A stretch of DNA of 64,000 nucleotides from Selenomonadaceae bacterium (GCA_017614505.1 JAGABT010000001.1:515-64514); one strand, 5' to 3'. Shown: positions 1 to 64,000, counted from the first letter of the stretch. Notes: a model not told the origin generated them from the letters alone. Program-made: numbers and translations.

Positions 1-960
1 TCCGCGCTCAGAACGTAGCCCGCGCTTACCGCCTCGGCAATATAATTCGCCACGCCGCCGGAAATTTCCCAGTGCGCCGCCGTCGTACTCGATTGAACAA
101 CGTCATTCGCCAGCTTAAGCGTGTAGCCTTCGGAAATCGTCACGGTATCTTCACCGAGCATAGACGCGTTCAAAGTCACAACTTTATTTTTCCGCGAAAT
201 TCCGTCAATGGAGGCGCCGCTCTTAAGCCCGCTGACCGTAGCCAGAGTATTTCCGCCGCTGGCAGCAGAATAACGAATGCTCCTCGCGTCGCCCATAAGA
301 TAATGCCCCGCCGTCGAATAAGCCGCGGTGTAAATCGCCATCGTGCCGCTGATACTCCAGTAAGCGGGCGTAGTCACCGGCGTAACGACATCCGCGCCGA
401 GCTTAAGCGCGTAACCGGCGGAAATGTAAACAGTCTCTTCGCCCAGCACAGATTCGGAAAGCGTAACTTCCGTACCGTCAAGCGAAATTCCGGCAAGCGT
501 GGAACCTTCGCGCAGATGAGTTATCGAAATCAGCGTATCGCCGGTGGGATTCTGGTAGGCAATGCTCTTGCGGTCGTCCGAAAGGACATAGCCCGCCGTC
601 GTGCCAGCGCCAATATAATTCGCCGTCGTGCCGGAAATATCCCAGTAAGCCGACGTAGCTTTTGGCGTGGCAACGCCGCTGCCGAGTTTGAGCGTGTAGT
701 TGCCGGAAACGCTGGCAGTGCCGGTACCGAGAACCGTCGCTGGCAGAATAATTTCCGAGCCGCTCATTGAAATATCGCTGGCGTCGGCGCCGTTGACCAG
801 CCCCGTAATTGTCGCAAGAGTTTCGCCGCCGCTCGCCGCGCTGTAGCTGAAAGTTTTCCCGTCCGAAGAAATTGCGTAGCCAGCAGTTTTACTCGCCGCC
901 CTGTAGGTTGCAGTAGTGCCGGAAATGCTCCACGCCGCCGCAATGTCACGCGCTTCATCG
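1..960 (-). repeat. In-frame tandem coding repeats of 285-288 bp (95-96 aa); at least 4 copies, continuing past the window edge.
   Basis: A conserved W-x-ISG-x-x-A-x-Y anchor recurs, with Trp codons (cca on the + strand) at 69-71, 357-359, 642-644 and 930-932, all in one frame. Spacings are 288, 285 and 288 bp. Confidence 0.75.
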
Positions 961-3425
961 TTTATCGTCAGACTCCCGCTGCCGGTTTTCTGCAGGGCGT
1001 AGGCGGCGCCGGTAATGCTGCCGGTGTGGTAGGCGCTGCTGTCCTTTACTGTCAGGTAACCGCCGTAAATCAGCGCGGCGCTGGCAGTCGAAGTTATGGT
1101 TTTGCCGTTGAGTTCCAGCGTGATATTTTTACCGGCGGAAATTGTCACGGCGCCAGTCAGACTGAGATTCTGCGTGAGCGTGATTGTATCGCCGGAACTG
1201 GCGGCGGCAATCGCGTCGGTGAGCGAAGTATAAGTTACGCTGCCAATTTTGCAGACAGGCTCGGTAATTTCGCTGGTGTCTATGTGCAGGGTTTTACCGG
1301 CGGCGCCCTTCAGCGTGACGGCACCCGTGCCAATCTTAACGACAACGTCCGAGCCGCTGGCAACGGTCGCGAAGGATTTTCCCGCAACTTCGAGCGTGTC
1401 ATTCGCGCTGAAATTGTAAATCACGTCGGCGCCGTCGCCTTCGGTGTAGCTGAAAATATTCGCGCTGCCGCTGGAATAAATCACGTCGTTTCCCGTGCCG
1501 CCGGTAATGGAATTGCGCGAGCCGGTCAGGCTTATCGTGTCATTGCCAGCGCCGGAATAAATCAGCGCGTAAGAGCCGCTGCCGGTAATCGAATCGCCGC
1601 CGGTCGCCGAATCGTCCGCCACGATTGTAACGTTGCTGCCCACGCCGGAAATATTCCACGAGCTCTGGTCGTTGAAGTAGGTGACGATTTGTTTAATGGC
1701 GCTGTTGAGCGTGTAGGTTTTGCCGGACGCCGAGCCGACAGAAACGCCGGTGTATTCACTGTCGAAAGAAATTACGCGGGCAGTCGTGAGGTCGGTGGAC
1801 TTGCCGGAAATGTAATAAATCCCGTCGGTGCGCAGCTCGACGCGGGCGGAAAGTTTATCGCTGGAAAGAATCGACGCGTTGGAAGAATCCGAGGCGGTTT
1901 TAGCAAGCCAGCGCAGGAAAATGTAGCCTGCCACGTAGGGATAAGAGCCGCCGCCGCCCTTGAGCGTAGCCGCCTGGTTGGAATTTATAATGTCGGTGCG
2001 GAGGTAATCGTCGAGCCACGCGTTGGAATTGTTGTTGACGGAATTATTCATGAGCGTGATAATTGAACCAAGGCGTTTATCGTCGATGCCGTGAATGAGT
2101 TCCGCCATGCCTTCCTTGAGAAATAGTGGCAGGTACGCGAAAAAGTTGACATTGGCGGCAAAAACTGCGTGGTTAAATTCGTGGGCGATAGTTCGGTCAA
2201 GCGTGCCGCCGCCGGAAACGACGCAGTTGGGGTCGTTCTCGTTTGAAATGCTGCCGAAATATTTTTCGTTCACGACGAGCGAAAGGCTGAGGGCTTTGCC
2301 GCTGCTTTTGCTGTAGCTGTGCGAAACGTAAGCGAGCCAGCTCTGGCTGGTGTAATTTTCAAAGTACAGATTAATTTCGGTAACCGAGGAGCCGCCGTCG
2401 GTAAAGTTGAGCCCCGTTGCCTCTTCGTTGAGCTGAAGAGCTTCCTTGAACCACCATTTGTAAAGACCGGCGATAATGACGTAGCGCCAGTCGCCCTTAA
2501 GGCTGTCGATGTTGCTGGCGTTTATGGCGGTGGTGATATTTCTGGAAGTTGGGTCGCGCTGCCCGATAATGTTTAATTTCAGCCCGCCATAAGTGAAGGA
2601 AAGATTTCCGCTGGCGTCCACGTCCAGAAAAGACGGGTCGAACTCGCTGGTAACGTTGCCGAGGAAATTTCCGCTGGCAAGGGTGCTGTTGCCGACGAAA
2701 CTGCCGCTGCCGTTGAAGTAGCCCTTAATCGTCGTGACTTTGCTAAGGTCGACGCTGGGATTTGACGCGGCGAGGGAGCTTGAAGTAACGGTGCCGCTGC
2801 GCGTGAATTTGACAGTGGAAGTGCCGTCGGAATTTACGCTGAGGACGGAAGTGAAATCGCCCGCGCCGAGAATCGTGGTTTTGCCTGCAACGTAGTCTTT
2901 GACTGTGAAATTTTTGACGCCGGAGCCGACGGAAACTGTATCGTTATCGCCGCCGGTAACTACAACTTCGCTGAACCCGTCGAGGTAAATGAAATCGTTG
3001 CCGGCGCCCGCCGAAATTGAATCTTCGCCGCCGGAATAAATCGTGTCGTCGAAGCCGGTCGCCTGCACGTGCCAGCCGTTACTGCCGGTGAAAATATTTT
3101 GCGCGGCGGTCGCGCTGGAATTGGCGGTGTAGGTATTGGCAATTTCCAGAACGGTCGTGTCGGCAGTTTTGGTGACGGAACCGCCCGCGTCCGCGCCCGT
3201 TATCCCGCCGGTGTCGGTGTTTGAAACATTTATGCCGCATTCCGCCAGAAAAGTTGTAGAGTTCGCCGCGGCTTTTGCTGCTGCCAGAAACTGCTGGCGC
3301 GCGTCTTCAATTCCAGTGTAGTCCGAACAGGCTTGAATTGCCTCGTCCAGCATTTCCGTTGAATCTGTTTTGGCGGTCTTGTCCAGCGCCTCCATGAACT
3401 TCAAGATAACTTCCAGCTGCGTCAT
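1..3425 (-). CDS. Large extracellular repeat protein, N-terminal ~1140 codons only (runs off the left edge). It has an HExxH metallopeptidase-like motif, RTX-like Ca-binding repeats and tandem ~96-aa repeats.
   Basis: The minus frame is open from ATG at 3425 (SD GGAGGG at 3435-3440) to position 1. It is absent from the ORF track because there is no stop inside the window. Hand translation starts MTQLEVILKFMEALDKTAKTD. TIAHEFNHA (HExxH) is encoded at 2167-2192 and FDDTIYSGGEDSISAGAGNDF (GGxGxD-like) at 2991-3053, both in the frame of the ATG. No N-terminal signal peptide is evident. Confidence 0.7.
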   Translation of the reverse strand, partial: MTQLEVILKFMEALDKTAKTDSTEMLDEAIQACSDYTGIEDARQQFLAAAKAAANSTTFLAECGINVSNTDTGGITGADAGGSVTKTADTTVLEIANTYTANSSATAAQNIFTGSNGWHVQATGFDDTIYSGGEDSISAGAGNDFIYLDGFSEVVVTGGDNDTVSVGSGVKNFTVKDYVAGKTTILGAGDFTSVLSVNSDGTSTVKFTRSGTVTSSSLAASNPSVDLSKVTTIKGYFNGSGSFVGNSTLASGNFLGNVTSEFDPSFLDVDASGNLSFTYGGLKLNIIGQRDPTSRNITTAINASNIDSLKGDWRYVIIAGLYKWWFKEALQLNEEATGLNFTDGGSSVTEINLYFENYTSQSWLAYVSHSYSKSSGKALSLSLVVNEKYFGSISNENDPNCVVSGGGTLDRTIAHEFNHAVFAANVNFFAYLPLFLKEGMAELIHGIDDKRLGSIITLMNNSVNNNSNAWLDDYLRTDIINSNQAATLKGGGGSYPYVAGYIFLRWLAKTASDSSNASILSSDKLSARVELRTDGIYYISGKSTDLTTARVISFDSEYTGVSVGSASGKTYTLNSAIKQIVTYFNDQSSWNISGVGSNVTIVADDSATGGDSITGSGSYALIYSGAGNDTISLTGSRNSITGGTGNDVIYSSGSANIFSYTEGDGADVIYNFSANDTLEVAGKSFATVASGSDVVVKIGTGAVTLKGAAGKTLHIDTSEITEPVCKIGSVTYTSLTDAIAAASSGDTITLTQNLSLTGAVTISAGKNITLELNGKTITSTASAALIYGGYLTVKDSSAYHTGSITGAAYALQKTGSGSLTINDEARDIAAAWSISGTTATYRAASKTAGYAISSDGKTFSYSAASGGETLATITGLVNGADASDISMSGSEIILPATVLGTGTASVSGNYTLKLGSGVATPKATSAYWDISGTTANYIGAGTTAGYVLSDDRKSIAYQNPTGDTLISITHLREGSTLAGISLDGTEVTLSESVLGEETVYISAGYALKLGADVVTPVTTPAYWSISGTMAIYTAAYSTAGHYLMGDARSIRYSAASGGNTLATVSGLKSGASIDGISRKNKVVTLNASMLGEDTVTISEGYTLKLANDVVQSSTTAAHWEISGGVANYIAEAVSAGYVLSA

Positions 3426-3521
3426 ATCTGTTCACCCTCCGCGAATTATTTTCACAAAAAAAATCGGTACAACCTTTATCAGTTATATCGATTTTTCGGA
3501 AAATCAGTTTAAGAAAGGGCG

Positions 3522-5135
3522 TTAAGCTTCGAGCAGCTGCCGCTTGAGGTCTTGATACGCCTGCGAGAAATGCGGCGGGTACTGCGATTCTTTTTGTGCG
3601 CCGAAAGGTCTGGCGGTCAGCGCCAAAATCGGCGGCGACTGAATGCGTTTTGCAACCGCCATGCCGTTGAACGCCTTCCACCATTTTTCGAGGTCGGCGA
3701 TAAAATCTTCAACGGTCGGGAAATATTTTTTCGCTAAGCCGTCAGCACAGCCAATTTCGTCTTCGAGCAAGCCCTGCGCGTAAGCCAGCAGTAAATCTTC
3801 CGGCGCGGACATTTTTTCAGTGAAGGCGCGGAAAAGATAATCGTGGTAGTCGTAGTGAAGCGGGTCGCCCTTGCCCTCGTCGACGTTCTGGGCGTCGGAA
3901 AGTTCAGCGCTCGGCACAATGTCAATAATCCCCTGCGGAATGACTTCGCGCCCGTAAACTTCGTCGTTCATGTAGCGCGCCAGCTCGTAAATCTGGAATT
4001 TCCACAAATCCGCCAGCGCCGCCATAAATCCAGCCGCGTCGCCGTACATCGTCGCATAGCCAATCGTGGTTTCCGCCTTGTTGGCGTTGCAGGTAAAGAC
4101 GCCGCCGACTGCCGCTGCCAGCGCCGATAAAATTCTGGAACTGCGGTCGCGCGCCTGAATATTTTCCCGCACGAAGCCGGAGATTTTTATTTCTTCCGTC
4201 GAGCCGTAGGAGAGGAAAGTTACCGGCGTCGATTCGATTTGCTTAACCGTGGCGTCGACTGAATCCTGAATTGGCAGTACGACGTACTTGCAGCCGAGAT
4301 TTTTCGCAAGCGTCTCGCTCAGATTTTTAGTTGTATCCGAATTGAACGCGCTGGGCATGTTCACCAGCAGGACATTTTCCACGCCGAGGATTTTTGAATA
4401 GAGCGCCGCCGCAACCGCCGAATCAATTCCGCCGGAAATTCCAATGACGACTTTTTTCATTCCAATCTGCGCGAGGAATTTTTCGACGCCGAAACTCAGC
4501 GCGCGGTAAATTCCGGCGACAGGCGGTTCCTCAGGCAGTTCAAGCGCGGGCAGGCTTTCGAGTCCGTCAAGCTCAACGACGCTCAGATTTTCGTGGAACG
4601 GCGCAACTTCGTGAATAACTTTGCCGTCGCGATTGTAAATTCTGCTCTCGCCGTCGAAGGGGAAAATATTTTTGCCGTTGTTCTGGACGCCGACCGCGTT
4701 GACGTAAACCAGCGGGCATTTGGCGTCGATAGCGCGCGCGGCACAGAAATTGTAGCGCTCGGCGTTGCCGCTGGCGTAGGGCGTGCCGTCAAGCATGAAG
4801 CAGAGCTGCACGCCGGCAATTTCCGCGGTAAAAACCGTCCTGTCCTGCAGGCGATTTACCAGCTTGCCGCCGCCCGCCACGAGAATTTCCTGTACGCCGC
4901 CGAAAATCACGGCAATTCCTTCGCTCGCCGCAATTATCTGCTGGCAGAAAGTGTCGCAGTCCTTCAAAAAAGCCCGCGAAGTTGTGTACAGCCGCCCCGA
5001 AACTGACGACGCCGGAAAAACTATCGCCGCGCATTCCTGTTCCTTCGCCTGCGCGATAAACTTCAAAATTTTTTCCGCGTTGAGCGCGGGCTGCCCCGCC
5101 GCTACTTCGATTTGTGCCAATGCTATTTTTGCCAA
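3522..5135 (-). CDS. nadE: Glutamine-dependent NAD+ synthetase (N-terminal CN-hydrolase domain plus C-terminal NAD synthase domain).
   Basis: 537 aa with the PP-loop motif ISGGIDSAVAAAL. The N-terminal nitrilase-like domain begins MAKIALAQIEVAAG. Confidence 0.88.
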   Translation of the reverse strand: MAKIALAQIEVAAGQPALNAEKILKFIAQAKEQECAAIVFPASSVSGRLYTTSRAFLKDCDTFCQQIIAASEGIAVIFGGVQEILVAGGGKLVNRLQDRTVFTAEIAGVQLCFMLDGTPYASGNAERYNFCAARAIDAKCPLVYVNAVGVQNNGKNIFPFDGESRIYNRDGKVIHEVAPFHENLSVVELDGLESLPALELPEEPPVAGIYRALSFGVEKFLAQIGMKKVVIGISGGIDSAVAAALYSKILGVENVLLVNMPSAFNSDTTKNLSETLAKNLGCKYVVLPIQDSVDATVKQIESTPVTFLSYGSTEEIKISGFVRENIQARDRSSRILSALAAAVGGVFTCNANKAETTIGYATMYGDAAGFMAALADLWKFQIYELARYMNDEVYGREVIPQGIIDIVPSAELSDAQNVDEGKGDPLHYDYHDYLFRAFTEKMSAPEDLLLAYAQGLLEDEIGCADGLAKKYFPTVEDFIADLEKWWKAFNGMAVAKRIQSPPILALTARPFGAQKESQYPPHFSQAYQDLKRQLLEA

Positions 5136-5155
5136 TCCAATCGCTCCTTCAAAAA

Positions 5156-6121
5156 CTAATCGCGGCGCCGGTTACGCCCATTCCGCTTGTCCTTTTCCTT
5201 CTTCATGTACTGCTCGTAAAAATCTTCCACCGGCATGAACAGGTAGCGTATCCCTTCGGCGAAACCAATCCACGTCGGCAGCGTCGTCCAGAAAAACAGC
5301 AGGTACAAAACGCCCTGCCAGGTTTTCCCCTGATAAAATTTATGCGCGCCGAGTGAGCCGAGGAAAATTGCCAGCGCCGATTGAATGAGTTTCCGCTGGA
5401 TAATTTCTGGTCGCTCTTCCTCTGGGAAAGTTTGAATTTCGTCATCGTCCTCGTAGTGGCGGCGCCTGCGCGTCGGCAGTGGAATATTTCTGCGCTCAAT
5501 TCCGCCGAGCGGCTGATTCAAAAGGTCGGTATCGATTCGGACGTTGCCATATTCATCGATTTCGCCAATGTCAATCGTCTTGCGCTTAATCCCTTCGGCG
5601 TCGAGCTGCTGTTCCATAACTTTCAGTTCGGCGTCGGCGGAAATAATCTGGTCATTGAGCACGTGTTCAAACTGGTCGGCGTAGGCGTCGTCCAGCGCGG
5701 AGAGCGTCATTTTCATGCGGGATTTCAAATCGCGGACGCGGTCGGTAGAAAGTTCCGTTTCCTCCAGCTCCTGATACTGCCGGACGATTTTCACCGCGCG
5801 ATCCTGATAGTAGTCGATGAACTTGTACGCCAGCGGGATTCTGTCGGGATTTTTTTCAAGGTGCGCCAGCAGTTTTTTAGCGACGCGCTGCATTCTGGTG
5901 AGCTGAGCTGCAAGTTCCCTGTCTGAAATTTCCGCCCGCGCCTGTTCAAGGTATTTGAAATCCGCCATCGCCTTATCGAAATTTTCCTGCAGGTAAGTTG
6001 CGCGTTCTTCTTCGAGTTCCTCTAAATCCAGCTGCGGCGTTCGATTTTTCCGCCAGTCCCAAAACGCCTTTCCGCCGAATATCACGGCGACCGTCGACAA
6101 AATTACCAACAAATAATCCAC
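5156..6121 (-). CDS. Membrane protein with an XpaC/TelA-like helical region and a C-terminal TM2 domain.
   Basis: N-terminal TM helix (LLVILSTVAVIFGG). A long charged helical region follows. The C-terminus LGAHKFYQGKTWQGVLYLLFFWTTLPTWIGFAEGIRYLF resembles a TM2 domain. Confidence 0.5.
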   Translation of the reverse strand: MDYLLVILSTVAVIFGGKAFWDWRKNRTPQLDLEELEEERATYLQENFDKAMADFKYLEQARAEISDRELAAQLTRMQRVAKKLLAHLEKNPDRIPLAYKFIDYYQDRAVKIVRQYQELEETELSTDRVRDLKSRMKMTLSALDDAYADQFEHVLNDQIISADAELKVMEQQLDAEGIKRKTIDIGEIDEYGNVRIDTDLLNQPLGGIERRNIPLPTRRRRHYEDDDEIQTFPEEERPEIIQRKLIQSALAIFLGSLGAHKFYQGKTWQGVLYLLFFWTTLPTWIGFAEGIRYLFMPVEDFYEQYMKKEKDKRNGRNRRRD

Positions 6122-6141
6122 TGCGGCACCTCCCGACCGAG

Positions 6142-6903
6142 TTACACTTCCAGTTTGCGTTGCCTGAAACTCACCGGCGTCAATTCCAATTCCCTTGCGA
6201 AATCCAGTGCGCGTTCAAAATTCGCGCAGACAGCTTCGACCCTATGCGCGTCCGAGCCAATCGTTATGTACTTCCCGCCGAAATTTTTATACTGCTGATA
6301 AACCGGCACGAGTTCCTTGAGCCCGCGAATTTTATCCAGCCGCCGCGTGTTCAGCTCCAGAATTTTTCCGCGCTCAACGAGAATTTTCAGCACGGCATCA
6401 ATCTCCGGCTTGAACGCGGCGTATTCAATTTCGGGATTTTCATACGGCGCGGGGCGGCAGATATAATCGATGTGACCAAGCGCGTCGAAATCGGCGGCGG
6501 CGGCTTCCTCAGCCATCACAGCGAAATATTTTCGATACGCCGTCGATTTATCCTTGTCAGCGAAAAATTCCGCGTTGTAAATGTCAATGTCGTCGACGAC
6601 GTGAATCGAGCCAATGACGAAATCGAATTCAGCCTGCGCGAGGAAATTTTCATTGGCAGTTCGAGCAATTTTGCGCAAGCCGACTTCTACGCCGAGGCGG
6701 ACGGTATCGCTGCGCAGATTTTCGTACTCGCTGAAATAATTTTTCGCGTCGAAGGTGAAATCAACGTCGCCTGGGAGCTCGTAATCGTAGTGCTCGGTAA
6801 AAATAATTCCGAAGCCGAGAGTTTTCGCGCGGGCAATGGCGTCGGCGGCGCGCATTTCCGAATCGGCGGAAAATTTGGTGTGGGTGTGGCAGTCGAAAAT
6901 CAT
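6142..6903 (-). CDS. PHP-family histidinol-phosphatase-like metal-dependent phosphoesterase.
   Basis: The N-terminal MIFDCHTHTKFSADS (HxH) motif and a later GSDAH motif are typical of PHP-domain HisK-type phosphatases. Confidence 0.75.
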   Translation of the reverse strand: MIFDCHTHTKFSADSEMRAADAIARAKTLGFGIIFTEHYDYELPGDVDFTFDAKNYFSEYENLRSDTVRLGVEVGLRKIARTANENFLAQAEFDFVIGSIHVVDDIDIYNAEFFADKDKSTAYRKYFAVMAEEAAAADFDALGHIDYICRPAPYENPEIEYAAFKPEIDAVLKILVERGKILELNTRRLDKIRGLKELVPVYQQYKNFGGKYITIGSDAHRVEAVCANFERALDFARELELTPVSFRQRKLEV

Positions 6904-6906
6904 GGC

Positions 6907-7593
6907 TCAATCCTCGTCGTAATCTTCGTGGCGGTGGCGAATTTCCTTGCCGCGAATATCCTTAATCGCCTTGGCAATGTTTTCCGCGCCGTAAATCGCG
7001 GAGCCTGCCACTAAAATATTTGCGCCAGCTTCGCGGACGAGCACGGAAGTTTTGGAATTAATTCCGCCGTCGACCTCAATATCGCATTCGGTTTCCATTT
7101 CGTCAATCATGTGGTAGAGCATATGGATTTTGCCGAGCTGGGACTCAATAAATTTCTGCCCGCCGTAGCCAGGGTTGACGGTCATCACCAGCGCCATTTC
7201 AACATCTTCGAGCAGTTCCTCAATCATGGAAAGGGACGTACCTGGGTTGAGCGCGACGCCAGCTTTGCAGCCGCATTCGTGAATTTGCTGAATGACGCGG
7301 TGCGGGTGGCGCGTGGCTTCGACGTGGAAAGTGATAATATCAGCTCCGGCGTCCGCGAAAGATTTTATCTGCGTTTCGGGGTGTTCAACCATCAGGTGAA
7401 CGTCGAAAACCGCGCTGGAAAATTTGCGCAGGCTCCTGACAACCGCCGCGCCAATCGTAATTTCCGGCACGAAAGTCCCGTCCATAACGTCGATGTGAAT
7501 GTACTCGGCGCCGGCGTCGGTGACGCGCTTAATTTCGTCCGCAAGGTGCGCAAAGTCCGCTGAAAGAATCGACGGCGCTATTATCGTTGACAT
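6907..7593 (-). CDS. rpe: Ribulose-phosphate 3-epimerase.
   Basis: PSILSADF, HIDVMDG and VMTVNPGYGGQKF motifs. Confidence 0.9.
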   Translation of the reverse strand: MSTIIAPSILSADFAHLADEIKRVTDAGAEYIHIDVMDGTFVPEITIGAAVVRSLRKFSSAVFDVHLMVEHPETQIKSFADAGADIITFHVEATRHPHRVIQQIHECGCKAGVALNPGTSLSMIEELLEDVEMALVMTVNPGYGGQKFIESQLGKIHMLYHMIDEMETECDIEVDGGINSKTSVLVREAGANILVAGSAIYGAENIAKAIKDIRGKEIRHRHEDYDED

Positions 7594-7614
7594 GGAAAAT
7601 TCCTCCCAGAAAAA

Positions 7615-8238
7615 TTATATCACAATGTCGGAAAAAATTACCGGCAGTTTTTCGCGCAGGATTTTGTAAATTTCCAGCGCAACCTGCCGCATTTGCGGAT
7701 GAGCGCGCGGCGAAGTTCTGAGCTTGAGGAAATGCCGCCATTCGCGCAGGTTCGCCGTCATGAAAAGTTCCGTCGCCAGCGAATTTGGCAGTACCGAGCG
7801 GGCTTCTTCAGGACGCGCGCCGTTTGCACGCATTTCCAGATAAAATTTCTCCGCCTGTTCCATTGCGCGCTGCCAAAGCTGGAAATTCGCGTCGACTTCC
7901 TGCCAGAAACACGGCTTGATAAAACTGAGCTCGCCGCCGAATTTGTCGCCGCTGTAATCGCAGTAGCGCGTACTCATTTGCGAATAGCTCGCCAGACGGT
8001 GGCGCACAATTTCATGGCTGACGCCTCTGTCGCAGACGATTTTGAAAGTAACGCTGACGTGTTCGATAACGCTTTCGTGTCCGCTTTTGATAATGTTGGC
8101 GAGAAATTTTTCAGCGGAAGTGTCGGAAATTCTGGATTCAGATTTGTAGCAGACGCGACCGGCGCGCTCAATGTGGCGCATAATCTCGGCGGCGTCAAGT
8201 TCCTGCGCGAGCTCAACGCTCGGCTCAATAATTTTCAC
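7615..8238 (-). CDS. thyX: FAD-dependent thymidylate synthase ThyX.
   Basis: ThyX signature RHRLASYSQMSTRY. I moved the start to GTG 8238, which lies 9 nt downstream of AAGGAG (8248-8253). The track start at 8292 would overlap the upstream gene by 41 nt. Confidence 0.88.
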   Translation of the reverse strand: MKIIEPSVELAQELDAAEIMRHIERAGRVCYKSESRISDTSAEKFLANIIKSGHESVIEHVSVTFKIVCDRGVSHEIVRHRLASYSQMSTRYCDYSGDKFGGELSFIKPCFWQEVDANFQLWQRAMEQAEKFYLEMRANGARPEEARSVLPNSLATELFMTANLREWRHFLKLRTSPRAHPQMRQVALEIYKILREKLPVIFSDIVI

Positions 8239-8251
8239 GGGCAGCAGCTCC

Positions 8252-9526
8252 TTAACTTTTGCTAACGATATTGTCCTGGATTTTGAGACCATTGGCTTTC
8301 AGGATTTTCGCCGTCGGCGCATTTTTCCCTATGACCTTCAGCTCGTGCAGGATACGCACGAAAACCGAAAGGTGCATTCCGTCAATGAACGGTACTTTGT
8401 ACGTCACCTTGTTTGAAGTTATCGGGATAAATTCGACGGCGGATTTATTTTCCTGCAGAAATTTTTTAGTGTCGGCTGAAAGATTATTTAACGCCGGCTC
8501 GACGTAGCTCATGACTTCCGCCGCGTCACGAAAGTAAATCTTGCCGCCGCGCGAATCGAGGAAACTTTCCGCCACGACAGATTTAATATCGCCGGTGACG
8601 CCGCTTTTCTTTAGAATCAGCGCGAAAATTTCAGCGGGAATACCGTCGACAAATGGCACCTCGTGAATTTTATCGCCGCACTTAACGAAAACGGTTTTGA
8701 CTTCGGCGGCGTGTTCGTTCAGAAAATTCGTCGCGGGGTCTTTGCCGGTATCGTCAAGCTGACTGAGTTCGTCCTCGGTGTACAGGTAAACCGATTTGTT
8801 GACGAGCTTCAGGAAACTTTCGGCGATAACTTCGGCGGCGGAATCGTCCCTGCCGATAATTTTGAAGTCGAGCAGCGTGTTCGTGAAAGTCGAAACATTT
8901 ATCCCGTTGACAAACGGAATTTCCGCGAGCCTGTTGCCGTTTTTGACGAAAATAAATTTGACCTTCGAGGCGCGCTTAAGGTAAAAATTTTTCGTGTTGG
9001 GCGGAAGGTTCGCGCAGAGCTTGAATAATTTTTCAAGGTGACCGCTGGGCTGAGCATTTTCCATAACTTCGTCTGAGCCTCTCTTTGGAATGGTTAAACC
9101 GGTGCGAAAATCTACAAGTTCAATCAGGTCGGGATTAATCCGCAGGTCGTAAAGCATCGCCTTCAAGCCCTTGTGACCGAGTCCGTTTGAAACGACGATA
9201 ACCTTGCGATTCTGTTCAGTTGCGAGCTTAATCGCCGGCATAAAATCTCTGTCGCTCGAAACTAAAACAATAACTTCAACTGCCGGCTGTTCAAAAATAG
9301 TTTTGGCAATTTCGGTGCAGAGCCAGGTATCGGCGGAATTTTTGCCGTAGTCGCAATTCTGAATGCGGTAATTTTTGCTGGCGTCAAGGTATTTCGGCGA
9401 AAGAACTTCCTGCTTGCCGATAATGTCGACGGTTCCAACTTCGTAGTCGTAACTGAATTTTTCTACCGCCTTGAACGCAATTTCCGGCTTGACATTTTCC
9501 GCGTCAATAAAAATGTGGGCAATCAA
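8252..9526 (-). CDS. NYN/LabA-like (PIN-fold) domain protein with three C-terminal tandem ~80-aa repeats of unknown function.
   Basis: The N-terminus has IFIDAENV ... LVSSDRDF ... VIVVS, a NYN-like acidic pattern. This is followed by three repeats sharing the K-x-F(L) ... (E/K)(I/V)PF(V/I)(N/D)G ... F ... L pattern at aa 165-250, 258-332 and 343-420. Confidence 0.65.
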   Translation of the reverse strand: MIAHIFIDAENVKPEIAFKAVEKFSYDYEVGTVDIIGKQEVLSPKYLDASKNYRIQNCDYGKNSADTWLCTEIAKTIFEQPAVEVIVLVSSDRDFMPAIKLATEQNRKVIVVSNGLGHKGLKAMLYDLRINPDLIELVDFRTGLTIPKRGSDEVMENAQPSGHLEKLFKLCANLPPNTKNFYLKRASKVKFIFVKNGNRLAEIPFVNGINVSTFTNTLLDFKIIGRDDSAAEVIAESFLKLVNKSVYLYTEDELSQLDDTGKDPATNFLNEHAAEVKTVFVKCGDKIHEVPFVDGIPAEIFALILKKSGVTGDIKSVVAESFLDSRGGKIYFRDAAEVMSYVEPALNNLSADTKKFLQENKSAVEFIPITSNKVTYKVPFIDGMHLSVFVRILHELKVIGKNAPTAKILKANGLKIQDNIVSKS

Positions 9527-9660
9527 TGAATCATCCTCAAGAGTTTTTGTTTTATTGTATCACTTTTTGGCGGCGGTGAAAATATTCAGCGAAAATATTC
9601 TATGAGTGCCAGCACGAAGTACGTGAAGCCCGCCACTAATTCTCTCATGGTCTTTTATAT

Positions 9661-9757
9661 GTCACTTTCTTTCGAGAAAGAAAGTAACCAAAGAAAGCTC
9701 GGCCGCATAGGTCGCTTCCGGCGACCTGTGACGGCCGGCCGCCCATCCATGGGCGGC
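9661..9757. repeat. Mosaic intergenic hairpin element, copy 1 (inverted relative to copy 3).
   Basis: Palindrome ctttctttcgagaaagaaag at 9665-9684. The 36-bp module at 9701-9736 is the exact reverse complement of 39893-39928. Hairpin gccgccca/tgggcggc lies at 9738-9757. Confidence 0.85.
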
Positions 9758-9769
9758 TTCTTTTTCGCA

Positions 9770-10759
9770 TTATGATTTATATCCTGCTGGGTGATTTTTG
9801 TGCCAGTTCCACGCATCGGCGATTATTTTTTCAACACTCGAAAATTTCGGCGTCCAGCTTAAAATCTTTGTAGCCTTGTCAGCGGAGGCAATCAGCTGAG
9901 CGGGATCTCCTACGCGACGCGTTCCAATTTCAGTTTTGATTTTTCTGCCGGTAACTTTTTCCGCCGCGTTGATAATTTCTTTGACGGAAAATCCGCGCCC
10001 GCTCCCCAGATTGAAAATTTCGGAACTGCCGCCGTTGCGCAGATAATTCAGCGCGAGAATGTGCGCCTCCGCCAAATCCATAACGTGAACGTAATCGCGC
10101 AGGCAGGTGCCGTCGGGCGTGGGATAATCGTCGCCGAAAATCGTGATGTGGTCGCGCTTACCGAGAGGAACCTGCAGAATCAGCGGGATTAAATGCGTTT
10201 CCGGCGTATGGTCTTCGCCAATTTCACCAGATTCGAGAGCGCCCGCCGCATTAAAATATCGCAGGCTGACAAATCTGATGTCATTCGCGCGGCTCACCCA
10301 GCGCATAATTTTTTCCATAATCAGTTTGGATTCGCCGTAAGGATTGGTCGGATTTGTAGCGTCGGTTTCGCTTATGGGAATTTTTTCGGGCTCGCCATAA
10401 GTCGCCGCCGTGGAACTGAAAACAATTTTGTCGACGCCGAATTTCACCATGGCTTCCAGCAAAACCTGCATGCCGCCGACGTTGTTGTTAAAATATTTCA
10501 GCGGATTTTGAACGCTTTCGCCGACCAGTGAATTTGCCGCGAAGTGAATCACTGCCTCGATTTGATTTTCGGTAAAAATTTTCTCAAGCGTGGCGTCTGA
10601 GCGAATGTCGCCCATGTAGAAAATCGCCGCCGGATTGACCGCCTCAAGGTGTCCCGTCTGCAGGTTGTCGACAATAACAACTTTTTCGCCGCGTTCCAAA
10701 AGCGCGTGAACGGTGTGCGAACCGATGTAGCCCGCGCCGCCGCATACCAGAATCGCCAT
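9770..10759 (-). CDS. galE: UDP-glucose 4-epimerase.
   Basis: N-terminal GGAGYIGSH Rossmann motif, the YGESK catalytic motif, 329 aa. Confidence 0.9.
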
Positions 10760-10771
10760 AAAAATTCCCCC

Positions 10772-11848
10772 TCAGTTAATCAGCCGGATAATCTGTTCGA
10801 CCGTCGCCGAAATATTTTTTTCCGCCACAGATTTTTCCATAGCCTCGCTCAAAGTCATTGGCTCGCGCAGAATCGAAAAGGTTGCGTCAATGTCACCGCC
10901 GCCGCCAATTTTCACGCCGCCGCCTATCGCCACGGTTTTAATTTTCGGATTGAGCCGCTTAGCGAGTTCAGCAACACCCGCCGGAGCTTTACCCTGCAGA
11001 GTCTGCGCGTCAACAGAGCCTTCGCCGGTTATCAAAACGTCAGCGTCGCGCAGGTCTTCAGAAATTTTCAGAACGTCCAGAATCAGCTCGACGCCAGGAA
11101 TAAGCTTGCCGTTCAAAAATTTTCTGAATGCGAAACCCAGACCGCCAGCCGCGCCGTCGCCAGCCACTGAAATTTTTTCGCCCGCAAGTTCAGCGAAATT
11201 TTTAATCCAGCCGTCCATCTGCGCGACAATTTCGGGCGTAGCGCCTTTCTGCGGACCGTAAATCGCCGAACAGCCATTAGCACCCGTCAGCGGATTTTTC
11301 ACGTCGCAGGCAATTTTGAAACTGCAGCCGCGAAACTTATCCGTCGGCTCAATTTTCTGAACGCCAGCCAAATCCCTGCCGAAAATCCCAGTGCCGAAAC
11401 TGAAACCGAGCGCCGTGAGCATACCTAAGCCGCAGTCGTTCGTAGCGCTACCACCAATGCCGACGATAAAATTTTTACAGCCGTCATCAAGCGCGCGCAG
11501 AATCATTTCGCCGACGCCAAAAGTCGTAGTGTTGAGCGGGTTGCGAAGATTTTCCGGCACGAGATTCAAACCCGCCGCCGCCGCCATTTCCATTACCGCC
11601 AAATCGCCAATCCTGCCAAATTCCGCGCGAACTTTATTTCCGAGCGCGCCGGTAACTTCGACGCTTTTCATTTCGCCGCCGAGCCCTTCAGTCAGAGTTC
11701 TGCAGGTACCCTCGCCGCCGTCCGCCAGCGGATAAACTTTCACGTCAGCAGTCGGCGCCGCACACTTAATACCAGTTTCCGCCGCGCGTCCCGCTTCGAG
11801 GCTCGTCAAACTGCCCTTGAAACTGTCAATCGCCACAACAATTTTCAT
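10772..11848 (-). CDS. glxK: Glycerate kinase.
   Basis: MKIVVAIDSFKGSLTS N-terminus and ITGEGSVDAQTLQGKAP, typical of the GlxK/GarK family. Confidence 0.85.
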   Translation of the reverse strand: MKIVVAIDSFKGSLTSLEAGRAAETGIKCAAPTADVKVYPLADGGEGTCRTLTEGLGGEMKSVEVTGALGNKVRAEFGRIGDLAVMEMAAAAGLNLVPENLRNPLNTTTFGVGEMILRALDDGCKNFIVGIGGSATNDCGLGMLTALGFSFGTGIFGRDLAGVQKIEPTDKFRGCSFKIACDVKNPLTGANGCSAIYGPQKGATPEIVAQMDGWIKNFAELAGEKISVAGDGAAGGLGFAFRKFLNGKLIPGVELILDVLKISEDLRDADVLITGEGSVDAQTLQGKAPAGVAELAKRLNPKIKTVAIGGGVKIGGGGDIDATFSILREPMTLSEAMEKSVAEKNISATVEQIIRLIN

Positions 11849-11851
11849 AGC

Positions 11852-12622
11852 TCAACCCTCGCTGAAAAGTTTCGTCTGCTCAGAAATATTTTCCGCACGC
11901 ACAAGACCTTCGCCGACCAGAATCCCGTCGCAGCCAGCCTCGCGCAGAATTTTCACGTCGCCGACGCTTTGAACGCCGCTCTCGCTGATAATGACGCGGC
12001 TCTTGTCGACGCGCGGCAAAAGTTCCAGCGTATTGTCAATCGTCGTGGTGAAATTTTTGAGATTGCGGTTGTTGATGCCGATAAAATTCGCCGGTGTGTC
12101 CTGCGCGATTTGCAAATCAGTTTCGTCGTGAACTTCGACCAGCGCGTCCATGCCGAGGCTCCACGCAGTGTAGAGAAATTTTTTCAGCTGAGCGGGCGTC
12201 AAAATTCTGACGATAAGTAAAACCGCGTCGGCGCCGAGCCAGCGCGATTCGTAAATCTGGTACTCGTCGATTATAAAATCCTTGCGAAGGAGCGGTAGAT
12301 TAATTTCCGCGCGAACTTTTTTGAAGTCGTCGTTCGAGCCGAGGAAATGCTTGTCGGTATGCACGGAAAGCATCGCGGCGCCGCTGGATTCGTAGATTTT
12401 CGCCAGTTCCAAAACTGAATGCGTGGCGTTTAATCTTCCCTTCGCTGGCGATTGGAGTTTGCACTCGGCGATTAAATTCCACGCGCCTTTGGAAAATTTC
12501 TGCGACATTCTGAAGTTACCGATTCGCAGTTCAGCCTGGATTTTTTCCAGCGGCGTTGAACCTTTCGCCTCCGCCACGGTCGAAAATTTTTCCTCGACAA
12601 TTTCTGATAGAATATTTTTCAT
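11852..12622 (-). CDS. trpC: Indole-3-glycerol phosphate synthase.
   Basis: IAECKLQSPAKG, LRKDFIIDEYQIYESRWLGADAVLLI, GINNRNL and ISESG motifs. Confidence 0.85.
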   Translation of the reverse strand: MKNILSEIVEEKFSTVAEAKGSTPLEKIQAELRIGNFRMSQKFSKGAWNLIAECKLQSPAKGRLNATHSVLELAKIYESSGAAMLSVHTDKHFLGSNDDFKKVRAEINLPLLRKDFIIDEYQIYESRWLGADAVLLIVRILTPAQLKKFLYTAWSLGMDALVEVHDETDLQIAQDTPANFIGINNRNLKNFTTTIDNTLELLPRVDKSRVIISESGVQSVGDVKILREAGCDGILVGEGLVRAENISEQTKLFSEG

Positions 12623-12636
12623 GGGCAGTTCCTTCC

Positions 12637-12665
12637 TTTACGAAACGAAATTTATCTGCTATACT
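12637..12665 (+). promoter_or_regulatory. Putative sigma70-type promoter for the + strand block. It predicts a near-leaderless mRNA.
   Basis: TTTACG (12637-12642), a 17-nt spacer, then TATACT (12660-12665). The ATG at 12676 is only 10 nt downstream of the -10 box and has no SD. Confidence 0.4.
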
Positions 12666-12675
12666 TTTTGGCACT

Positions 12676-13185
12676 ATGAAAAATTTTACAAATCAGCGCG
12701 GGCTGGCGGCGCTCGAAGTGGTGATTGTTGCGGCGATTGTGGCGATTTTTGCGACGACCGCCGTTCCCAAAATGGCGCGCGTTCTCGACAAAGTTCAGCT
12801 CGATTACGAAATAAAACACCTCTACAGCACGCTGAATCTGGCGCGTTCAATCAGCAAATCCTCCAGATATAGCAGCGGAATTTTCAAGGTGTCGAGCATT
12901 CGCGATACACATTTTTCGTTTCACGAAACAGGTGATGACTCTTTGAAAAAGCGCTATTTTTACACTCTCACGCTGAGCGGTAGTTCAACTTTTATAGTTC
13001 ACCAGCACAACCTTCCAGAAAAATTCGAGCTTCACAGAGACGGTGGAGGCAACATCATCCATATTTTGCCGGATTCTGGTAAGAGCATAATCTTCACTCT
13101 TAAATCCAGATTTAACAAAAAGGCGTATGTCGTAGGCACTACCGTTGGGCGCTGGCGTGGTACGTATGAAAAACCAAAATCTTAA
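12676..13185 (+). CDS. Prepilin-type N-terminal domain protein, GspH/FimT-like minor pseudopilin.
   Basis: MKNFTNQRG|LAALEVVIVAAIVAIFATTAVP is a class III signal with Glu at +5. An LYSTLNLARS motif follows. I chose the start at ATG 12676 rather than the upstream track start at 12556. Confidence 0.7.
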   Translation: MKNFTNQRGLAALEVVIVAAIVAIFATTAVPKMARVLDKVQLDYEIKHLYSTLNLARSISKSSRYSSGIFKVSSIRDTHFSFHETGDDSLKKRYFYTLTLSGSSTFIVHQHNLPEKFELHRDGGGNIIHILPDSGKSIIFTLKSRFNKKAYVVGTTVGRWRGTYEKPKS

Positions 13186-13561
13186 CCAGTGCGGCTTTAT
13201 GCTGCTGAGCGTAGTTTTTCTGACGCTGATAGTTTCGCTGAGCGCGCAGATTCTCCTGAACGCCAATTCGAAAGTTCAGCAGCGCAATTCTACGCTATAC
13301 CTCACAGCGATTAACCTTGCAAATGAACAGTTCGCTGAAATTGAAGGGCAAAATCTTCCTGCCGGAAATTACAATTTTCTCGGCAACGAAGGCGATTTGG
13401 AAAGTCGCAACGGCGTCAGGGAAGATTCCGAGCCGACAAAATTCGACGTTTCTGCTGAAGTGGGCGAAGGCAATTTGAGAGAGGTTAAAGTTACCGTTAA
13501 GTGGAACGTCGGCGGCAGGGAAAATTCTATCGTATCGAAAAAAAAGATTCGCGCCAGATAA
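13166..13561 (+). CDS. Pseudopilin-like protein (non-canonical, no Glu+5).
   Basis: MKNQNLNQCG|FMLLSVVFLTLIVSL. It overlaps the upstream gene by 20 nt. Confidence 0.45.
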   Translation: MKNQNLNQCGFMLLSVVFLTLIVSLSAQILLNANSKVQQRNSTLYLTAINLANEQFAEIEGQNLPAGNYNFLGNEGDLESRNGVREDSEPTKFDVSAEVGEGNLREVKVTVKWNVGGRENSIVSKKKIRAR

Positions 13562-13589
13562 GTATATCAAACTGCAGGGAAAAATCCAA

Positions 13590-14234
13590 ATGAAATTTAA
13601 AATGGGCGAGCGCGGATTTGTACTGGCAGAATTTGCGATAGCGCTGCCGCTGCTGATTTTGCTTTTGTACGCGCTGGGAATGGTCACGCTCCATGGTTTA
13701 AAAATCGCACGGGAACAGGTTGCGGACTACACGCTTGAAACCGATGCGCAGTATGTTATCGACAGAATCACCAGCGACGCCCGCGCCGCTCAGTATGTCA
13801 GAATAAAAAATGCCAACGACTTCGACGAAATTATTTTTTACTGCTACACGATTGGCGAGCAGGAAAGCGACGATTTTATAGCGAAGGACGGCAAATATTA
13901 TAAATACAGGAAGGAAGAGATTATGTTTGACAACAGGCGCTATTATAAAAACATTCTCGACCCGCGAATTTACAGAATCGACAACAGAGATGGCGGTTTT
14001 TTCCGCGTTTACTTCAAGCACAGCGACGACGATTATCATAGCAGCCCCCTTACCGGCGACAGCACCTACGGCGACCACTATATAACTGAATTTAAAGTCG
14101 ACAGGGACAAGCTGAACCAAAAAATTCTGCACCTGACGCTGGAGATGAAAAGCAATGTCACGAAGAAAAAAGTTAAATTCACCACGTCGGTCTTTATGCC
14201 AGCCTGTGAAAGTTTTAAAGTTCCCAGCGAATAA
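13590..14234 (+). CDS. Pseudopilin / TadE-like protein.
   Basis: MKFKMGERG|FVLAEFAIALPLLILLL has Glu at +5 and a hydrophobic helix. Confidence 0.5.
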   Translation: MKFKMGERGFVLAEFAIALPLLILLLYALGMVTLHGLKIAREQVADYTLETDAQYVIDRITSDARAAQYVRIKNANDFDEIIFYCYTIGEQESDDFIAKDGKYYKYRKEEIMFDNRRYYKNILDPRIYRIDNRDGGFFRVYFKHSDDDYHSSPLTGDSTYGDHYITEFKVDRDKLNQKILHLTLEMKSNVTKKKVKFTTSVFMPACESFKVPSE

Positions 14235-14736
14235 CGAGCGCGGATTTTTTACAATCGTCGGGCTTTGCCTGCTGCTGGCGGTTGCAATTTCAATTCGAGG
14301 CGTACAGGAATTTGAAGGAAATTATTCCGTCGGCGTGTCAAATTCTTTAGCCGAACACGAATTGCAGAATGCGGCTGACAGCGCGCTTATCAAAATGATT
14401 GAAACCGGCAAATACGAAAAAAGTATTATGTCTGACAGGCTCGGAAAAATTTCCATCAACATTAAAACTACGCAAAGCAACATTCGCCGATTCAGGCGCG
14501 AATATGAATCCGGCGGCAAAACCAAGGACATTGCGCTCAATGAAGATAACAGCGACGATACTGGCAAAAATGCGAGTGAACCTGACGATACGCCGGAATG
14601 GCTGAAAATTAAAGCTGACTGTCTGATAAGCATTGCCAGCTGCGAAAATAAAAAATTCGGCGGGACAATTTATCGCTGCTCACAGGCTTACATTATCAAA
14701 GGCGACGACACGGTTTATTTTCTGACGGATTTGTAA
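14206..14736 (+). CDS. Pseudopilin-like protein (non-canonical).
   Basis: ...NNERG|FFTIVGLCLLLAVAI. Candidate GTG start at 14206, in frame with the track ORF 14155. It overlaps the upstream gene. Confidence 0.4.
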   Translation: MKVLKFPANNERGFFTIVGLCLLLAVAISIRGVQEFEGNYSVGVSNSLAEHELQNAADSALIKMIETGKYEKSIMSDRLGKISINIKTTQSNIRRFRREYESGGKTKDIALNEDNSDDTGKNASEPDDTPEWLKIKADCLISIASCENKKFGGTIYRCSQAYIIKGDDTVYFLTDL

Positions 14737-14793
14737 GGCAGGAATAACGCGGCGGCTTGCCGAATTTAAAATTGCCATAAAGGAGGCGAACCT

Positions 14794-15354
14794 ATGGAAA
14801 ATGAAGAGTTCGGCGCGGCGCAAATCGACCTGAACAAACTCGTCGAGCTGATAAACGCAATTCTGGAGCAGCAGGATAAAAATTCGCGGCTCCTCAATCA
14901 AGTCCTGCGCGAAAATATCAATTTCCAAAACCAGGTGCGGCAGGGAATGTACAACGAGCTGGAAGATTTGAAAAAGCAGCAGCGCGGCGAACAGTTCACG
15001 CCGATTTTAAAATCAATCGCGGCAATTTGCGTAGAGTACCGCGCGCTCCTCAATGACGAGACCATTTCAGAAAACTCCCGCCGGTCTTTGCAGCTCATGT
15101 TCGACGAGCTTGAAGACATTCTCGGCGATTACGGCGCAGAAATTTTCAACTCGAACGCAGGAGAGCCGCGCCGCCCGCTCCTTACCAAAATCATAAGCAC
15201 GGTTTCCACCGGCGACCGCAACCAGCATAACACTATCGCTAAAAGCCGTCGCGCTGGCGTCGTTCGCAACGGGCGCCCGCTCTACCGCGAGTTCGTCGAC
15301 GTTTACGTTTTCGACGGCGATAAATCCACGTCCGAATTTGCACGCACTGAATAA
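14794..15354 (+). CDS. GrpE-like nucleotide exchange factor.
   Basis: SD AAGGAGG precedes the ATG. LRENINFQNQVRQ resembles the GrpE LRxxAexeNxRKR helix. PILKSIAAICVEYRALL and the C-terminal GVVRNGRPLYREFVDVYVF resemble the GrpE beta-domain. Confidence 0.6.
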   Translation: MENEEFGAAQIDLNKLVELINAILEQQDKNSRLLNQVLRENINFQNQVRQGMYNELEDLKKQQRGEQFTPILKSIAAICVEYRALLNDETISENSRRSLQLMFDELEDILGDYGAEIFNSNAGEPRRPLLTKIISTVSTGDRNQHNTIAKSRRAGVVRNGRPLYREFVDVYVFDGDKSTSEFARTE

Positions 15355-15387
15355 TTTACCACCGGAAAAACTGGAGGAATTTTTTTT

Positions 15388-17034
15388 ATGAGTACTTACG
15401 GCATCGACCTCGGCACAACCTATTCCTGTATCGCGCGGCTTGACTCCAACGGCAACCCCGAAGTTATCCGCAACAATGAAGACGATTCAAATATGGTTGC
15501 GTCCGTGGTTTTTTTTGAGAATGAAAACAACGTCGTCGTCGGGCAGGCGGCGAAGGAAAATATCGAGACGGACGGCGACCGCGTCGTTCAGTTCGTCAAG
15601 CGCGAAATTGGCAAGCGCGATATGCGCACCTACACTTTCGACGGCAAAACCTACACGCCCGTTGAAATTTCCGCGCTCATTCTGACGCGCCTTAAAAATC
15701 TCGTCGAATCGCAGGGCAACGAAATTGAAGATGTGGTTATCACCGTCCCCGCGTATTTCGGTCTCGAAGAGCGCTCCGCTACCAAACAGGCGGGCGAACT
15801 TGCCGGACTGCACGTCCTCAGTCTGATTAACGAGCCAACCGCTGCGGCTTTGAGCTACTGCGCGAGACAGTTTCAAGAAGACCGCACGATTTTAGTCTAC
15901 GACCTTGGCGGCGGCACTTTCGACGTTACTGTCGTCAAAATGTCCATGACGCGCAACGAAGCCGGCAAGGACGTGCAGAAAATCAACGTGCTGGCGACCG
16001 GCGGCGACGACCGGCTCGGCGGCAAGGACTGGGACGATAAACTCTTTGACCACATTCTCCACGCCTGCTGCGACGAAAACGGTCTGACGCCCGAAGATAT
16101 TGAAGCCGAAACGCGGCAGGATATTCGCTCCAAAGTCGAAGAGGCTAAGCGCAAGCTCAGTAAGAAACAGTCCGCCAAAGTCCGCATTGACGTGAACGGC
16201 TCCCGCACCGAAATTACTATCAAGCGCTCCGACTTCGAGGCTATGACTTCCGATAAAGTCGCGCAGACCATGAACTTCGTCGACTCCACGCTCCAGAAAG
16301 TTCCAGATGTCGAAATTGATACCGTGCTTTTAGTCGGCGGCTCAACCTACATGCCAATGATTCAGAACGCCGTCGAAGCAAAATTCCCGGGCAAAGTTCA
16401 GCAGCACGACCCAGACCAGGCCGTTGCTAAGGGCGCCGCGATTTACGCCAGCATGCTCGTCGTCGAGGAAAGCGGCGATACTCCCAGCGCGGACGAAACT
16501 TCCTCCGACGAAAATCCTGCCGAAAAGCCCGTTTCGCATACCGAACAGCTTACCGCTAAATTCACCGTCGAAGACCAGACGCCCCGCTCCTTCGGTCCAG
16601 GCGTCATGGATACCAAGGGCGCCAAACACCAGTACGTTTTGGAAAATTTCATCAAGATTGGCGAGAAAATGCCCGCCGTCTTTACCAAAACTTACTACCC
16701 GCTCGAAGATAATCAGGAACGCGTCCGCCTGCGCGCCTTTGAAAATATGTCGCTCGAAGATACGCTCATTCCCTGCGTCGATGAAGACGGCAACCCGCAG
16801 GCTACAGACCCCGCCAATAACGTCAAACTTTTGGGCGAACTCGTTGTAAACCTGCCGCCGGAAACTCCGCGCGATACGCCAATCAAAGTCACGTTCAAGG
16901 TTGACGCGTCCGGCGTACACGTCGAGGCCGTCAACACCCGCACCAATGAAATTTTTGAAACTTTCCTGCGCACTGAATCCGATATTGACGTGGACAACAG
17001 CGCCGTCCACCAGCTCAGAATTTCCGCTGATTAA
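15388..17034 (+). CDS. Hsp70-family ATPase, non-canonical: no helical lid and an acidic insert at the interdomain linker.
   Basis: GIDLGTTYSCIA, VITVPAYF, LINEPTAAAL, VYDLGGGTFDVTV and LVGGSTYMPMIQ motifs. The substrate-binding beta-domain ends at aa ~525 of 548. Confidence 0.9.
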   Translation: MSTYGIDLGTTYSCIARLDSNGNPEVIRNNEDDSNMVASVVFFENENNVVVGQAAKENIETDGDRVVQFVKREIGKRDMRTYTFDGKTYTPVEISALILTRLKNLVESQGNEIEDVVITVPAYFGLEERSATKQAGELAGLHVLSLINEPTAAALSYCARQFQEDRTILVYDLGGGTFDVTVVKMSMTRNEAGKDVQKINVLATGGDDRLGGKDWDDKLFDHILHACCDENGLTPEDIEAETRQDIRSKVEEAKRKLSKKQSAKVRIDVNGSRTEITIKRSDFEAMTSDKVAQTMNFVDSTLQKVPDVEIDTVLLVGGSTYMPMIQNAVEAKFPGKVQQHDPDQAVAKGAAIYASMLVVEESGDTPSADETSSDENPAEKPVSHTEQLTAKFTVEDQTPRSFGPGVMDTKGAKHQYVLENFIKIGEKMPAVFTKTYYPLEDNQERVRLRAFENMSLEDTLIPCVDEDGNPQATDPANNVKLLGELVVNLPPETPRDTPIKVTFKVDASGVHVEAVNTRTNEIFETFLRTESDIDVDNSAVHQLRISAD

Positions 17035-17043
17035 AATTTTCCT

Positions 17044-17078
17044 GCCCGCTCCGATGAAGGTCGGGGCTTTTTTTATTT
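17044..17078 (+). terminator. Possible weak intrinsic terminator or attenuator after the Hsp70 gene.
   Basis: Imperfect GC hairpin at 17044-17067 (gcccg...cggggc) followed by TTTTTTT (17068-17074). Confidence 0.4.
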
Positions 17079-17087
17079 GAATGCGTG

Positions 17088-17096
17088 TGCTATAAT
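17088..17096 (+). promoter_or_regulatory. Extended -10 promoter (TGcTATAAT).
   Basis: tgtgctataatc at 17086-17097 is the same 12-mer as at 60526-60537. Confidence 0.5.
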
Positions 17097-17113
17097 CCGC
17101 GCAGGTGATTTTT

Positions 17114-20100
17114 TTGGCGAATAAAAATATTTTTGAGATGCTGAATCTGGAGTTCGATCCGCCCGATAATTTGAAGAAAATCCGCGCGGCGTATGAGAAC
17201 TGGAAAAAGCGTCTGACTGCAGAACTTAACACTACCGTCGACCCCACGCGCCTGGGCGTTATCAAATCCGAACTGGCTATGGATAACTACATCGTCCAGA
17301 TTATCGAGAACGCCCGCCTGCGCCAGCGCGAAGCCGAAGCTCTTAAGCAAATTCGCGTTGAACAGCTGCGCCTTTATATCGACCTCCAGCGCGGCAATAC
17401 TTCCGGCACGCTCCAGGTCAACCAGTCGCAAATCAAGCACATTCGCGACAAACTCAAGCTCAGCGCCGCCACGATTGAAGCCACTTACAGGGAGCAGGGC
17501 TTTATCGTCAAGCCCGAGCGCTCGACTAAATCTATCGCCGACAAGCTCAACGGCTTTTTTATTGCCGATTCGGTTATGGAGGAACTGCGCAAGAGTTTCG
17601 CCGACTTCCAGACCGTTCCCGACGAAAAAAATTATCCGTGGTCAGCGAATGTCAGCAACCTGTACGAACTTGCCTACTACCTCGAACATCAAATCGAACC
17701 TTCGGCAGATTTTTACAAGCGCCGCGATACCGATGACCTGCGCGAAATTTTCCGCGACGAGGCTAAAAAAGTTTCCGCGCCAATTCCAGCGTGGCAGTCT
17801 ATCAAAGCTCTCCTGAACCTCGCGCAGACGCAGATTTTCAATTCCGACGATAACCGTTTCAAGTACGACCATTCGCTCAGAATCGAGCGGCTCAGCGATT
17901 TTTTTGCCAAGCTCAAATCTGCGCCAGAAATTTTCAAGCGCGATAAATATTTCGCCGACAACTGCATTAACCGTATCCGCCGCACTTTCCCGAATCTCCT
18001 AAACTACGAATTGAGCGCCGCGCTTTACAACAAGGTTGCCGGTCTTTTGAACGACCCCTACGAATCCATCAGCGACGATAACGAAAATTTTTTCTGCATG
18101 ACCTGCTCGAACTGCGGAGCCTTTGAAAATTTCCGCACGCGCGAAGAGGCTGAACGCGCGTCCTGCAAAGTTTGCGGCGAAACTTTCTACGCAGAATGTC
18201 CAAAGTGCGGCAAGAAAGTTCCCGCCAACGCCGACCACTGCCCCGCCTGCGATTTTTCTTTGAGCGAACTGCGCCGCTTCAACTATTACGTCGACCACGC
18301 CAACGTTATGCTCGACCTGCTGGATCGCAGCGCCAAATCTTTTGAAGGCAGCCTCGAGGTCGTCATGGCGGAAATTATCGACAATCTTTCCAAAGCCAAA
18401 GTCGCCAAGCCCGAATCGCCCGAACTTACCAAAATCGAATGGCGCATTCACAAAATCTCCGCCGAAAATAAAAAGCGCGAACTTATCAAGTGGGCTGAGG
18501 CTAAACTGCCTGGTCTCAACACGCACCCCGATACCGCCGTCAGCGCCTGCATGGAAATTCTCCGCCGCATTAAAGACTACCGCCCCGCCCGCGACCGCCT
18601 GCGCCTTATCAAGCCTAAAAAGCCGCTGAGCGCTGAAGCCGTCATTCATAAATCCTCCAAAAGTTCCGCGCTCCAGAATACCGGCACGGCAACCGTTCTG
18701 GGCAGAATTTCCGTCAACGCCAAATCTTCCAGCACAAGCCTCGTCGCGCCCAGCTACAATCTCACCTGTACCGTGAACTGGCAGCCAGATAACGATCTCG
18801 GCGTCGTCTACACGGTCGTACGCAAAATCGACGGCATTCCGCAGAATTACCGCGACGGCGTGGTTATCGTCGAAGGCACTGACAAAATCGAGGCGGACGA
18901 TAACGACATCAAGCCAGGCGTTTTCTACGGCTACGCGGTTTTCGCCACGCGCCTCGGCGCCATTTCCGAACCAGCCACCTGCACCGCCGTTTTCTACAGC
19001 GACATCGACGAAAACAGACTCCTTGCCAAAACCGAGGACGGGCATTGCTCCTTCACGTGGAATTTGCCTTCGGATAACTGCCTCGGCGTGCGGATTATTC
19101 GCAGCGACAAAGATGGAAATACCGTCGTCGTGGCGGATTGCACGCAGTCTCCGTTCGTTGACCGGCTCGTTAAAAACCGCAAGCAGTATCAGTATTGCCT
19201 GCAGTGCGTCTACTATTCGGCGGCGGAAGTCGTACTCAACCGCGCGAAATTCTTAGCCGAAGCCAGCAGCGAAAATTTCAACCGCGTCTGGAAAATCGAC
19301 CAGGCTTTCCGCTACAGCAAGGGCTTGACTATCACGATGACGCCCGAACTTCCTCCGCGCCAGATTAAAAATCTTGAATATAAAGTTGTCGATAACCGCG
19401 TCCGATTCAGCTGGCAGTCGACCGGCGATTTCGAGCTGCTGTTCAAGGAAATTCCCGCCGATAAAAAAATTTCCGCTGAAACCGGCAAAATTTTCGACGC
19501 CGCTAAGCTTGAAGAAATTCTGGGCGAAGGCAAAATTCTCAACCGCGCCGAGAGTTCCGACCAGTTCTGCGAATTTGAACTCACCGGCGACATAATCAAA
19601 ATCGCCGCCGTCAGCGCAACTACCCATTCCGCGCTTGTCGACGAAATTATCACAATCGCCAACGTCGAGGACTGCGAAATTGACGCCGAAAAAACTCAAA
19701 TCGTCGGCAGGGATTTGAAACTCGTGCTGAAAAATCTGCCGAAAAATATTTACATGATTCATTACCGAATCAGCACCGACGAGGACGACGAAATTTACGC
19801 AACGGTTGAGGACGCCCGCGAACGCCACATGAATCGCATTTACGCCTCCAAGTACGAGCGCGACAGCTTTATCATGCAGCCGCACCTTCCGCAGCGCGAA
19901 CTTTTTGTGACGGTTATCGGCGAGTACAAGCTCAAAGACGGCACGACGATTTATTCTGAGCCGAGTACGCTGGCTGTCAACAATCGCCCGCGCGAAGAAA
20001 TTTCCTACCGCTTCGAGTGGGGCAAGAGCGGCTTGTTCAACAAAAAAAATCTGGCGAAAAATTGCAAGCTGATTGTTGAGAGCAAGGCTGAATCTACGCC

Positions 20101-20356
20101 GAAACTTTTCATAGCCTACCGCAAAGACCGCCGCGTCAACGTCGAGCTCAAGGACGAAGAAACGCGCGTCCTCCAGACAATTCCAGAATACAAGCACGGT
20201 TTTCCGAACGGGCGGCTTGAAATTCTTCTGCCTGACGAAATCTGGGAAGGCGTCGACCCAGGCACTGTGATTAAACTCCTGCCCGCCGAGGAAGATGAAA
20301 AATTTTTCGACCTCAAGGAATCTGACCTCGACAGCCTGACAGTTCCGAAGAAATGA
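17114..20356 (+). CDS. Large Hsp70-associated protein: J-like N-terminus lacking HPD, double zinc ribbon, and at least 2-3 FN3-like beta-sandwich repeats.
   Basis: A TTG at 17114 lies 5 nt after AGGTGA (17103-17108). Alternative starts are GTG 17105 and ATG 17138. NIFEMLNLEFDPPDNLKKIRAAYENWKKRL resembles J-domain helices I-II, but no HPD follows. Four CxxC pairs are encoded at 18095-18253. W...VY.V.R...G...Y.Y.V modules lie at about 18746-18994 and 19022-19219. Confidence 0.8.
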   Translation: MANKNIFEMLNLEFDPPDNLKKIRAAYENWKKRLTAELNTTVDPTRLGVIKSELAMDNYIVQIIENARLRQREAEALKQIRVEQLRLYIDLQRGNTSGTLQVNQSQIKHIRDKLKLSAATIEATYREQGFIVKPERSTKSIADKLNGFFIADSVMEELRKSFADFQTVPDEKNYPWSANVSNLYELAYYLEHQIEPSADFYKRRDTDDLREIFRDEAKKVSAPIPAWQSIKALLNLAQTQIFNSDDNRFKYDHSLRIERLSDFFAKLKSAPEIFKRDKYFADNCINRIRRTFPNLLNYELSAALYNKVAGLLNDPYESISDDNENFFCMTCSNCGAFENFRTREEAERASCKVCGETFYAECPKCGKKVPANADHCPACDFSLSELRRFNYYVDHANVMLDLLDRSAKSFEGSLEVVMAEIIDNLSKAKVAKPESPELTKIEWRIHKISAENKKRELIKWAEAKLPGLNTHPDTAVSACMEILRRIKDYRPARDRLRLIKPKKPLSAEAVIHKSSKSSALQNTGTATVLGRISVNAKSSSTSLVAPSYNLTCTVNWQPDNDLGVVYTVVRKIDGIPQNYRDGVVIVEGTDKIEADDNDIKPGVFYGYAVFATRLGAISEPATCTAVFYSDIDENRLLAKTEDGHCSFTWNLPSDNCLGVRIIRSDKDGNTVVVADCTQSPFVDRLVKNRKQYQYCLQCVYYSAAEVVLNRAKFLAEASSENFNRVWKIDQAFRYSKGLTITMTPELPPRQIKNLEYKVVDNRVRFSWQSTGDFELLFKEIPADKKISAETGKIFDAAKLEEILGEGKILNRAESSDQFCEFELTGDIIKIAAVSATTHSALVDEIITIANVEDCEIDAEKTQIVGRDLKLVLKNLPKNIYMIHYRISTDEDDEIYATVEDARERHMNRIYASKYERDSFIMQPHLPQRELFVTVIGEYKLKDGTTIYSEPSTLAVNNRPREEISYRFEWGKSGLFNKKNLAKNCKLIVESKAESTPKLFIAYRKDRRVNVELKDEETRVLQTIPEYKHGFPNGRLEILLPDEIWEGVDPGTVIKLLPAEEDEKFFDLKESDLDSLTVPKK

Positions 20357-20365
20357 GGTGACGCT

Positions 20366-21772
20366 ATGCGAGATGCTATTAGCCAAATTCTCGAAATCAT
20401 AACGAATAATTTCCCGAATGGCATACGCGACGACTTCATCGACATGAACCGTGTCGCGAAAATTTACTCGGAGAATCACGCGGGTGAAAATATTTCGCGG
20501 GATTTTGTTGCTGACTTCATTCGTGCGAACGGGATTGAAAAAGACGGGCGTTTTTATTTCATTTTCGGCGCCGCTTCTGAAAAACTCCTGCGGTTTATCG
20601 CTGAAATTTTGGACTCCAGTTTTATCGCCTACTATTCCAAAATCTACGAGTGCCACGCTAATTTTTTCGAGAGCTTGCATATTTTCTCGCCAGAAGTTCT
20701 TAGAAAAATTCTGCAGCGGATTGATATCGACAAGGAACATTTTTATTTCTCGGATTTTTGTTCCGCAAGAAAAATGAAATGGGCTGACTACGAAGCGGCG
20801 GAGTGGCTAGAAAACGAAGTTGCAAGAATTTTCATAGCCGCGGATAAAGCTCTTGCGCTGGAAGATTTGCAGGAAAAAATTCCCTACGTGCCGGCTGAAA
20901 AAATTTCTGAAGTTCTCTCTGACGCTCAAAAATATTTTCCGACGCGCGACGGCAAATATCTTCCCAATTCCAAAATCCAGTTCGACATCGACGAAATTCG
21001 CGCGGCTAAACGCAAAATAATCGCCAGCATAAACGCGAACGGTTGCGCTTCCACCGAGGAGTTCAGTTTAGCGTCTAACTTCGCACTCAATCCCGAACTT
21101 AGCGAAAAAGATTTGCGCCGCCTGATTTACGGCAGATTTTTCTCCGACTTAACCATACGCGGCAAAAAATTCTACAGGCAAGGCGCCGCCACTTCCACCA
21201 GCCAGACTAAAACTCTGCGCGAATTTATCGCCGGTCAAAATGAACTGACTGCCAACAAACTTTTTGCCTTCGCTGAAAGTATTGGCGCCGCCGTACATGT
21301 TACGTTATCCGTCGCCTACGAAACGATGGTTCGCGTCGATAAAAATCTTTTCGTTAAAGACGCGATGATAAAATTCGACGTTGCCGCTATCGACGAGGCG
21401 CTGGCTCCGTTCGTGCAGAAGAAAATTATTTCGCTGCAGTCCGTCACGAGTTTTACCGGCTTCCCGCCCGTCGAAGGCTATTCCTGGAATTTGTTCCTGC
21501 TCGAAAGTTTTCTGCGCAAGTTCAGCGAAAAGTACGTTTACGTCAAGCCCGCCACCAACAGCTCGAATCTCGGTGCAATTCACCCCAGCGCGATGAAATT
21601 TAAAGACTATCTCGACGTTCAGGCGGCGGTTATCCTTCAGGAAAATGTGCCGCTAGAAAAATCTGCCGTCGATGAGTTTCTGATGAATCACGGCTTCAGG
21701 GGCAAGCGCAGGGATAAAGTTATCGCGCGAATTATCGCCAGAGCTCAAGAATTTATTGAGGAAAGTTTCTAA
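20366..21772 (+). CDS. Hypothetical 468-aa protein, translationally coupled to brxP.
   Basis: SD GAGGTGA precedes the ATG. The stop overlaps the brxP start (TAATG at 21770-21774). I recognise no motif. Confidence 0.75.
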   Translation: MRDAISQILEIITNNFPNGIRDDFIDMNRVAKIYSENHAGENISRDFVADFIRANGIEKDGRFYFIFGAASEKLLRFIAEILDSSFIAYYSKIYECHANFFESLHIFSPEVLRKILQRIDIDKEHFYFSDFCSARKMKWADYEAAEWLENEVARIFIAADKALALEDLQEKIPYVPAEKISEVLSDAQKYFPTRDGKYLPNSKIQFDIDEIRAAKRKIIASINANGCASTEEFSLASNFALNPELSEKDLRRLIYGRFFSDLTIRGKKFYRQGAATSTSQTKTLREFIAGQNELTANKLFAFAESIGAAVHVTLSVAYETMVRVDKNLFVKDAMIKFDVAAIDEALAPFVQKKIISLQSVTSFTGFPPVEGYSWNLFLLESFLRKFSEKYVYVKPATNSSNLGAIHPSAMKFKDYLDVQAAVILQENVPLEKSAVDEFLMNHGFRGKRRDKVIARIIARAQEFIEESF

Positions 21773-24048
21773 TGTACAGCTACGAATTTGATGAGGAAAC
21801 CGGCGGGCTTCTGCTAAAGGATACCGAGGCGGCAATGTCTAAGGAGCCACGTCCAGTTTACGCCGAGGAAATGAATATTCTGGGCTTCGACCGCCGCTTG
21901 AACTACGAAAATCAAAATGATGTTCCCTACCTTTGGGCGGAGGCGGGGAATTATTTTTATCGTGGAAAAAAAATCGCCGTCGTCCGAGGCGGCTCGCTCT
22001 ACGAAAAACCTGCGCTGGAATTTGCTGAGGAGCTGCCGGCTGAAAAACTTTTGCCCGTCGACTTGAAAAAGATGTCCGAGAAAAATTCTGAGCTCATGGA
22101 AAATCTGCGCCAATCGACTATCAAGCGCATTTACAATTACTGGCGCGAGCGGCAGAAAAAACTTGACTGCTTCCACGTCGCGTTCAGCGGCGGCAAAGAT
22201 TCTGTCGTCCTTCTCGATTTGGTCAAGCACGCCCTGCCGAAATCCGCCTTTATCGTTGTCTTCGGCGATACCCATATGGAATTTCCCGACACCTACAAAA
22301 TCGTCGACGCGGTTGAGGCGCAGTGCAAGGCGGAAGGCATTGGTTTTTACCGCGCCGAATCGAAAATGCTCCCAGAGGAAAGCTGGAAACTTTTCGGTCC
22401 GCCGTCAACCGTTTTGCGCTGGTGCTGTTCCGTACACAAAGCCGCCCCCCAGACTTTGAAAATCCGCGAAATTTTGAACAAGCCCAATTTCGTCGGCGCT
22501 GATTTTGTCGGCGTTCGCGCTCAGGAAAGCGTCCGGCGGGCGGGCTACGACGTGGAAAATATCGGTATGAAACAGCGCGGGCAATATTCCCACAACTCAA
22601 TTCTTGAATGGGGTTCGGCGGAAATCTGGCTGTACATTTTTGCGCACGGTCTGCCAGTCAACGAAACCTACAAAAAAGGCAACTCTCGCGCGGGATGTCT
22701 TTTCTGCCCCATGAGCAGCGACAGGGCGAATTTTTTCCGTAACAACGCCTATCCGACCGAAGTCAGCCAGTTCACAGGTTACATTGCCGAAAATGTCACC
22801 GATGAAAATGTTGATTCGTACATAACAAACGGCGGCTGGATTAATCGCAGGAACGGCAGGGACTTGAAAAATCCAGTCGCCAACTACCGCGAAGAAATTT
22901 CCGGCGAATATTTCTGCATTACCGTAACAAATCCTAAAACCGACTGGCGCGAATGGATTAAAACGCTCGGCGAGACTGTTTTTCCCTACGAAGTTCAGGA
23001 ATCTGACGATAAAACCGTCGTCGCGAAATTCAAAGCCGTCTACGACAAAACGCCCACTGCGAAAATTTTCAAATTCGTTTTCCATAAAGTGGCGGCGTGC
23101 AAAGGCTGCAGAGTCTGCGAAGCGAATTGTCCGCACGGCGCTATTTCCTTCAAGGACGGCTTGCACGTCGACGAAAAAAAATGCGTCCATTGCTTTCAGT
23201 GCCACGCGATTGACAGAGGCTGCCTTGTTTATCATTCAAAAGAATTGCCGCTGGAAGGAGATAAAAAATTGAAACAGAGTTTAAATACTTTTGCCGACCA
23301 TGCCCCAAAGACCGAATGGCTGAAAGATTTTTTCGCCGCGCCAGATTCTTTCATGAAAAAAAATGACCTCGGTAAAAACCAGTTCGATTTCTTCCGGCGT
23401 TTTCTTTATGATTCGGAGCTTGCTGACAGAAAAAGCAGAACTGCTACCGGCTTTACCGAGCTTGTCAAAAAAATTGGCTGGAACACAGCAACGGCGTGGG
23501 GATTGATTTTAGTCAATCTTGCTTACAATAATCCGCAAGTTCGCTGGTACGTGGAAAATTTGCCAGTCGGTGAAGGAATTGCGCGCGAAGTTGTCGAAGA
23601 AAATCTACAGGCGGTTGAAGTTTCCGTTAAGGACTCCAAATCAATCGTCAAGGCGTTTAAGCGGCTGTGCGAAATACCGCTTGGCACAGAATTAAAATTT
23701 GGAACTACGACGAGCGAGGGGAAAAATCTTGCGACGCTGAAGCGTACGAAAGCGCGCGTCGACGACGGGCGGGTTATGCTGTACGCGCTGTACAAATTCG
23801 CGGAGGCAACTGGCGGCTGGTATCAGTTCACGCTGACGCGGCTGATGGGCGATTCAGATTCAGCGGGCGTTAGTCCGGCGAAACTTTTCGGCATCGAGCG
23901 CGAGGAAATGGAGCAGTTCATGAACGGCTTATCGACGAATTACCCCGACTTTCTGAACGCGACCTTCACGCACGACCTTGAAAAAATTTCGCTCGTCGCA
24001 GAAAAAACTTCGCAGGACGTTTTGGATTTGTTTGACATTGGGAGTTGA
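21772..24048 (+). CDS. brxP: BREX type 4 BrxP: PAPS-reductase/DndC-like PP-loop ATPase with a ferredoxin-type 4Fe-4S region.
   Basis: FHVAFSGGKDSVVLLDLV PP-loop, RWCCSVHK, and CKGCRVCEANCPHG...CVHCFQCH cluster motifs. Confidence 0.78.
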   Translation: MYSYEFDEETGGLLLKDTEAAMSKEPRPVYAEEMNILGFDRRLNYENQNDVPYLWAEAGNYFYRGKKIAVVRGGSLYEKPALEFAEELPAEKLLPVDLKKMSEKNSELMENLRQSTIKRIYNYWRERQKKLDCFHVAFSGGKDSVVLLDLVKHALPKSAFIVVFGDTHMEFPDTYKIVDAVEAQCKAEGIGFYRAESKMLPEESWKLFGPPSTVLRWCCSVHKAAPQTLKIREILNKPNFVGADFVGVRAQESVRRAGYDVENIGMKQRGQYSHNSILEWGSAEIWLYIFAHGLPVNETYKKGNSRAGCLFCPMSSDRANFFRNNAYPTEVSQFTGYIAENVTDENVDSYITNGGWINRRNGRDLKNPVANYREEISGEYFCITVTNPKTDWREWIKTLGETVFPYEVQESDDKTVVAKFKAVYDKTPTAKIFKFVFHKVAACKGCRVCEANCPHGAISFKDGLHVDEKKCVHCFQCHAIDRGCLVYHSKELPLEGDKKLKQSLNTFADHAPKTEWLKDFFAAPDSFMKKNDLGKNQFDFFRRFLYDSELADRKSRTATGFTELVKKIGWNTATAWGLILVNLAYNNPQVRWYVENLPVGEGIAREVVEENLQAVEVSVKDSKSIVKAFKRLCEIPLGTELKFGTTTSEGKNLATLKRTKARVDDGRVMLYALYKFAEATGGWYQFTLTRLMGDSDSAGVSPAKLFGIEREEMEQFMNGLSTNYPDFLNATFTHDLEKISLVAEKTSQDVLDLFDIGS

Positions 24049-27000
24049 CGGCGTTGGCTTACGAGGCAGATAAATATTTTGACTTCTTCGAGATAGACGA
24101 GGGCTTTTATCCGGAAATTAACGAGAGTTCCATTAAGGACGCGAAAAATCGCTGGCAGAACACTTTCCCGCACGCAGATATTATAGAGCTGCTGAAAATT
24201 ACTGAGCGGGCGCTGTCGCGTGCGAGCAACACCAGCAATAGAAGTTTATGGCTGGACGGCTCCTACGGTACCGGCAAATCGCGAATACTCTGGATGATGC
24301 AAAATCTTTTGTCCTGCCCCGAAACAGAGTTCGACGCCTACTTCGACGAGTACGACAACCTGCGCAGGGAAATTGACCTGCGCGAACGGCTCCGCACAAT
24401 CCGGCGCGGTAAAGTCATCACAGCGCTCCGCTACAGCACCGGCTCCATCACTTCGTCGCAGAAATTAATTTTCGCCGTCTTTGAAAGCCTCACCGCCGCG
24501 CTCAAAAGTTCCGGCTGCAAATTCGACGGCGCTAAAACCCTGTGCGGCAAAATCGCCAACTGGCTCGAAGCCGACGACGCTAACCGCGAGCTTTTCCGCG
24601 CCAAAATTAAGAAACGCGAATACATAATGTCCGGCAGCCTCCGAAACAGAAGCGTCGAAGAAATTATCGAACGCCTCAAAAATCCCAGCGCCAAAGTTTC
24701 TTATTTGGTCGAAGATATTCTCAAACTCGGCGAGCGCGAAGGGATTATCGCCTTCAAAATCGACATGAAGGATTTGACCGAATGGATTGCCGAAGTCATC
24801 GCCGAAAATAATCTGCAGGCGATTGTTTTGTTTTGGGACGAATTTTCCAAGTTCTTCGCCAATAACCGCAACAATCTCGACGAACTCCAGCGGCTGGCGG
24901 AACTTTCCAACATTGCGCCCTTTTATTTGTTCATCGCCACGCACCAGATTGAGGAACTGCCAGGCGCCGGTGAACAGGGTTTCAAAGTCGTCAGCGACAG
25001 ATTCATGACAAAGACAATTACCATGCCCGACAATATTGCCTTTGAACTTATCGGGCACGCGCTGAAAGTCAAGCCCGACGCTCAAAATACGTGGACTCAC
25101 ATTTCCGCCGCGCTCAGAGAACGTACCGCCGAGCCGCGAAAAGCTGTTATGAAATTTGATAAACTCCACAACGAAAAAATTTTGACTGACCTTTTGCCGA
25201 TTCACCCAATGACCGCAATTCTGCTGAAAAATCTCTCGGTATACTTCGCCTCCAATCAGCGGAGCATTTTCAATTTCATAAAGAACACCGACCCGAAAGT
25301 TAAGGCATTCCAGGATTTTATCAATACGAAAAGCCCGCTCAACGGCGATTTGCTGACGATTGATTATCTGTGGAATTTTTTTTATGAGAGCGGCACAGAC
25401 GAACACGGCGGTAGCGTCGGGCGTATGAATTTGCGTCCGTCAATCCGCGCGATTCTCGATTCCTATGCGCTCAACGAAAATAATCTCAGCGCCGACGAAA
25501 AAATTGTTTTGAAGGCGCTTCTTCTGTTTCAGGCAATTAACCAGGAGTCTCACGGTGTCATTGAACTTTTCCACCCCACTGAAAAAAATCTTGAACTGGC
25601 ATTTACCGGCGTCGCTGACATGGAAAACGGGCGCGCCGTCGCTATCGCAAACAATCTCGTCCGCAAAGATATTTTGTTCAAAAAGCCAGGCAAAATTGAA
25701 ACTTTCGCGGTTATGGCACTCGGCAGCGACTTCGCTGAAATCGAACGCCTCAAAAAAGACATTGCTGATAGAGTGCGAACTGCCGCGCTGCTCGAAGGCG
25801 CTGAACTAATCAAAGCTATGGAACTTGAACTTTCGCAGGCGCAGAAAGCCCGCTACGTTTTAGTTCCCGTTACCGCCGACAATTTCACGCTGACGATAAA
25901 CCGCCTCACCAACGAAGTCGAAACTTACCAAATCAAAGTCATCGTTTGCATTGCCCGCAACGAGGACGAACAGCATAAAATTCACAATCTGCTAAGCGGC
26001 GCGCTGAGTAATGAGCGCTACGACGGCTTAGTTTTTATCGACGCGTCGTCCAATACGATGAGTCAGGACATTTTCACGCGCTGGGTAGAAAATTCCGCCA
26101 GCGAACAGTACTGGCGCGGCAAGGACAACGCGCTCGCCGATAAGATGAAGGATAACGCCGTCGACTGCCTTAAGGAATGGAAAGGGTCTTTTGCAAAGGG
26201 TTCCTTCGTCTACTACCACGCCACGAAAACCGGCGACCGCGAAAAAATTTCCTGCCAGAATTTTGACGGCGTTAAGATGGAGATCACAGCAAACGTCCGC
26301 CGCCTTTACCCTTACTCCTTCGACGACGCTGATATTACCGCCACGCTTTTTCAGGTTACGAGTTTTAAAAATTTCGCTAAGGCGGGCGCCGAGCAAACCG
26401 AATATCAAATGCTCAAGCTCAAGGATATTAAAACCGTTTTGGGCGACGTCTGGCAGATGTCCCAAAATTACTGGGAAGTTTATCCGACCTTGAGTATTTC
26501 GCGGCTGAAAATCGAACTGGACGCGCTGATTAAATCTGAAATTGAAAGTGACGTCCGCATTTCCTTCGACGATATTTTCAGCTTCCTGCTCGAACGCGGG
26601 TTCATGCCGGTGAACATTTACGCGTTTCTGACGGGCTTTCTGCTGAAGGAATACGCCGGCGACCCCTACAGATTCAGCGCGGGGCTCGACGGGAATTTTG
26701 GCGGCGCGATGAATTCCGGCAAGCTGGCGGAATATGTTGCCGAGAGCATTAAGCAGGCGCAAAGCCAGTCGAAGAATTACCGCCCGAAATACCTTGAAAT
26801 TATGTCGCAGAATCAGCGGCAGTTCATGGAATTTGCGTCCAAAATTTTCGACGTGCAGGAAGATATTTCGGTGGAACAGAGCGCGCAGAAACTTCGGCTC
26901 AAGCTGATAAATCTCGGCTGCCCGATTTGGTGCTACGTCGACGCGGCGCCGGATAAGTACAAGGATTTTCTGCGGCTGCTGGCGGAAATTGCCAATTCCA

Positions 27001-28244
27001 AAGAGGCAATCAGCGTTTCGGCACTGGCTGAGCGCGCCGGACAGTTTCTGATGAATAATCCCGTGGCGTTCTACGACATGAAAAATTTCCTGACCGCGCA
27101 GAATGGTCGCGAAATTTTTACCGACTTCCTGAGCGGTTTCGACGGCGGGACGATTATCGAACTGGCGCAGGAAATTGGCGTCGAAAATACCGTGGCGGAA
27201 TGCCAGCGGCGCATTACTGCCGGCGACAGCATTTGGCTCCACGATAAGGAAACTGCCGAGGGTGAACTGCGCAAATTAATCGTCGACTACAAAATTATTC
27301 TAGCGAGCCGGAATTTCGGCAGGGACGGCAAATCGTTCAGCGCCTGCGTTCAAAGCTGGCAGAGTTTGTGCCGGTACAGTTTGAAAATCCCTGCCGACGT
27401 GCTTGGCGACTACTACCCGCCGCTGAAAAGTTTCTTCGCGATGCTAAAGGAACTTACGGAACGCGGCGAAATTCCTCAGAGCAAGCGGGAAAATTTTTTG
27501 AGCCAGCTTACCGACAACGCCGAGCAAATCCAAGACGCAATTTATGAGCCGCTGAAAGTCCTGCGCGAAAAATATTCCTACCAGCTCGGCGGCTTGAACG
27601 AGGAAGAAATACAATCGCTGTACAGCAACCTGCCGAATAATTCGTTCACCGATTCGCAGGGGCATTACCACAAAAATGTTGCGGATTCTGCGAAAAAAAT
27701 GCAGAGCGCTCAGCTTCGGATCAAACTTTTGAATTTGTGGTTTGAACTCACGCAAAGCAAGTCGCCACGCGAATGGTCGAACGCTCATCGCACGCCGATT
27801 CTGGCAATGGTTCCAGATTCGGAGCGACAAAACGCGCGGAAAATTTTTGAAACTGTCATGGCGACTTCGCCGGAGGAAAAAGATGTTCGCGCCGCTATCG
27901 AGTACTTTGAACAGCGTCCGAAATTTCTAAGCGCGCTCAATGACGCTCGGAAAATCGAGGAGGCGTTCAGCGTGGTGGTTATCGGCGAGTACCGCAGTTT
28001 TCTGAAGGACAACGACGAAATTCGCGATGAGCTTGAGCGGAAGTTTTCCCGCGAAGCCTATGATTGGCACAATGCTACGGAACTCGTGAAAAATTTCGCT
28101 GAAAATAAATATTACACGGGCAGCGCGCACGATAAGGTTACGGAACGGGTTGAGCGGATGTCCGCCGAATCCGCGAAGAAACTGCTGGTTGAGTTGGTGG
28201 ACAAAGATTTTGAAGTCGGCTTGAAAATTTTGAAGGAGTCCTGA
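24045..28244 (+). CDS. brxC: BREX BrxC/PglY large P-loop ATPase.
   Basis: 1399 aa. Walker A is GSYGTGKS and Walker B-like is IVLFWDEF. It sits between brxP and pglZ. The start is TTG 24045 (overlapping the brxP stop) or TTG 24054. Confidence 0.78.
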   Translation: MTALAYEADKYFDFFEIDEGFYPEINESSIKDAKNRWQNTFPHADIIELLKITERALSRASNTSNRSLWLDGSYGTGKSRILWMMQNLLSCPETEFDAYFDEYDNLRREIDLRERLRTIRRGKVITALRYSTGSITSSQKLIFAVFESLTAALKSSGCKFDGAKTLCGKIANWLEADDANRELFRAKIKKREYIMSGSLRNRSVEEIIERLKNPSAKVSYLVEDILKLGEREGIIAFKIDMKDLTEWIAEVIAENNLQAIVLFWDEFSKFFANNRNNLDELQRLAELSNIAPFYLFIATHQIEELPGAGEQGFKVVSDRFMTKTITMPDNIAFELIGHALKVKPDAQNTWTHISAALRERTAEPRKAVMKFDKLHNEKILTDLLPIHPMTAILLKNLSVYFASNQRSIFNFIKNTDPKVKAFQDFINTKSPLNGDLLTIDYLWNFFYESGTDEHGGSVGRMNLRPSIRAILDSYALNENNLSADEKIVLKALLLFQAINQESHGVIELFHPTEKNLELAFTGVADMENGRAVAIANNLVRKDILFKKPGKIETFAVMALGSDFAEIERLKKDIADRVRTAALLEGAELIKAMELELSQAQKARYVLVPVTADNFTLTINRLTNEVETYQIKVIVCIARNEDEQHKIHNLLSGALSNERYDGLVFIDASSNTMSQDIFTRWVENSASEQYWRGKDNALADKMKDNAVDCLKEWKGSFAKGSFVYYHATKTGDREKISCQNFDGVKMEITANVRRLYPYSFDDADITATLFQVTSFKNFAKAGAEQTEYQMLKLKDIKTVLGDVWQMSQNYWEVYPTLSISRLKIELDALIKSEIESDVRISFDDIFSFLLERGFMPVNIYAFLTGFLLKEYAGDPYRFSAGLDGNFGGAMNSGKLAEYVAESIKQAQSQSKNYRPKYLEIMSQNQRQFMEFASKIFDVQEDISVEQSAQKLRLKLINLGCPIWCYVDAAPDKYKDFLRLLAEIANSKEAISVSALAERAGQFLMNNPVAFYDMKNFLTAQNGREIFTDFLSGFDGGTIIELAQEIGVENTVAECQRRITAGDSIWLHDKETAEGELRKLIVDYKIILASRNFGRDGKSFSACVQSWQSLCRYSLKIPADVLGDYYPPLKSFFAMLKELTERGEIPQSKRENFLSQLTDNAEQIQDAIYEPLKVLREKYSYQLGGLNEEEIQSLYSNLPNNSFTDSQGHYHKNVADSAKKMQSAQLRIKLLNLWFELTQSKSPREWSNAHRTPILAMVPDSERQNARKIFETVMATSPEEKDVRAAIEYFEQRPKFLSALNDARKIEEAFSVVVIGEYRSFLKDNDEIRDELERKFSREAYDWHNATELVKNFAENKYYTGSAHDKVTERVERMSAESAKKLLVELVDKDFEVGLKILKES

Positions 28245-28246
28245 GC

Positions 28247-30148
28247 GTGGAAACTTTGAGCGTTGCCGCCGCCACAGAAAAAATTCGAGCTTACCTGAAA
28301 CGTGATATTCCTCGCCCGTACTTCGTGATTTCTGACGGCGCCGATGAATGTGCGGAATTTCAAAAAATTTTCAGCGGAACTCTCGCGCAGATTTACATTT
28401 CGGACTTTTGCGCGGGCGATTCGCCGCTTGATAATGATTTACTCGTCGAGAGACTGGACGCGTTGGAACGCGACACGATTTGTTTCGGTCTTGGCGGGTA
28501 TATTTATTTTACCGCGCAGGAAGATATTTTGCGGGAACTGCAGGACAGGAATTTCAAGCGGAAAGTGATTTTTATTTGCAGCGGCGTTGCGAATTTGCTT
28601 GAGCGGCTCGCTGAGGAAGATTCAAAATTCCGCGCGAATCAGATTTGCCGCGTTGCTGGCAGTGGCAGTTTTTCCGTCGTGAGTTACAGCGCGAATTTGA
28701 ACGTTCCAACCGACGCTAAAAATTTTTCTGCACTGCTTAAGCTGGCGGAGAGCGGCAGTCGTTCGATAACTGTGCAGACGGATTTGCCGCTGGAAAATGT
28801 TCGCGAGATAACCAGTTTCTACGACGCGATTAAATTTCGTGAGCCTGATTTCAGCGCGCCGCCAGACGCTTTAAGTGCTCAGCAGTGTCAGGAATATTTT
28901 TCAGACGATAACTGCACAGGCTACCCGCCGGAACATTGGCGGAGTTTCGCGGCTGGCTTCAAGGGCAAAATCCTCAACCGTTACTTGAAATTCGTCTTTG
29001 AGCATTCGGCGGGCTACGAAGATTATTTGCGGAATTTGTTCTTCGCGCTGTTCGACGCTGACGATAAAAATTTTGCGGAATTTTACGCGCTGAGGAAAGC
29101 CGCCGTCAAAAATATTTCGTCGCCGTATCTTTCCGAGTACGTCGCGCGGGTGGAAAAATCCGCCACCGATGCCGTAAAATTTCTGACGGATAACACCGCC
29201 GCCGAACGCCGCGCTATGATTCGAGCAGTGCAGGGTAAGGAAAAAATTCCGGCGGCTCTGGAGAAAAATTATCCCGCGCTGGCTGATTATCTGGCGGACT
29301 TCGACTACGGCGACGAGGAACTCACAGAATATTTTCGGCGGTACAGGAAAATCAAGCTGCTTAACGTCGACGACGAAAATTTCAAGCGGCGCGTCAGGGA
29401 ACTGGCGCTCAATCGACCGTTTAACAGGTTCGAGACGCGGCAGAAACTTTTGGAACGCGCTGGCGGGAACGCTAAACTTTACTGGCTGGACGCGCTGGGC
29501 GCAGAGTTTTGCGGGTACATTCAGGCGCGGGCGGTTCAGTTCGGACTTCACGCGGAAATTGAAATTGCCCGTGCGGATTTGCCGACGCTGACTTCGCAGA
29601 ATAAATATTTCTACGACGATTGGCGCGGCGCTAAGTTCGACAAGAACCAGCAGCTGGACGAGCTGAAACATTCGCCAGAAAAATTCGACGCCGACGGAAA
29701 ATGCTCTGCGCCGACCTACCTTGATGCGGAACTCGAAATTATCGGTAAAGTTATCGAGGAAATAAAAAATGCGCTGGCAGTTGGCGACGCCGATAAAATT
29801 ATTTTGACTTCCGACCACGGCGCCAGTCGGCTCGCGGTTATGTACGGGCGCGAAAATAAGTTCAGAATGAACTCCGTCGGCGAACATTCTGGGCGCTGCT
29901 GCCCTATAAACTACCTCGACGCCAGACCTGACTGCGCCAGCGAAGAAAATGGCTACTGGGTGCTGGCGAACTACGACAGATTCAGCGGCGGGCGTCTTAG
30001 CTCGGTCGAAGTACACGGCGGCGCGACGCTCGAAGAAATTTTGGTGCCGGTAGTTGAATTTTCACTGCAGGGCGCTGAAACTTCGCAGGCGGAGAAAATT
30101 CCTGCGCCGCTTGAAAATCTTGACGAGGGCTTTGACTTTTTTGAATGA
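28247..30148 (+). CDS. pglZ: PglZ alkaline-phosphatase-superfamily protein.
   Basis: ILTSDHGASRL motif near the C-terminus. The GTG start is 2 nt after the brxC stop, with SD GAAGGAG. Confidence 0.82.
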   Translation: METLSVAAATEKIRAYLKRDIPRPYFVISDGADECAEFQKIFSGTLAQIYISDFCAGDSPLDNDLLVERLDALERDTICFGLGGYIYFTAQEDILRELQDRNFKRKVIFICSGVANLLERLAEEDSKFRANQICRVAGSGSFSVVSYSANLNVPTDAKNFSALLKLAESGSRSITVQTDLPLENVREITSFYDAIKFREPDFSAPPDALSAQQCQEYFSDDNCTGYPPEHWRSFAAGFKGKILNRYLKFVFEHSAGYEDYLRNLFFALFDADDKNFAEFYALRKAAVKNISSPYLSEYVARVEKSATDAVKFLTDNTAAERRAMIRAVQGKEKIPAALEKNYPALADYLADFDYGDEELTEYFRRYRKIKLLNVDDENFKRRVRELALNRPFNRFETRQKLLERAGGNAKLYWLDALGAEFCGYIQARAVQFGLHAEIEIARADLPTLTSQNKYFYDDWRGAKFDKNQQLDELKHSPEKFDADGKCSAPTYLDAELEIIGKVIEEIKNALAVGDADKIILTSDHGASRLAVMYGRENKFRMNSVGEHSGRCCPINYLDARPDCASEENGYWVLANYDRFSGGRLSSVEVHGGATLEEILVPVVEFSLQGAETSQAEKIPAPLENLDEGFDFFE

Positions 30149-30160
30149 CGGGAGACAGCG

Positions 30161-31600
30161 ATGGAACAGCGACTGAGAAAAATTTTTTCCGACATGATAG
30201 TTTACAAGGATTTGAAGAACAGCAACTTTTTTTCCGCGCTGAGTCTGCCGTCGTTTATGCGTGACTGGCTGCTGAGGCGCTTCGAGGACACCGACGGCAA
30301 ATTCGATACCGACGAACTTTCAGATTTCGTGCGGCGCTTCATTCCCAAAAAAGACGAATGGAAGGCGATTAAAAGCCGAATCGTTATGGATAACGAGCGC
30401 GTCAAACTGCTGGCGAAAATTTCAATCGAAATTGACGTAGCGAGCGGCGCGGCGTCATTTTCCCTGCCGGATTTCGGACTTTCCGCCAGCGAAACGATGA
30501 TTGACGAAAGTATCTGGCAGCTCTACAAGGACGAACTAGTCAACGGCAGCGAGGTCTGGGGCATGATTGAGCTCGGTTACCGCCCGCCCGATTACGATAC
30601 GCGCGCGAAGGTTACCGGCAAAATCCGTCTGCTCAAGTTCAAAAATTTCTGCCCCTACAAAATCAATCTCGATTTCTACAAGGACGCGCGGAAAAATTTT
30701 TCGTTCGAGGAATGGCTGGAAATTCTCCTTGGCGCGATGGACTACAATGCGGCGGGCTACACTCGCGAAGAAGAAAAATTAACAATGTTGACCCGTCTTT
30801 TGCCCTTCGTCGAGAAACGTTTGAATCTTATCGAACTGGCACCGAAAGGTACCGGCAAATCCTACGTTTTCGGGCGCGTCAGTCGCTTCGGCTGGCTCTC
30901 CAGCGGCGGCGTCATGAGTCGCGCCAAAATGTTCTACGATATGCAGAAACGTCAGGAAGGACTCGTCGCCTATAACGATTTCGTGACGCTCGACGAGGTG
31001 CAGACGATTTCTTTCAGGGACACCGACGAAATGCGCGGCGCCTTGAAGGGCTATCTGGAAAACGGCGTCTACACCGTCGGCAACCACTCCAACAACGCCG
31101 AGGCGGGCGTCATTCTTTGCGGCAACATTTCGAAAAGCGTCATGGATATGGACGGCGCCGAAAATATGTTCGACGAACTTCCGCCGGTCTTCCACGAATC
31201 CGCGCTGATTGAACGCTTTCACGGCTTCATCAAGGGCTGGAACATTCCGCGCATGAATGACGATATGAAAATTTGCGGCTGGGCGCTCAACTGCGAATAT
31301 TTCTGCTCGATTCTGCACGAACTACGCGAGGATATCAGCTACCGCGCTATCGTCGACCAGCTTGTTAAGGTGCCGGAAAAAGCTGACACGCGCGATACCG
31401 CCGCTGTCAAGCGCATTGCGACGGCGTATTTGAAACTGCTTTTCCCCGACGTTCGCCGCGTTGAAGATGTCGACAGGGAAAAATTTCAGCGCCACTGCCT
31501 TGAGCGTGCCTGTCAAATGCGGGCGACGATTCGGCACCAGCTCGCTCTGCTAGACGTTGAGTACGCCGGCAAGGAAATTCCGAAGTTCGAGGTAATTTGA
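30161..31600 (+). CDS. brxL: BrxL-like AAA ATPase (short ~470-aa form; no obvious Lon protease domain).
   Basis: Walker A is LAPKGTGKSYVF and Walker B is FVTLDEVQ. It sits immediately after pglZ. Confidence 0.68.
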   Translation: MEQRLRKIFSDMIVYKDLKNSNFFSALSLPSFMRDWLLRRFEDTDGKFDTDELSDFVRRFIPKKDEWKAIKSRIVMDNERVKLLAKISIEIDVASGAASFSLPDFGLSASETMIDESIWQLYKDELVNGSEVWGMIELGYRPPDYDTRAKVTGKIRLLKFKNFCPYKINLDFYKDARKNFSFEEWLEILLGAMDYNAAGYTREEEKLTMLTRLLPFVEKRLNLIELAPKGTGKSYVFGRVSRFGWLSSGGVMSRAKMFYDMQKRQEGLVAYNDFVTLDEVQTISFRDTDEMRGALKGYLENGVYTVGNHSNNAEAGVILCGNISKSVMDMDGAENMFDELPPVFHESALIERFHGFIKGWNIPRMNDDMKICGWALNCEYFCSILHELREDISYRAIVDQLVKVPEKADTRDTAAVKRIATAYLKLLFPDVRRVEDVDREKFQRHCLERACQMRATIRHQLALLDVEYAGKEIPKFEVI

Positions 31601-31807
31601 TTGGCTAAGAAAATTTTCAGCTGCATTGCCTGCGGGAAAAGCCCGCTGACGAAGAATGAAGTCGGTATAACGAAAAAGCTTTTGGGCGCGAAGTCCAGAA
31701 ATTTTTATTGCATAGATTGTCTGGCGGATTTTCTGGAGGTCGAGCCGCAGGATATTCTTGACAAGATTGAGGAATTTAAAAATGACGGTTGCAGGCTCTT
31801 CGAGTAA
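31601..31807 (+). CDS. Small zinc-ribbon protein (68 aa).
   Basis: The TTG start abuts the brxL stop. There are two CxxC pairs (CIACG ... CIDCL). Only a non-ATG start is available, so confidence is moderate. Confidence 0.45.
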   Translation: MAKKIFSCIACGKSPLTKNEVGITKKLLGAKSRNFYCIDCLADFLEVEPQDILDKIEEFKNDGCRLFE

Positions 31808-32933
31808 AATAATTTACGCGGACAACGCGGCGACGACGCCACTTGACGCGGACGCGCTGGCGTTGATGATTGAACTTCAGAAAAATTTTTTTGCAAATCC
31901 TTCGGCGGCGTACAATCTTTCGCGCCCACTGAAAAAAGTTCTGCAGGAGTCGCGGGAAAAAATTGCCGCGTGCATTAACGCTGAGCCGTACGAAATTTTT
32001 TTCACGTCGGGAGGCTCCGAGAGCGATAACTGGGCGATAAAATCTGTCGCGCTGGAAAATTTGAGCGAGCGTCCAGACATAGTTACTTCCGGCATTGAGC
32101 ACAAGGCGATTCTAAATTCCTGCGCGGCGATGAAAAATTTGGGCTGCACCGTGACGAAAGTGCCAGTCGATTACACCGGCACAGTCAGTCCCGCCGCTCT
32201 GAGGACGAAAATTTCACGGCGCACAAAAATTGTTTCCGTCATGCTGGCGAATAACGAAGTCGGAACGATTCAGCCAGTTAAATTGCTCGCGGAAATTGCG
32301 CACGACAAGAGAAAAATTTTCCACACGGATGCGGTACAGGCAGTCGGACACATTCCGATTGACGTAGAATTTCTGGGGGTGGATATGCTGTCAGCTTCGG
32401 CGCACAAGTTCAACGGACCAAAAGGCGTCGGCTTCCTGTACGTTCGCGAAGGACTGGAAATTTTGCCGTATATTGACGGCGGCGGGCAGGAATTTTCTAA
32501 GCGCGCTGGGACGGAAAACGTTCCGGCCATTGCGGCGATGGCTCTGGCTCTCGAAAAAAATTGCCGCGCAATGCGGAAGACTGCCGCAAAACTTTCTGCC
32601 TGCACGAAAACTCTGATTGACTGCCTCAGGAACAGCGGCGCGGATTTTATCGTGAATGGTGACGAAAATCGTTTGCCTGGGCATTTGAGTTTGTCTTTCA
32701 GAAACTGCGACGGCGAAACTTTAATGCACCGGCTCGACTTGAAAAATATCTGCGTGTCGACGGGTTCTGCGTGCAATTCGCGGCGGACGGAAATTTCTCA
32801 CGTGCTGAAGGCGATGAAAGTTCCGCGCGAGTACGTTCGCGGGACGATTCGCGTAACTTTCGGCAGGAACAATTCCGTCAGCGAGGCGGAAACTATCGGT
32901 AGAAGTTTGTCGGAAATATTTTCTGAGAAATAA
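31782..32933 (+). CDS. Class V aminotransferase / cysteine desulfurase (NifS/IscS/DndA-like).
   Basis: IYADNAATTP, the PLP-lysine motif SAHKFNGPKG, and the active-site STGSACNS. ATG 31782 has SD GAGGAA. It overlaps the small ORF by 26 nt. Confidence 0.85.
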   Translation: MTVAGSSSKIIYADNAATTPLDADALALMIELQKNFFANPSAAYNLSRPLKKVLQESREKIAACINAEPYEIFFTSGGSESDNWAIKSVALENLSERPDIVTSGIEHKAILNSCAAMKNLGCTVTKVPVDYTGTVSPAALRTKISRRTKIVSVMLANNEVGTIQPVKLLAEIAHDKRKIFHTDAVQAVGHIPIDVEFLGVDMLSASAHKFNGPKGVGFLYVREGLEILPYIDGGGQEFSKRAGTENVPAIAAMALALEKNCRAMRKTAAKLSACTKTLIDCLRNSGADFIVNGDENRLPGHLSLSFRNCDGETLMHRLDLKNICVSTGSACNSRRTEISHVLKAMKVPREYVRGTIRVTFGRNNSVSEAETIGRSLSEIFSEK

Positions 32934-32971
32934 AAAAAGCGCCGGTATCGATTTTGACACCGGCGTTTTTT
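32932..32971. terminator. Bidirectional intrinsic terminator.
   Basis: A7 run, a 7-bp GC stem (32940-32946 / 32959-32965), then T6 (32966-32971). It lies between the convergent desulfurase and sdhB genes. Confidence 0.75.
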
Positions 32972-33018
32972 AAGAGTACTGCACGATTAAAGAAACATTT
33001 GCAATTAAAGGCGAAACA

Positions 33019-33085
33019 TTTTCTTTGCCAGCAGCAAACGCTCCTACTCGTCGCGTCTGCACTTTCTCGAAAGAAATGCTGAAAC
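33019..33085. repeat. Mosaic intergenic hairpin element, copy 2.
   Basis: ttctttgccagcagcaa, then hairpin 33034-33060 (gcaaacgc / loop tcctactcgtc / gcgtctgc), then tttctcgaaagaaatgctgaaaca. Confidence 0.8.
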
Positions 33086-33090
33086 ACTTT

Positions 33091-33837
33091 TTAGAAGTTG
33101 AAAATATTTTTGAGCGCCTGCTTGTTCACGTCACGGTTGAGCTGCGCGAGGTAGGTGGTGAGCTTGATAGACTTCGGGCAGACTTCGACGCAGTTTTGAG
33201 AATTGCCGCAACTGGTGATACCGCCTTTTTCCATGAGCGCATTGAGACGCTTCGGCGCGTCGAATTTTCCAAGCGGGTGCAGATTGAAAAGATACGCCTG
33301 TACCGTCGGCGCGGGACCAATGAAATCTGACTGCGGACCGACATTCGGGCAGGCTTCGAGGCAACAGCCGCAAGTCATGCAGTGCGAAATTTCGTAGGCG
33401 GTCGCGGCGGTGTAGGGATTCTGAATCGGAGCGTCGCGGACTTCCCACGAGCCGTCGAGTTCAATCCAGCCCATAATTTTTTTCAGGCTCTCGAACATAA
33501 CGCTCCTGTCAATCAGCAGGTCTCGAATCACAGGGAAAGTCCGAGCCGGCGCAAGGTGAATCGGCTTTTCAATTTCGTCGACGAGCGCACAGCACGCCTG
33601 CCGCGCCTTGCCGTTGATAACCATCATGCACGCGCCGCAAACTTTTTCGAGGCAGTTGCATTCCCACGTAACCGGCGCAACGCGCTTGCCGTCAACCGTC
33701 ACGGGATTTTTCTGAATTTCCATAAGCGCGGCGACGACGTTCAAGCCTGGGCGATAGTCCACGTCAAATTCCTGCGTGTAGGGCTTTTCGTTCGGACCGT
33801 CCTGCCGCTCAATTACAAATCTGACTTTATCTGGCAT
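33091..33837 (-). CDS. sdhB: Succinate dehydrogenase / fumarate reductase iron-sulfur subunit.
   Basis: Cys clusters CNCLEKVCGAC, CMTCGCCLEACP and CGNSQNCVEVCP. Confidence 0.9.
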   Translation of the reverse strand: MPDKVRFVIERQDGPNEKPYTQEFDVDYRPGLNVVAALMEIQKNPVTVDGKRVAPVTWECNCLEKVCGACMMVINGKARQACCALVDEIEKPIHLAPARTFPVIRDLLIDRSVMFESLKKIMGWIELDGSWEVRDAPIQNPYTAATAYEISHCMTCGCCLEACPNVGPQSDFIGPAPTVQAYLFNLHPLGKFDAPKRLNALMEKGGITSCGNSQNCVEVCPKSIKLTTYLAQLNRDVNKQALKNIFNF

Positions 33838-33850
33838 AGCGAATCACTCC

Positions 33851-35647
33851 TTACTTGTAGCTGCGCAGACGCGGCTTAATCAGCGAATGGTCGAAGTCGC
33901 GGTACGAAACAATCGGCTCCTCGGTTTTCTGGTCGTAGTTCACGATTGTAACGCGCATAAATTTTTCGTCGTCGCGTCCCATGAACACAAGGTCGCCGTT
34001 TTCGTCCATTTTACGCGTGCCGTTTTCGAGAACAATCTTAGCGTGAGCGCCGCGCGATTCGTCACGCATTCTGGCGCCCTTCGTAATCGCCATTGCGTAG
34101 AGAATCATGTTGCGGAGCTGGCGCACGAACATCGCTTCCTGATTCGCAACGGTCGAATGGTCAGTGATACCAATATCGTCCCAGCGCTTGAGAAGTTTCT
34201 TCAGCTCGACGAGGCAGGCGTCCAGACCGTTGTTATCGCGCTCAATCGCAACGTATTTGTACATCAGGTCGCCCATTTCGTGATGAAGTTTATGCGCGTT
34301 CTCGCTGCCGTTCATCGTCAGAATTTTATCGTACTCGTTCTGAACTTCGCGGCGCGCGGCTTCAATTTCCTCCGCCGTCAAATCCGAACCCTTGTTGCCG
34401 GTCTTAGCCCACTTCATGGCTTCGGGACCAGAAACCGTGCCGCTGTATGCCGCGCTGAGCAGAGAGTTCGCGCCCAGACGATTCGCGCCGTGGTACTGAT
34501 AATCGCACTCGCCGCTAGCCATTAAGCCAGGAATATTCGTGTTGTGCACGCGGTCAACCCAAATCCCGCCCATAGAATAATGGACGCTGGGGAAAATTTC
34601 CATTGGAACCTTGCGCGGATCCTGCCCGACGAACTCGCTGTACATTTCCAGAATACCGCCGAGCTTGCGTTCAAGATAACCGCTGTCAATGTGCGACAGG
34701 TCGAGGTAAACGCGGTTCTCGCCGTTAATTCCTAAGCCCATGTGCACGCAGACTTTGAAAATCGCGCGGCTGGCAACGTCACGCGGCACCAGATTTCCGT
34801 AAGCGGGGTACATTTCTTCGAGGAAGTACCACGGCTTACCGTCTTTGTAAACCCAGACGCGCCCGCCTTCGCCGCGGCACGCTTCCGACATCAGCCGGTT
34901 TTTATCACTGCCTGGAATTGCCGTCGGGTGAATCTGAATAAATTCGGGATTGGCAATTTCCGCGCCCTGCTGATAAACCGCGCTCACCGCCGAGCCGTTG
35001 CAAATCGTCGACGCGGTACAGCGCCCGAAAACCTGCCCAGGTCCGCCGGTAGCAAGAATAACGGTATCCGCGAGGAACGCGCGAATTTCCATTGTGTTCA
35101 TGCTCTGCGCGATAAGCCCGCGGCAAATGCCTTCCTTGTTTTTGATAATCTTGATAAATTCCCAGAACTCGTACTTGTGGACGCTGCCTTTGACTTCCCA
35201 GCGGCGAACCTGCTCGTCCAGCGCGTAAAGAATCTGCTGCCCAGTCGTTGAACCGGCAAAGCAGGTACGCTTATGTTTCTGCCCGCCGAAATTTCTAAGG
35301 TCAAGCACGCCTTCAGCCGTCCGCGTGAAAGGCACGCCCATGCGGTCGAACATCTTAATCAGCTTAGGCGCGGCTTCAACCATGCCCTTGACGGCGATTT
35401 GGTCAGCCAGAAAGTCGCCGCCGTAAACCGTGTCGTCGAAATGCTCGTAAATGCTGTCGTGTTCGCCCTTGGTATCCATACAGGCGTTGATGCCGCCCTG
35501 CGCGCAGAGCGAATGCGAACGCTTAACAGGGCAGTACGAAAATAAATCGACTTCGCCGCCCAGTTCGCAAACCTTAATCGTGGCGAGAAGTCCCGAAATT
35601 CCGCCGCCGACGATTGCAATTTTCTTTTTGCTCATATCTTTAGCCAT
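33851..35647 (-). CDS. sdhA: Succinate dehydrogenase / fumarate reductase flavoprotein subunit.
   Basis: IVGGGISGL FAD motif, HPTA, HYSMGG, and ESRGAHAK near the C-terminus. Confidence 0.9.
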   Translation of the reverse strand: MAKDMSKKKIAIVGGGISGLLATIKVCELGGEVDLFSYCPVKRSHSLCAQGGINACMDTKGEHDSIYEHFDDTVYGGDFLADQIAVKGMVEAAPKLIKMFDRMGVPFTRTAEGVLDLRNFGGQKHKRTCFAGSTTGQQILYALDEQVRRWEVKGSVHKYEFWEFIKIIKNKEGICRGLIAQSMNTMEIRAFLADTVILATGGPGQVFGRCTASTICNGSAVSAVYQQGAEIANPEFIQIHPTAIPGSDKNRLMSEACRGEGGRVWVYKDGKPWYFLEEMYPAYGNLVPRDVASRAIFKVCVHMGLGINGENRVYLDLSHIDSGYLERKLGGILEMYSEFVGQDPRKVPMEIFPSVHYSMGGIWVDRVHNTNIPGLMASGECDYQYHGANRLGANSLLSAAYSGTVSGPEAMKWAKTGNKGSDLTAEEIEAARREVQNEYDKILTMNGSENAHKLHHEMGDLMYKYVAIERDNNGLDACLVELKKLLKRWDDIGITDHSTVANQEAMFVRQLRNMILYAMAITKGARMRDESRGAHAKIVLENGTRKMDENGDLVFMGRDDEKFMRVTIVNYDQKTEEPIVSYRDFDHSLIKPRLRSYK

Positions 35648-35659
35648 TTCAGTCCCACC

Positions 35660-36280
35660 TCAATAAACGTAGTAGCTCGCCATGAATGCGATTGTGATAA
35701 GGCACAGCCCCGCGCAGAGGAGCATGCTGATAACGCTGATAGCGTTCTGCGCGCGCGGTCCTTTGGTAATGCCCCAGGTCATGCAGAAAGTGGTAATGCC
35801 GTTGCAGAAATGGAAAATCGCCGCCCACATGCCGAGAATGTACAGCACGACGACAACGGGATTCTGGAAGAAATTCTGGAGCAGTTCAAAGGAAATTGGC
35901 GTGCCGGTAACGCCCTTGATGTAGAAGCGGAGATAGCCGACGTGCCAGATAAGAAATACGACGAGGAACCACGCCGTCCAGCGCTGCAGTGTAAAATTCC
36001 AGTTGCGAAGGTAACCGAAGCGGCGCGGATTGTTATTCGCCTGCAACGCAATGTAGATACCATAAATGCCGTGGAATAAAAGCGGAATTGCGATACCGCC
36101 GAGCTCAAGTCCGAGGAAAATCGGTTTCGGAATGAGCTCCATCATTTCCAGCGCCGTGTTCAAGCCTTGCGGTCCGAGCATTGCCATTGAGTTTGTGAAG
36201 ATATGCTCAAAAAGCACAAGCCCCAAAACGAGCAAGCCGCAAAGCGAATGCAGGCGCCGCAGATAAAAAGTAGTATGCAT
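35660..36280 (-). CDS. sdhC: Succinate dehydrogenase / fumarate reductase cytochrome b membrane subunit.
   Basis: 206-aa polytopic membrane protein with conserved His residues, located directly upstream of sdhA. Confidence 0.72.
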   Translation of the reverse strand: MHTTFYLRRLHSLCGLLVLGLVLFEHIFTNSMAMLGPQGLNTALEMMELIPKPIFLGLELGGIAIPLLFHGIYGIYIALQANNNPRRFGYLRNWNFTLQRWTAWFLVVFLIWHVGYLRFYIKGVTGTPISFELLQNFFQNPVVVVLYILGMWAAIFHFCNGITTFCMTWGITKGPRAQNAISVISMLLCAGLCLITIAFMASYYVY

Positions 36281-36347
36281 TTTGCCCTCCTTGATTAGCG
36301 GCTCAGGGATTGGACGGCGAAAAAATCTGCCGCCCGCTCCCCGTCGC

Positions 36348-36920
36348 CTAAATTTGACTCATGTCGAAAGTGCGGAAAGGTTTCTGCCCGATTTCGTAAA
36401 AATTATTGCCCTCGCAGTCGATAACGACAATCGCCGGAAAATCTACGACTTCGAGTGCGGCAACAGCTTCGGGACCGAGTTCAGGATAAGCCAGCACGGT
36501 GTAGCTCTTGACAGACTTAGCGATAAGAGCCGCCGCTCCGCCGACAGCCGCGAAATAAGTTGCGCCGTTTTTCTTCATAGCCTCAACAACTTCTGGCGCG
36601 CGGGAGCCTTTGCCAACCATACCTTTAATACCCTGTTCAAGCATCGTGGGCGTGTAGGCGTCCATTCTGCCGGAGGTCGTGGGACCGCACGAGCCAATCG
36701 GGTCGCCAGGCTTGGCGGGCGTAGGACCGAGGTAGTAGACGATTTGATTATTCCAGTCGACGGGCAGTTTTTCGCCGCGAGCCAGCGCCTCAGTCATAGC
36801 TTTGTGAGCGGCGTCGCGGGCGCTGATAATCGTGCCGGTAATGAGAACGCTGTCGCCGGCTTTGAGTTTGCGCGACATTTCCTCGGTGAAGGGCGTCGTA
36901 ATTCTGATACTTTCAGCCAT
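36348..36920 (-). CDS. Fe-S type (class I) fumarate hydratase, beta subunit.
   Basis: GTIISARDAAHK and GPTTSGRMD motifs. It is paired with the alpha subunit upstream. Confidence 0.85.
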   Translation of the reverse strand: MAESIRITTPFTEEMSRKLKAGDSVLITGTIISARDAAHKAMTEALARGEKLPVDWNNQIVYYLGPTPAKPGDPIGSCGPTTSGRMDAYTPTMLEQGIKGMVGKGSRAPEVVEAMKKNGATYFAAVGGAAALIAKSVKSYTVLAYPELGPEAVAALEVVDFPAIVVIDCEGNNFYEIGQKPFRTFDMSQI

Positions 36921-36935
36921 TCGGATTTCTCCTCC

Positions 36936-37778
36936 TTACAAAATTCTGTGCGAATGACGCATAGCGTGACAGCAAATCGTAACGGCGACGGGCAGACCGG
37001 CAATGTGCGTGGGACCCCATTCGACGTTGACAGCCAGCGCCGAAGTCGTGCCGCCGAGCTGCGGACCAATTCCCGTGGAGTTGATGAGTTCGAGCAGTTC
37101 CTCTTCAAGTTTGGCGTATTCGGGCATTGGATTTCTTTCGTCAATCGAACGCGTCAGCGCTTTTTTGGAAAGCAGAGCCGCCCTGTCCATGGTGCCGCCG
37201 ATACCGACGCCGACAACCATTGGCGGGCAGGGATTCATGCTGGCGTGAAGGATAATTTCCATGACGGCTTTTTTGACGCCGCGCACGCCGTCCGCAGGTA
37301 CGAGCATTTTGACGCCGGATTTATTTTCCGAGCCAAAACCTTTCGGCGCGATTGTAATTTCCAGCTTGTCGCCTGGAACAATTTCCGTGTAAATGACGCC
37401 TGGCGTGTTGTTTTTGGTGTTGACGCGGTTGAAGAGCGGCTCGGCTACGACGGATTTGCGAAGATAACCCTCGGTGTAGCCTTTGGCGATACCGGCGTTA
37501 ATGGCCTCGGTGAAGTCGCCGCCGGTAATGTGCAAATCCTGCCCCAGCTTGACGAAAACAATCGTCATGCCGGTATCCTGACAGTACGGACGGTCTTCAG
37601 CTTTGGCAATCTCAGCGTTGCGGATAATCTGGTCGAGGACGATTTTGCCGACTTCGGACTTTTCAGTTTCGCGCCCGCGCTTGAGCCCGTTGTAAACATC
37701 TTCGGGCAGATAGTACGCCGCCTCCTTGCACATTTCAGCGACGTTTTCGGTGATAACTTTTGCGTCCAGCTCTCTCAA
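36936..37778 (-). CDS. Fe-S type (class I) fumarate hydratase, alpha subunit.
   Basis: PYCQDTGM and GVGIGGT motifs, 280 aa. Confidence 0.85.
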   Translation of the reverse strand: MRELDAKVITENVAEMCKEAAYYLPEDVYNGLKRGRETEKSEVGKIVLDQIIRNAEIAKAEDRPYCQDTGMTIVFVKLGQDLHITGGDFTEAINAGIAKGYTEGYLRKSVVAEPLFNRVNTKNNTPGVIYTEIVPGDKLEITIAPKGFGSENKSGVKMLVPADGVRGVKKAVMEIILHASMNPCPPMVVGVGIGGTMDRAALLSKKALTRSIDERNPMPEYAKLEEELLELINSTGIGPQLGGTTSALAVNVEWGPTHIAGLPVAVTICCHAMRHSHRIL

Positions 37779-37853
37779 GGTAATCCCTCCTAAAATATTT
37801 TTGATACTACTTGCTGTTAATTTGCCGCGCCGGTTAAAAATCCTGCCGCCGCG

Positions 37854-38279
37854 CTAAATTTTTACAGAATCGAGCAAAGCCTTACAGCCGCGCAGAATAT
37901 CCTCGTAGGTCTTGACGAAACCGTTTTTGTCCCACGGAATGTCAGTATCGAGCAGCAGGCGGATTTTTTTATCGGGGTCGCCGCCGCAAATTTCCGCAAC
38001 CTGCGCGATGTTGCCAGCGTCCATGCAAATAATCTTGTCGAAGTTTGAATAATCCGCCGCCGTGATTTGACGGGCGGTGTGCTCGCCGTAAGGAATATTT
38101 TCTTCGCGAAGTTTGGCGGCAATACCTTCGTGCAGAGCGCCGCCGCTGGTTGGTTTCGACGCGGCAGATTCAATCGTGAAATTCCCAGCCAGACCGACAT
38201 CGCTGGCGAGCTTTTTCATGACGAACATTGCCATTGGCGAACGCCCCGTGTTCCCGCTGCAAACAAATAAAATTTTCAT
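37854..38279 (-). CDS. Low-molecular-weight protein-tyrosine phosphatase family protein.
   Basis: MKILFVCSGNTGRSPMA (CX5R(S) P-loop). ATG 38279 lies behind the GGAGGTG SD; the track start at 38369 was rejected. Confidence 0.8.
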   Translation of the reverse strand: MKILFVCSGNTGRSPMAMFVMKKLASDVGLAGNFTIESAASKPTSGGALHEGIAAKLREENIPYGEHTARQITAADYSNFDKIICMDAGNIAQVAEICGGDPDKKIRLLLDTDIPWDKNGFVKTYEDILRGCKALLDSVKI

Positions 38280-38359
38280 GTCAATCACCTCCGCCGCCAT
38301 TATACTGCTAATTGAAAATTTTATCCATAGTGGTATAATTGCCGCCGAGGTGGTTTTCA

Positions 38360-39775
38360 ATGGTAACATTTTTAATTGCGCTTTTCGCGCTGATTGCAGG
38401 ATTTTTCATCTACAGTAAAATTGTCGACAATTTCTTCAAGCCGACGGACAAACCGACGCCGGCGATAACGAAAAAAGACGGCGTGGACTTTGTGCCGCTG
38501 CCGACGTGGAAAGTTTTCATGATACAGCTTTTGAACATTGCGGGACTCGGACCGATATTCGGCGCGCTGGGCGGAGCGATTTGGGGACCGACCGTCTACA
38601 TTTGGATTGTACTGGGAACGATTTTCGCGGGCGGCGTCCACGATTATTTATCTGGAATGATAAGCATGCGCGAAGGCGGAAAGTCCATGTCGGAAATCGT
38701 CGGGAAATATCTTGGCGGCGCGGCTTTAACGGTCATGCGAATTTTTCTGACGGGGCTGATGGTTTTAGTCGGCACAGTGTTCACCGTAGGACCGGCGGGC
38801 TTGCTGCAGATGATGACGGGAATGCCGCTGACGACATTAATAGTGATGATTCTGGCGTATTATTTTCTGGCGACGCTGCTGCCGATTGACAAAATAATTG
38901 GGCGGCTGTACCCGATTTTTGGAATTTGCTTTATCTTCATGGCGCTGGGAATAATGTTCGGAATGTTATCTGACGGCTCGGCGATGCCGGAAATGCAGCT
39001 GGCGAATCTGCACCCGAAAGAATTGCCAATCTGGCCTTTGATGTTCGTAACGGTAGCGTGCGGCGCGGTGAGCGGCTTCCATTCAACGCAGTCGCCGATA
39101 ATGGCACGCTGCGTCACGAATGAACATTTGGCGCGCCCGATATTCTACGGCGCAATGGTTGCTGAAGGAATTATCGCGCTGATTTGGGCGGCGGCTGGAA
39201 TAACATTTTTCCACGGCACGGCTGGCTTGAACGAGGTGCTTTCGGCGAATGGTCCAGGCGCGGTTGTCTACAAAATTTGCGAAGGATTCATGGGCAGTGG
39301 ACTTGGAATGGTGCTGGCGATGATTGGCGTAATTGCCTGCCCGATAACTTCCGGCGATACGTCGCTGAGAAGTGCAAGATTAATTCTGTCCGACTGGTTT
39401 AACCTCGCGCAGGACAAACTGCCGAAGCGTCTGGTTTTGTCGGTGCCGATAATAATTTGCGCGGGCTTGATAACGCAGTTTGATTACAGCACGGTCTGGC
39501 GGTATTTCGCGTGGTCGAATCAGACGGTTGCGACGATAGTTTTGTGGACGGGCGCAGTTTACATGAGTCAGAAAATGCAGGGCAAAGCGTTTCTGGTGGC
39601 GCTGGTACCGGCGATTTTCATGACGGCGGTAACGATGACATACATTCTGGTAGCGCCGGAAGGGTTCCAGCTGCACTCGGCTTTCTGTACCATAGCGGGA
39701 ATTGTAATAGCGGCGCTGTTTACGGCGCGGTTTAGGCAGACGCAAAACATTTCGACGAGACCACGACTGGCTTAA
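38360..39775 (+). CDS. cstA: Carbon starvation protein CstA family transporter.
   Basis: Polytopic membrane protein with GLGPIFGALGGA and GFHSTQSP motifs. SD GAGGTGG lies before ATG 38360. Confidence 0.82.
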   Translation: MVTFLIALFALIAGFFIYSKIVDNFFKPTDKPTPAITKKDGVDFVPLPTWKVFMIQLLNIAGLGPIFGALGGAIWGPTVYIWIVLGTIFAGGVHDYLSGMISMREGGKSMSEIVGKYLGGAALTVMRIFLTGLMVLVGTVFTVGPAGLLQMMTGMPLTTLIVMILAYYFLATLLPIDKIIGRLYPIFGICFIFMALGIMFGMLSDGSAMPEMQLANLHPKELPIWPLMFVTVACGAVSGFHSTQSPIMARCVTNEHLARPIFYGAMVAEGIIALIWAAAGITFFHGTAGLNEVLSANGPGAVVYKICEGFMGSGLGMVLAMIGVIACPITSGDTSLRSARLILSDWFNLAQDKLPKRLVLSVPIIICAGLITQFDYSTVWRYFAWSNQTVATIVLWTGAVYMSQKMQGKAFLVALVPAIFMTAVTMTYILVAPEGFQLHSAFCTIAGIVIAALFTARFRQTQNISTRPRLA

Positions 39776-39795
39776 ATTAAAATGAACTGTAGAAA

Positions 39796-39970
39796 AAGAG
39801 GCCTCCCATGGACGCACGCGCTTAAGAAGCGCCACATTAAGAAGCGCCACATGGACGCACGCGCTTAAGAAGCGCGCCATGGACGGCGCGCGGGCCGTCA
39901 CAGGTCGCCGGAAGCGACCTATGCGGCCCCCTTTCTTTGCCAGCGTTTCTTTCGAGAAAGAAATGCTGAA
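39796..39970. repeat. Mosaic intergenic hairpin element, copy 3 (the most complete, with an internal duplication).
   Basis: catgga-containing hairpins begin at 39807, 39850 and 39878. 39844-39878 is identical to 52268-52302. 39893-39928 is the reverse complement of 9701-9736. Palindrome tttctttcgagaaagaaa lies at 39946-39963, followed by tgctgaa. Confidence 0.88.
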
Positions 39971-39990
39971 TTAATTTTTTGGAGACGACC

Positions 39991-40632
39991 ATGGAAATTA
40001 AAGTCATGAAAAACATACTCGGCGAAAATGACAAAATCGCTGAGGAAAACCGCGCGATGTTCCGCGAAAAAAATGTAACCGTCGTGAACTTGATGGGTTC
40101 GCCAGGCAGCGGCAAAACCACTCTGCTTGAGAAGACGCTGGAAAAAATTTCCGGCAGAATCAGCGCGGCGGTTATCGAGGGCGACTTGTTCACGGCGCGC
40201 GACGCCGAAAGGATTGAACGGCTGGGCGTACCCGTAGTTCAGATTAACACGGCGGGCGGCTGTCACCTCGACGCGGCTATGGTTAAGCGCGCGGCTGAAA
40301 GTTTGGAGCTGGAAAAAATCCAGCTGCTGATTGTTGAGAACGTCGGGAATTTGGTCTGCCCCGCCGAATTTGACGTGGGCGAAAATTTCAAGGCGACGGT
40401 ACTTTCGATAACCGAGGGCGACGATAAGCCGCTGAAGTATCCGCTGATTTTCAAAGAATCCGCCGTGGTACTGCTGAACAAAATCGACCTGCTGCCGTAC
40501 ACGAATTTTGATTTAGCGGCGGCGCGCGAAGATTTGTCAACGATTCACCCGAACGTTGAGATTATCGAAACTTCCTGCACGACCGGCGCCGGACTTGACG
40601 CATGGGCGGACTGGCTTGCTGGGGTGATTTAA
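39991..40632 (+). CDS. hypB: Hydrogenase nickel-incorporation GTPase HypB.
   Basis: GSPGSGKTTLL P-loop, ENVGNLVCP and LNKIDL motifs. ATG 39991 follows a GGAG SD. Confidence 0.9.
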   Translation: MEIKVMKNILGENDKIAEENRAMFREKNVTVVNLMGSPGSGKTTLLEKTLEKISGRISAAVIEGDLFTARDAERIERLGVPVVQINTAGGCHLDAAMVKRAAESLELEKIQLLIVENVGNLVCPAEFDVGENFKATVLSITEGDDKPLKYPLIFKESAVVLLNKIDLLPYTNFDLAAAREDLSTIHPNVEIIETSCTTGAGLDAWADWLAGVI

Positions 40633-41112
40633 ATGGAAAGTTTGTACGTGGCGGAAATTACCGTGCTGGGAATTGGCAACACGATTCTCAGTGACGAAGG
40701 TTTTGGCGTGAAGGTTGTGGAGTACCTGCGCGAGAATTATAATTTTCCAGAAAATGTCGCGCTGATTGACGGCGGGACGCTCGGCGTGGAGCTGACGCAT
40801 TTTATCGTTGGCACGCAAAAACTTTTGATAATCGATTCGATAGACGGTGGCGCTGAACCAGGTACGACGTTTCACCTGCGCGATAACGAGCTTTTTAAAC
40901 ACTTCACGCAGAAAATTTCAGCGCACGAAATTGGCGTGCAGGATATTCTGACGACGCTGGAAATTACCGGCAAAAAAATACCCGTCGTCGAACTGATTGG
41001 CGCACAGCCTTTCAGCCTCGGAGCGGGAACGGAATTAACGCCGCCTATGCAAAAATTACTGCCGGTCTTCGCGGACAAGGCGCTGGAAATTTTAAAACGC
41101 TGGAATGGTTAA
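40633..41112 (+). CDS. Hydrogenase maturation endopeptidase (HyaD/HybD/HycI family).
   Basis: VLGIGNTILSDEGFG, IDGGT and SAHEIG motifs. Confidence 0.85.
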   Translation: MESLYVAEITVLGIGNTILSDEGFGVKVVEYLRENYNFPENVALIDGGTLGVELTHFIVGTQKLLIIDSIDGGAEPGTTFHLRDNELFKHFTQKISAHEIGVQDILTTLEITGKKIPVVELIGAQPFSLGAGTELTPPMQKLLPVFADKALEILKRWNG

Positions 41113-41531
41113 TTGGTCGACGGTATGACGCCGCTGGCGCAATTTACAATAACGTAATCGCCGGAAACGCCTACGTGAAAGTGAAACGCATTGTCGAGCA
41201 TTCTGATATTTCGCGACTGCGCCTTTTTGCTGGTAAAGTACCAGTTGCTGCCGTCCTGCCCGACCAATGTGTAAAGCGGACTCGAAGCGAACCTTCTGAC
41301 GTACTTCCCGACGTATTCGCTCGTTTTGCCGTCAAGCACCTCGTAAGTCCACTGCGTATACTTCATGCCGTTATGAGACTTTTCCTGCATGCCGTGAAAA
41401 TCGATGCGCTTTTTCATGCTGTTGCTTGTGATATCGTAAAAGCTGGGAATGTAGATAGCGGCAAAGACCTCAGTCACCGGAATAATCAGCGCGAGTGCCA
41501 GCAGTATCGGTAAAATTTTTCTCATCGTCAA
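41109..41531 (-). CDS. Secreted protein, paralog 3 of the RiPP-cluster triplet.
   Basis: Signal peptide MTMRKILPILLALALIIPVTEVFA. It shares the W/Y-x-YE ... YV ... Y-x-L-VGQ core with the two upstream paralogs. Confidence 0.6.
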   Translation of the reverse strand: MTMRKILPILLALALIIPVTEVFAAIYIPSFYDITSNSMKKRIDFHGMQEKSHNGMKYTQWTYEVLDGKTSEYVGKYVRRFASSPLYTLVGQDGSNWYFTSKKAQSRNIRMLDNAFHFHVGVSGDYVIVNCASGVIPSTN

Positions 41532-41541
41532 AGCCTCCTTT

Positions 41542-42090
41542 TTAATTTCCGCCCTCGTAGCGAATACCTTCAGCTACTTTTATGGTAAACGATGCGCGGT
41601 CTTCCAGGTAGTAGCGATTTTCACTTATTTTGACATGACCATAGTAATTATGCGGGCGATCCAGACTGGCGCGCGGGATATTTCTGGAGCCGGTATAATC
41701 GAAAATCCAGAGATAGCACTTAAGACCGGTGACACTTATGAAATCGTCGACACGGCTTTTCGTGAGCGTGAAGGGATAACCGCTGTTGTTCAGGAGCTGC
41801 ACGAAAGCTTCCGCAAAATCTTCGCTTTCAGCGACAGAAAGTGGACATTCGTAACTATAGAAAGTGCAGCCCCACCTGTCTTTTCCTGATTCGCGAAAGC
41901 GTACCTTATTGCCGGCAACGACGCGAAAGTCCGGCACGAACTCGCTTAATCCGGCAAGCTCTCTCGAAGTATCGTCGTCAATGTCTGGTATCCAGCTTCT
42001 CACGTCAGCCGACGATGAACCAGCTGCAAAACTTGCCGCCGGAAAAATTATCAGCGCCGCCAGCAGAATCGGTAAAAATTTTTTCATCAC
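41542..42090 (-). CDS. Secreted protein, paralog 2.
   Basis: Signal peptide MMKKFLPILLAALIIFPAASFA. Its coding sequence is nearly identical at the DNA level to that of paralog 1. Confidence 0.6.
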   Translation of the reverse strand: MMKKFLPILLAALIIFPAASFAAGSSSADVRSWIPDIDDDTSRELAGLSEFVPDFRVVAGNKVRFRESGKDRWGCTFYSYECPLSVAESEDFAEAFVQLLNNSGYPFTLTKSRVDDFISVTGLKCYLWIFDYTGSRNIPRASLDRPHNYYGHVKISENRYYLEDRASFTIKVAEGIRYEGGN

Positions 42091-42104
42091 TCAAACCTCC
42101 ATTC

Positions 42105-42566
42105 TCAGTCCATGGAAATTCCTCGCGCCAGTTTAATGTCGACGCTTTTATCGTGCGTGGTAATGCAAATATGCCAGCTTTTCGGTCTGGGCTTATTGTT
42201 CTCGCTAACAGTGACGCGGTATCGGATTGATTTTCCACTGGATTCCAGCCGGATACCGTCGTTGTCAGTCGAAGCGAGACGCCATTCGCAGTTGTTCTTC
42301 GATTTGGTCTGTCCGACTATTTCGTAGGGATATTCTGAAGTCAGCAGTTCTATGTACTTTTCCACATAATCGAGCAGCTCGTCGCCGGAACATTCATAAC
42401 TGTACTCGTCGTAAGAAGCCCTGGAACTGCGGCGGCTGCTCATGCCGGTAAATTCAATATCCTTGCCCATCCTGATAAAATTCGGTACCAGAATCGTTGC
42501 GGATTCTGCCGTTATCGCCGGAAAAATTATCAGCGCCGCCAGCAAAATTGGTAAAAATTTTTTCAC
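42105..42566 (-). CDS. Secreted protein, paralog 1.
   Basis: The GTG start overlaps the ABC transporter stop (GTGA at 42563-42566). Signal peptide MKKFLPILLAALIIFPAITA. Confidence 0.6.
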   Translation of the reverse strand: MKKFLPILLAALIIFPAITAESATILVPNFIRMGKDIEFTGMSSRRSSRASYDEYSYECSGDELLDYVEKYIELLTSEYPYEIVGQTKSKNNCEWRLASTDNDGIRLESSGKSIRYRVTVSENNKPRPKSWHICITTHDKSVDIKLARGISMD

Positions 42567-44047
42567 GAGGATTCTCCTTTCAGCTCAACAATTTCGTCTG
42601 CAATTTCCATCAGCCGCGCGTCGTGAGAAATAATCAGCGTGATACGCCCCTCCTTCCCGATTTTGATTTTCTCAATGAGTTCAGCAACCGCCGCCGCGTC
42701 AAGGTTATTATCCGGCTCGTCCAGAATCCGAATGTCTGCGCTTTTTTCAAACGCCGCGCCTATGGAAATCCTGCGCCGTTCGCCGCCCGAAAGGTTATCG
42801 TTCTTGATAAAATCTTTCTGCTCAACGACGGCGATATTTTTTTTGCGCGCGTGAATCATGTCCAGTTCAGCCAGAGGAGTTTCGTTGTAGAAAATTTCGC
42901 CGCCCGCCGGTCTGAGCATTCCGCAAACCAGATTAATCAGCGTGGATTTACCGGCGCCGTTCCTGCCAACGAGGCAGTAGATTTTCCCGCGCTCAAAAGT
43001 TTTGCTGAAGCCGATGAAAATTTTCTGTTCGCCGAAACTGTAGCTGACATTTTGAACGGCGATTGACTCAACGCGCTCCAGAACTTTAGTGCCGTTAGTT
43101 TCCGGCGGCAGATTTTTAATTTCCATGATTCTCGCATACGCCGCCAGCGCATTCTGATAGCCCTGCCCGATATTCATGAAATAACCAACGCTTTGCATTG
43201 CCAGCAGGTAGTAGCCGTTCAGCGCGACGAAATTGCCAATGCTCAGCTCGCGGTTCAGAACGTCGACGCCGCCGAGGAAAAAAATCAGCACCTTGAAAAC
43301 CGCGTTGGCGTTAATGGAACTCGTCGAGAACCAGAAAATAATCTTTACCTGCCGCATAACCGCGACGAAATTTTTTCCAAACGCCGCGCGGAATTTTTTC
43401 AGCCATTCCTCGTACAGACCGTGAAGTTTTATCGAGTAGGCGTAAAGCAGAATATCGCTGAGGCAGGTGAAATATTTTGAATCAGCCTCACGCACGGCGG
43501 TTGAACGCTCGAACAGGATTTTTTCCAGCCTGCGATAAACGACGCCGTGAATCAGCGCGATAATCACGAAAATCACGAGCCACTTAAGCCCGATTGAGTA
43601 CAGAAGCCCCGCCGCCATACACAGCAGCGCGAAATTTATGCAAATGTCCGTCATGCTGTCGATTGCGAAGCGGATTAAATCAATCGCGTCCTGGTCGAGG
43701 CGCTTTGAAAGGTAAACCATGTCGGTCCTGAAAATAAAATCGCCGCGCGCCCTGTGAACGCTTTGCAGAACGCTTTCGATAACGCTGTTGTTGATTTCCA
43801 GCCGCACCTTCGACGAAAAAATTGTATTAAACCAGTGCGCCGCTATCGCCAGTGAACTTATCGCCAGCAGAAGCAGGATAAAATCTCGGAACATCGCCGT
43901 GTCTTTGCTCAGTAAAATTTCGTCGATAAATTTCGCCGTGAGGAATGGCTCCAGCAGATTCAGCGCTGCCGTCAAAACTGAACAGACCGCCACGACCGCC
44001 AGCGCCGCCTTGTAATTTTTGAAATAGCTCCAGAGAAATTTAATCAT
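42563..44047 (-). CDS. Fused permease/ATPase ABC exporter (no C39 peptidase domain).
   Basis: N-terminal TM region. Walker A is GRNGAGKST, the signature is LSGGERRR, Walker B is ILDEPDNNLD, and the H-loop is ISHD. Confidence 0.85.
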   Translation of the reverse strand: MIKFLWSYFKNYKAALAVVAVCSVLTAALNLLEPFLTAKFIDEILLSKDTAMFRDFILLLLAISSLAIAAHWFNTIFSSKVRLEINNSVIESVLQSVHRARGDFIFRTDMVYLSKRLDQDAIDLIRFAIDSMTDICINFALLCMAAGLLYSIGLKWLVIFVIIALIHGVVYRRLEKILFERSTAVREADSKYFTCLSDILLYAYSIKLHGLYEEWLKKFRAAFGKNFVAVMRQVKIIFWFSTSSINANAVFKVLIFFLGGVDVLNRELSIGNFVALNGYYLLAMQSVGYFMNIGQGYQNALAAYARIMEIKNLPPETNGTKVLERVESIAVQNVSYSFGEQKIFIGFSKTFERGKIYCLVGRNGAGKSTLINLVCGMLRPAGGEIFYNETPLAELDMIHARKKNIAVVEQKDFIKNDNLSGGERRRISIGAAFEKSADIRILDEPDNNLDAAAVAELIEKIKIGKEGRITLIISHDARLMEIADEIVELKGESS

Positions 44048-44243
44048 GGCTGATAAAAAAATTGCCGTCGAAGTAACGGCTGAGAATATTTTTGCATTTT
44101 GGATTCGTCGCAGTCGGAGAACCGCCGCAATTTGAGGGAACTGTTAGATTGTTGTTGACATTCGCTCGCCCGCCCGCCGCCTCGTTTTTACGGAACGACT
44201 AACCGTCGATTTCGCTGTACGTCTTTGTCAGCGCCGACGTGGC

Positions 44244-44364
44244 TTACCACGTGCCGACGACGAGTTTTCCGCAGCCAGGCGAAGCGCAGTTGCCGCATTT
44301 ACCGGCATAAACGCGGTTCTGCTCTTTTTTGACTACAACGGGTTTCTGATAAGTTTTTTTCATG
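44244..44364 (-). CDS. Putative RiPP precursor peptide, frame-disrupted as assembled (leader and Cys-rich core are in different frames).
   Basis: SD GGAGGAG is 7 nt before ATG 44364. Frame 0 gives MKKTYQKPRCSQKRAEPRLCR* (stop at 44299-44301). Skipping one C of the CCCC run (44340-44343) gives MKKTYQKPVVVKKEQNRVYAGKCGNCASPGCGKLVVGTW* (stop at 44244-44246). It is not in the ORF track because it is under 60 aa. Confidence 0.45.
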
Positions 44365-44423
44365 ATATGCTCCTCCTTTCCCTGAAGTTTTTACGACGGC
44401 TCTCCGACTGCGACGCTCCATTT

Positions 44424-45746
44424 TTACTCTAAAACTTCGGCAGCGGCGCGGGCTTTCACTAAATCTTCGCCGCATTCTGTAAAGTCGCCGTGATTTCTGT
44501 TAATCAAATCCGCAACACAAACCGTGCAGTATTCCAGATAGCGGCAGTCTGCACATTTCGCAGTAACCTCGCGCATTCGGCGGTTTCTCAAATTCCAGTT
44601 CCTGGACTGCTCCCAGATATTCTGCAGGCTGTCTTCGCGGACGGAGCCAAAAGTTTGGTGAAACGTATTGCACGGGCGAACGCCGCCGAAAGGGTCGATT
44701 GACAGCGAATTAATTCCGGCGCCGCAGGACGCCCGCTCAAGCATTTGTTCGCGCGAAAATCTCGGCGCGCTCAAATCTGCCGGCACGTACTGCTTATTCA
44801 GCTCATAGAATTTTTTATAAAGTTCCAAATCACCCAGCGCGTAATCGGCGGCACATTTGCTTTCGTGACCGGAAATAATCCGCGGGGAAACTGTCACGTA
44901 CAGCTTGAGGCGCCGACCGAGTTCAAAAAGACTCTTAAGCGAATCGAAATTCTGTTTCATCGCCACGCACTTAATGAAAGTGTTGACGCCCGCACTCTTG
45001 AACATCAGCGTCGCCTTGAGCGTTTTCTCAAACGAACCCTTGACGCCGGTAATTTTGTCGTGCTCAGCGGCGATACCGCTGTAGAGGCTGACAGAAATTC
45101 CGTCGACCTTCGCCGCGCAGAGCCGTTCAAAAATTTCGTCCGTGAGCCCGACGCCGGTCGTGTACAGGTTGACGATAAAGCCGAGCGAAGTCGCAAATTC
45201 CACAATGTCGCACAAATCTTTCCGAAGCAGGATTTCTCCGCCGGTAAAGAGAATACTAACGCAACCCATTTCGCGTGCCTGTGTCAAAATTTTTTTGTAC
45301 TCGTCAAGCGTCAGCTCATTGTCCGCGCAGAATTTCGGCGCGTCGTCAATGTAGCAGTGAATGCACCGCTCAACGCAGCGGTAGGTAAGCTCGAAGCTCA
45401 GCGAAAATAATTTGTGTTCGCGTGCAAATTCCTCCGCAACTTCCATGGGAATTTTATTCGACCACATGTTATCATTGAGCGGCGTTCCTTTGTGCAAAAT
45501 TTTTTCACTGACAAGCTCGCCGACAAATTCCTGAATATCGCGCTGCAGTTCGTCCAAGTCGTCAACCGCGTAAATTCCGGCAATGTGCGCGCACAAATCC
45601 TGAACCGAGCCGTCGGGGTTTTCCCTGAAGTAGTTCAGCACGTCCAGCGCAATTCCGTCAAAAATGTAGTCTTTCTGGCTGTCAATGCTGTGCAGGTAAA
45701 CTTTTTCCCCGAACGCGTGAAAGGAAATTCCTGGTGCCAGTTTCAC
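44424..45746 (-). CDS. Radical SAM / SPASM-domain peptide maturase with an N-terminal PqqD-like (RRE) region.
   Basis: CVERCIHC (CX3CX2C) and the C-terminal CADCRYLEYCTVC SPASM-type Cys cluster. The start was moved to GTG 45746, 8 nt after AGGAGG (45755-45760). Confidence 0.85.
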   Translation of the reverse strand: MKLAPGISFHAFGEKVYLHSIDSQKDYIFDGIALDVLNYFRENPDGSVQDLCAHIAGIYAVDDLDELQRDIQEFVGELVSEKILHKGTPLNDNMWSNKIPMEVAEEFAREHKLFSLSFELTYRCVERCIHCYIDDAPKFCADNELTLDEYKKILTQAREMGCVSILFTGGEILLRKDLCDIVEFATSLGFIVNLYTTGVGLTDEIFERLCAAKVDGISVSLYSGIAAEHDKITGVKGSFEKTLKATLMFKSAGVNTFIKCVAMKQNFDSLKSLFELGRRLKLYVTVSPRIISGHESKCAADYALGDLELYKKFYELNKQYVPADLSAPRFSREQMLERASCGAGINSLSIDPFGGVRPCNTFHQTFGSVREDSLQNIWEQSRNWNLRNRRMREVTAKCADCRYLEYCTVCVADLINRNHGDFTECGEDLVKARAAAEVLE

Positions 45747-45845
45747 GCTTTCCACCTCCTGAAAAATTTTCTATTATGATATCACAAGGCGGTATTTTAC
45801 TGTTTCACTTTTCCGCGCCGCCTTCTGAACTTTTCAGTCTAAGGC

Positions 45846-45874
45846 TTGATTTATTTTGGAATTTCTGCTATCAT
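45846..45874 (+). promoter_or_regulatory. Putative promoter of the lipoprotein gene.
   Basis: TTGATT (45846-45851), a 17-nt spacer, then TATCAT (45869-45874). Confidence 0.4.
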
Positions 45875-45918
45875 TATGCGTCAAAAGTAATTTTGAATTT
45901 TTTTGGGAGGAATTTTTA

Positions 45919-46521
45919 ATGAAAAAAACTCTGGCATTGCTGGCGGTTGCCGCAATGATGTTCACGGCAGGCTGTGGAGCGCAGAAAGCCGCTGAAGACG
46001 CCGCCAATACTGCTACAGAAAAAGTTGAACAGGCTGCGGACGCCGCCAAAGACGCTGCTGCTGACGCCGCTCAGACCGCCGTCAATGCAGTTGCGGCAAC
46101 AGCCGAAGACGCCGCCGCCGCTATGAAGAAAATTCAGGAAGGCGACAAAACCGGTATGGCTATTGCGGGCGTCGTTCCTGGAATTAACGTCGAACGCGTA
46201 ACCGAAATGTACGGCGAGCCCGTCGCTACCGTGGAAAATGTTCTTCAGCTTGAAAATGGTCTCGACCTCAAAGTTAAAGATAAAATCGTTGAAGAAGTTT
46301 CCACCAGCTTTGAAGGACTTCCCACGCCCGCAGGAATTGGCGTAGGCAGCGCGGCAACTGAACTCAACACCGCCGACCTCTACGGCACCGCCGACACCAC
46401 CACCAACAGCGACGGCTTCACGGTTTACAAATACACCAGCAACGACAAACGCTGGACGATCAGTTTCGTCGCCGACAGCGCCGGCTATATCACGTCTATC
46501 GTCTGCGGTCTGAATAAATAA
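45919..46521 (+). CDS. Lipoprotein with an Ala/Asp-rich N-terminal region.
   Basis: MKKTLALLAVAAMMFTAGC lipobox. SD GGGAGG lies before ATG 45919. Confidence 0.7.
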   Translation: MKKTLALLAVAAMMFTAGCGAQKAAEDAANTATEKVEQAADAAKDAAADAAQTAVNAVAATAEDAAAAMKKIQEGDKTGMAIAGVVPGINVERVTEMYGEPVATVENVLQLENGLDLKVKDKIVEEVSTSFEGLPTPAGIGVGSAATELNTADLYGTADTTTNSDGFTVYKYTSNDKRWTISFVADSAGYITSIVCGLNK

Positions 46522-46546
46522 GAATTTTTTCACGCCAATATAAAAA

Positions 46547-46587
46547 CGGTCCCGCCTCCTTTCGGAAGTGAGACCGCTATTTTTTTT
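46547..46587. terminator. Intrinsic terminator between the convergent lipoprotein and mfd genes.
   Basis: Imperfect hairpin cggtc...gaccg (46547-46576) followed by T8 (46580-46587). Confidence 0.6.
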
Positions 46588-46612
46588 GCGCTGATAATCC
46601 TGCGCGAAATTT

Positions 46613-49600
46613 TCAGCCTTCCAATCTCTTCAGCACCATTAGCGCGGTGTCGAGGAGATTTTTTTTCGTTTCCAGCCGTATGAAAATTGACTTCGACTCG
46701 TGCGAGAATTTAAATCCTTCGCCGAATTTATTTGTCAGGAAGTTGAAACCCGCTGGCGAAATTTTTACCGACTTGCCGAATTGCAGTTCCATTGTCAGCG
46801 CGTTCATCTGCAGCGTCAGCAAGCCGATTTTTTTCGCCGCGCATTTTATCCGCGTGAATTTCAGCAGATTCATAACCGGCTCGGTCGGCTCGCCGAAACG
46901 GTCTATCAGCTCGTCAAGCAAATCGTTTACCTCGGTATCGTCGCGCAGGACCGCCAGCCGCTGGTAAATTTCAATCTTGTGCATGGAATTTGGAATGTAG
47001 TTATCGTCAATGTACGCCTCGACGTTGAGCGAAATCGTCGGCTCCGGCGGCGCGCCTTTAACCGGCTTGTTCTGCAGTTTGCTAACCGCGTCATTCAGAA
47101 GCTGGCAGTACATTTCAAAGCCGACGCTGGCAATGTGTCCATGCTGCTGCGCGCCGAGCAAATTTCCTGCGCCGCGAATTTCCAGATCCCGCATTGCAAT
47201 TTTGAACCCCGCGCCCAGCTGTGCAAATTCTTTCATTGCGTGCAGGCGCTTTTCCGCGTTCTCCGTCATAACTTTCGCCTGCCGGTGTACGAAATACGCA
47301 AACGCCATCTGGTGCGACCTGCCAACCCGCCCGCGCATCTGATAAAGCTGAGCCAACCCGAAATTATCCGCGTCGTAGATTATAATCGTATTCGCGTTCG
47401 CCACATCCAGTCCGTTCTCTATAATCGTCGTGCATAGCAGAACGTTGAACTTGCCTTCGTAAAAATCCATCATGATATTTTCCAGATAGGCGTCGGACTG
47501 CTGCCCGTGCCCAACCTGTATCTGCGCCTCGGGAACTAATTTTTCCAAATGCGCGCGCATAAGCTCAATCGTCTCAATGCGGTTGTACACGAAATAAACC
47601 TGCCCGCCGCGCTTAATTTCCCGCCGAATCGCCTCAGCAATAATCGCGTCGTCGTCCTCAATCACGTAGGTTTGAACTGGGAACCTGTCAGCGGGCGGCG
47701 TCGTTATCAGGCTCATATCCCGCGCGCTGACCAGCGACATGTGCAGTGTCCGAGGAATTGGCGTGGCGCTCATTGCCAGAATGTCAACGCCGTCCGAAAT
47801 TGAGCGGATTTTTTCCTTCTGCTTGACGCCGAATCGCTGTTCCTCGTCGATTATTATCAGTCCCAAATCCTTGAACTCGATTTTGGAATTTAGAATCGCG
47901 TGCGTGCCGATTAGAATATCCACCTGCCCCGCGCGAACTTTCTGCATGGTAATGCGCTGTTCCTTTGGCGTGCGGAACCGGCAGATAACGTCGACGACCG
48001 GCAGAAATCCCGCTAAGCGCTCGGAAAAAGTTTGAAAATGCTGCTGCGCGAGAACCGTCGTTGGTACGAGAATCGCAACCTGCTTGCCGTTCATCGCCGC
48101 CTTGTACGCCGCGCGAATCGCAATTTCAGTCTTGCCAAAGCCAACGTCGCCGCAAATCAGCCTGTCCATTGGCGTTTCGCGTTCCATATCCGCCTTGACA
48201 TCTTCGACGGCTTTAATCTGGTCGGGCGTCTCCTCGTAGGGAAATTTTTCCTCAAAATCAGCCTGCGTTACGTCGTCCACGTCGAAGGCGAAACCGTCAG
48301 CGGCGGAGCGGCGCGCGTAAATTTCAATCAGCTTTTCGGCAATATCTTCGACGGCGCTGGCAGCGCGGGATTTGGCGCGAGCCCATTCGCCGGTACCGAG
48401 CTTGGAAAGGTGCGGAACAGTTTCATCGTCGGAAATATATTTTTGCAGAACGCGGACGGAATCCGTCGGCAGGTAGAGCTTATCGCCGCCGCCGTACTGA
48501 ATGTGCAGGTAGTCGCGCTTCACGCCGTCAAATTCGAGCGTGTCAACGCCGAGGTACTTGCCAATCCCGTTCGCGGCGTGAACGACGTAATCGCCGACCT
48601 TAATCTCGGTGAAATTTTTAATCGTGTCGCCGGCGTAGCTGGCTGAACTTTTCATGCGGCGGCGCTCAACCTGGCTGCCGAAAATATCTTTCTCGGTGAT
48701 AACCGTGAGCTGAGCGGTCGGGAAGACGAAACCTTCAGTAAGCGTGCCAATTTCGAGTTCGACGGCGCCGGTGAGATTTTTTTCAGCCAGCAGATTTTTA
48801 ATCTGGTCAAGCTTGTGGTGAGCGGAAAACAGCGCGAAAATTTTCCTGCCAACTTCGGACTGGCGCTTAATTTCCTCGGCGAAAAATTCCAGCTGATTCT
48901 GGAACGAGGCGACGTTGGTCGCGGTTAATCCGAAAGTGTCAGTAAGCTCGGCGCCGCGAATTTTCTTCAGCATCAGCGCAATGTAAATCAGACAGCCGCC
49001 GCGCGAATTTTTAATCAGCTGCTCGAAGGTGAAAATATTGGGCTTGACGCCTTCGTCTTCCTTGACGAGATTTTCAATTTCCTCGCGGATTCGCGCAGGT
49101 TCGTCGAAGATAACGGCGCCGTCAGCCGCGCAGGTGGTGAAGGGCTCCGCTTTCTTAGGGTCGGCGGCGAAAACCGGCAGGACGGTCGCGCTCTCAATAT
49201 TTTTTTCTGAGCGGAGAGTTTCGGCGGAAATTTCGCGCATGGAATCAATCACGTCGTCGAAAAATTCAATGCGGCAGGGCTTTGGCGCGTTTATCGGGAA
49301 AATGTCGACAATCCCGCCGCGCACGCTGAATTTGCCCACGGCGTCAATATCGTCCGCGCGTTCGTAACCGGCGTCGACAAGTTTGGCGATTAAATCTTCC
49401 TGCCGCAGATTCTGACCGACAGAAATTTTGAGCTGGCTGGTAAGAAAATCCTTGCGGGAAAAATCTTTTTTGACGGCGGCGGTCGTTGTGGCAAGGACGA
49501 TAAATTTTTCGCCGCTGTAAAGGCGCATGAGAATTTCCAGACGCTGAGCGCGCCGCTCAACGCCAGCAGTTGCGCGAATGTCGAACAGGTCAAGTTCGGG

Positions 49601-49843
49601 CAGTTCCTCGACGGCAGTTTCCGGCAGAAGTTCAGCCAGATCGTTCTGCCAGCCGGAAATTTTTTCGCGGTCGCTGACGATGATAATGGTCGGACGCGGA
49701 TTTTTCGCGAAGGCGGCGGCAAGCGCAACGGTTTTCTGCGTACCGGCAAGCCCGTAAATTAAAAATTCTTTGTGCCGCGCGAAATTCGACGCAACGTCAC
49801 GGATAACTTCGTCGCGCAGGGCGGCTTCTAAAATTTTGTGCAT
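46613..49843 (-). CDS. mfd: Transcription-repair coupling factor.
   Basis: 1076 aa with GDVGFGKTE, DEEQRFGV and QLYQMRGRVGRS helicase motifs and a UvrB-homology N-terminus. Confidence 0.95.
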   Translation of the reverse strand: MHKILEAALRDEVIRDVASNFARHKEFLIYGLAGTQKTVALAAAFAKNPRPTIIIVSDREKISGWQNDLAELLPETAVEELPELDLFDIRATAGVERRAQRLEILMRLYSGEKFIVLATTTAAVKKDFSRKDFLTSQLKISVGQNLRQEDLIAKLVDAGYERADDIDAVGKFSVRGGIVDIFPINAPKPCRIEFFDDVIDSMREISAETLRSEKNIESATVLPVFAADPKKAEPFTTCAADGAVIFDEPARIREEIENLVKEDEGVKPNIFTFEQLIKNSRGGCLIYIALMLKKIRGAELTDTFGLTATNVASFQNQLEFFAEEIKRQSEVGRKIFALFSAHHKLDQIKNLLAEKNLTGAVELEIGTLTEGFVFPTAQLTVITEKDIFGSQVERRRMKSSASYAGDTIKNFTEIKVGDYVVHAANGIGKYLGVDTLEFDGVKRDYLHIQYGGGDKLYLPTDSVRVLQKYISDDETVPHLSKLGTGEWARAKSRAASAVEDIAEKLIEIYARRSAADGFAFDVDDVTQADFEEKFPYEETPDQIKAVEDVKADMERETPMDRLICGDVGFGKTEIAIRAAYKAAMNGKQVAILVPTTVLAQQHFQTFSERLAGFLPVVDVICRFRTPKEQRITMQKVRAGQVDILIGTHAILNSKIEFKDLGLIIIDEEQRFGVKQKEKIRSISDGVDILAMSATPIPRTLHMSLVSARDMSLITTPPADRFPVQTYVIEDDDAIIAEAIRREIKRGGQVYFVYNRIETIELMRAHLEKLVPEAQIQVGHGQQSDAYLENIMMDFYEGKFNVLLCTTIIENGLDVANANTIIIYDADNFGLAQLYQMRGRVGRSHQMAFAYFVHRQAKVMTENAEKRLHAMKEFAQLGAGFKIAMRDLEIRGAGNLLGAQQHGHIASVGFEMYCQLLNDAVSKLQNKPVKGAPPEPTISLNVEAYIDDNYIPNSMHKIEIYQRLAVLRDDTEVNDLLDELIDRFGEPTEPVMNLLKFTRIKCAAKKIGLLTLQMNALTMELQFGKSVKISPAGFNFLTNKFGEGFKFSHESKSIFIRLETKKNLLDTALMVLKRLEG

Positions 49844-50063
49844 AGTTCCTCCTTTAAAAATCCCAAGCGTAATTCTTCGACGGCGGCGAAAAAACCTTCA
49901 ACCGCGCCGAAAATTCCCCGCGAAATTTTCAAAAAATTTTTCAATGTATTTTTCCTGAAAGGCAGGAACATTGAAAAAGGCGGCGAATAGAAAAATCAAA
50001 AGGTTGCAGAAATGCAGCCAGCAGGTTACTAAGATTTTAAAAAATGATGGGAGAGATTTTTAG

Positions 50064-50336
50064 ATGGCAACAGCAGAAGCAAAAGCAACAATCGAAAACA
50101 AAACTGGTATTCACGCTCGTCCGGCGTCGCTCTTCGTTCAGACCGCGTCCAAATTCAAATCCAAAGTCAAAATCGCCGCGAAGGGCAAAGAAGTCGACGC
50201 AAAAAGCATTCTCATGATCATGAGCATGGGTCTCGTCAAGGGCACGGACGTTGTGCTTAAGGCTGACGGCGACGACGCTCAGGAAGCAGTTGACACGCTC
50301 AAGAAACTCATCGACGACAAATTCGGCGAAGAATAA
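50064..50336 (+). CDS. ptsH: Phosphocarrier protein HPr.
   Basis: GIHARPAS (His15 region) and a KSIL-type Ser46 region, 90 aa. Confidence 0.9.
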   Translation: MATAEAKATIENKTGIHARPASLFVQTASKFKSKVKIAAKGKEVDAKSILMIMSMGLVKGTDVVLKADGDDAQEAVDTLKKLIDDKFGEE

Positions 50337-50360
50337 GATTCGTTCGGCACGCAAATTGCG

Positions 50361-50396
50361 GGGGGAGGTTGGTTTTTTCAGACCGCCTCCTTTTTG
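50361..50396 (+). terminator. Possible attenuator or terminator between ptsH and ptsI.
   Basis: ggagg (50364-50368) pairs with cctcc (50386-50390) and is followed by T5. Confidence 0.4.
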
Positions 50397-50406
50397 TGTA
50401 ATTTTA

Positions 50407-50487
50407 TGGAGCAATGCTCCTACTCGTCGCATTTGGAGCAATGCTCCTACTCGTCGCATTTGGAGCAATGCTCCTACTCGTCGCATT
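50407..50487. repeat. Perfect 3 x 27-bp tandem repeat (tggagcaatgctcctactcgtcgcatt) in the ptsI 5' leader; a member of the mosaic hairpin family.
   Basis: Units start at 50407, 50434 and 50461. Each contains the conserved loop tcctactcgtc flanked by gcaatgc / gcatt(g/t). Confidence 0.92.
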
Positions 50488-50504
50488 GCAGGGGGAATAT
50501 TTTA

Positions 50505-52211
50505 ATGGCAGATAAAATTAAAGGTAAAGGCGTAATTTCCGGCATTGCCGTCGGTAACATTTTGCTCGCTGGACAGAACCTTGACAGCTTTCTCGTAAGC
50601 TACAAGCCTGGCAAACTCGACGCCGAAAAGAAAAAGGCGGCAGACGCGCTCGTAAAAGTCGCTGAATCGCTCCAGAGCAGCATTAAAAAATTCAATGAGC
50701 AGGGACTCAAGGAACAGGCTGGCATTCTTGAAGCGCACCGCATGATGGTCGAAGACCCCGCTATGAGCGGCGCTATCGATGAACAGATTGACATCAGCAA
50801 ATCCGCCCCGAAAGCCGTCCTCGACGCGTACGAAGCGCAGGCGCAGATTTTTGAAGCAATGGAAGACGAATACTTCCGCGGACGCGCCGTTGATATGCGC
50901 GACGTTGGCAAGCGTATCGCGAAATTCCTGCTCGGCATTAAGGAACCCGAAATCGCCGGTAAAGTTATCGTTGCCGGTCGCGAAATTGAGCCGTCCGTTA
51001 TCGCCGGTCTGCCCACGGACAAAATCGCGGGCGTTATCCTCGGCGCTGGCTCCACTACCGCGCACGCCGTTATTATCGCTAAGACCCGCGCTATCCCGAC
51101 GGTTGTCGGCGTAGGCGACGGAATTGACCAGATGGCTGACGGCGACCCCGCTATCCTCGACGGCGACGCTGGCGAAATTCTCATTCGCCCCACCGATAAG
51201 GAACGCAAAACTTACGACGAAAAAATTAAAAAGCAGGAAGAACTTAAAGCCTACTACGCCACGCTTAAAACTCTTCCGGCTAAAACCAAAGACGGCAAGG
51301 AAGTTATCCTCGCTGCCAATATCGGCTCGCCCGCTGACGTTGACGCCGCTAACGGTTTCGGTGCGCACGGCGTTGGTCTGTTCCGCTCCGAGTTCGTCTT
51401 CATGGGCAAATCCGACGTTCCGAAGGAAGAAGATCAGTTCAAAGAATACAAAGCCGCTGTCGAAAAATGTAACGGCAACCTCTGCGTTATCCGCACCATG
51501 GATATTGGCGGCGATAAGCCCCTGCCCTACATTCAGGTCGACAAGGAAGAAAATCCGTTCCTCGGCTACCGCGCGATTCGTATCAGCCTGCAGCGCAAGG
51601 ATTTGTTCATGCCGCAGCTGAAAGCTATCCTCCGCGCCGGCGTTTTCGGCAAGGCCGCTATCATGTTCCCGATGGTTATCAATGTCAAAGAGTTCCTCGA
51701 CGCTAAACAGTTCGTTGAAGATGCAAAAATGGAACTCGCTCACGAAGGCAAAGACTTCGCGCAGGACGTTCAGGTCGGTATCATGGTCGAAACTCCCGCC
51801 GCTGCAGTTATGGCGCCCGTACTCGCGAAGTACGTCGACTTCTTCAGCATTGGCACCAACGACCTTGTTCAGTACACGCTCGCCGTTGACCGCGGCAACG
51901 CCCAAATTTCTTACCTCTACAACCACTTCAATCCCGCTGTTTTGAGACTCATTAAGCGCACGATTGAATCCGCCAACAAGGAAGGCAAATGGGCTGGCAT
52001 GTGCGGCGAAATGGCGTCCGACCCCAACGCGGCTATCCTCCTCATGGCTATGGGCATTAAGGAACTTTCCATGTCCGCTCCGTCCATTCCGCGCGTCAAG
52101 GAACGCATTCGCAACTTCACCTTCACCCGCGCTCAGGAAATCCTCAAAGAAGTTATGGATATGGAAGACGGCGACAAGATTAAGGAATACCTCTCGAATC
52201 TCAAAGCGTAA
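50505..52211 (+). CDS. ptsI: Phosphoenolpyruvate-protein phosphotransferase (PTS Enzyme I).
   Basis: GSTTAHAVIIAK (phospho-His region), GLFRSEF, IRTMDIGGDK and SIGTNDL motifs. The start ATG 50505 (MADKIKGKG) follows GGGGGAA; the track start at 50394 reads through the tandem repeat. Confidence 0.93.
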   Translation: MADKIKGKGVISGIAVGNILLAGQNLDSFLVSYKPGKLDAEKKKAADALVKVAESLQSSIKKFNEQGLKEQAGILEAHRMMVEDPAMSGAIDEQIDISKSAPKAVLDAYEAQAQIFEAMEDEYFRGRAVDMRDVGKRIAKFLLGIKEPEIAGKVIVAGREIEPSVIAGLPTDKIAGVILGAGSTTAHAVIIAKTRAIPTVVGVGDGIDQMADGDPAILDGDAGEILIRPTDKERKTYDEKIKKQEELKAYYATLKTLPAKTKDGKEVILAANIGSPADVDAANGFGAHGVGLFRSEFVFMGKSDVPKEEDQFKEYKAAVEKCNGNLCVIRTMDIGGDKPLPYIQVDKEENPFLGYRAIRISLQRKDLFMPQLKAILRAGVFGKAAIMFPMVINVKEFLDAKQFVEDAKMELAHEGKDFAQDVQVGIMVETPAAAVMAPVLAKYVDFFSIGTNDLVQYTLAVDRGNAQISYLYNHFNPAVLRLIKRTIESANKEGKWAGMCGEMASDPNAAILLMAMGIKELSMSAPSIPRVKERIRNFTFTRAQEILKEVMDMEDGDKIKEYLSNLKA

Positions 52212-52267
52212 AATCAAGCGTCAGGAAATCCTTAAATATCTCGCGAATCTCAAGACATAGAAAAAAT

Positions 52268-52302
52268 GCGCCACATGGACGCACGCGCTTAAGAAGCGCG
52301 CC
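52268..52302. repeat. Mosaic element module (catgga hairpin), copy 5a.
   Basis: A 35-bp exact match to 39844-39878. Confidence 0.9.
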
Positions 52303-52341
52303 TGCAAATTCGACGAATAGGAGGATTTGCTATGGCGCGCC

Positions 52342-52370
52342 GCCCGCGATTTCAGCGGGCAATTTTTTTT
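52342..52370 (+). terminator. Intrinsic terminator of ptsI.
   Basis: gcccgc (52342-52347), a 7-nt loop, gcgggc (52355-52360), then aaTTTTTTTT. Confidence 0.75.
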
Positions 52371-52445
52371 GCCAGCAGCAACTGCTCTTACTCATCGCAG
52401 TTGCACTTTTTTTAAAAGAAATGCTGAAACAAGAAATGCTGATTT
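52371..52445. repeat. Mosaic element, copy 5b.
   Basis: gccagcagcaa, then hairpin 52378-52404 (gcaactgc / tcttactcatc / gcagttgc), then agaaatgctgaaac and a second agaaatgctga. Confidence 0.8.
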
Positions 52446-52454
52446 TTTTTTGAA

Positions 52455-53408
52455 TTACTGAGCGGCGGATTTTTTTATTTTTCTGGAACTCCTGTGCGGC
52501 ATTTTTTTGAACTCGTATTCGTCGAATGGCGGGCGGTCTGCAAGGTTGAAATGAAATTCCTTGAGCGTGCGGTTGATTATTTGCGGCGTCAATTTTTCGC
52601 GCGGCAGCTGGCGAATCAGCATTACCAGAAATTTCGCCGCGTCCGAAGTCGTGTCGCCGTAGGAAACCCGCGCCGCCGACTGCGCTATCAAATCCATTCG
52701 CGCGGATTCTATCGCGTCAAGCGTGCATTCGGCTTGCAGGTGTGGAAATTCCGCCGAGATTTTTTCCTGCACTTCGTGGAAGGGCATCCACGGCGCGTCG
52801 TAGAATATTCGCCGGATTCTTTTTCGCAGTTTCGCGCGTTCCTTGACCTTGCAAATATCGCAGACAGTTTCCGACGGCGGGCAGAGCAGTTCGCAGAATT
52901 TGCATTTGTGCCAGCCGCGCGCCAGTCTTGATTTTTCAGCTTTGGCGTAGCTGAGCAAAGTTTTCAGCACGATTTGCCGCTGTTCCTCGTCGCTAATCAC
53001 GGCGGCTTTTTTTTTGCAGGCGGCAATTTCCTCGGCGGTAAGCTCAACTTCGACAGGCGGATTTTTCGCAGGCGCCGGAGCTTTTTCAATAACGACCGGC
53101 GGCGGATTAAGACTCCTGCCGAACTCAATCCGCGTGACAAAATCTGCGCCCTGGTTCATTTGCTCGTTAATCTTTTGGACGAATTTCTGGGCGCCGTACT
53201 TGACGAAATCGCGGACGGCGGAATTTTGCGACGCGATAACTAAAACTCCGCCGTCAAGTTTCACGAACTCAAGTTCAGTCGCAACGGCGCCGAAAATATT
53301 TTCCCAGCGGCTGAGAAGTTCCTGACGCAGGATTTTTTTGCGGAGCGTGGCGTCAATTTCACCCAGACTTTTAGGGATAATGCTGGCAATAATTTCCGGC
53401 TCGCTCAT
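52455..53408 (-). CDS. DUF721/DciA-like protein, extended form with a zinc-ribbon-like CxxC...CxxC.
   Basis: The N-terminal LLSRWENIFG...FVKLDGGVLVIASQNSAVRDFVKY resembles DUF721 and sits in the conserved position after recF. CKFCELLCPPSETVCDICK is present. It overlaps recF by 4 nt. Confidence 0.55.
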   Translation of the reverse strand: MSEPEIIASIIPKSLGEIDATLRKKILRQELLSRWENIFGAVATELEFVKLDGGVLVIASQNSAVRDFVKYGAQKFVQKINEQMNQGADFVTRIEFGRSLNPPPVVIEKAPAPAKNPPVEVELTAEEIAACKKKAAVISDEEQRQIVLKTLLSYAKAEKSRLARGWHKCKFCELLCPPSETVCDICKVKERAKLRKRIRRIFYDAPWMPFHEVQEKISAEFPHLQAECTLDAIESARMDLIAQSAARVSYGDTTSDAAKFLVMLIRQLPREKLTPQIINRTLKEFHFNLADRPPFDEYEFKKMPHRSSRKIKKSAAQ

Positions 53409-54517
53409 AAGATTCGCCCGCCTTCGACGCTGAAAATTTTTCCGACCGGTTCCGCTGGGAAGTACGATTTTTCCGTTGCCGTTATCAGCGTCTGAATTTG
53501 TTCGCGCAGAAGAAATGCTAAAAGTTGAGCTCGGCGCGCGGCGTCCAGTTCGCTCATCACGTCGTCGAGCAACAGGATTGGGTATTCGCCCGCCGCTGAT
53601 TTTAAAAGCTGCAGTTCCGAAAGTTTCAGCGCGAGCGTTGTCGTGCGGATTTGCCCCTGCGAGCCGTACTGCCGAAGCTCCCGCCCGTTCAGGAAAAACT
53701 GCAAATCGTCAAGGTGCGGTCCCAGACTCGTTGAGCCGCGCTGCACGTCCGAGAAATTCCGCGCCCGCAAGTTTTCGCAGTACCAGCGCGAAAGAAAATC
53801 CGCGTCAAAATTCTCCGGCGCATTCAAATCCTGCAAGCCGCGCAGGTCGTAGGAAATTGAAAGTTCCTCCGCCTGCGTAGAAATTTCCTGCTGAACGTTA
53901 CGCGCAACGGCGTTGAGTTTTTCCACGGTAGCGAGGCGCTTTACCAGAATTTTCGCGGCGGTTTTAGCCAGCTGCTCATTCCACAGCTCAAGATTATTCG
54001 GCGCCGCTGAGCCTTCACGGATTTTTTTCAGCAGAACGTTGCGCTGTTCCACCAGCCGGTTGTACGCCGTCAAATCTGAAAAGTAAACGGGCGACGCCTG
54101 CGAAATTACTGCGTCGAGAAATTTGCGTCGAACCGCAGGCGCCCCTTTGAACATAAATAAATCTTCCGGCGAGAACATGACCGTTGCCAGCCGCCCGATA
54201 AGACTGCGCAGGCGTATCGCGTTGCCGTCCAGTAAAATTTTTCGCCGTCGTTCAGCAGAAATTTCAATCGCCAGACTGTGCGAAACTTCTGCCCGCGCGA
54301 AATCCAGCCGGATAACTGCCGAATTTTCTCCCCAGCGTATCAGTTCGGTATCCTTCGCCGCGCGCGAAATTCCCAGCGACGCGAAGTGTATCGCCTCCAG
54401 AATGTTCGTTTTGCCCTGCGCGTTGCGCCCAAGGAAAATATTTATCTCGGCGTCCGGCTCAAGATTCAGCGCGGTGAAATTGCGGAAGTCGCTGAGAATA
54501 ATTCTGTCGATTTTCAT
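53405..54517 (-). CDS. recF: DNA replication and repair protein RecF.
   Basis: GRNAQGKTNILEA Walker A, a GPHLDD-like motif and LLLDDVMSELD Walker B. Confidence 0.9.
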   Translation of the reverse strand: MKIDRIILSDFRNFTALNLEPDAEINIFLGRNAQGKTNILEAIHFASLGISRAAKDTELIRWGENSAVIRLDFARAEVSHSLAIEISAERRRKILLDGNAIRLRSLIGRLATVMFSPEDLFMFKGAPAVRRKFLDAVISQASPVYFSDLTAYNRLVEQRNVLLKKIREGSAAPNNLELWNEQLAKTAAKILVKRLATVEKLNAVARNVQQEISTQAEELSISYDLRGLQDLNAPENFDADFLSRWYCENLRARNFSDVQRGSTSLGPHLDDLQFFLNGRELRQYGSQGQIRTTTLALKLSELQLLKSAAGEYPILLLDDVMSELDAARRAQLLAFLLREQIQTLITATEKSYFPAEPVGKIFSVEGGRIL

Positions 54518-55623
54518 TGCGTGCGGAGCGGCGTGATGATATAAATGAAACTTTCGTCGTCAGTCCCTTGAATTTTCGCCGGCATCAGCGGCTGATTCAT
54601 ACCGAAGCCAATCGTTTTGGTATCGAAAACTTTCAGCGCGTCGAGCAGGTAACTGAAGTTGAACGAAATCTCCAGATCGTCGCCATTAACATTCGCGTCG
54701 ACGTGCTCAATGGATTTGCCGACGTTGTAGGAATTGGCGGAAATTTCAAGCCCGTCCTGCGTGAATTTAAAGAGTACAGTTTTGTATTCGGTCTCCTGAG
54801 CGATAATCTGCATGCGCTCAATGGCAACGCGCAGCTCGGCAACGTCGACTTCGGCGGTAGTCGCGCAGGACGCCGGAATAACTTTGTCGTAGGGCGGGAA
54901 AGTGCCGTCGATAATGCGGGAACTCATGAAAATGTTGTCGAAAGTGAAAGCGACGCCGGTGCCGTAAAAATCTACCGAGACAACGTTGTCGCTGGATTTG
55001 TAGAGCATACCGAGCAAATTCCTGAGCGTGGCGGCGTGTACGATGAATTGCAGGCTTTCAAGTTCGTCGAAAAGCTGATCCCTGGCGATGGCGATGCGGC
55101 TGGTGTTCGTCGCGGCAAAAGTTATGGCGGTACCGGCAATGTCAATGAGGCAGCCGGTAAAAACAGGGCGCGATTCGTCTTTGGAGCAGGCGAAAACCGT
55201 GCGGGCGATAAGATTTTTCAGCGCGTCTTTCGGAATGCGGAAACTGTGCGTGGCGTCTTCCTTGTTAATGCGCGGAAAATCCTCGGCGTCCATGCTGAGC
55301 AGGTCAAAGCTGGCTGCCTCCGACCTGAGCGTAACGGTGGCGGCGTCATCTTCATTCGTGAGCGTAACAATTTCGCCGCCGAGTTTGCCGACGATATTCG
55401 TGAAATATCCGCCAGCAACGACGATAGCGCCTTCGACTTCGACGTTCGCGGGAATTTTGGCGATAATGCTGATTGAAAAATTCGTCGCCTGAAGTTCAAG
55501 CGTATCGTCAGCGGCGCGCAGGTAAATTCCGGCGAGAACCGGCGTACTGGGCTTGACGGCAACCGCCTTGACAACGGCATTCAGCGCGTCATTTAAATCT
55601 TTCTTTGAACAGGTGCATTTCAT
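54514..55623 (-). CDS. dnaN: DNA polymerase III beta sliding clamp.
   Basis: 369 aa. The start MKCTCSKKDLNDALNAVVKAVAVKPSTPVLAGIYL and the three-domain length fit the family. It overlaps recF by 4 nt. Confidence 0.9.
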   Translation of the reverse strand: MKCTCSKKDLNDALNAVVKAVAVKPSTPVLAGIYLRAADDTLELQATNFSISIIAKIPANVEVEGAIVVAGGYFTNIVGKLGGEIVTLTNEDDAATVTLRSEAASFDLLSMDAEDFPRINKEDATHSFRIPKDALKNLIARTVFACSKDESRPVFTGCLIDIAGTAITFAATNTSRIAIARDQLFDELESLQFIVHAATLRNLLGMLYKSSDNVVSVDFYGTGVAFTFDNIFMSSRIIDGTFPPYDKVIPASCATTAEVDVAELRVAIERMQIIAQETEYKTVLFKFTQDGLEISANSYNVGKSIEHVDANVNGDDLEISFNFSYLLDALKVFDTKTIGFGMNQPLMPAKIQGTDDESFIYIITPLRTQ

Positions 55624-55656
55624 TCTGTGAAAACCTCCAAAAATTTTTTCAGCCGG

Positions 55657-58600
55657 TTAAATTTTAGCAACACCGAGGGTAATTTTTTCGCCGTTGATGT
55701 CCCATTCCTTAGAATTTTCGGCGGCGGCGTCAAAAATAATTTCGTCGGCGAGCGCTACAGTCTGAATTTCGGCGGCGTTACGGCTGATAATTTCGGCGAG
55801 CTTAGCGTTGCCCTGCGCGAAAATTTTAATGCGGTCGGTAACTTCAAATTTGCTGTCTCGACGCATGGTCTGAACCTTGCTGATAATTTCGCGGACAAAG
55901 CCTTCCTCAATGAGCGCGGGCGTGAGCGTTGTGGACAGCGCGATAGAAATTTCGCCGTCATTCTGGCAGTTGTAGCCTTCGGTCTGCGCGACGGTAATTT
56001 CAATATCTTCGGGCGTCAGGACAAATTCGCCGAGTTTGAGTTCGCCGGTCTTATCGAGTTCAGCCTTCGCGCTGGCGCCGTTGAGATTTTTGAGCGCAGC
56101 TTGAACCGTTCCCATTGCCTTGCCGACTTTCTTGCCGAGCACGCGGAAATTGGGCTTGACGCTGTACTTGACAAATTCGTCCATATTCGCGCGGAACTCC
56201 ACGGCTTTAACGTTGAGCTCGTCAGCGATGATGTCAACGAAAAATTCCGGCAGCGGCTCAGCCTTGACGAACATTTGAGCGACGGGCTGGCGGTTTTTGA
56301 TATTGGCGGAGTTGCGGGCGGCGCGTCCGAGCACGACGATTTTGGAAACTTCGTCCATGTTGCGTTCAAGTTCGGCGTCGATTTTAGATTCGTCAGCTGT
56401 CGGGAAATCGCACAGGTGAACTGATTCAGGCGCGCTGGCGTCGATTGAGCAAACCAAATTGCGGTAAATATTTTCCGTGATGAAAGGCACCATAGGCGCG
56501 GCGCATTTGGCGAAAGTTACCAGCGCGGTGTAAAGCGTCATGTAGGCGTTGATTTTATCCTGCTCCATGCCCTTCGCCCAGAAACGCGCACGGCTGCGGC
56601 GGACGTACCAGTTTGAAAGTTCGTCGACAAAAGCTTGGAGCGCCTTTGCAGTTTCAGGAACTTTGTAATTGGCAAGGCAATCGTCGACAGTCTTAACCAT
56701 CGTGTTGAGGCGGCTAAGGCACCATTTGTCCATAACGCTCAGGCTGTCGTAGTCGAGCTGGTATTTGGTGGCGTCGAAATTGTCAATGTTCGCATACAAA
56801 ACGAAAAATGCGTAGGTGTTCCAGAGCGTGCCGAGGAATTTGCGCTGCCCTTCGATAACGGCGTCATCGTGGAAACGATTGGGGAGCCAGGGCGCGGAAT
56901 TTTCGTAGAAGTACCAGCGGATAGCGTCGGCGCCGTGCTTTTTGAGCATATCCATTGGCGCGACGGCGTTGCCCTTGGACTTCGACATTTTCTGCCCGTC
57001 CTTGTCGAGAACGAGACCGAGCACGATAACATTTTCAAAGGAAGTTTTGTCGAACAGGAGCGTGGAAATTGCCAGCAGGGAATAAAACCAGCCGCGCGTC
57101 TGGTCGACCGCCTCGCTGATAAAATCTGCCGGAAAATGCGTCTCGAAAGTTTCCTTGTTCTCAAACGGATAGTGCCACTGCGCGAAGGGCATGGCGCCGC
57201 TGTCAAACCAGCAGTCGATAACTTCAGGGACGCGATGCATTTCGCCGCCGCATTTTTCGCACGGGAAAGTTACAGCGTCGATGTACGGGCGGTGCAGTTC
57301 AATATCGTCGGGACAATTTTTGGACAGGGATTTGAGCTCGTCGATTGAGCCGACGGAATGCTGGTGACCGCAGGAACATTCCCAGATATTGAGCGGCGTA
57401 CCCCAGTAGCGGTTGCGCGAAATTCCCCAGTCCTGCACGTGCTCAAGCCAGTCGCCGAATCTGCCGGTGCCAATCGTCGGCGGTATCCAGTTAATCGTGG
57501 CGTTATTTTTCAGCAGCGCGTCTTTAACCGCCGTCATTTTGATAAACCACGATTCGCGGGCGTAGTAAATCAGCGGGGTATCGCAGCGCCAGCAGTGCGG
57601 GTAGGAATGTTCGAAAACCGGCGCGCGGAAAAGTTTGCCGGTTTTTTTAAGGTCGGCGAGAATCAGCGGGTCAGCGTCCTTGACGAAAGTGCCAGCCCAA
57701 AAAGTTTCAGCGGTCATGTTGCCCTTGCCGTCGACGAACTGAACGAAAGGCGTGCCGTACTTTTTGCAAACGCGGTTATCGTCCTCGCCGAAAGCGGGCG
57801 CGCAGTGAACGATGCCGGTGCCGTCCTCGGTCGTAACGTAATCGTCGCAGGTTATGAAAAACGCGGGCTTGCCGGATTTTTTAACGGCTTCGTCGGCGAA
57901 AGGATACAGCGGCTCGTATTTTTTAAATTCCAAATCCGCGCCCTTGTACCGCTCAAGAATTTGGCGCTCGCCTTCGACGCCCTCAAAAACTTTTTCAACC
58001 AGCGCTTCCGCCAGAATGTATTTCGTGTCGCCGATTTGAATTTTCACGTAGTCAACTTTCGGATTGACGCACAAAACCAGATTTGACGGCAGCGTCCATG
58101 GCGTGGTAGTCCAAGCCAGATAAAACGCGTCAGACTCGGCGGATTTGAACTTGACGACGGCGGAGCGTTCCTTCAAATCCTTGTAGCCGAGCGAAACTTC
58201 GTGCGAAGAAAGCGGCGTGCCACAGCGCGGGCAGTAAGGTACAACTTTATGCCCCTTGTAAAGCAGACCTTTTTTCCAGATTTCCTTGAGCGCCCACCAC
58301 TCCGACTCGATGTAATAATTTTCGTAGGTGATGTACGGGTGCTCCATATCCGCCCAAAATCCAACGACGCCGGAAAATTCTTCCCACATGGCCTTATATT
58401 TCCAGACGGATTCGCGGCACTTTTTGATAAACGGCTCGATACCGTAAGCCTCGATTTGTTCCTTGCCGTTGATACCGATGAGCTTTTCAACTTCGAGTTC
58501 GACGGGCAGACCGTGCGTGTCCCAGCCGGCTTTGCGCAAAACTTTTTCGCCCTTCATGGAGTGGTAGCGCGGGAACAAATCCTTGATGACGCGCGTCAGA

Positions 58601-58791
58601 ACGTGTCCTACGTGCGGCTGACCGTTAGCAGTCGGCGGACCGTCGTAGAAAGTATAATCGCGGCAGCCTTCGCGCTGGTCTACAGCCTTCTGCGCGATAT
58701 TGTTTTCAGCCCAGAAATTTTCAACTTCCTTCTCGCGGCTGGCAAAATCCAAATTAGTCTCAACCTTGCGATACAAAATCTCAACCTCCAA
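55657..58791 (-). CDS. ileS: Isoleucine-tRNA ligase (long type, 1044 aa).
   Basis: PPTANGQPHVGH (HIGH) and KMSKSKGN (KMSKS) motifs, plus zinc-binding Cys pairs. Confidence 0.95.
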   Translation of the reverse strand: MEVEILYRKVETNLDFASREKEVENFWAENNIAQKAVDQREGCRDYTFYDGPPTANGQPHVGHVLTRVIKDLFPRYHSMKGEKVLRKAGWDTHGLPVELEVEKLIGINGKEQIEAYGIEPFIKKCRESVWKYKAMWEEFSGVVGFWADMEHPYITYENYYIESEWWALKEIWKKGLLYKGHKVVPYCPRCGTPLSSHEVSLGYKDLKERSAVVKFKSAESDAFYLAWTTTPWTLPSNLVLCVNPKVDYVKIQIGDTKYILAEALVEKVFEGVEGERQILERYKGADLEFKKYEPLYPFADEAVKKSGKPAFFITCDDYVTTEDGTGIVHCAPAFGEDDNRVCKKYGTPFVQFVDGKGNMTAETFWAGTFVKDADPLILADLKKTGKLFRAPVFEHSYPHCWRCDTPLIYYARESWFIKMTAVKDALLKNNATINWIPPTIGTGRFGDWLEHVQDWGISRNRYWGTPLNIWECSCGHQHSVGSIDELKSLSKNCPDDIELHRPYIDAVTFPCEKCGGEMHRVPEVIDCWFDSGAMPFAQWHYPFENKETFETHFPADFISEAVDQTRGWFYSLLAISTLLFDKTSFENVIVLGLVLDKDGQKMSKSKGNAVAPMDMLKKHGADAIRWYFYENSAPWLPNRFHDDAVIEGQRKFLGTLWNTYAFFVLYANIDNFDATKYQLDYDSLSVMDKWCLSRLNTMVKTVDDCLANYKVPETAKALQAFVDELSNWYVRRSRARFWAKGMEQDKINAYMTLYTALVTFAKCAAPMVPFITENIYRNLVCSIDASAPESVHLCDFPTADESKIDAELERNMDEVSKIVVLGRAARNSANIKNRQPVAQMFVKAEPLPEFFVDIIADELNVKAVEFRANMDEFVKYSVKPNFRVLGKKVGKAMGTVQAALKNLNGASAKAELDKTGELKLGEFVLTPEDIEITVAQTEGYNCQNDGEISIALSTTLTPALIEEGFVREIISKVQTMRRDSKFEVTDRIKIFAQGNAKLAEIISRNAAEIQTVALADEIIFDAAAENSKEWDINGEKITLGVAKI

Positions 58792-58832
58792 AAAATTAGT
58801 GCGGCAATTATTATAGCAGGTTCGTCGAAATT

Positions 58833-59417
58833 TTACAAAATTCCCTTGGTCGACGGCACGCCGGTAATTTTTTCGTCTTTCGCAACCGCAATGCGCAGCG
58901 CGTGACCGAGCGCCTTGAATATCGCCTCAACCTTGTGGTGCGAATTTTTCCCGTACAAAACTTTGACGTGCAGAGTAATTCCGGCGTTGAACGCCAGCGC
59001 GCGCAGAAATTCTTCAACCAGCTCGGTATCGAAACTGCCTATCATTGGCGCAAGTTCACCGGCGTCGAAAACCAGAAACGGTCGCCCGCTGATGTCAAGG
59101 CTCACCAGCGCGAGGCTTTCGTCCATAGGCAGGAAAAAAGTTCCATAACGATTAATCCCGCGCTTGTCACCGAGCGCATTTTTTATCGCCGCGCCCAGCG
59201 CAATTCCAATATCCTCAACGCTGTGGTGACCGTCAACCTCCAAATCGCCGGCGCAGTCAACGCTTAAATCGAACTGCCCGTGCGCGCCGAAAAGATTCAG
59301 CATGTGGTCGAAAAATCCAATGCCCGTGATGATTTTATTTTCGCCGCCGCCGTCCAGATTTATTTCGACGCGGACTTTCGTCTCATTCGTCTCGCGAGTA
59401 ATTTTTCCAACGCGCAT
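58833..59417 (-). CDS. hisB: Imidazoleglycerol-phosphate dehydratase.
   Basis: RETNETKV..., DGHHSVEDIGIALG and GKNSHHKVEA motifs. The ATG at 59417 overlaps the hisC stop (TAATG). Confidence 0.9.
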   Translation of the reverse strand: MRVGKITRETNETKVRVEINLDGGGENKIITGIGFFDHMLNLFGAHGQFDLSVDCAGDLEVDGHHSVEDIGIALGAAIKNALGDKRGINRYGTFFLPMDESLALVSLDISGRPFLVFDAGELAPMIGSFDTELVEEFLRALAFNAGITLHVKVLYGKNSHHKVEAIFKALGHALRIAVAKDEKITGVPSTKGIL

Positions 59418-60478
59418 TATCGTCCCTCCACGAAATTTTTTACCGCCGCAAATACTTCGTCGTTTTCCATTCGCGTCCCGACCGAAATTCGCAGGCAATT
59501 TTTCAATCCCGCCGCGTTCGGTGAGAAAAACCGCACGCCTATTTCCAGCGACTCCAGATATTCTGTCAGCTCAGCCGCGCGCTCAAGCCGTATCAAAACG
59601 AAATTCGTCTGAGACGGAAAAACTTCGACGCCCGCCAGTTTTTTCAGCCGCTCAGACAATCGCTGCCGTTCCGCCACAGCCATCTGGATTCGCGGCACAA
59701 ATTCATCGCGCATCTGGTAAACTATATCCGCCGCCGCCAGCGAGAGCGTGTTCAGGTGGTACGGCATGAATGTTTTGCCAATCATGCGCGTTACGTCCGC
59801 CGCCGCCAGCATGTAGCCGACGCGCGCTCCCGCCAGCCCGTAAGCTTTGGAAAAAGTCCGCGCCACGATTAAATTCGGATAAGTTTTGACCAGCGCGAAC
59901 GCCGACCGCCCGTAAAATTCTACGTAGGCTTCGTCCAGCAGAAATGCGCAGTCGATTGACTTTGCAATTTCCTCAACCTGCGCGAGAGTCAGCGCGTTGC
60001 CGGTCGGATTGTTCGGGTTGCAGACGACGGCTAAACTTGCGCCGCTTTCACGAACTGTTTTTATGAACGCGTCAACGTCCAAATCAAATTTCTCGTCAAG
60101 GTCGAACGGCACGCCCTCCGCCTCCGCCGCCTTCGCGTAGATTTTGTACATCGAAAAGCTCGGCTGCGGGTAAACAATTTTGTGACCGGCGCCGCCGAAT
60201 GCGTGAAAAATTTTTTCAATAATTTCGCTGGAGCCACTGCCTAACAAAACCTGCTCCGGCGCCACGGAAAAATTCCGCGCAATCTGCTCAACCAGCGAGT
60301 AATATTCTTCGTTCGGATAGCGGTTGAACGAAACGCAGCCCAGCCGGTTCAGCACGCGCTCTTCAACCAGCGGCGGCAGTCCCAGCGTCGATTCGTTAGC
60401 GTTGACCTTGATTCGATAGTCTTTTTCCACGCCATCATACGAAGGCATCGCGTCCAAATCTTTTCGGTAATTCAACAT
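59417..60478 (-). CDS. hisC: Histidinol-phosphate aminotransferase.
   Basis: VNANESTLG, NPNNPTG and RTFSKAYGLAGARVGY (PLP Lys) motifs. Confidence 0.9.
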   Translation of the reverse strand: MLNYRKDLDAMPSYDGVEKDYRIKVNANESTLGLPPLVEERVLNRLGCVSFNRYPNEEYYSLVEQIARNFSVAPEQVLLGSGSSEIIEKIFHAFGGAGHKIVYPQPSFSMYKIYAKAAEAEGVPFDLDEKFDLDVDAFIKTVRESGASLAVVCNPNNPTGNALTLAQVEEIAKSIDCAFLLDEAYVEFYGRSAFALVKTYPNLIVARTFSKAYGLAGARVGYMLAAADVTRMIGKTFMPYHLNTLSLAAADIVYQMRDEFVPRIQMAVAERQRLSERLKKLAGVEVFPSQTNFVLIRLERAAELTEYLESLEIGVRFFSPNAAGLKNCLRISVGTRMENDEVFAAVKNFVEGR

Positions 60479-60527
60479 AAAAAATCCCTCCCGTGAACTA
60501 AAATTATACCAAATTTGCCGGCGTTTG

Positions 60528-60536
60528 TGCTATAAT
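60528..60536 (+). promoter_or_regulatory. Extended -10 promoter (TGcTATAAT).
   Basis: tgtgctataatc at 60526-60537 is identical to 17086-17097. Confidence 0.5.
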
Positions 60537-60566
60537 CTGCGGGGGAAAAATTTTGGGAGGACTCGA

Positions 60567-61016
60567 ATGCGCAGTTTTTTTATGGGACTCGGAATTTCGC
60601 TGATGTTGACGGGAATTTTGGGAATGTGGTACATTTGGCACCACGACCACCGCGAAGCCGCCACGCTTGAAGAATACGCAAAACTGGAACTGGCGGTTGC
60701 ACGCGACGAATTTGGCGGGCTGGAAGGCGCTAACCTGAGCCTGTGGGATTTGCGCTACGGCGAGGCGAAACTTCTGAACAAGGCGGTAATTTTCACCGAC
60801 AGCGTGCCGCTGGAACTGGAAGCCGCAACTAAGCAGACGCAGACCGGCTGGCAGTACGAAAACAAGCTGTTCGTGAGCCTGCCGAAATCCGCGCTGGAAA
60901 AAATTCTGGCGGCGAAGGAAGTGCGCATAAAATTTTTCTACGACAACGGGCAGGCGACAGATTTGCCGCTGGGACCGAAAGAGCTGGTCTTGTGGCAGCG
61001 TAAATTGCGCTGGTAG
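60567..61016 (+). CDS. Membrane-anchored hypothetical protein.
   Basis: SD GGGAGG precedes ATG 60567. One N-terminal TM helix (FFMGLGISLMLTGILGMWYIW). Confidence 0.55.
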   Translation: MRSFFMGLGISLMLTGILGMWYIWHHDHREAATLEEYAKLELAVARDEFGGLEGANLSLWDLRYGEAKLLNKAVIFTDSVPLELEAATKQTQTGWQYENKLFVSLPKSALEKILAAKEVRIKFFYDNGQATDLPLGPKELVLWQRKLRW

Positions 61017-61027
61017 GAGGAATCGAT

Positions 61028-61879
61028 TTGAAGCAACTGATTATTAACGCCGACGATTTTGGGCGGCACAGACTTATTAACGAGGCGGTCGAAAAGGCTT
61101 ATCGGCAGGGCTGTCTTACTTCGACGACGATTATGGCGGGCGGCAAGGCTTTTGACGACGCTGTTGACATCGCGCTGAGAAATCCGGAACTGGGCGTTGG
61201 AATACACTTCACGCTGGCGAATGGCTTTCCTGTCATGCCGGCGAAAAAAATTCCGTCGCTGGTTACGCGCGAAGGCTACTTCCACCCGAACTATTCCATT
61301 TTCGCGAAACTTTACATGCAGGGAAAAATAAACCGCGCGGAAGTTCAGGCGGAACTCGACGCGCAGCTGGAAAAAGTTATGTATTCTGGAATACGCCCGA
61401 CGCACTTCGACAGCCATCAGCACCTGCACCATTTTCCAGGAATTTTGGGCGTAGCGATAAAGCTGGCGAAAAAGGCGCGCATTAACGCCATGCGCGTTTC
61501 GAGCACGAAAGTTTTCAGCGGGAACATCGACGGGCTCGGCACATTTATCGGGCGGCTCGGTCTTAGCTCACTGGCGAAAATTGCGGCGAATACCGCGCGA
61601 AAAAGCGGTATGGCGACGCCGGAACATTTTATCGGCAACGTCTCCGGCGAATCTATCACGAAGGAATTTATGGTGGATCTCATCAACAATCTCGAAGAGG
61701 GTACGACCGAAGTTATGCTCCACCCAGGCGTTGACAACAAAATTCTGCAGTATTTCTGCGACTGGGATCACGATTTTGAAGGCGAGCTCGAAGCCGTGAC
61801 TTCGCCCAAAGTTGTGAAGCTTATCGAGGACAAGCGCGTTTACCTTGTGAACTTCAGCGACCTTAGAGCGCCCAAATGA
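61028..61879 (+). CDS. ChbG/YdjC-family carbohydrate deacetylase.
   Basis: LIINADDFG, the GIHF motif and the DSHQHLH motif. Confidence 0.75.
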   Translation: MKQLIINADDFGRHRLINEAVEKAYRQGCLTSTTIMAGGKAFDDAVDIALRNPELGVGIHFTLANGFPVMPAKKIPSLVTREGYFHPNYSIFAKLYMQGKINRAEVQAELDAQLEKVMYSGIRPTHFDSHQHLHHFPGILGVAIKLAKKARINAMRVSSTKVFSGNIDGLGTFIGRLGLSSLAKIAANTARKSGMATPEHFIGNVSGESITKEFMVDLINNLEEGTTEVMLHPGVDNKILQYFCDWDHDFEGELEAVTSPKVVKLIEDKRVYLVNFSDLRAPK

Positions 61880-62259
61880 GCCGCGAACGGTTTCTGGAAC
61901 TGGTGCGGTTCTGCATCGTCGGCGGCTTATCGCTGCTGGTTGACTGCGCAGTTCTTTTCGCCTTGACGGATTTAGCGGGCGTCCACTATTTGTACTCGGC
62001 GGCAGTTTCGTTCACGGCGTCGGTAATTTTCAACTACTGGCTTTGCGTGAAGTACGTGTTCAAAAACGCGCGGCGGCAAACTCCACGGCAGGCGACAATT
62101 TTTATTGGCTCAAGCGTCGTCGGGCTGGGACTGAATCAGCTGTGCATGTGGTTTTTCGTCGAAATAATTTCGTGGCACTACATGATAGCGAAACTCGGCG
62201 CAACCGTTATCGTGACGCTGTGGAATTACGTCATGAAGCGCAAGGCGATTAACGGCTAA
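61876..62259 (+). CDS. GtrA-family membrane protein.
   Basis: 127 aa with 4 TM helices and the FCIVGGLSLLVDCAVLF start, typical of GtrA. It overlaps the upstream gene by 4 nt. Confidence 0.72.
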   Translation: MSRERFLELVRFCIVGGLSLLVDCAVLFALTDLAGVHYLYSAAVSFTASVIFNYWLCVKYVFKNARRQTPRQATIFIGSSVVGLGLNQLCMWFFVEIISWHYMIAKLGATVIVTLWNYVMKRKAING

Positions 62260-63914
62260 AACTTTTTCAGAATTTCATCGAGCGGGAGCGGCGGCGTGAA
62301 AAATTCGCCCTGGAAATTTGTTACTGGGAAATTTTTCAGCTCATCGCGAATGTGCTGGCTGTCAACGCCTTCAATTAAAACTTTGGTATTCAGCGCGGCG
62401 GCGAGTTCCGAAAGGCAGCGGACAATCTGCCGGTTTTCGTGCTTGTCAAATTCGTGCGCGTATTTTTCGTCGAACTTGATGTAATCCGGCGAAAGTTCGC
62501 GCAGAAAATCAATCGACGCCAGACCGCTGCCAAAATCGTCAAGCGTAATTTTAATCCAGCGCGACCGCAGTACCGCCACGATATTTCGCAGGAAAGTTGA
62601 ATTCAGCAGGCGGCACCCGCGGCTCAGCTCGAAGCAAAGATTATCCAGCGGGAATTTCGTCTGGTCGGCAATTTTCTGCAGCTCGTCAATAAAAAATTCA
62701 TCTTCCAGCTGAACCTGCATGACGCTGACGCTGATTAGCAGGCGCGGATTTTTTTCCAGCAGCTTTTTGCCGTTGAGCATTGCCTGCCGCAAAATCCAGT
62801 AGCCAAGCTCCTCGAACACGAAATCCCGCTCCAGCGCCGGCAGATATTCTTCGGCTGGAACGTCGCCGTAATGCTCACTGTGCCAGTTCACAATCGCCTT
62901 GACGCCGACAATTCCCTCGGTGCGGGCGTCAACGATAGTCTGATAGTTCAGCGAAAAGCCCGCGCAGTCAAGCAGAATGCTGTTGCGAATTTCGTCGATA
63001 ACCTCAAGCGATTCGTGGTCGTTGTGCTCAAGGCTGCCGTCGAAGCTTACAATCCGACCGTTTTTATGAATGCGCGATTCGCGGCAGGTGTAAATGAGCG
63101 CCGCAAAAATCGTCCGCTCGTCGACACTCTTGCCCGTGATTGAAATCATTCCGCCGCTCGATACAATATTCTGCCGGATAGCGTCGACCTGCAAGCCGTT
63201 CAAGAGCGACTGGCGGATTTTTTCGTAATGCTCGGCAACCTGTTCGGGCGTGAGCTGTTCCGTGATAAATGCGAATTTAGCGCCGTCGAGCCGGTAAATC
63301 GTGCCGTACTGCCCAATATTTTCCTGCAGGAACCACGCAATTTGCTGAAGGACGCGGTTACCGTAGCTGTAGCCGTGAATTTCGTTGAGTTCGCTCATTC
63401 GGCTGACGCCAATCATAAGAAGCGTGCATTTTTTCTGCAGCTCCATTACGGCGGTCAAATCCTGGAAAAATCCGTACTGGTTGCGCAGAACCGTCACCGT
63501 GTCGGTATTTTCCATCAAGCCTTCGTTAATCGTAATTCCGCCGATAATTTCCGGCGTGCCTTTTTCGTCGCGCAGAATCGAGCCAATAAACCGCATAAGC
63601 GAATAACTGCCGTCCTTGAGCCGAACGCGGTAATGCAAATCGCAATAGCGCTGGGCGCCGGAAAACAGCTTAAACATAACCGTTTCGTAGCGCCCGAGAT
63701 CTTCGGGGTGAATTAACTCGCTCCATTTATCCTGACCGTGCGGCACATATTCGCCTGGCAGGTCGAACAGTTCAACGTAAGCCGGACTGTAGCGCGTCAT
63801 GTGACCAACGGCGTCATACAAAGAAACGTAGGCGCCTCTGCTCAGAATCGTGTAAGTATCAAACAAATCGTCCAAAATTTGCCGTCTGTAGGGCGGCTTT
63901 TCTGTATCCGACAT
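62256..63914 (-). CDS. PAS - degenerate GGDEF - degenerate EAL signalling protein.
   Basis: PAS-like IHPEDL...YRVRLKDGSY. The GGDEF position reads RLDGAKFAF. The EAL position reads GVKAIVNW (Glu replaced by Lys), while DDFGSG, KFD, EGVD and QGEFF are retained. Confidence 0.78.
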   Translation of the reverse strand: MSDTEKPPYRRQILDDLFDTYTILSRGAYVSLYDAVGHMTRYSPAYVELFDLPGEYVPHGQDKWSELIHPEDLGRYETVMFKLFSGAQRYCDLHYRVRLKDGSYSLMRFIGSILRDEKGTPEIIGGITINEGLMENTDTVTVLRNQYGFFQDLTAVMELQKKCTLLMIGVSRMSELNEIHGYSYGNRVLQQIAWFLQENIGQYGTIYRLDGAKFAFITEQLTPEQVAEHYEKIRQSLLNGLQVDAIRQNIVSSGGMISITGKSVDERTIFAALIYTCRESRIHKNGRIVSFDGSLEHNDHESLEVIDEIRNSILLDCAGFSLNYQTIVDARTEGIVGVKAIVNWHSEHYGDVPAEEYLPALERDFVFEELGYWILRQAMLNGKKLLEKNPRLLISVSVMQVQLEDEFFIDELQKIADQTKFPLDNLCFELSRGCRLLNSTFLRNIVAVLRSRWIKITLDDFGSGLASIDFLRELSPDYIKFDEKYAHEFDKHENRQIVRCLSELAAALNTKVLIEGVDSQHIRDELKNFPVTNFQGEFFTPPLPLDEILKKF

Positions 63915-64000
63915 ATTTCATCCCTCCTGACGGGCAAAATTGTTTGCGTCCAGAAATTCGGCGGAAAATCCGCTGGCGTTTCAGCCGCTGGCAAGATTTT

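Follow-up and report, generated by a model that had tools for sequence, protein, structure and literature searches.

Within the window, a 64,000-nucleotide stretch of a Selenomonadaceae genome from a gut metagenome (rumen/gut Selenomonad), we find an island of ~4.7 kb that is probably a genuine RiPP island, in which a peptide would be made, cross-linked and exported, with three secreted S-domain proteins (S-proteins) as its putative periplasmic partners. Inserted with hycI on one side and a lipoprotein gene on the other, the island consists of six minus-strand genes, encoding in order a PqqD/RRE-radical SAM-SPASM enzyme, a 39-aa Cys peptide, a fused ABC exporter and three paralogous Sec-signal proteins (Table 1). 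This order had been proposed in the initial annotation, and an ORF check of the window recovered all six genes where that annotation had placed them. Its reading of the region as a RiPP cluster is supported by the combination of RRE, radical SAM domain and seven-Cys SPASM domain in the enzyme, and by a conserved Cys peptide downstream of it in 28 of 30 loci from several phyla.

Table 1. Features of the island, with positions counted from the first nucleotide of the window.
Feature	Position	Strand	Basis
Radical SAM/SPASM peptide maturase with N-terminal PqqD-like RRE	44424..45755	-	Pfam PqqD, Radical_SAM, SPASM
RRE, PqqD-like leader-binding domain, residues 31-87	45495..45665	-	PF05402, 25.4 bits vs gathering score 23.4
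CX3CX2C radical SAM cluster motif (C127, C131, C134)	45354..45377	-	read from sequence
SPASM domain, seven Cys (C344, C362, C401, C404, C410, C413, C426)	44478..44726	-	PF13186, 1.9e-9
5' arm of long-range RNA stem bracketing precursor gene	44391..44415	-	complementarity
Shine-Dalgarno AGGAGG, 8 nt upstream of precursor ATG	44372..44377	-	invariant in six loci
39-aa precursor peptide, leader MKKTYQKPVVVKKEQNRVY, core AGKCGNCASPGCGKLVVGTW	44244..44363	-	kept directly after maturase in 28/30 loci
Non-coding element GGTTAGTCGTTCCGTAAAAACGAGGCGGCGGGCGGG with small internal hairpin, downstream of precursor stop	44169..44204	-	nearly invariant in six loci
3' arm of long-range RNA stem bracketing precursor gene	44106..44130	-	complementarity
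Terminator-like hairpin and T-run just ahead of ABC ATG	44064..44080	-	sequence
Fused TMD-NBD ABC exporter, 494 aa	42563..44047	-	PF00664 1.3e-10, PF00005 1e-21
S153, secreted S-domain paralog, 153 aa, Sec signal peptide, no lipobox	42105..42566	-	sequence
S182, secreted S-domain paralog, 'ADVPxF' subtype, N-terminal extension, 182 aa	41542..42090	-	sequence
S140, secreted S-domain paralog, 140 aa; stop overlaps convergent hycI stop	41109..41531	-	sequence

The maturase comprises 443 aa when read from the first GTG; the GTG at 45746 is the likelier start and gives 440 aa, the length used by gene callers. The PqqD-like N-terminus, CX3CX2C motif and SPASM CX2CX5CX2C motif (CADCRYLEYCTVC) previously ascribed to the protein are all present, and the PqqD-like domain is precomputed in most of its homologues. 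The radical SAM motif reads CVERCIHC (residues 127-134; PF04055 Radical_SAM, 5e-22), and its three Cys are invariant among 16 homologues, as are C344, C362, C401, C404, C410 and C413 of the SPASM domain; C426 sits in a conserved CGD. Seven SPASM Cys would be enough for two auxiliary Fe-S clusters. Together with an adjacent, conserved and co-oriented precursor gene, these are the features of a generic RRE-dependent rSAM/SPASM RiPP maturase.

The precursor (MKKTYQKPVVVKKEQNRVYAGKCGNCASPGCGKLVVGTW) had been described as invisible to the ORF track, and this is correct: its ORF is intact and was overlooked only through being under the 60-aa threshold. In the 28 loci with a peptide of this family, sequence, position and strand are all conserved, the gene lying ~30-670 nt downstream of that for the enzyme, and the loci, which belong to gut anaerobes, span Selenomonadaceae, Lachnospiraceae, Oscillospiraceae, Christensenellaceae, Kiritimatiellia and Endomicrobium. 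Gene callers predict the peptide on 18 contigs, and the Enterocloster member carries the mere annotation 'hypothetical protein'. The family pattern is an MKKxYxKP leader followed by a C-G-x4-8-C-G-x-(L/A)-V core, in which only two Cys are conserved family-wide (C23 and C31 here, with C26 as an extra), each with a strictly conserved Gly after it; several members read A-C-G-x. The family alignment displays no recognisable acceptor pattern from which an acceptor residue could be named and, to our knowledge, neither sactionines nor ranthionines are marked by a Gly after each Cys. The window peptide matches no NCBIfam precursor model, SCIFF included. Judged by NCBIfam, neither enzyme nor peptide appears to be claimed by any curated family, and the peptide family appears to be unnamed.

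Comparison with known systems bears on the class of the product, for which the initial annotation had suggested a thioether (sactipeptide or ranthipeptide-like) layout. The RiPP part of that suggestion stands; the thioether is something we still infer, with no curated sactipeptide or ranthipeptide model at cut-off. The island resembles the subtilosin, SKF and StsB systems in its single ~440-aa maturase with N-terminal RRE, CX3CX2C and seven-Cys SPASM, and sactipeptide systems (SboA/AlbA with Alb export and immunity genes; SkfA/SkfB) in the short Cys precursor beside the maturase and the ABC exporter in the operon. It differs from them in that the enzyme scores far under the equivalog cut-offs (StsB, NF045574, 109.8 bits vs 625; AlbA, NF012164, 95.3 vs 850), the precursor follows the maturase and has two conserved Cys-Gly and no acceptor pattern, a peptidase is missing, and the accessories are secreted S-domain paralogs and not membrane immunity proteins. 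None of the curated sactipeptide maturase families (AlbA, StsB, GggB, RumMC) has its equivalog cut-off reached by the enzyme, the GggB and RumMC models not being among its best 25 of 67 NCBIfam matches. With ranthipeptides (SCIFF/ScfB-CteB, freyrasin PapA/PapB, CXXX-repeat) the system would share rSAM/SPASM thioether chemistry, short Cys-rich peptides and a home in anaerobic Firmicutes. CteB aligns to maturase residues 23-422, and L095, a sister cassette that also carries S-proteins, pairs a PapB-like enzyme with a precursor of CxxxC repeats, whereas the window core, C-G-x4-8-C-G, is different. Membership of SCIFF (TIGR03973 precursor, TIGR03974) or PapB was rejected, there being no precursor match and no SCIFF or PapB maturase model among the best 25 of 67. 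The streptosactin cluster (GggB maturase, GggC export ABC) likewise has a ~500-aa fused TMD-NBD exporter beside its rSAM maturase, and the GggC model matches the window ABC weakly (81 bits vs a cut-off of 750). Short Cys-Gly peptides adjoining an rSAM/SPASM enzyme are also found in the ACGX-repeat system, but in the family of the window peptide the C-G units are two in number and set apart from one another instead of forming ACGX repeats in tandem, and the maturase falls short of the TIGR04340 cut-off (69.4 bits vs 400).

The ABC exporter combines a TMD with a complete set of NBD motifs read from the sequence, GRNGAGKST (Walker A), VVEQ (Q-loop), LSGGE, ILDEPD (Walker B) and SHD (H-loop), as in an ABC half-transporter of type I-exporter fold. 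Its TMD and the first part of its NBD align to PCAT1 residues 158-576. The protein begins at the equivalent of PCAT1 residue 158, and Pfam detects no C39 peptidase domain, the absence of which rules out a PCAT identity. A further difference from PCAT1-type bacteriocin transporters is the compact NBD, with only 8 residues from Q-loop to LSGGE; its best PDB match is the NBD of an ABC-F protein (ExpZ). A leader peptidase gene is missing from the island, and none was found in the 81%-complete genome. The ABC is 72-74% identical in L002, L004 and L005, and most relatives have M48-like peptidases and an AAA ATPase in its place. Given this replacement, its absence from L001, and an internal deletion in the syntenic L003, where only the two terminal parts (N and C) of the ABC remain, export by the ABC is dispensable for the family. 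The ABC is a derived partner, and neither it nor the secreted proteins are core parts of the precursor RiPP family.

The three secreted proteins had been said to share a signal peptide (MKKFLPILLAALIIFPA) and a '...VGQ' core. Their paralogy holds (S153 vs S140, E=2e-10; S153 vs S182, E=5e-10; S182 vs S140 detectable only via S153 or a profile), but the exact signal peptide occurs in only two of the three, as does the core. At the DNA level, the signal-peptide region of S153 is 96% identical to that of S182 over 50 nt, and that of S140 is 74% identical to these. The reported overlap of the ABC stop with the S153 start (GTGA) was found, with an AAAGGAG Shine-Dalgarno in front; S182 begins after a gap of 14 nt and S140 after one of 10 nt, and both have a GGAGG. 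The S genes appear to be translationally coupled to the ABC gene. S182 probably starts at ATG 42087 (181 aa) and S140 at ATG 41525 (138 aa). No Pfam or NCBIfam family matches the three proteins at E<=0.01, and Pfam leaves the domain uncovered in ten relatives too. The S140 AlphaFold2 model is confident (pLDDT 95.2, pTM 0.88) and has no Foldseek neighbour in the PDB at E<=1e-3. We found no S-protein elsewhere in the host genome, and the family is rare, with 68 representative clusters in 1.84 billion. On the evidence of the model, the secreted proteins would form a new, structurally unmatched alpha+beta domain family.

The insertion site has different contents in related genomes. It is empty in the congener L119, where the lipoprotein gene directly follows hycI. 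In L103, whose flanks match window positions 45845-45938 (93%) and 41005-41105 (83%), the same site holds an rSAM enzyme with just 27% identity, a Cys-rich precursor of 66 aa, an ABC that shares 63% identity with that of the window, and five S-paralogs. L095 contains a PapB-like rSAM enzyme, its CxxxC-repeat precursor, a ClpP-like protease, a distant ABC, three S-proteins and an integrase. In L133 the precursor is identical to that of the window; genes for an ABC and S179, with an ATGA overlap, are also present, as is a secreted protein of 298 aa which on inspection looks similar to one in L095. The initial annotation had regarded the triplet as a non-standard accessory which might recur beside rSAM-ABC pairs, and S-proteins do recur with three mutually unrelated rSAM/precursor pairs. 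Genes of the two kinds also occur apart. The rSAM-precursor pairs of L001, L004 and L005 are without S-proteins, and S-domain pairs without RiPP genes are found in L094, L098, L099-L102, L108, L109 and L136, each with an adjoining 71-76-aa secreted CxxCxGxG protein. In multi-domain relatives the S-domain is fused to CxxCxGxG, Sel1 or SH3b modules. The CxxCxGxG modules, whether beside or fused to the S-domain, are of a secreted zinc-finger type. The ABC and S-protein set thus seems to behave as a portable accessory module, accompanying at least three unrelated maturase/precursor pairs.

We propose the following pathway. The precursor would be translated from a segment of operon mRNA enclosed by a ~25-bp stem, observed as complementarity, which may serve in RNA processing or stabilisation. 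Domain and leader conservation suggest that the leader (MKKxYxKP...E) docks on the N-terminal RRE of the maturase. The enzyme, with three clusters, would then cross-link C23 and C31, plus the extra C26, most likely through thioether bonds to a carbon of the backbone or of a side chain, since the closest profiles are the sactisynthases StsB and AlbA and the solved structures matched include SkfB, PqqE and CteB. The peptidase-less ABC half-transporter, with its PCAT-like TMD, would move the peptide across the inner membrane and, the host being a diderm Negativicute, into the periplasm. There the three Sec-exported S paralogs may bind the Cys-rich peptide for self-protection, or as carrier or receptor, a partner role proposed from association.

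That the enzyme acts on a RiPP but by a modification other than thioether formation (C-C or C-O cross-linking, epimerisation, closure of a thio-oxazole-type heterocycle at the conserved Cys-Gly pairs, or a different change centred on Cys) is in our judgement unlikely. The best NCBIfam scores do belong to the non-thioether SPASM enzymes AhbD (133 bits), PqqE (124) and NirJ2 (118), models of the WgkB, DynA, MftC and SbtM type match weakly, and the Gly after each Cys fits no thioether signature familiar to us. However, the AhbD, PqqE and NirJ matches cover the rSAM core only (residues 120-284), both family-invariant core residues are Cys, and architecture and full-length alignment fit AlbA, StsB and CteB; full-length, single-stretch NCBIfam matches are those to StsB, AlbA and MftC, and the PDB sequence matches are SkfB (best), PqqE, cytosylglucuronate decarboxylase and CteB. 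The same high raw scores of cofactor-pathway enzymes could point to a non-RiPP SPASM enzyme (anSME-like or a cofactor maturase) beside a spurious small ORF. That explanation is close to refuted: the RRE lies above the Pfam threshold, the small ORF has a strong Shine-Dalgarno, is conserved across phyla and is predicted by gene callers on the contigs noted above, and anaerobic sulfatase maturases, with which grouping had been named as evidence against a RiPP role, are not among the best 25 of 67 matches.

Two further explanations concern function, and we regard each as doubtful, if somewhat less so than a non-thioether product. The S-proteins could be cargo of a recombination hot spot with a role of their own (e.g. 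with zinc-finger mini-proteins), merely sharing the operon: the neighbourhood of hycI is highly variable within the genus, and S-domains occur without RiPP genes beside, or fused to, other modules as described. Such independence sits poorly with the 4-nt overlap of ABC stop and S-gene start in the window, L133 and L134, with the retention of the S-set beside the ABC when maturase and precursor are swapped at one site, and with its reappearance in another genus, where the rSAM is of a third type and the ABC distant. Moreover, no more than 7 of 201 family genomes contain the S-domain family, and in three of these it lies beside rSAM-ABC cassettes. The peptide could also be physiological or signalling and not antimicrobial, the ABC and S-proteins forming an export-and-sensing or retention device in place of bacteriocin export and immunity. 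The M48-like peptidases and AAA ATPase of most relatives fit this idea, as do the signalling-type partners of the Enterocloster pair (a PP2C phosphatase and a PrsW-FHA membrane protease) and the absence from the island of both a classical immunity ABC (separate permease and ATPase) and a two-component system. Yet the island also has no receptor kinase or regulator. It occurs in 3 of 201 family genomes and, in relatives, has putative serine-recombinase or integrase genes close by; such a patchy, mobile distribution is what competition factors typically show.

The stem and the non-coding element around the precursor gene are shared by related loci. Of RNA-seq runs, none was found that covers this locus. 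Rfam has no match for the non-coding element downstream of the precursor stop. The bracketing stem is 91.7% paired across six loci, compared with 31-51% when the partners are slid, with covariation that is not statistically significant in these six sequences. The terminator-like hairpin ahead of the ABC gene has no room in L004, where 15 nt separate the stem arm from the ABC start.

Six genes lie on the minus strand of the island in the layout proposed by the initial annotation, with all of the corresponding open reading frames present and their domains assigned by Pfam. The maturase contains PqqD (residues 31–87, above the gathering score), Radical_SAM and SPASM domains, and the two cysteine signatures previously read from it, CX3CX2C and the SPASM CX2CX5CX2C, are present as CVERCIHC and CADCRYLEYCTVC, respectively. 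The ABC protein contains ABC_membrane and ABC_tran domains, while the Pfam search of the island proteins returned no match for the precursor or for the secreted proteins S153, S182 and S140. An AGGAGG is positioned 8 nt upstream of the precursor ATG. As first described, the GTG start of S153 overlaps the ABC stop codon (GTGA), with AAAGGAG ahead of the overlap, and the S182 and S140 genes follow after gaps of 14 nt and 10 nt with GGAGG before each. The three secreted proteins are indeed paralogous, S153 being related to both of the others (E=2e-10 and 5e-10). The original observation is confirmed with a sole correction: the signal peptide and the 'VGQ' core said to be common to the triplet each hold for two of the three proteins.

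Coordinates of the island features and of related features at other loci (L-numbers denote loci outside the window).
Feature	Locus	Coordinates	Strand	Source or remark
Maturase, 443 aa	window	44424-45755	-	ORF listing
Precursor peptide, 39 aa	window	44244-44363	-	ORF listing
ABC protein, 494 aa	window	42563-44047	-	ORF listing
S153, 153 aa	window	42105-42566	-	ORF listing
S182, 182 aa	window	41542-42090	-	ORF listing
S140, 140 aa	window	41109-41531	-	ORF listing
Inverted-repeat arms	window	44391-44415 and 44106-44130		bracket the precursor gene
36-nt non-coding element	window	44169-44204		GGTTAGTCGTTCCnnAAAAACGAGGCGGCGGGCGGG
Internally deleted ABC gene	L003	9677-10083		syntenic locus
Resolvase-like ORF	L002	980-1621		directly upstream of maturase
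Resolvase-like ORF	L004	7367-7807		directly upstream of maturase
Resolvase-like ORF	L005	7039-7806		directly upstream of maturase
Second cassette type	L103 (ENA ERZ1667814 scaffold_23819)	225-5696		same site as window, different content
Third cassette type	L095 (G085:C111; another genus)	2406-10007		beside tyrosine integrase
CxxCxGxG mini-protein gene	L098	556-783		immediately upstream of S-domain genes
CxxCxGxG mini-protein gene	L099	7775-7990		immediately upstream of S-domain genes
CxxCxGxG mini-protein gene	L108	236-451		immediately upstream of S-domain genes
CxxCxGxG mini-protein gene	L136	776-1006		immediately upstream of S-domain genes

The maturase–precursor pair is a real, widespread and unnamed RiPP family. 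There are 361 relatives of the maturase at E<=1e-20, about 100 of them at least 35% identical, and these are named only as 'radical SAM protein' or 'PqqD family peptide modification chaperone'. The three radical SAM cysteines and six of the seven SPASM cysteines are invariant in an alignment of 16 homologues extending down to 33% identity. A scan using one genome per species yielded 79 loci, of which 30 could be read, and in 28 of these the maturase is followed by a small co-oriented ORF with a leader of the form MKK-x-Y-x-K-P..., a core of the form C-G-x(4-8)-C-G-x-(L/A/Q)-V and a tail of 5–13 residues. Examples are ...GACGKSKASGCGALVLKTS from Eubacteriales, ...TCACGMFHSCGPLVVNFRVN from [Clostridium] asparagiforme DSM 15981 and Enterocloster lavalensis, and ...AACGQRYTHGCGSAVINW from Kiritimatiellia. 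Conservation covers the two cysteines, the glycine after each and the hydrophobic tail, with a hypervariable loop between the Cys-Gly units. The precursor matches no NCBIfam model (release of June 2026), the Enterocloster precursor is annotated as a 'hypothetical protein' in both NCBI and UniRef, and literature searches found nothing specific describing the family. Among the peptide products of gut and rumen anaerobes, radical SAM RiPPs rank with the commonest and the least understood, and the locus defines a family of them with a simple core (two Cys-Gly units around a variable loop) and with cultured members in the two named species.

The maturase itself matches no NCBIfam model at cut-off in the same release (StsB scores 110 against a threshold of 625 and AlbA 95 against 850), and the AhbD, PqqE and NirJ models align to its radical SAM core only. 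Among solved structures, a sequence search matched SkfB, PqqE and cytosylglucuronate decarboxylase, and also CteB along the whole length. The initial annotation had raised the prospect that the enzyme might group with anSME-type proteins, as a SPASM enzyme acting outside RiPP biosynthesis. This was rejected, because an RRE is present, the precursor is conserved and anSME falls outside the best 25 NCBIfam models. A precursor gene split by a +1 frameshift was also considered and rejected, the 39-codon frame being open, conserved and gene-called on 18 contigs. We are highly confident that the window contains a genuine RiPP island. Formation of one or more thioethers in the precursor is the probable activity of the maturase, and is the most economical reading since an AlbA/CteB-like three-cluster enzyme is paired with a two-cysteine core. 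In how it works, the system resembles a sactipeptide or ranthipeptide cluster, but it fails every curated family-level membership test, and for that reason it is filed only under the generic class of 'RRE-dependent rSAM/SPASM RiPP'.

All-against-all comparison of neighbours together with Pfam revealed that 19 of about 37 loci (L010, L017, L020, L022 and 15 others), lying outside the window's subclade, have two or three paralogous M48-like peptidases beside the pair. An AAA ATPase is also present in several loci, and Enterocloster additionally encodes a PP2C phosphatase and a PrsW-FHA membrane protease; the pair and its peptidases form part of a larger conserved system. In a maximum-likelihood tree the Selenomonadaceae maturases form one clade (100/100) nested among M48-type systems, with M48-type L007 basal to the clade and M48-type L006 inside it. 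The ABC gene is confined to this clade (the window and related loci L002–L005); it is absent from L001, and in L003 it is internally deleted to leave 85-aa N-terminal and 64-aa C-terminal ORFs; the maturase, precursor and two S-genes there are intact. Neither the ABC gene nor the secreted proteins belong to the core of the family, to which they are accessories. In the 81%-complete window genome, a search for a leader peptidase using M48-like queries from relatives gave only Sel1-repeat noise.

The ABC protein, to which those of L002, L004 and L005 are 72–74% identical, begins at a position aligning with PCAT1 residue 158, where the transmembrane domain of PCAT1 starts, and therefore has no C39 peptidase. 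Its nucleotide binding domain (NBD) retains every motif, with just eight residues separating the Q-loop from LSGGE and the helical subdomain largely missing, and its best PDB match is an ABC-F protein. This compact form is kept in all of the ABC homologues (63–74% identity), and so does not represent decay.

A 25-nt inverted repeat (88% complementary) brackets the precursor gene, and equivalent arms of 23–34 nt, spaced 197–271 nt apart, are found in L001–L005. In a six-sequence alignment of the Selenomonadaceae loci, the resulting 26-pair helix is 91.7% paired, compared with 31–51% when the partners are slid. Several G-U pairs are valid on the mRNA strand only and double changes occur at four positions; with just six closely related sequences, covariation in the stem was not significant in a shuffling control. 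Downstream of the precursor stop codon, a 36-nt non-coding element is nearly invariant in all six loci: outside two loop positions that vary it has one substitution (in L004), and its conservation exceeds that of the coding sequence. Pairing is predicted between the G-rich half of the element and C-rich codons within the precursor ORF. A search of 43900-44500, covering both element and stem, found no Rfam family at E<=1. The stem would serve in RNA processing or stabilisation, making precursor dosage independent of the flanking genes, and it suggests a means of setting the precursor-to-enzyme ratio. No Shine-Dalgarno sequence is recognisable ahead of the ABC start codon, which lies 4 nt past a terminator-like hairpin and T-run, an arrangement which may reflect low or regulated translation of the transporter. 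We rejected this hairpin as a conserved attenuator because L004 leaves no room for one, the 3' arm of its long stem stopping 15 nt short of the ABC ATG.

The island is flanked by hycI and hypB on one side and by a lipoprotein gene and mfd on the other. In a congener (L119) the lipoprotein gene directly follows hycI with no island, in two further congeners a single 122-aa ORF separates them, and across the rest of the genus the region varies greatly. L003 shares the arrangement of the window, and the flanks of L103, a metagenome contig, match window positions 45845-45938 (93%) and 41005-41105 (83%). The L103 cassette encodes a 66-aa Cys-rich precursor upstream of a 423-aa rSAM/SPASM maturase that is 27% identical to that of the window (closest profile StsB, at 157 bits against 625), together with an ABC protein of 63% identity and five S-paralogues (179, 140, 159, 188 and 138 aa), pairwise orthologous to S182, S153 and S140. 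Because the flanks match and the content differs, the comparison indicates that maturase and precursor are exchanged at one chromosomal site with retention of the ABC and S-protein set. The window-type maturase occurs in 3 of the 201 family genomes sampled, and among sequencing runs the locus turned up in DNA from gut metagenomes only and in no RNA-seq run. ORFs resembling serine recombinases (resolvases), a call made from the motifs YARISSKDQ and SIDRLGRN, lie directly upstream of the maturase in L002, L004 and L005, and suggest that the cassette is mobile.

All three secreted proteins have, by sequence, typical Sec signal peptides (KK, a hydrophobic core and ESA, SFA or VFA cleavage sites) with no lipobox cysteine. 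No further copies of their genes are found elsewhere in the window genome, and S140-like sequences occur in 7 of the 201 family genomes. A word-based homologue search with S140 returned only two proteins and so family size was taken from an exhaustive profile search of 1.84 billion representatives, which gave 68 clusters at E<=1e-3. Some members are single-domain secreted proteins of 130–190 aa; others are longer, with two or three copies of the domain and a C-terminal CxxCxGxG (DnaJ-type zinc-finger-like) module, Sel1 repeats or SH3b fused. The S-domain is covered by no Pfam family. An AlphaFold2 model based on a 32-sequence alignment is alpha+beta and very confident (pLDDT 95.2, pTM 0.88), and Foldseek found no PDB neighbour for it at E<=1e-3, the best matches being DcrB, a KA1 domain and the YbjN-like AmyR (TM ~0.36–0.40). 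As modelled, the S-domain is a new domain family and fold.

S-domain genes accompany the RiPP cassette in the window, L002 and L003, and a second type of rSAM enzyme in L103. L133 has a maturase highly similar to that of the window, an identical 39-aa precursor, an extra 298-aa secreted protein, an ABC gene and S179, whose gene overlaps the ABC stop as ATGA; in L134 and L135 the order is ABC, S179, S139. The cassette of L095 comprises an integrase, S138, a PapB-like 384-aa rSAM enzyme, a 62-aa CxxxC-repeat precursor and a ClpP-like protease, followed by a distant ABC (21% identical), S139, a 360-aa secreted protein and a further S139. By eye, this 360-aa protein resembles the 298-aa protein of L133. 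RiPP-free contexts (L094, L098, L099–L102, L108, L109 and L136) contain an S140-type and/or 'ADVPxF'-type S-protein after a 71–76-aa Sec-exported CxxCxGxG mini-protein; those of L098, L099, L108 and L136 have two such motifs each (DnaJ-type zinc-finger-like). Elsewhere among bacteria, tandem S-domains carry this same module as a C-terminal fusion.

What all these contexts share is a small exported Cys-rich polypeptide: an rSAM peptide exported by an ABC protein, a zinc-finger mini-protein exported through Sec, or a zinc-finger tail present as a fusion. On this basis, and by guilt by association only, we propose the S-domain as an extracytoplasmic partner of small Cys-rich peptides. Selenomonadaceae, as Negativicutes, are diderm, and so a peptide exported by an ABC half-transporter that lacks a periplasmic adaptor or outer-membrane partner would end up in the periplasm, where the S-proteins would also reside. 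There they could provide self-immunity, carry the peptide across the periplasm or act as a receptor. A functional link between S-proteins and peptide is likely; a specific role in immunity or as a carrier is a good deal more tentative. It is similarly speculative that the S-domain represents a new Cys-rich-peptide-binding class, travelling with the compact ABC as a portable module behind unrelated rSAM cassettes and partnering CxxCxGxG modules elsewhere. Such a module would amount to 'export plus periplasmic handling' in diderm Firmicutes. Should the S-proteins bind the peptides, they would represent a RiPP immunity or carrier component of a new kind, and offer a handle on how these bacteria deal with peptides released into the periplasm.

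Four elements are new, with no description found in literature searches: the precursor family itself; the derived pairing of maturase and precursor with a compact, peptidase-less ABC; the portable accessory set of this ABC and paralogous S-domain proteins, common to three unrelated maturase/precursor pairs; and, from the model, the predicted S-domain fold.

Within the window, S153 and S182 share 96% identity across 50 nt of signal-peptide DNA. Ribosome binding site and signal-peptide DNA are also 82–92% identical between L103 (3763-5347) and the window (42028-42100 and 42516-42566), a likeness that holds within and between genomes among otherwise diverged S-paralogues and could reflect either gene conversion or strong constraint on this segment.
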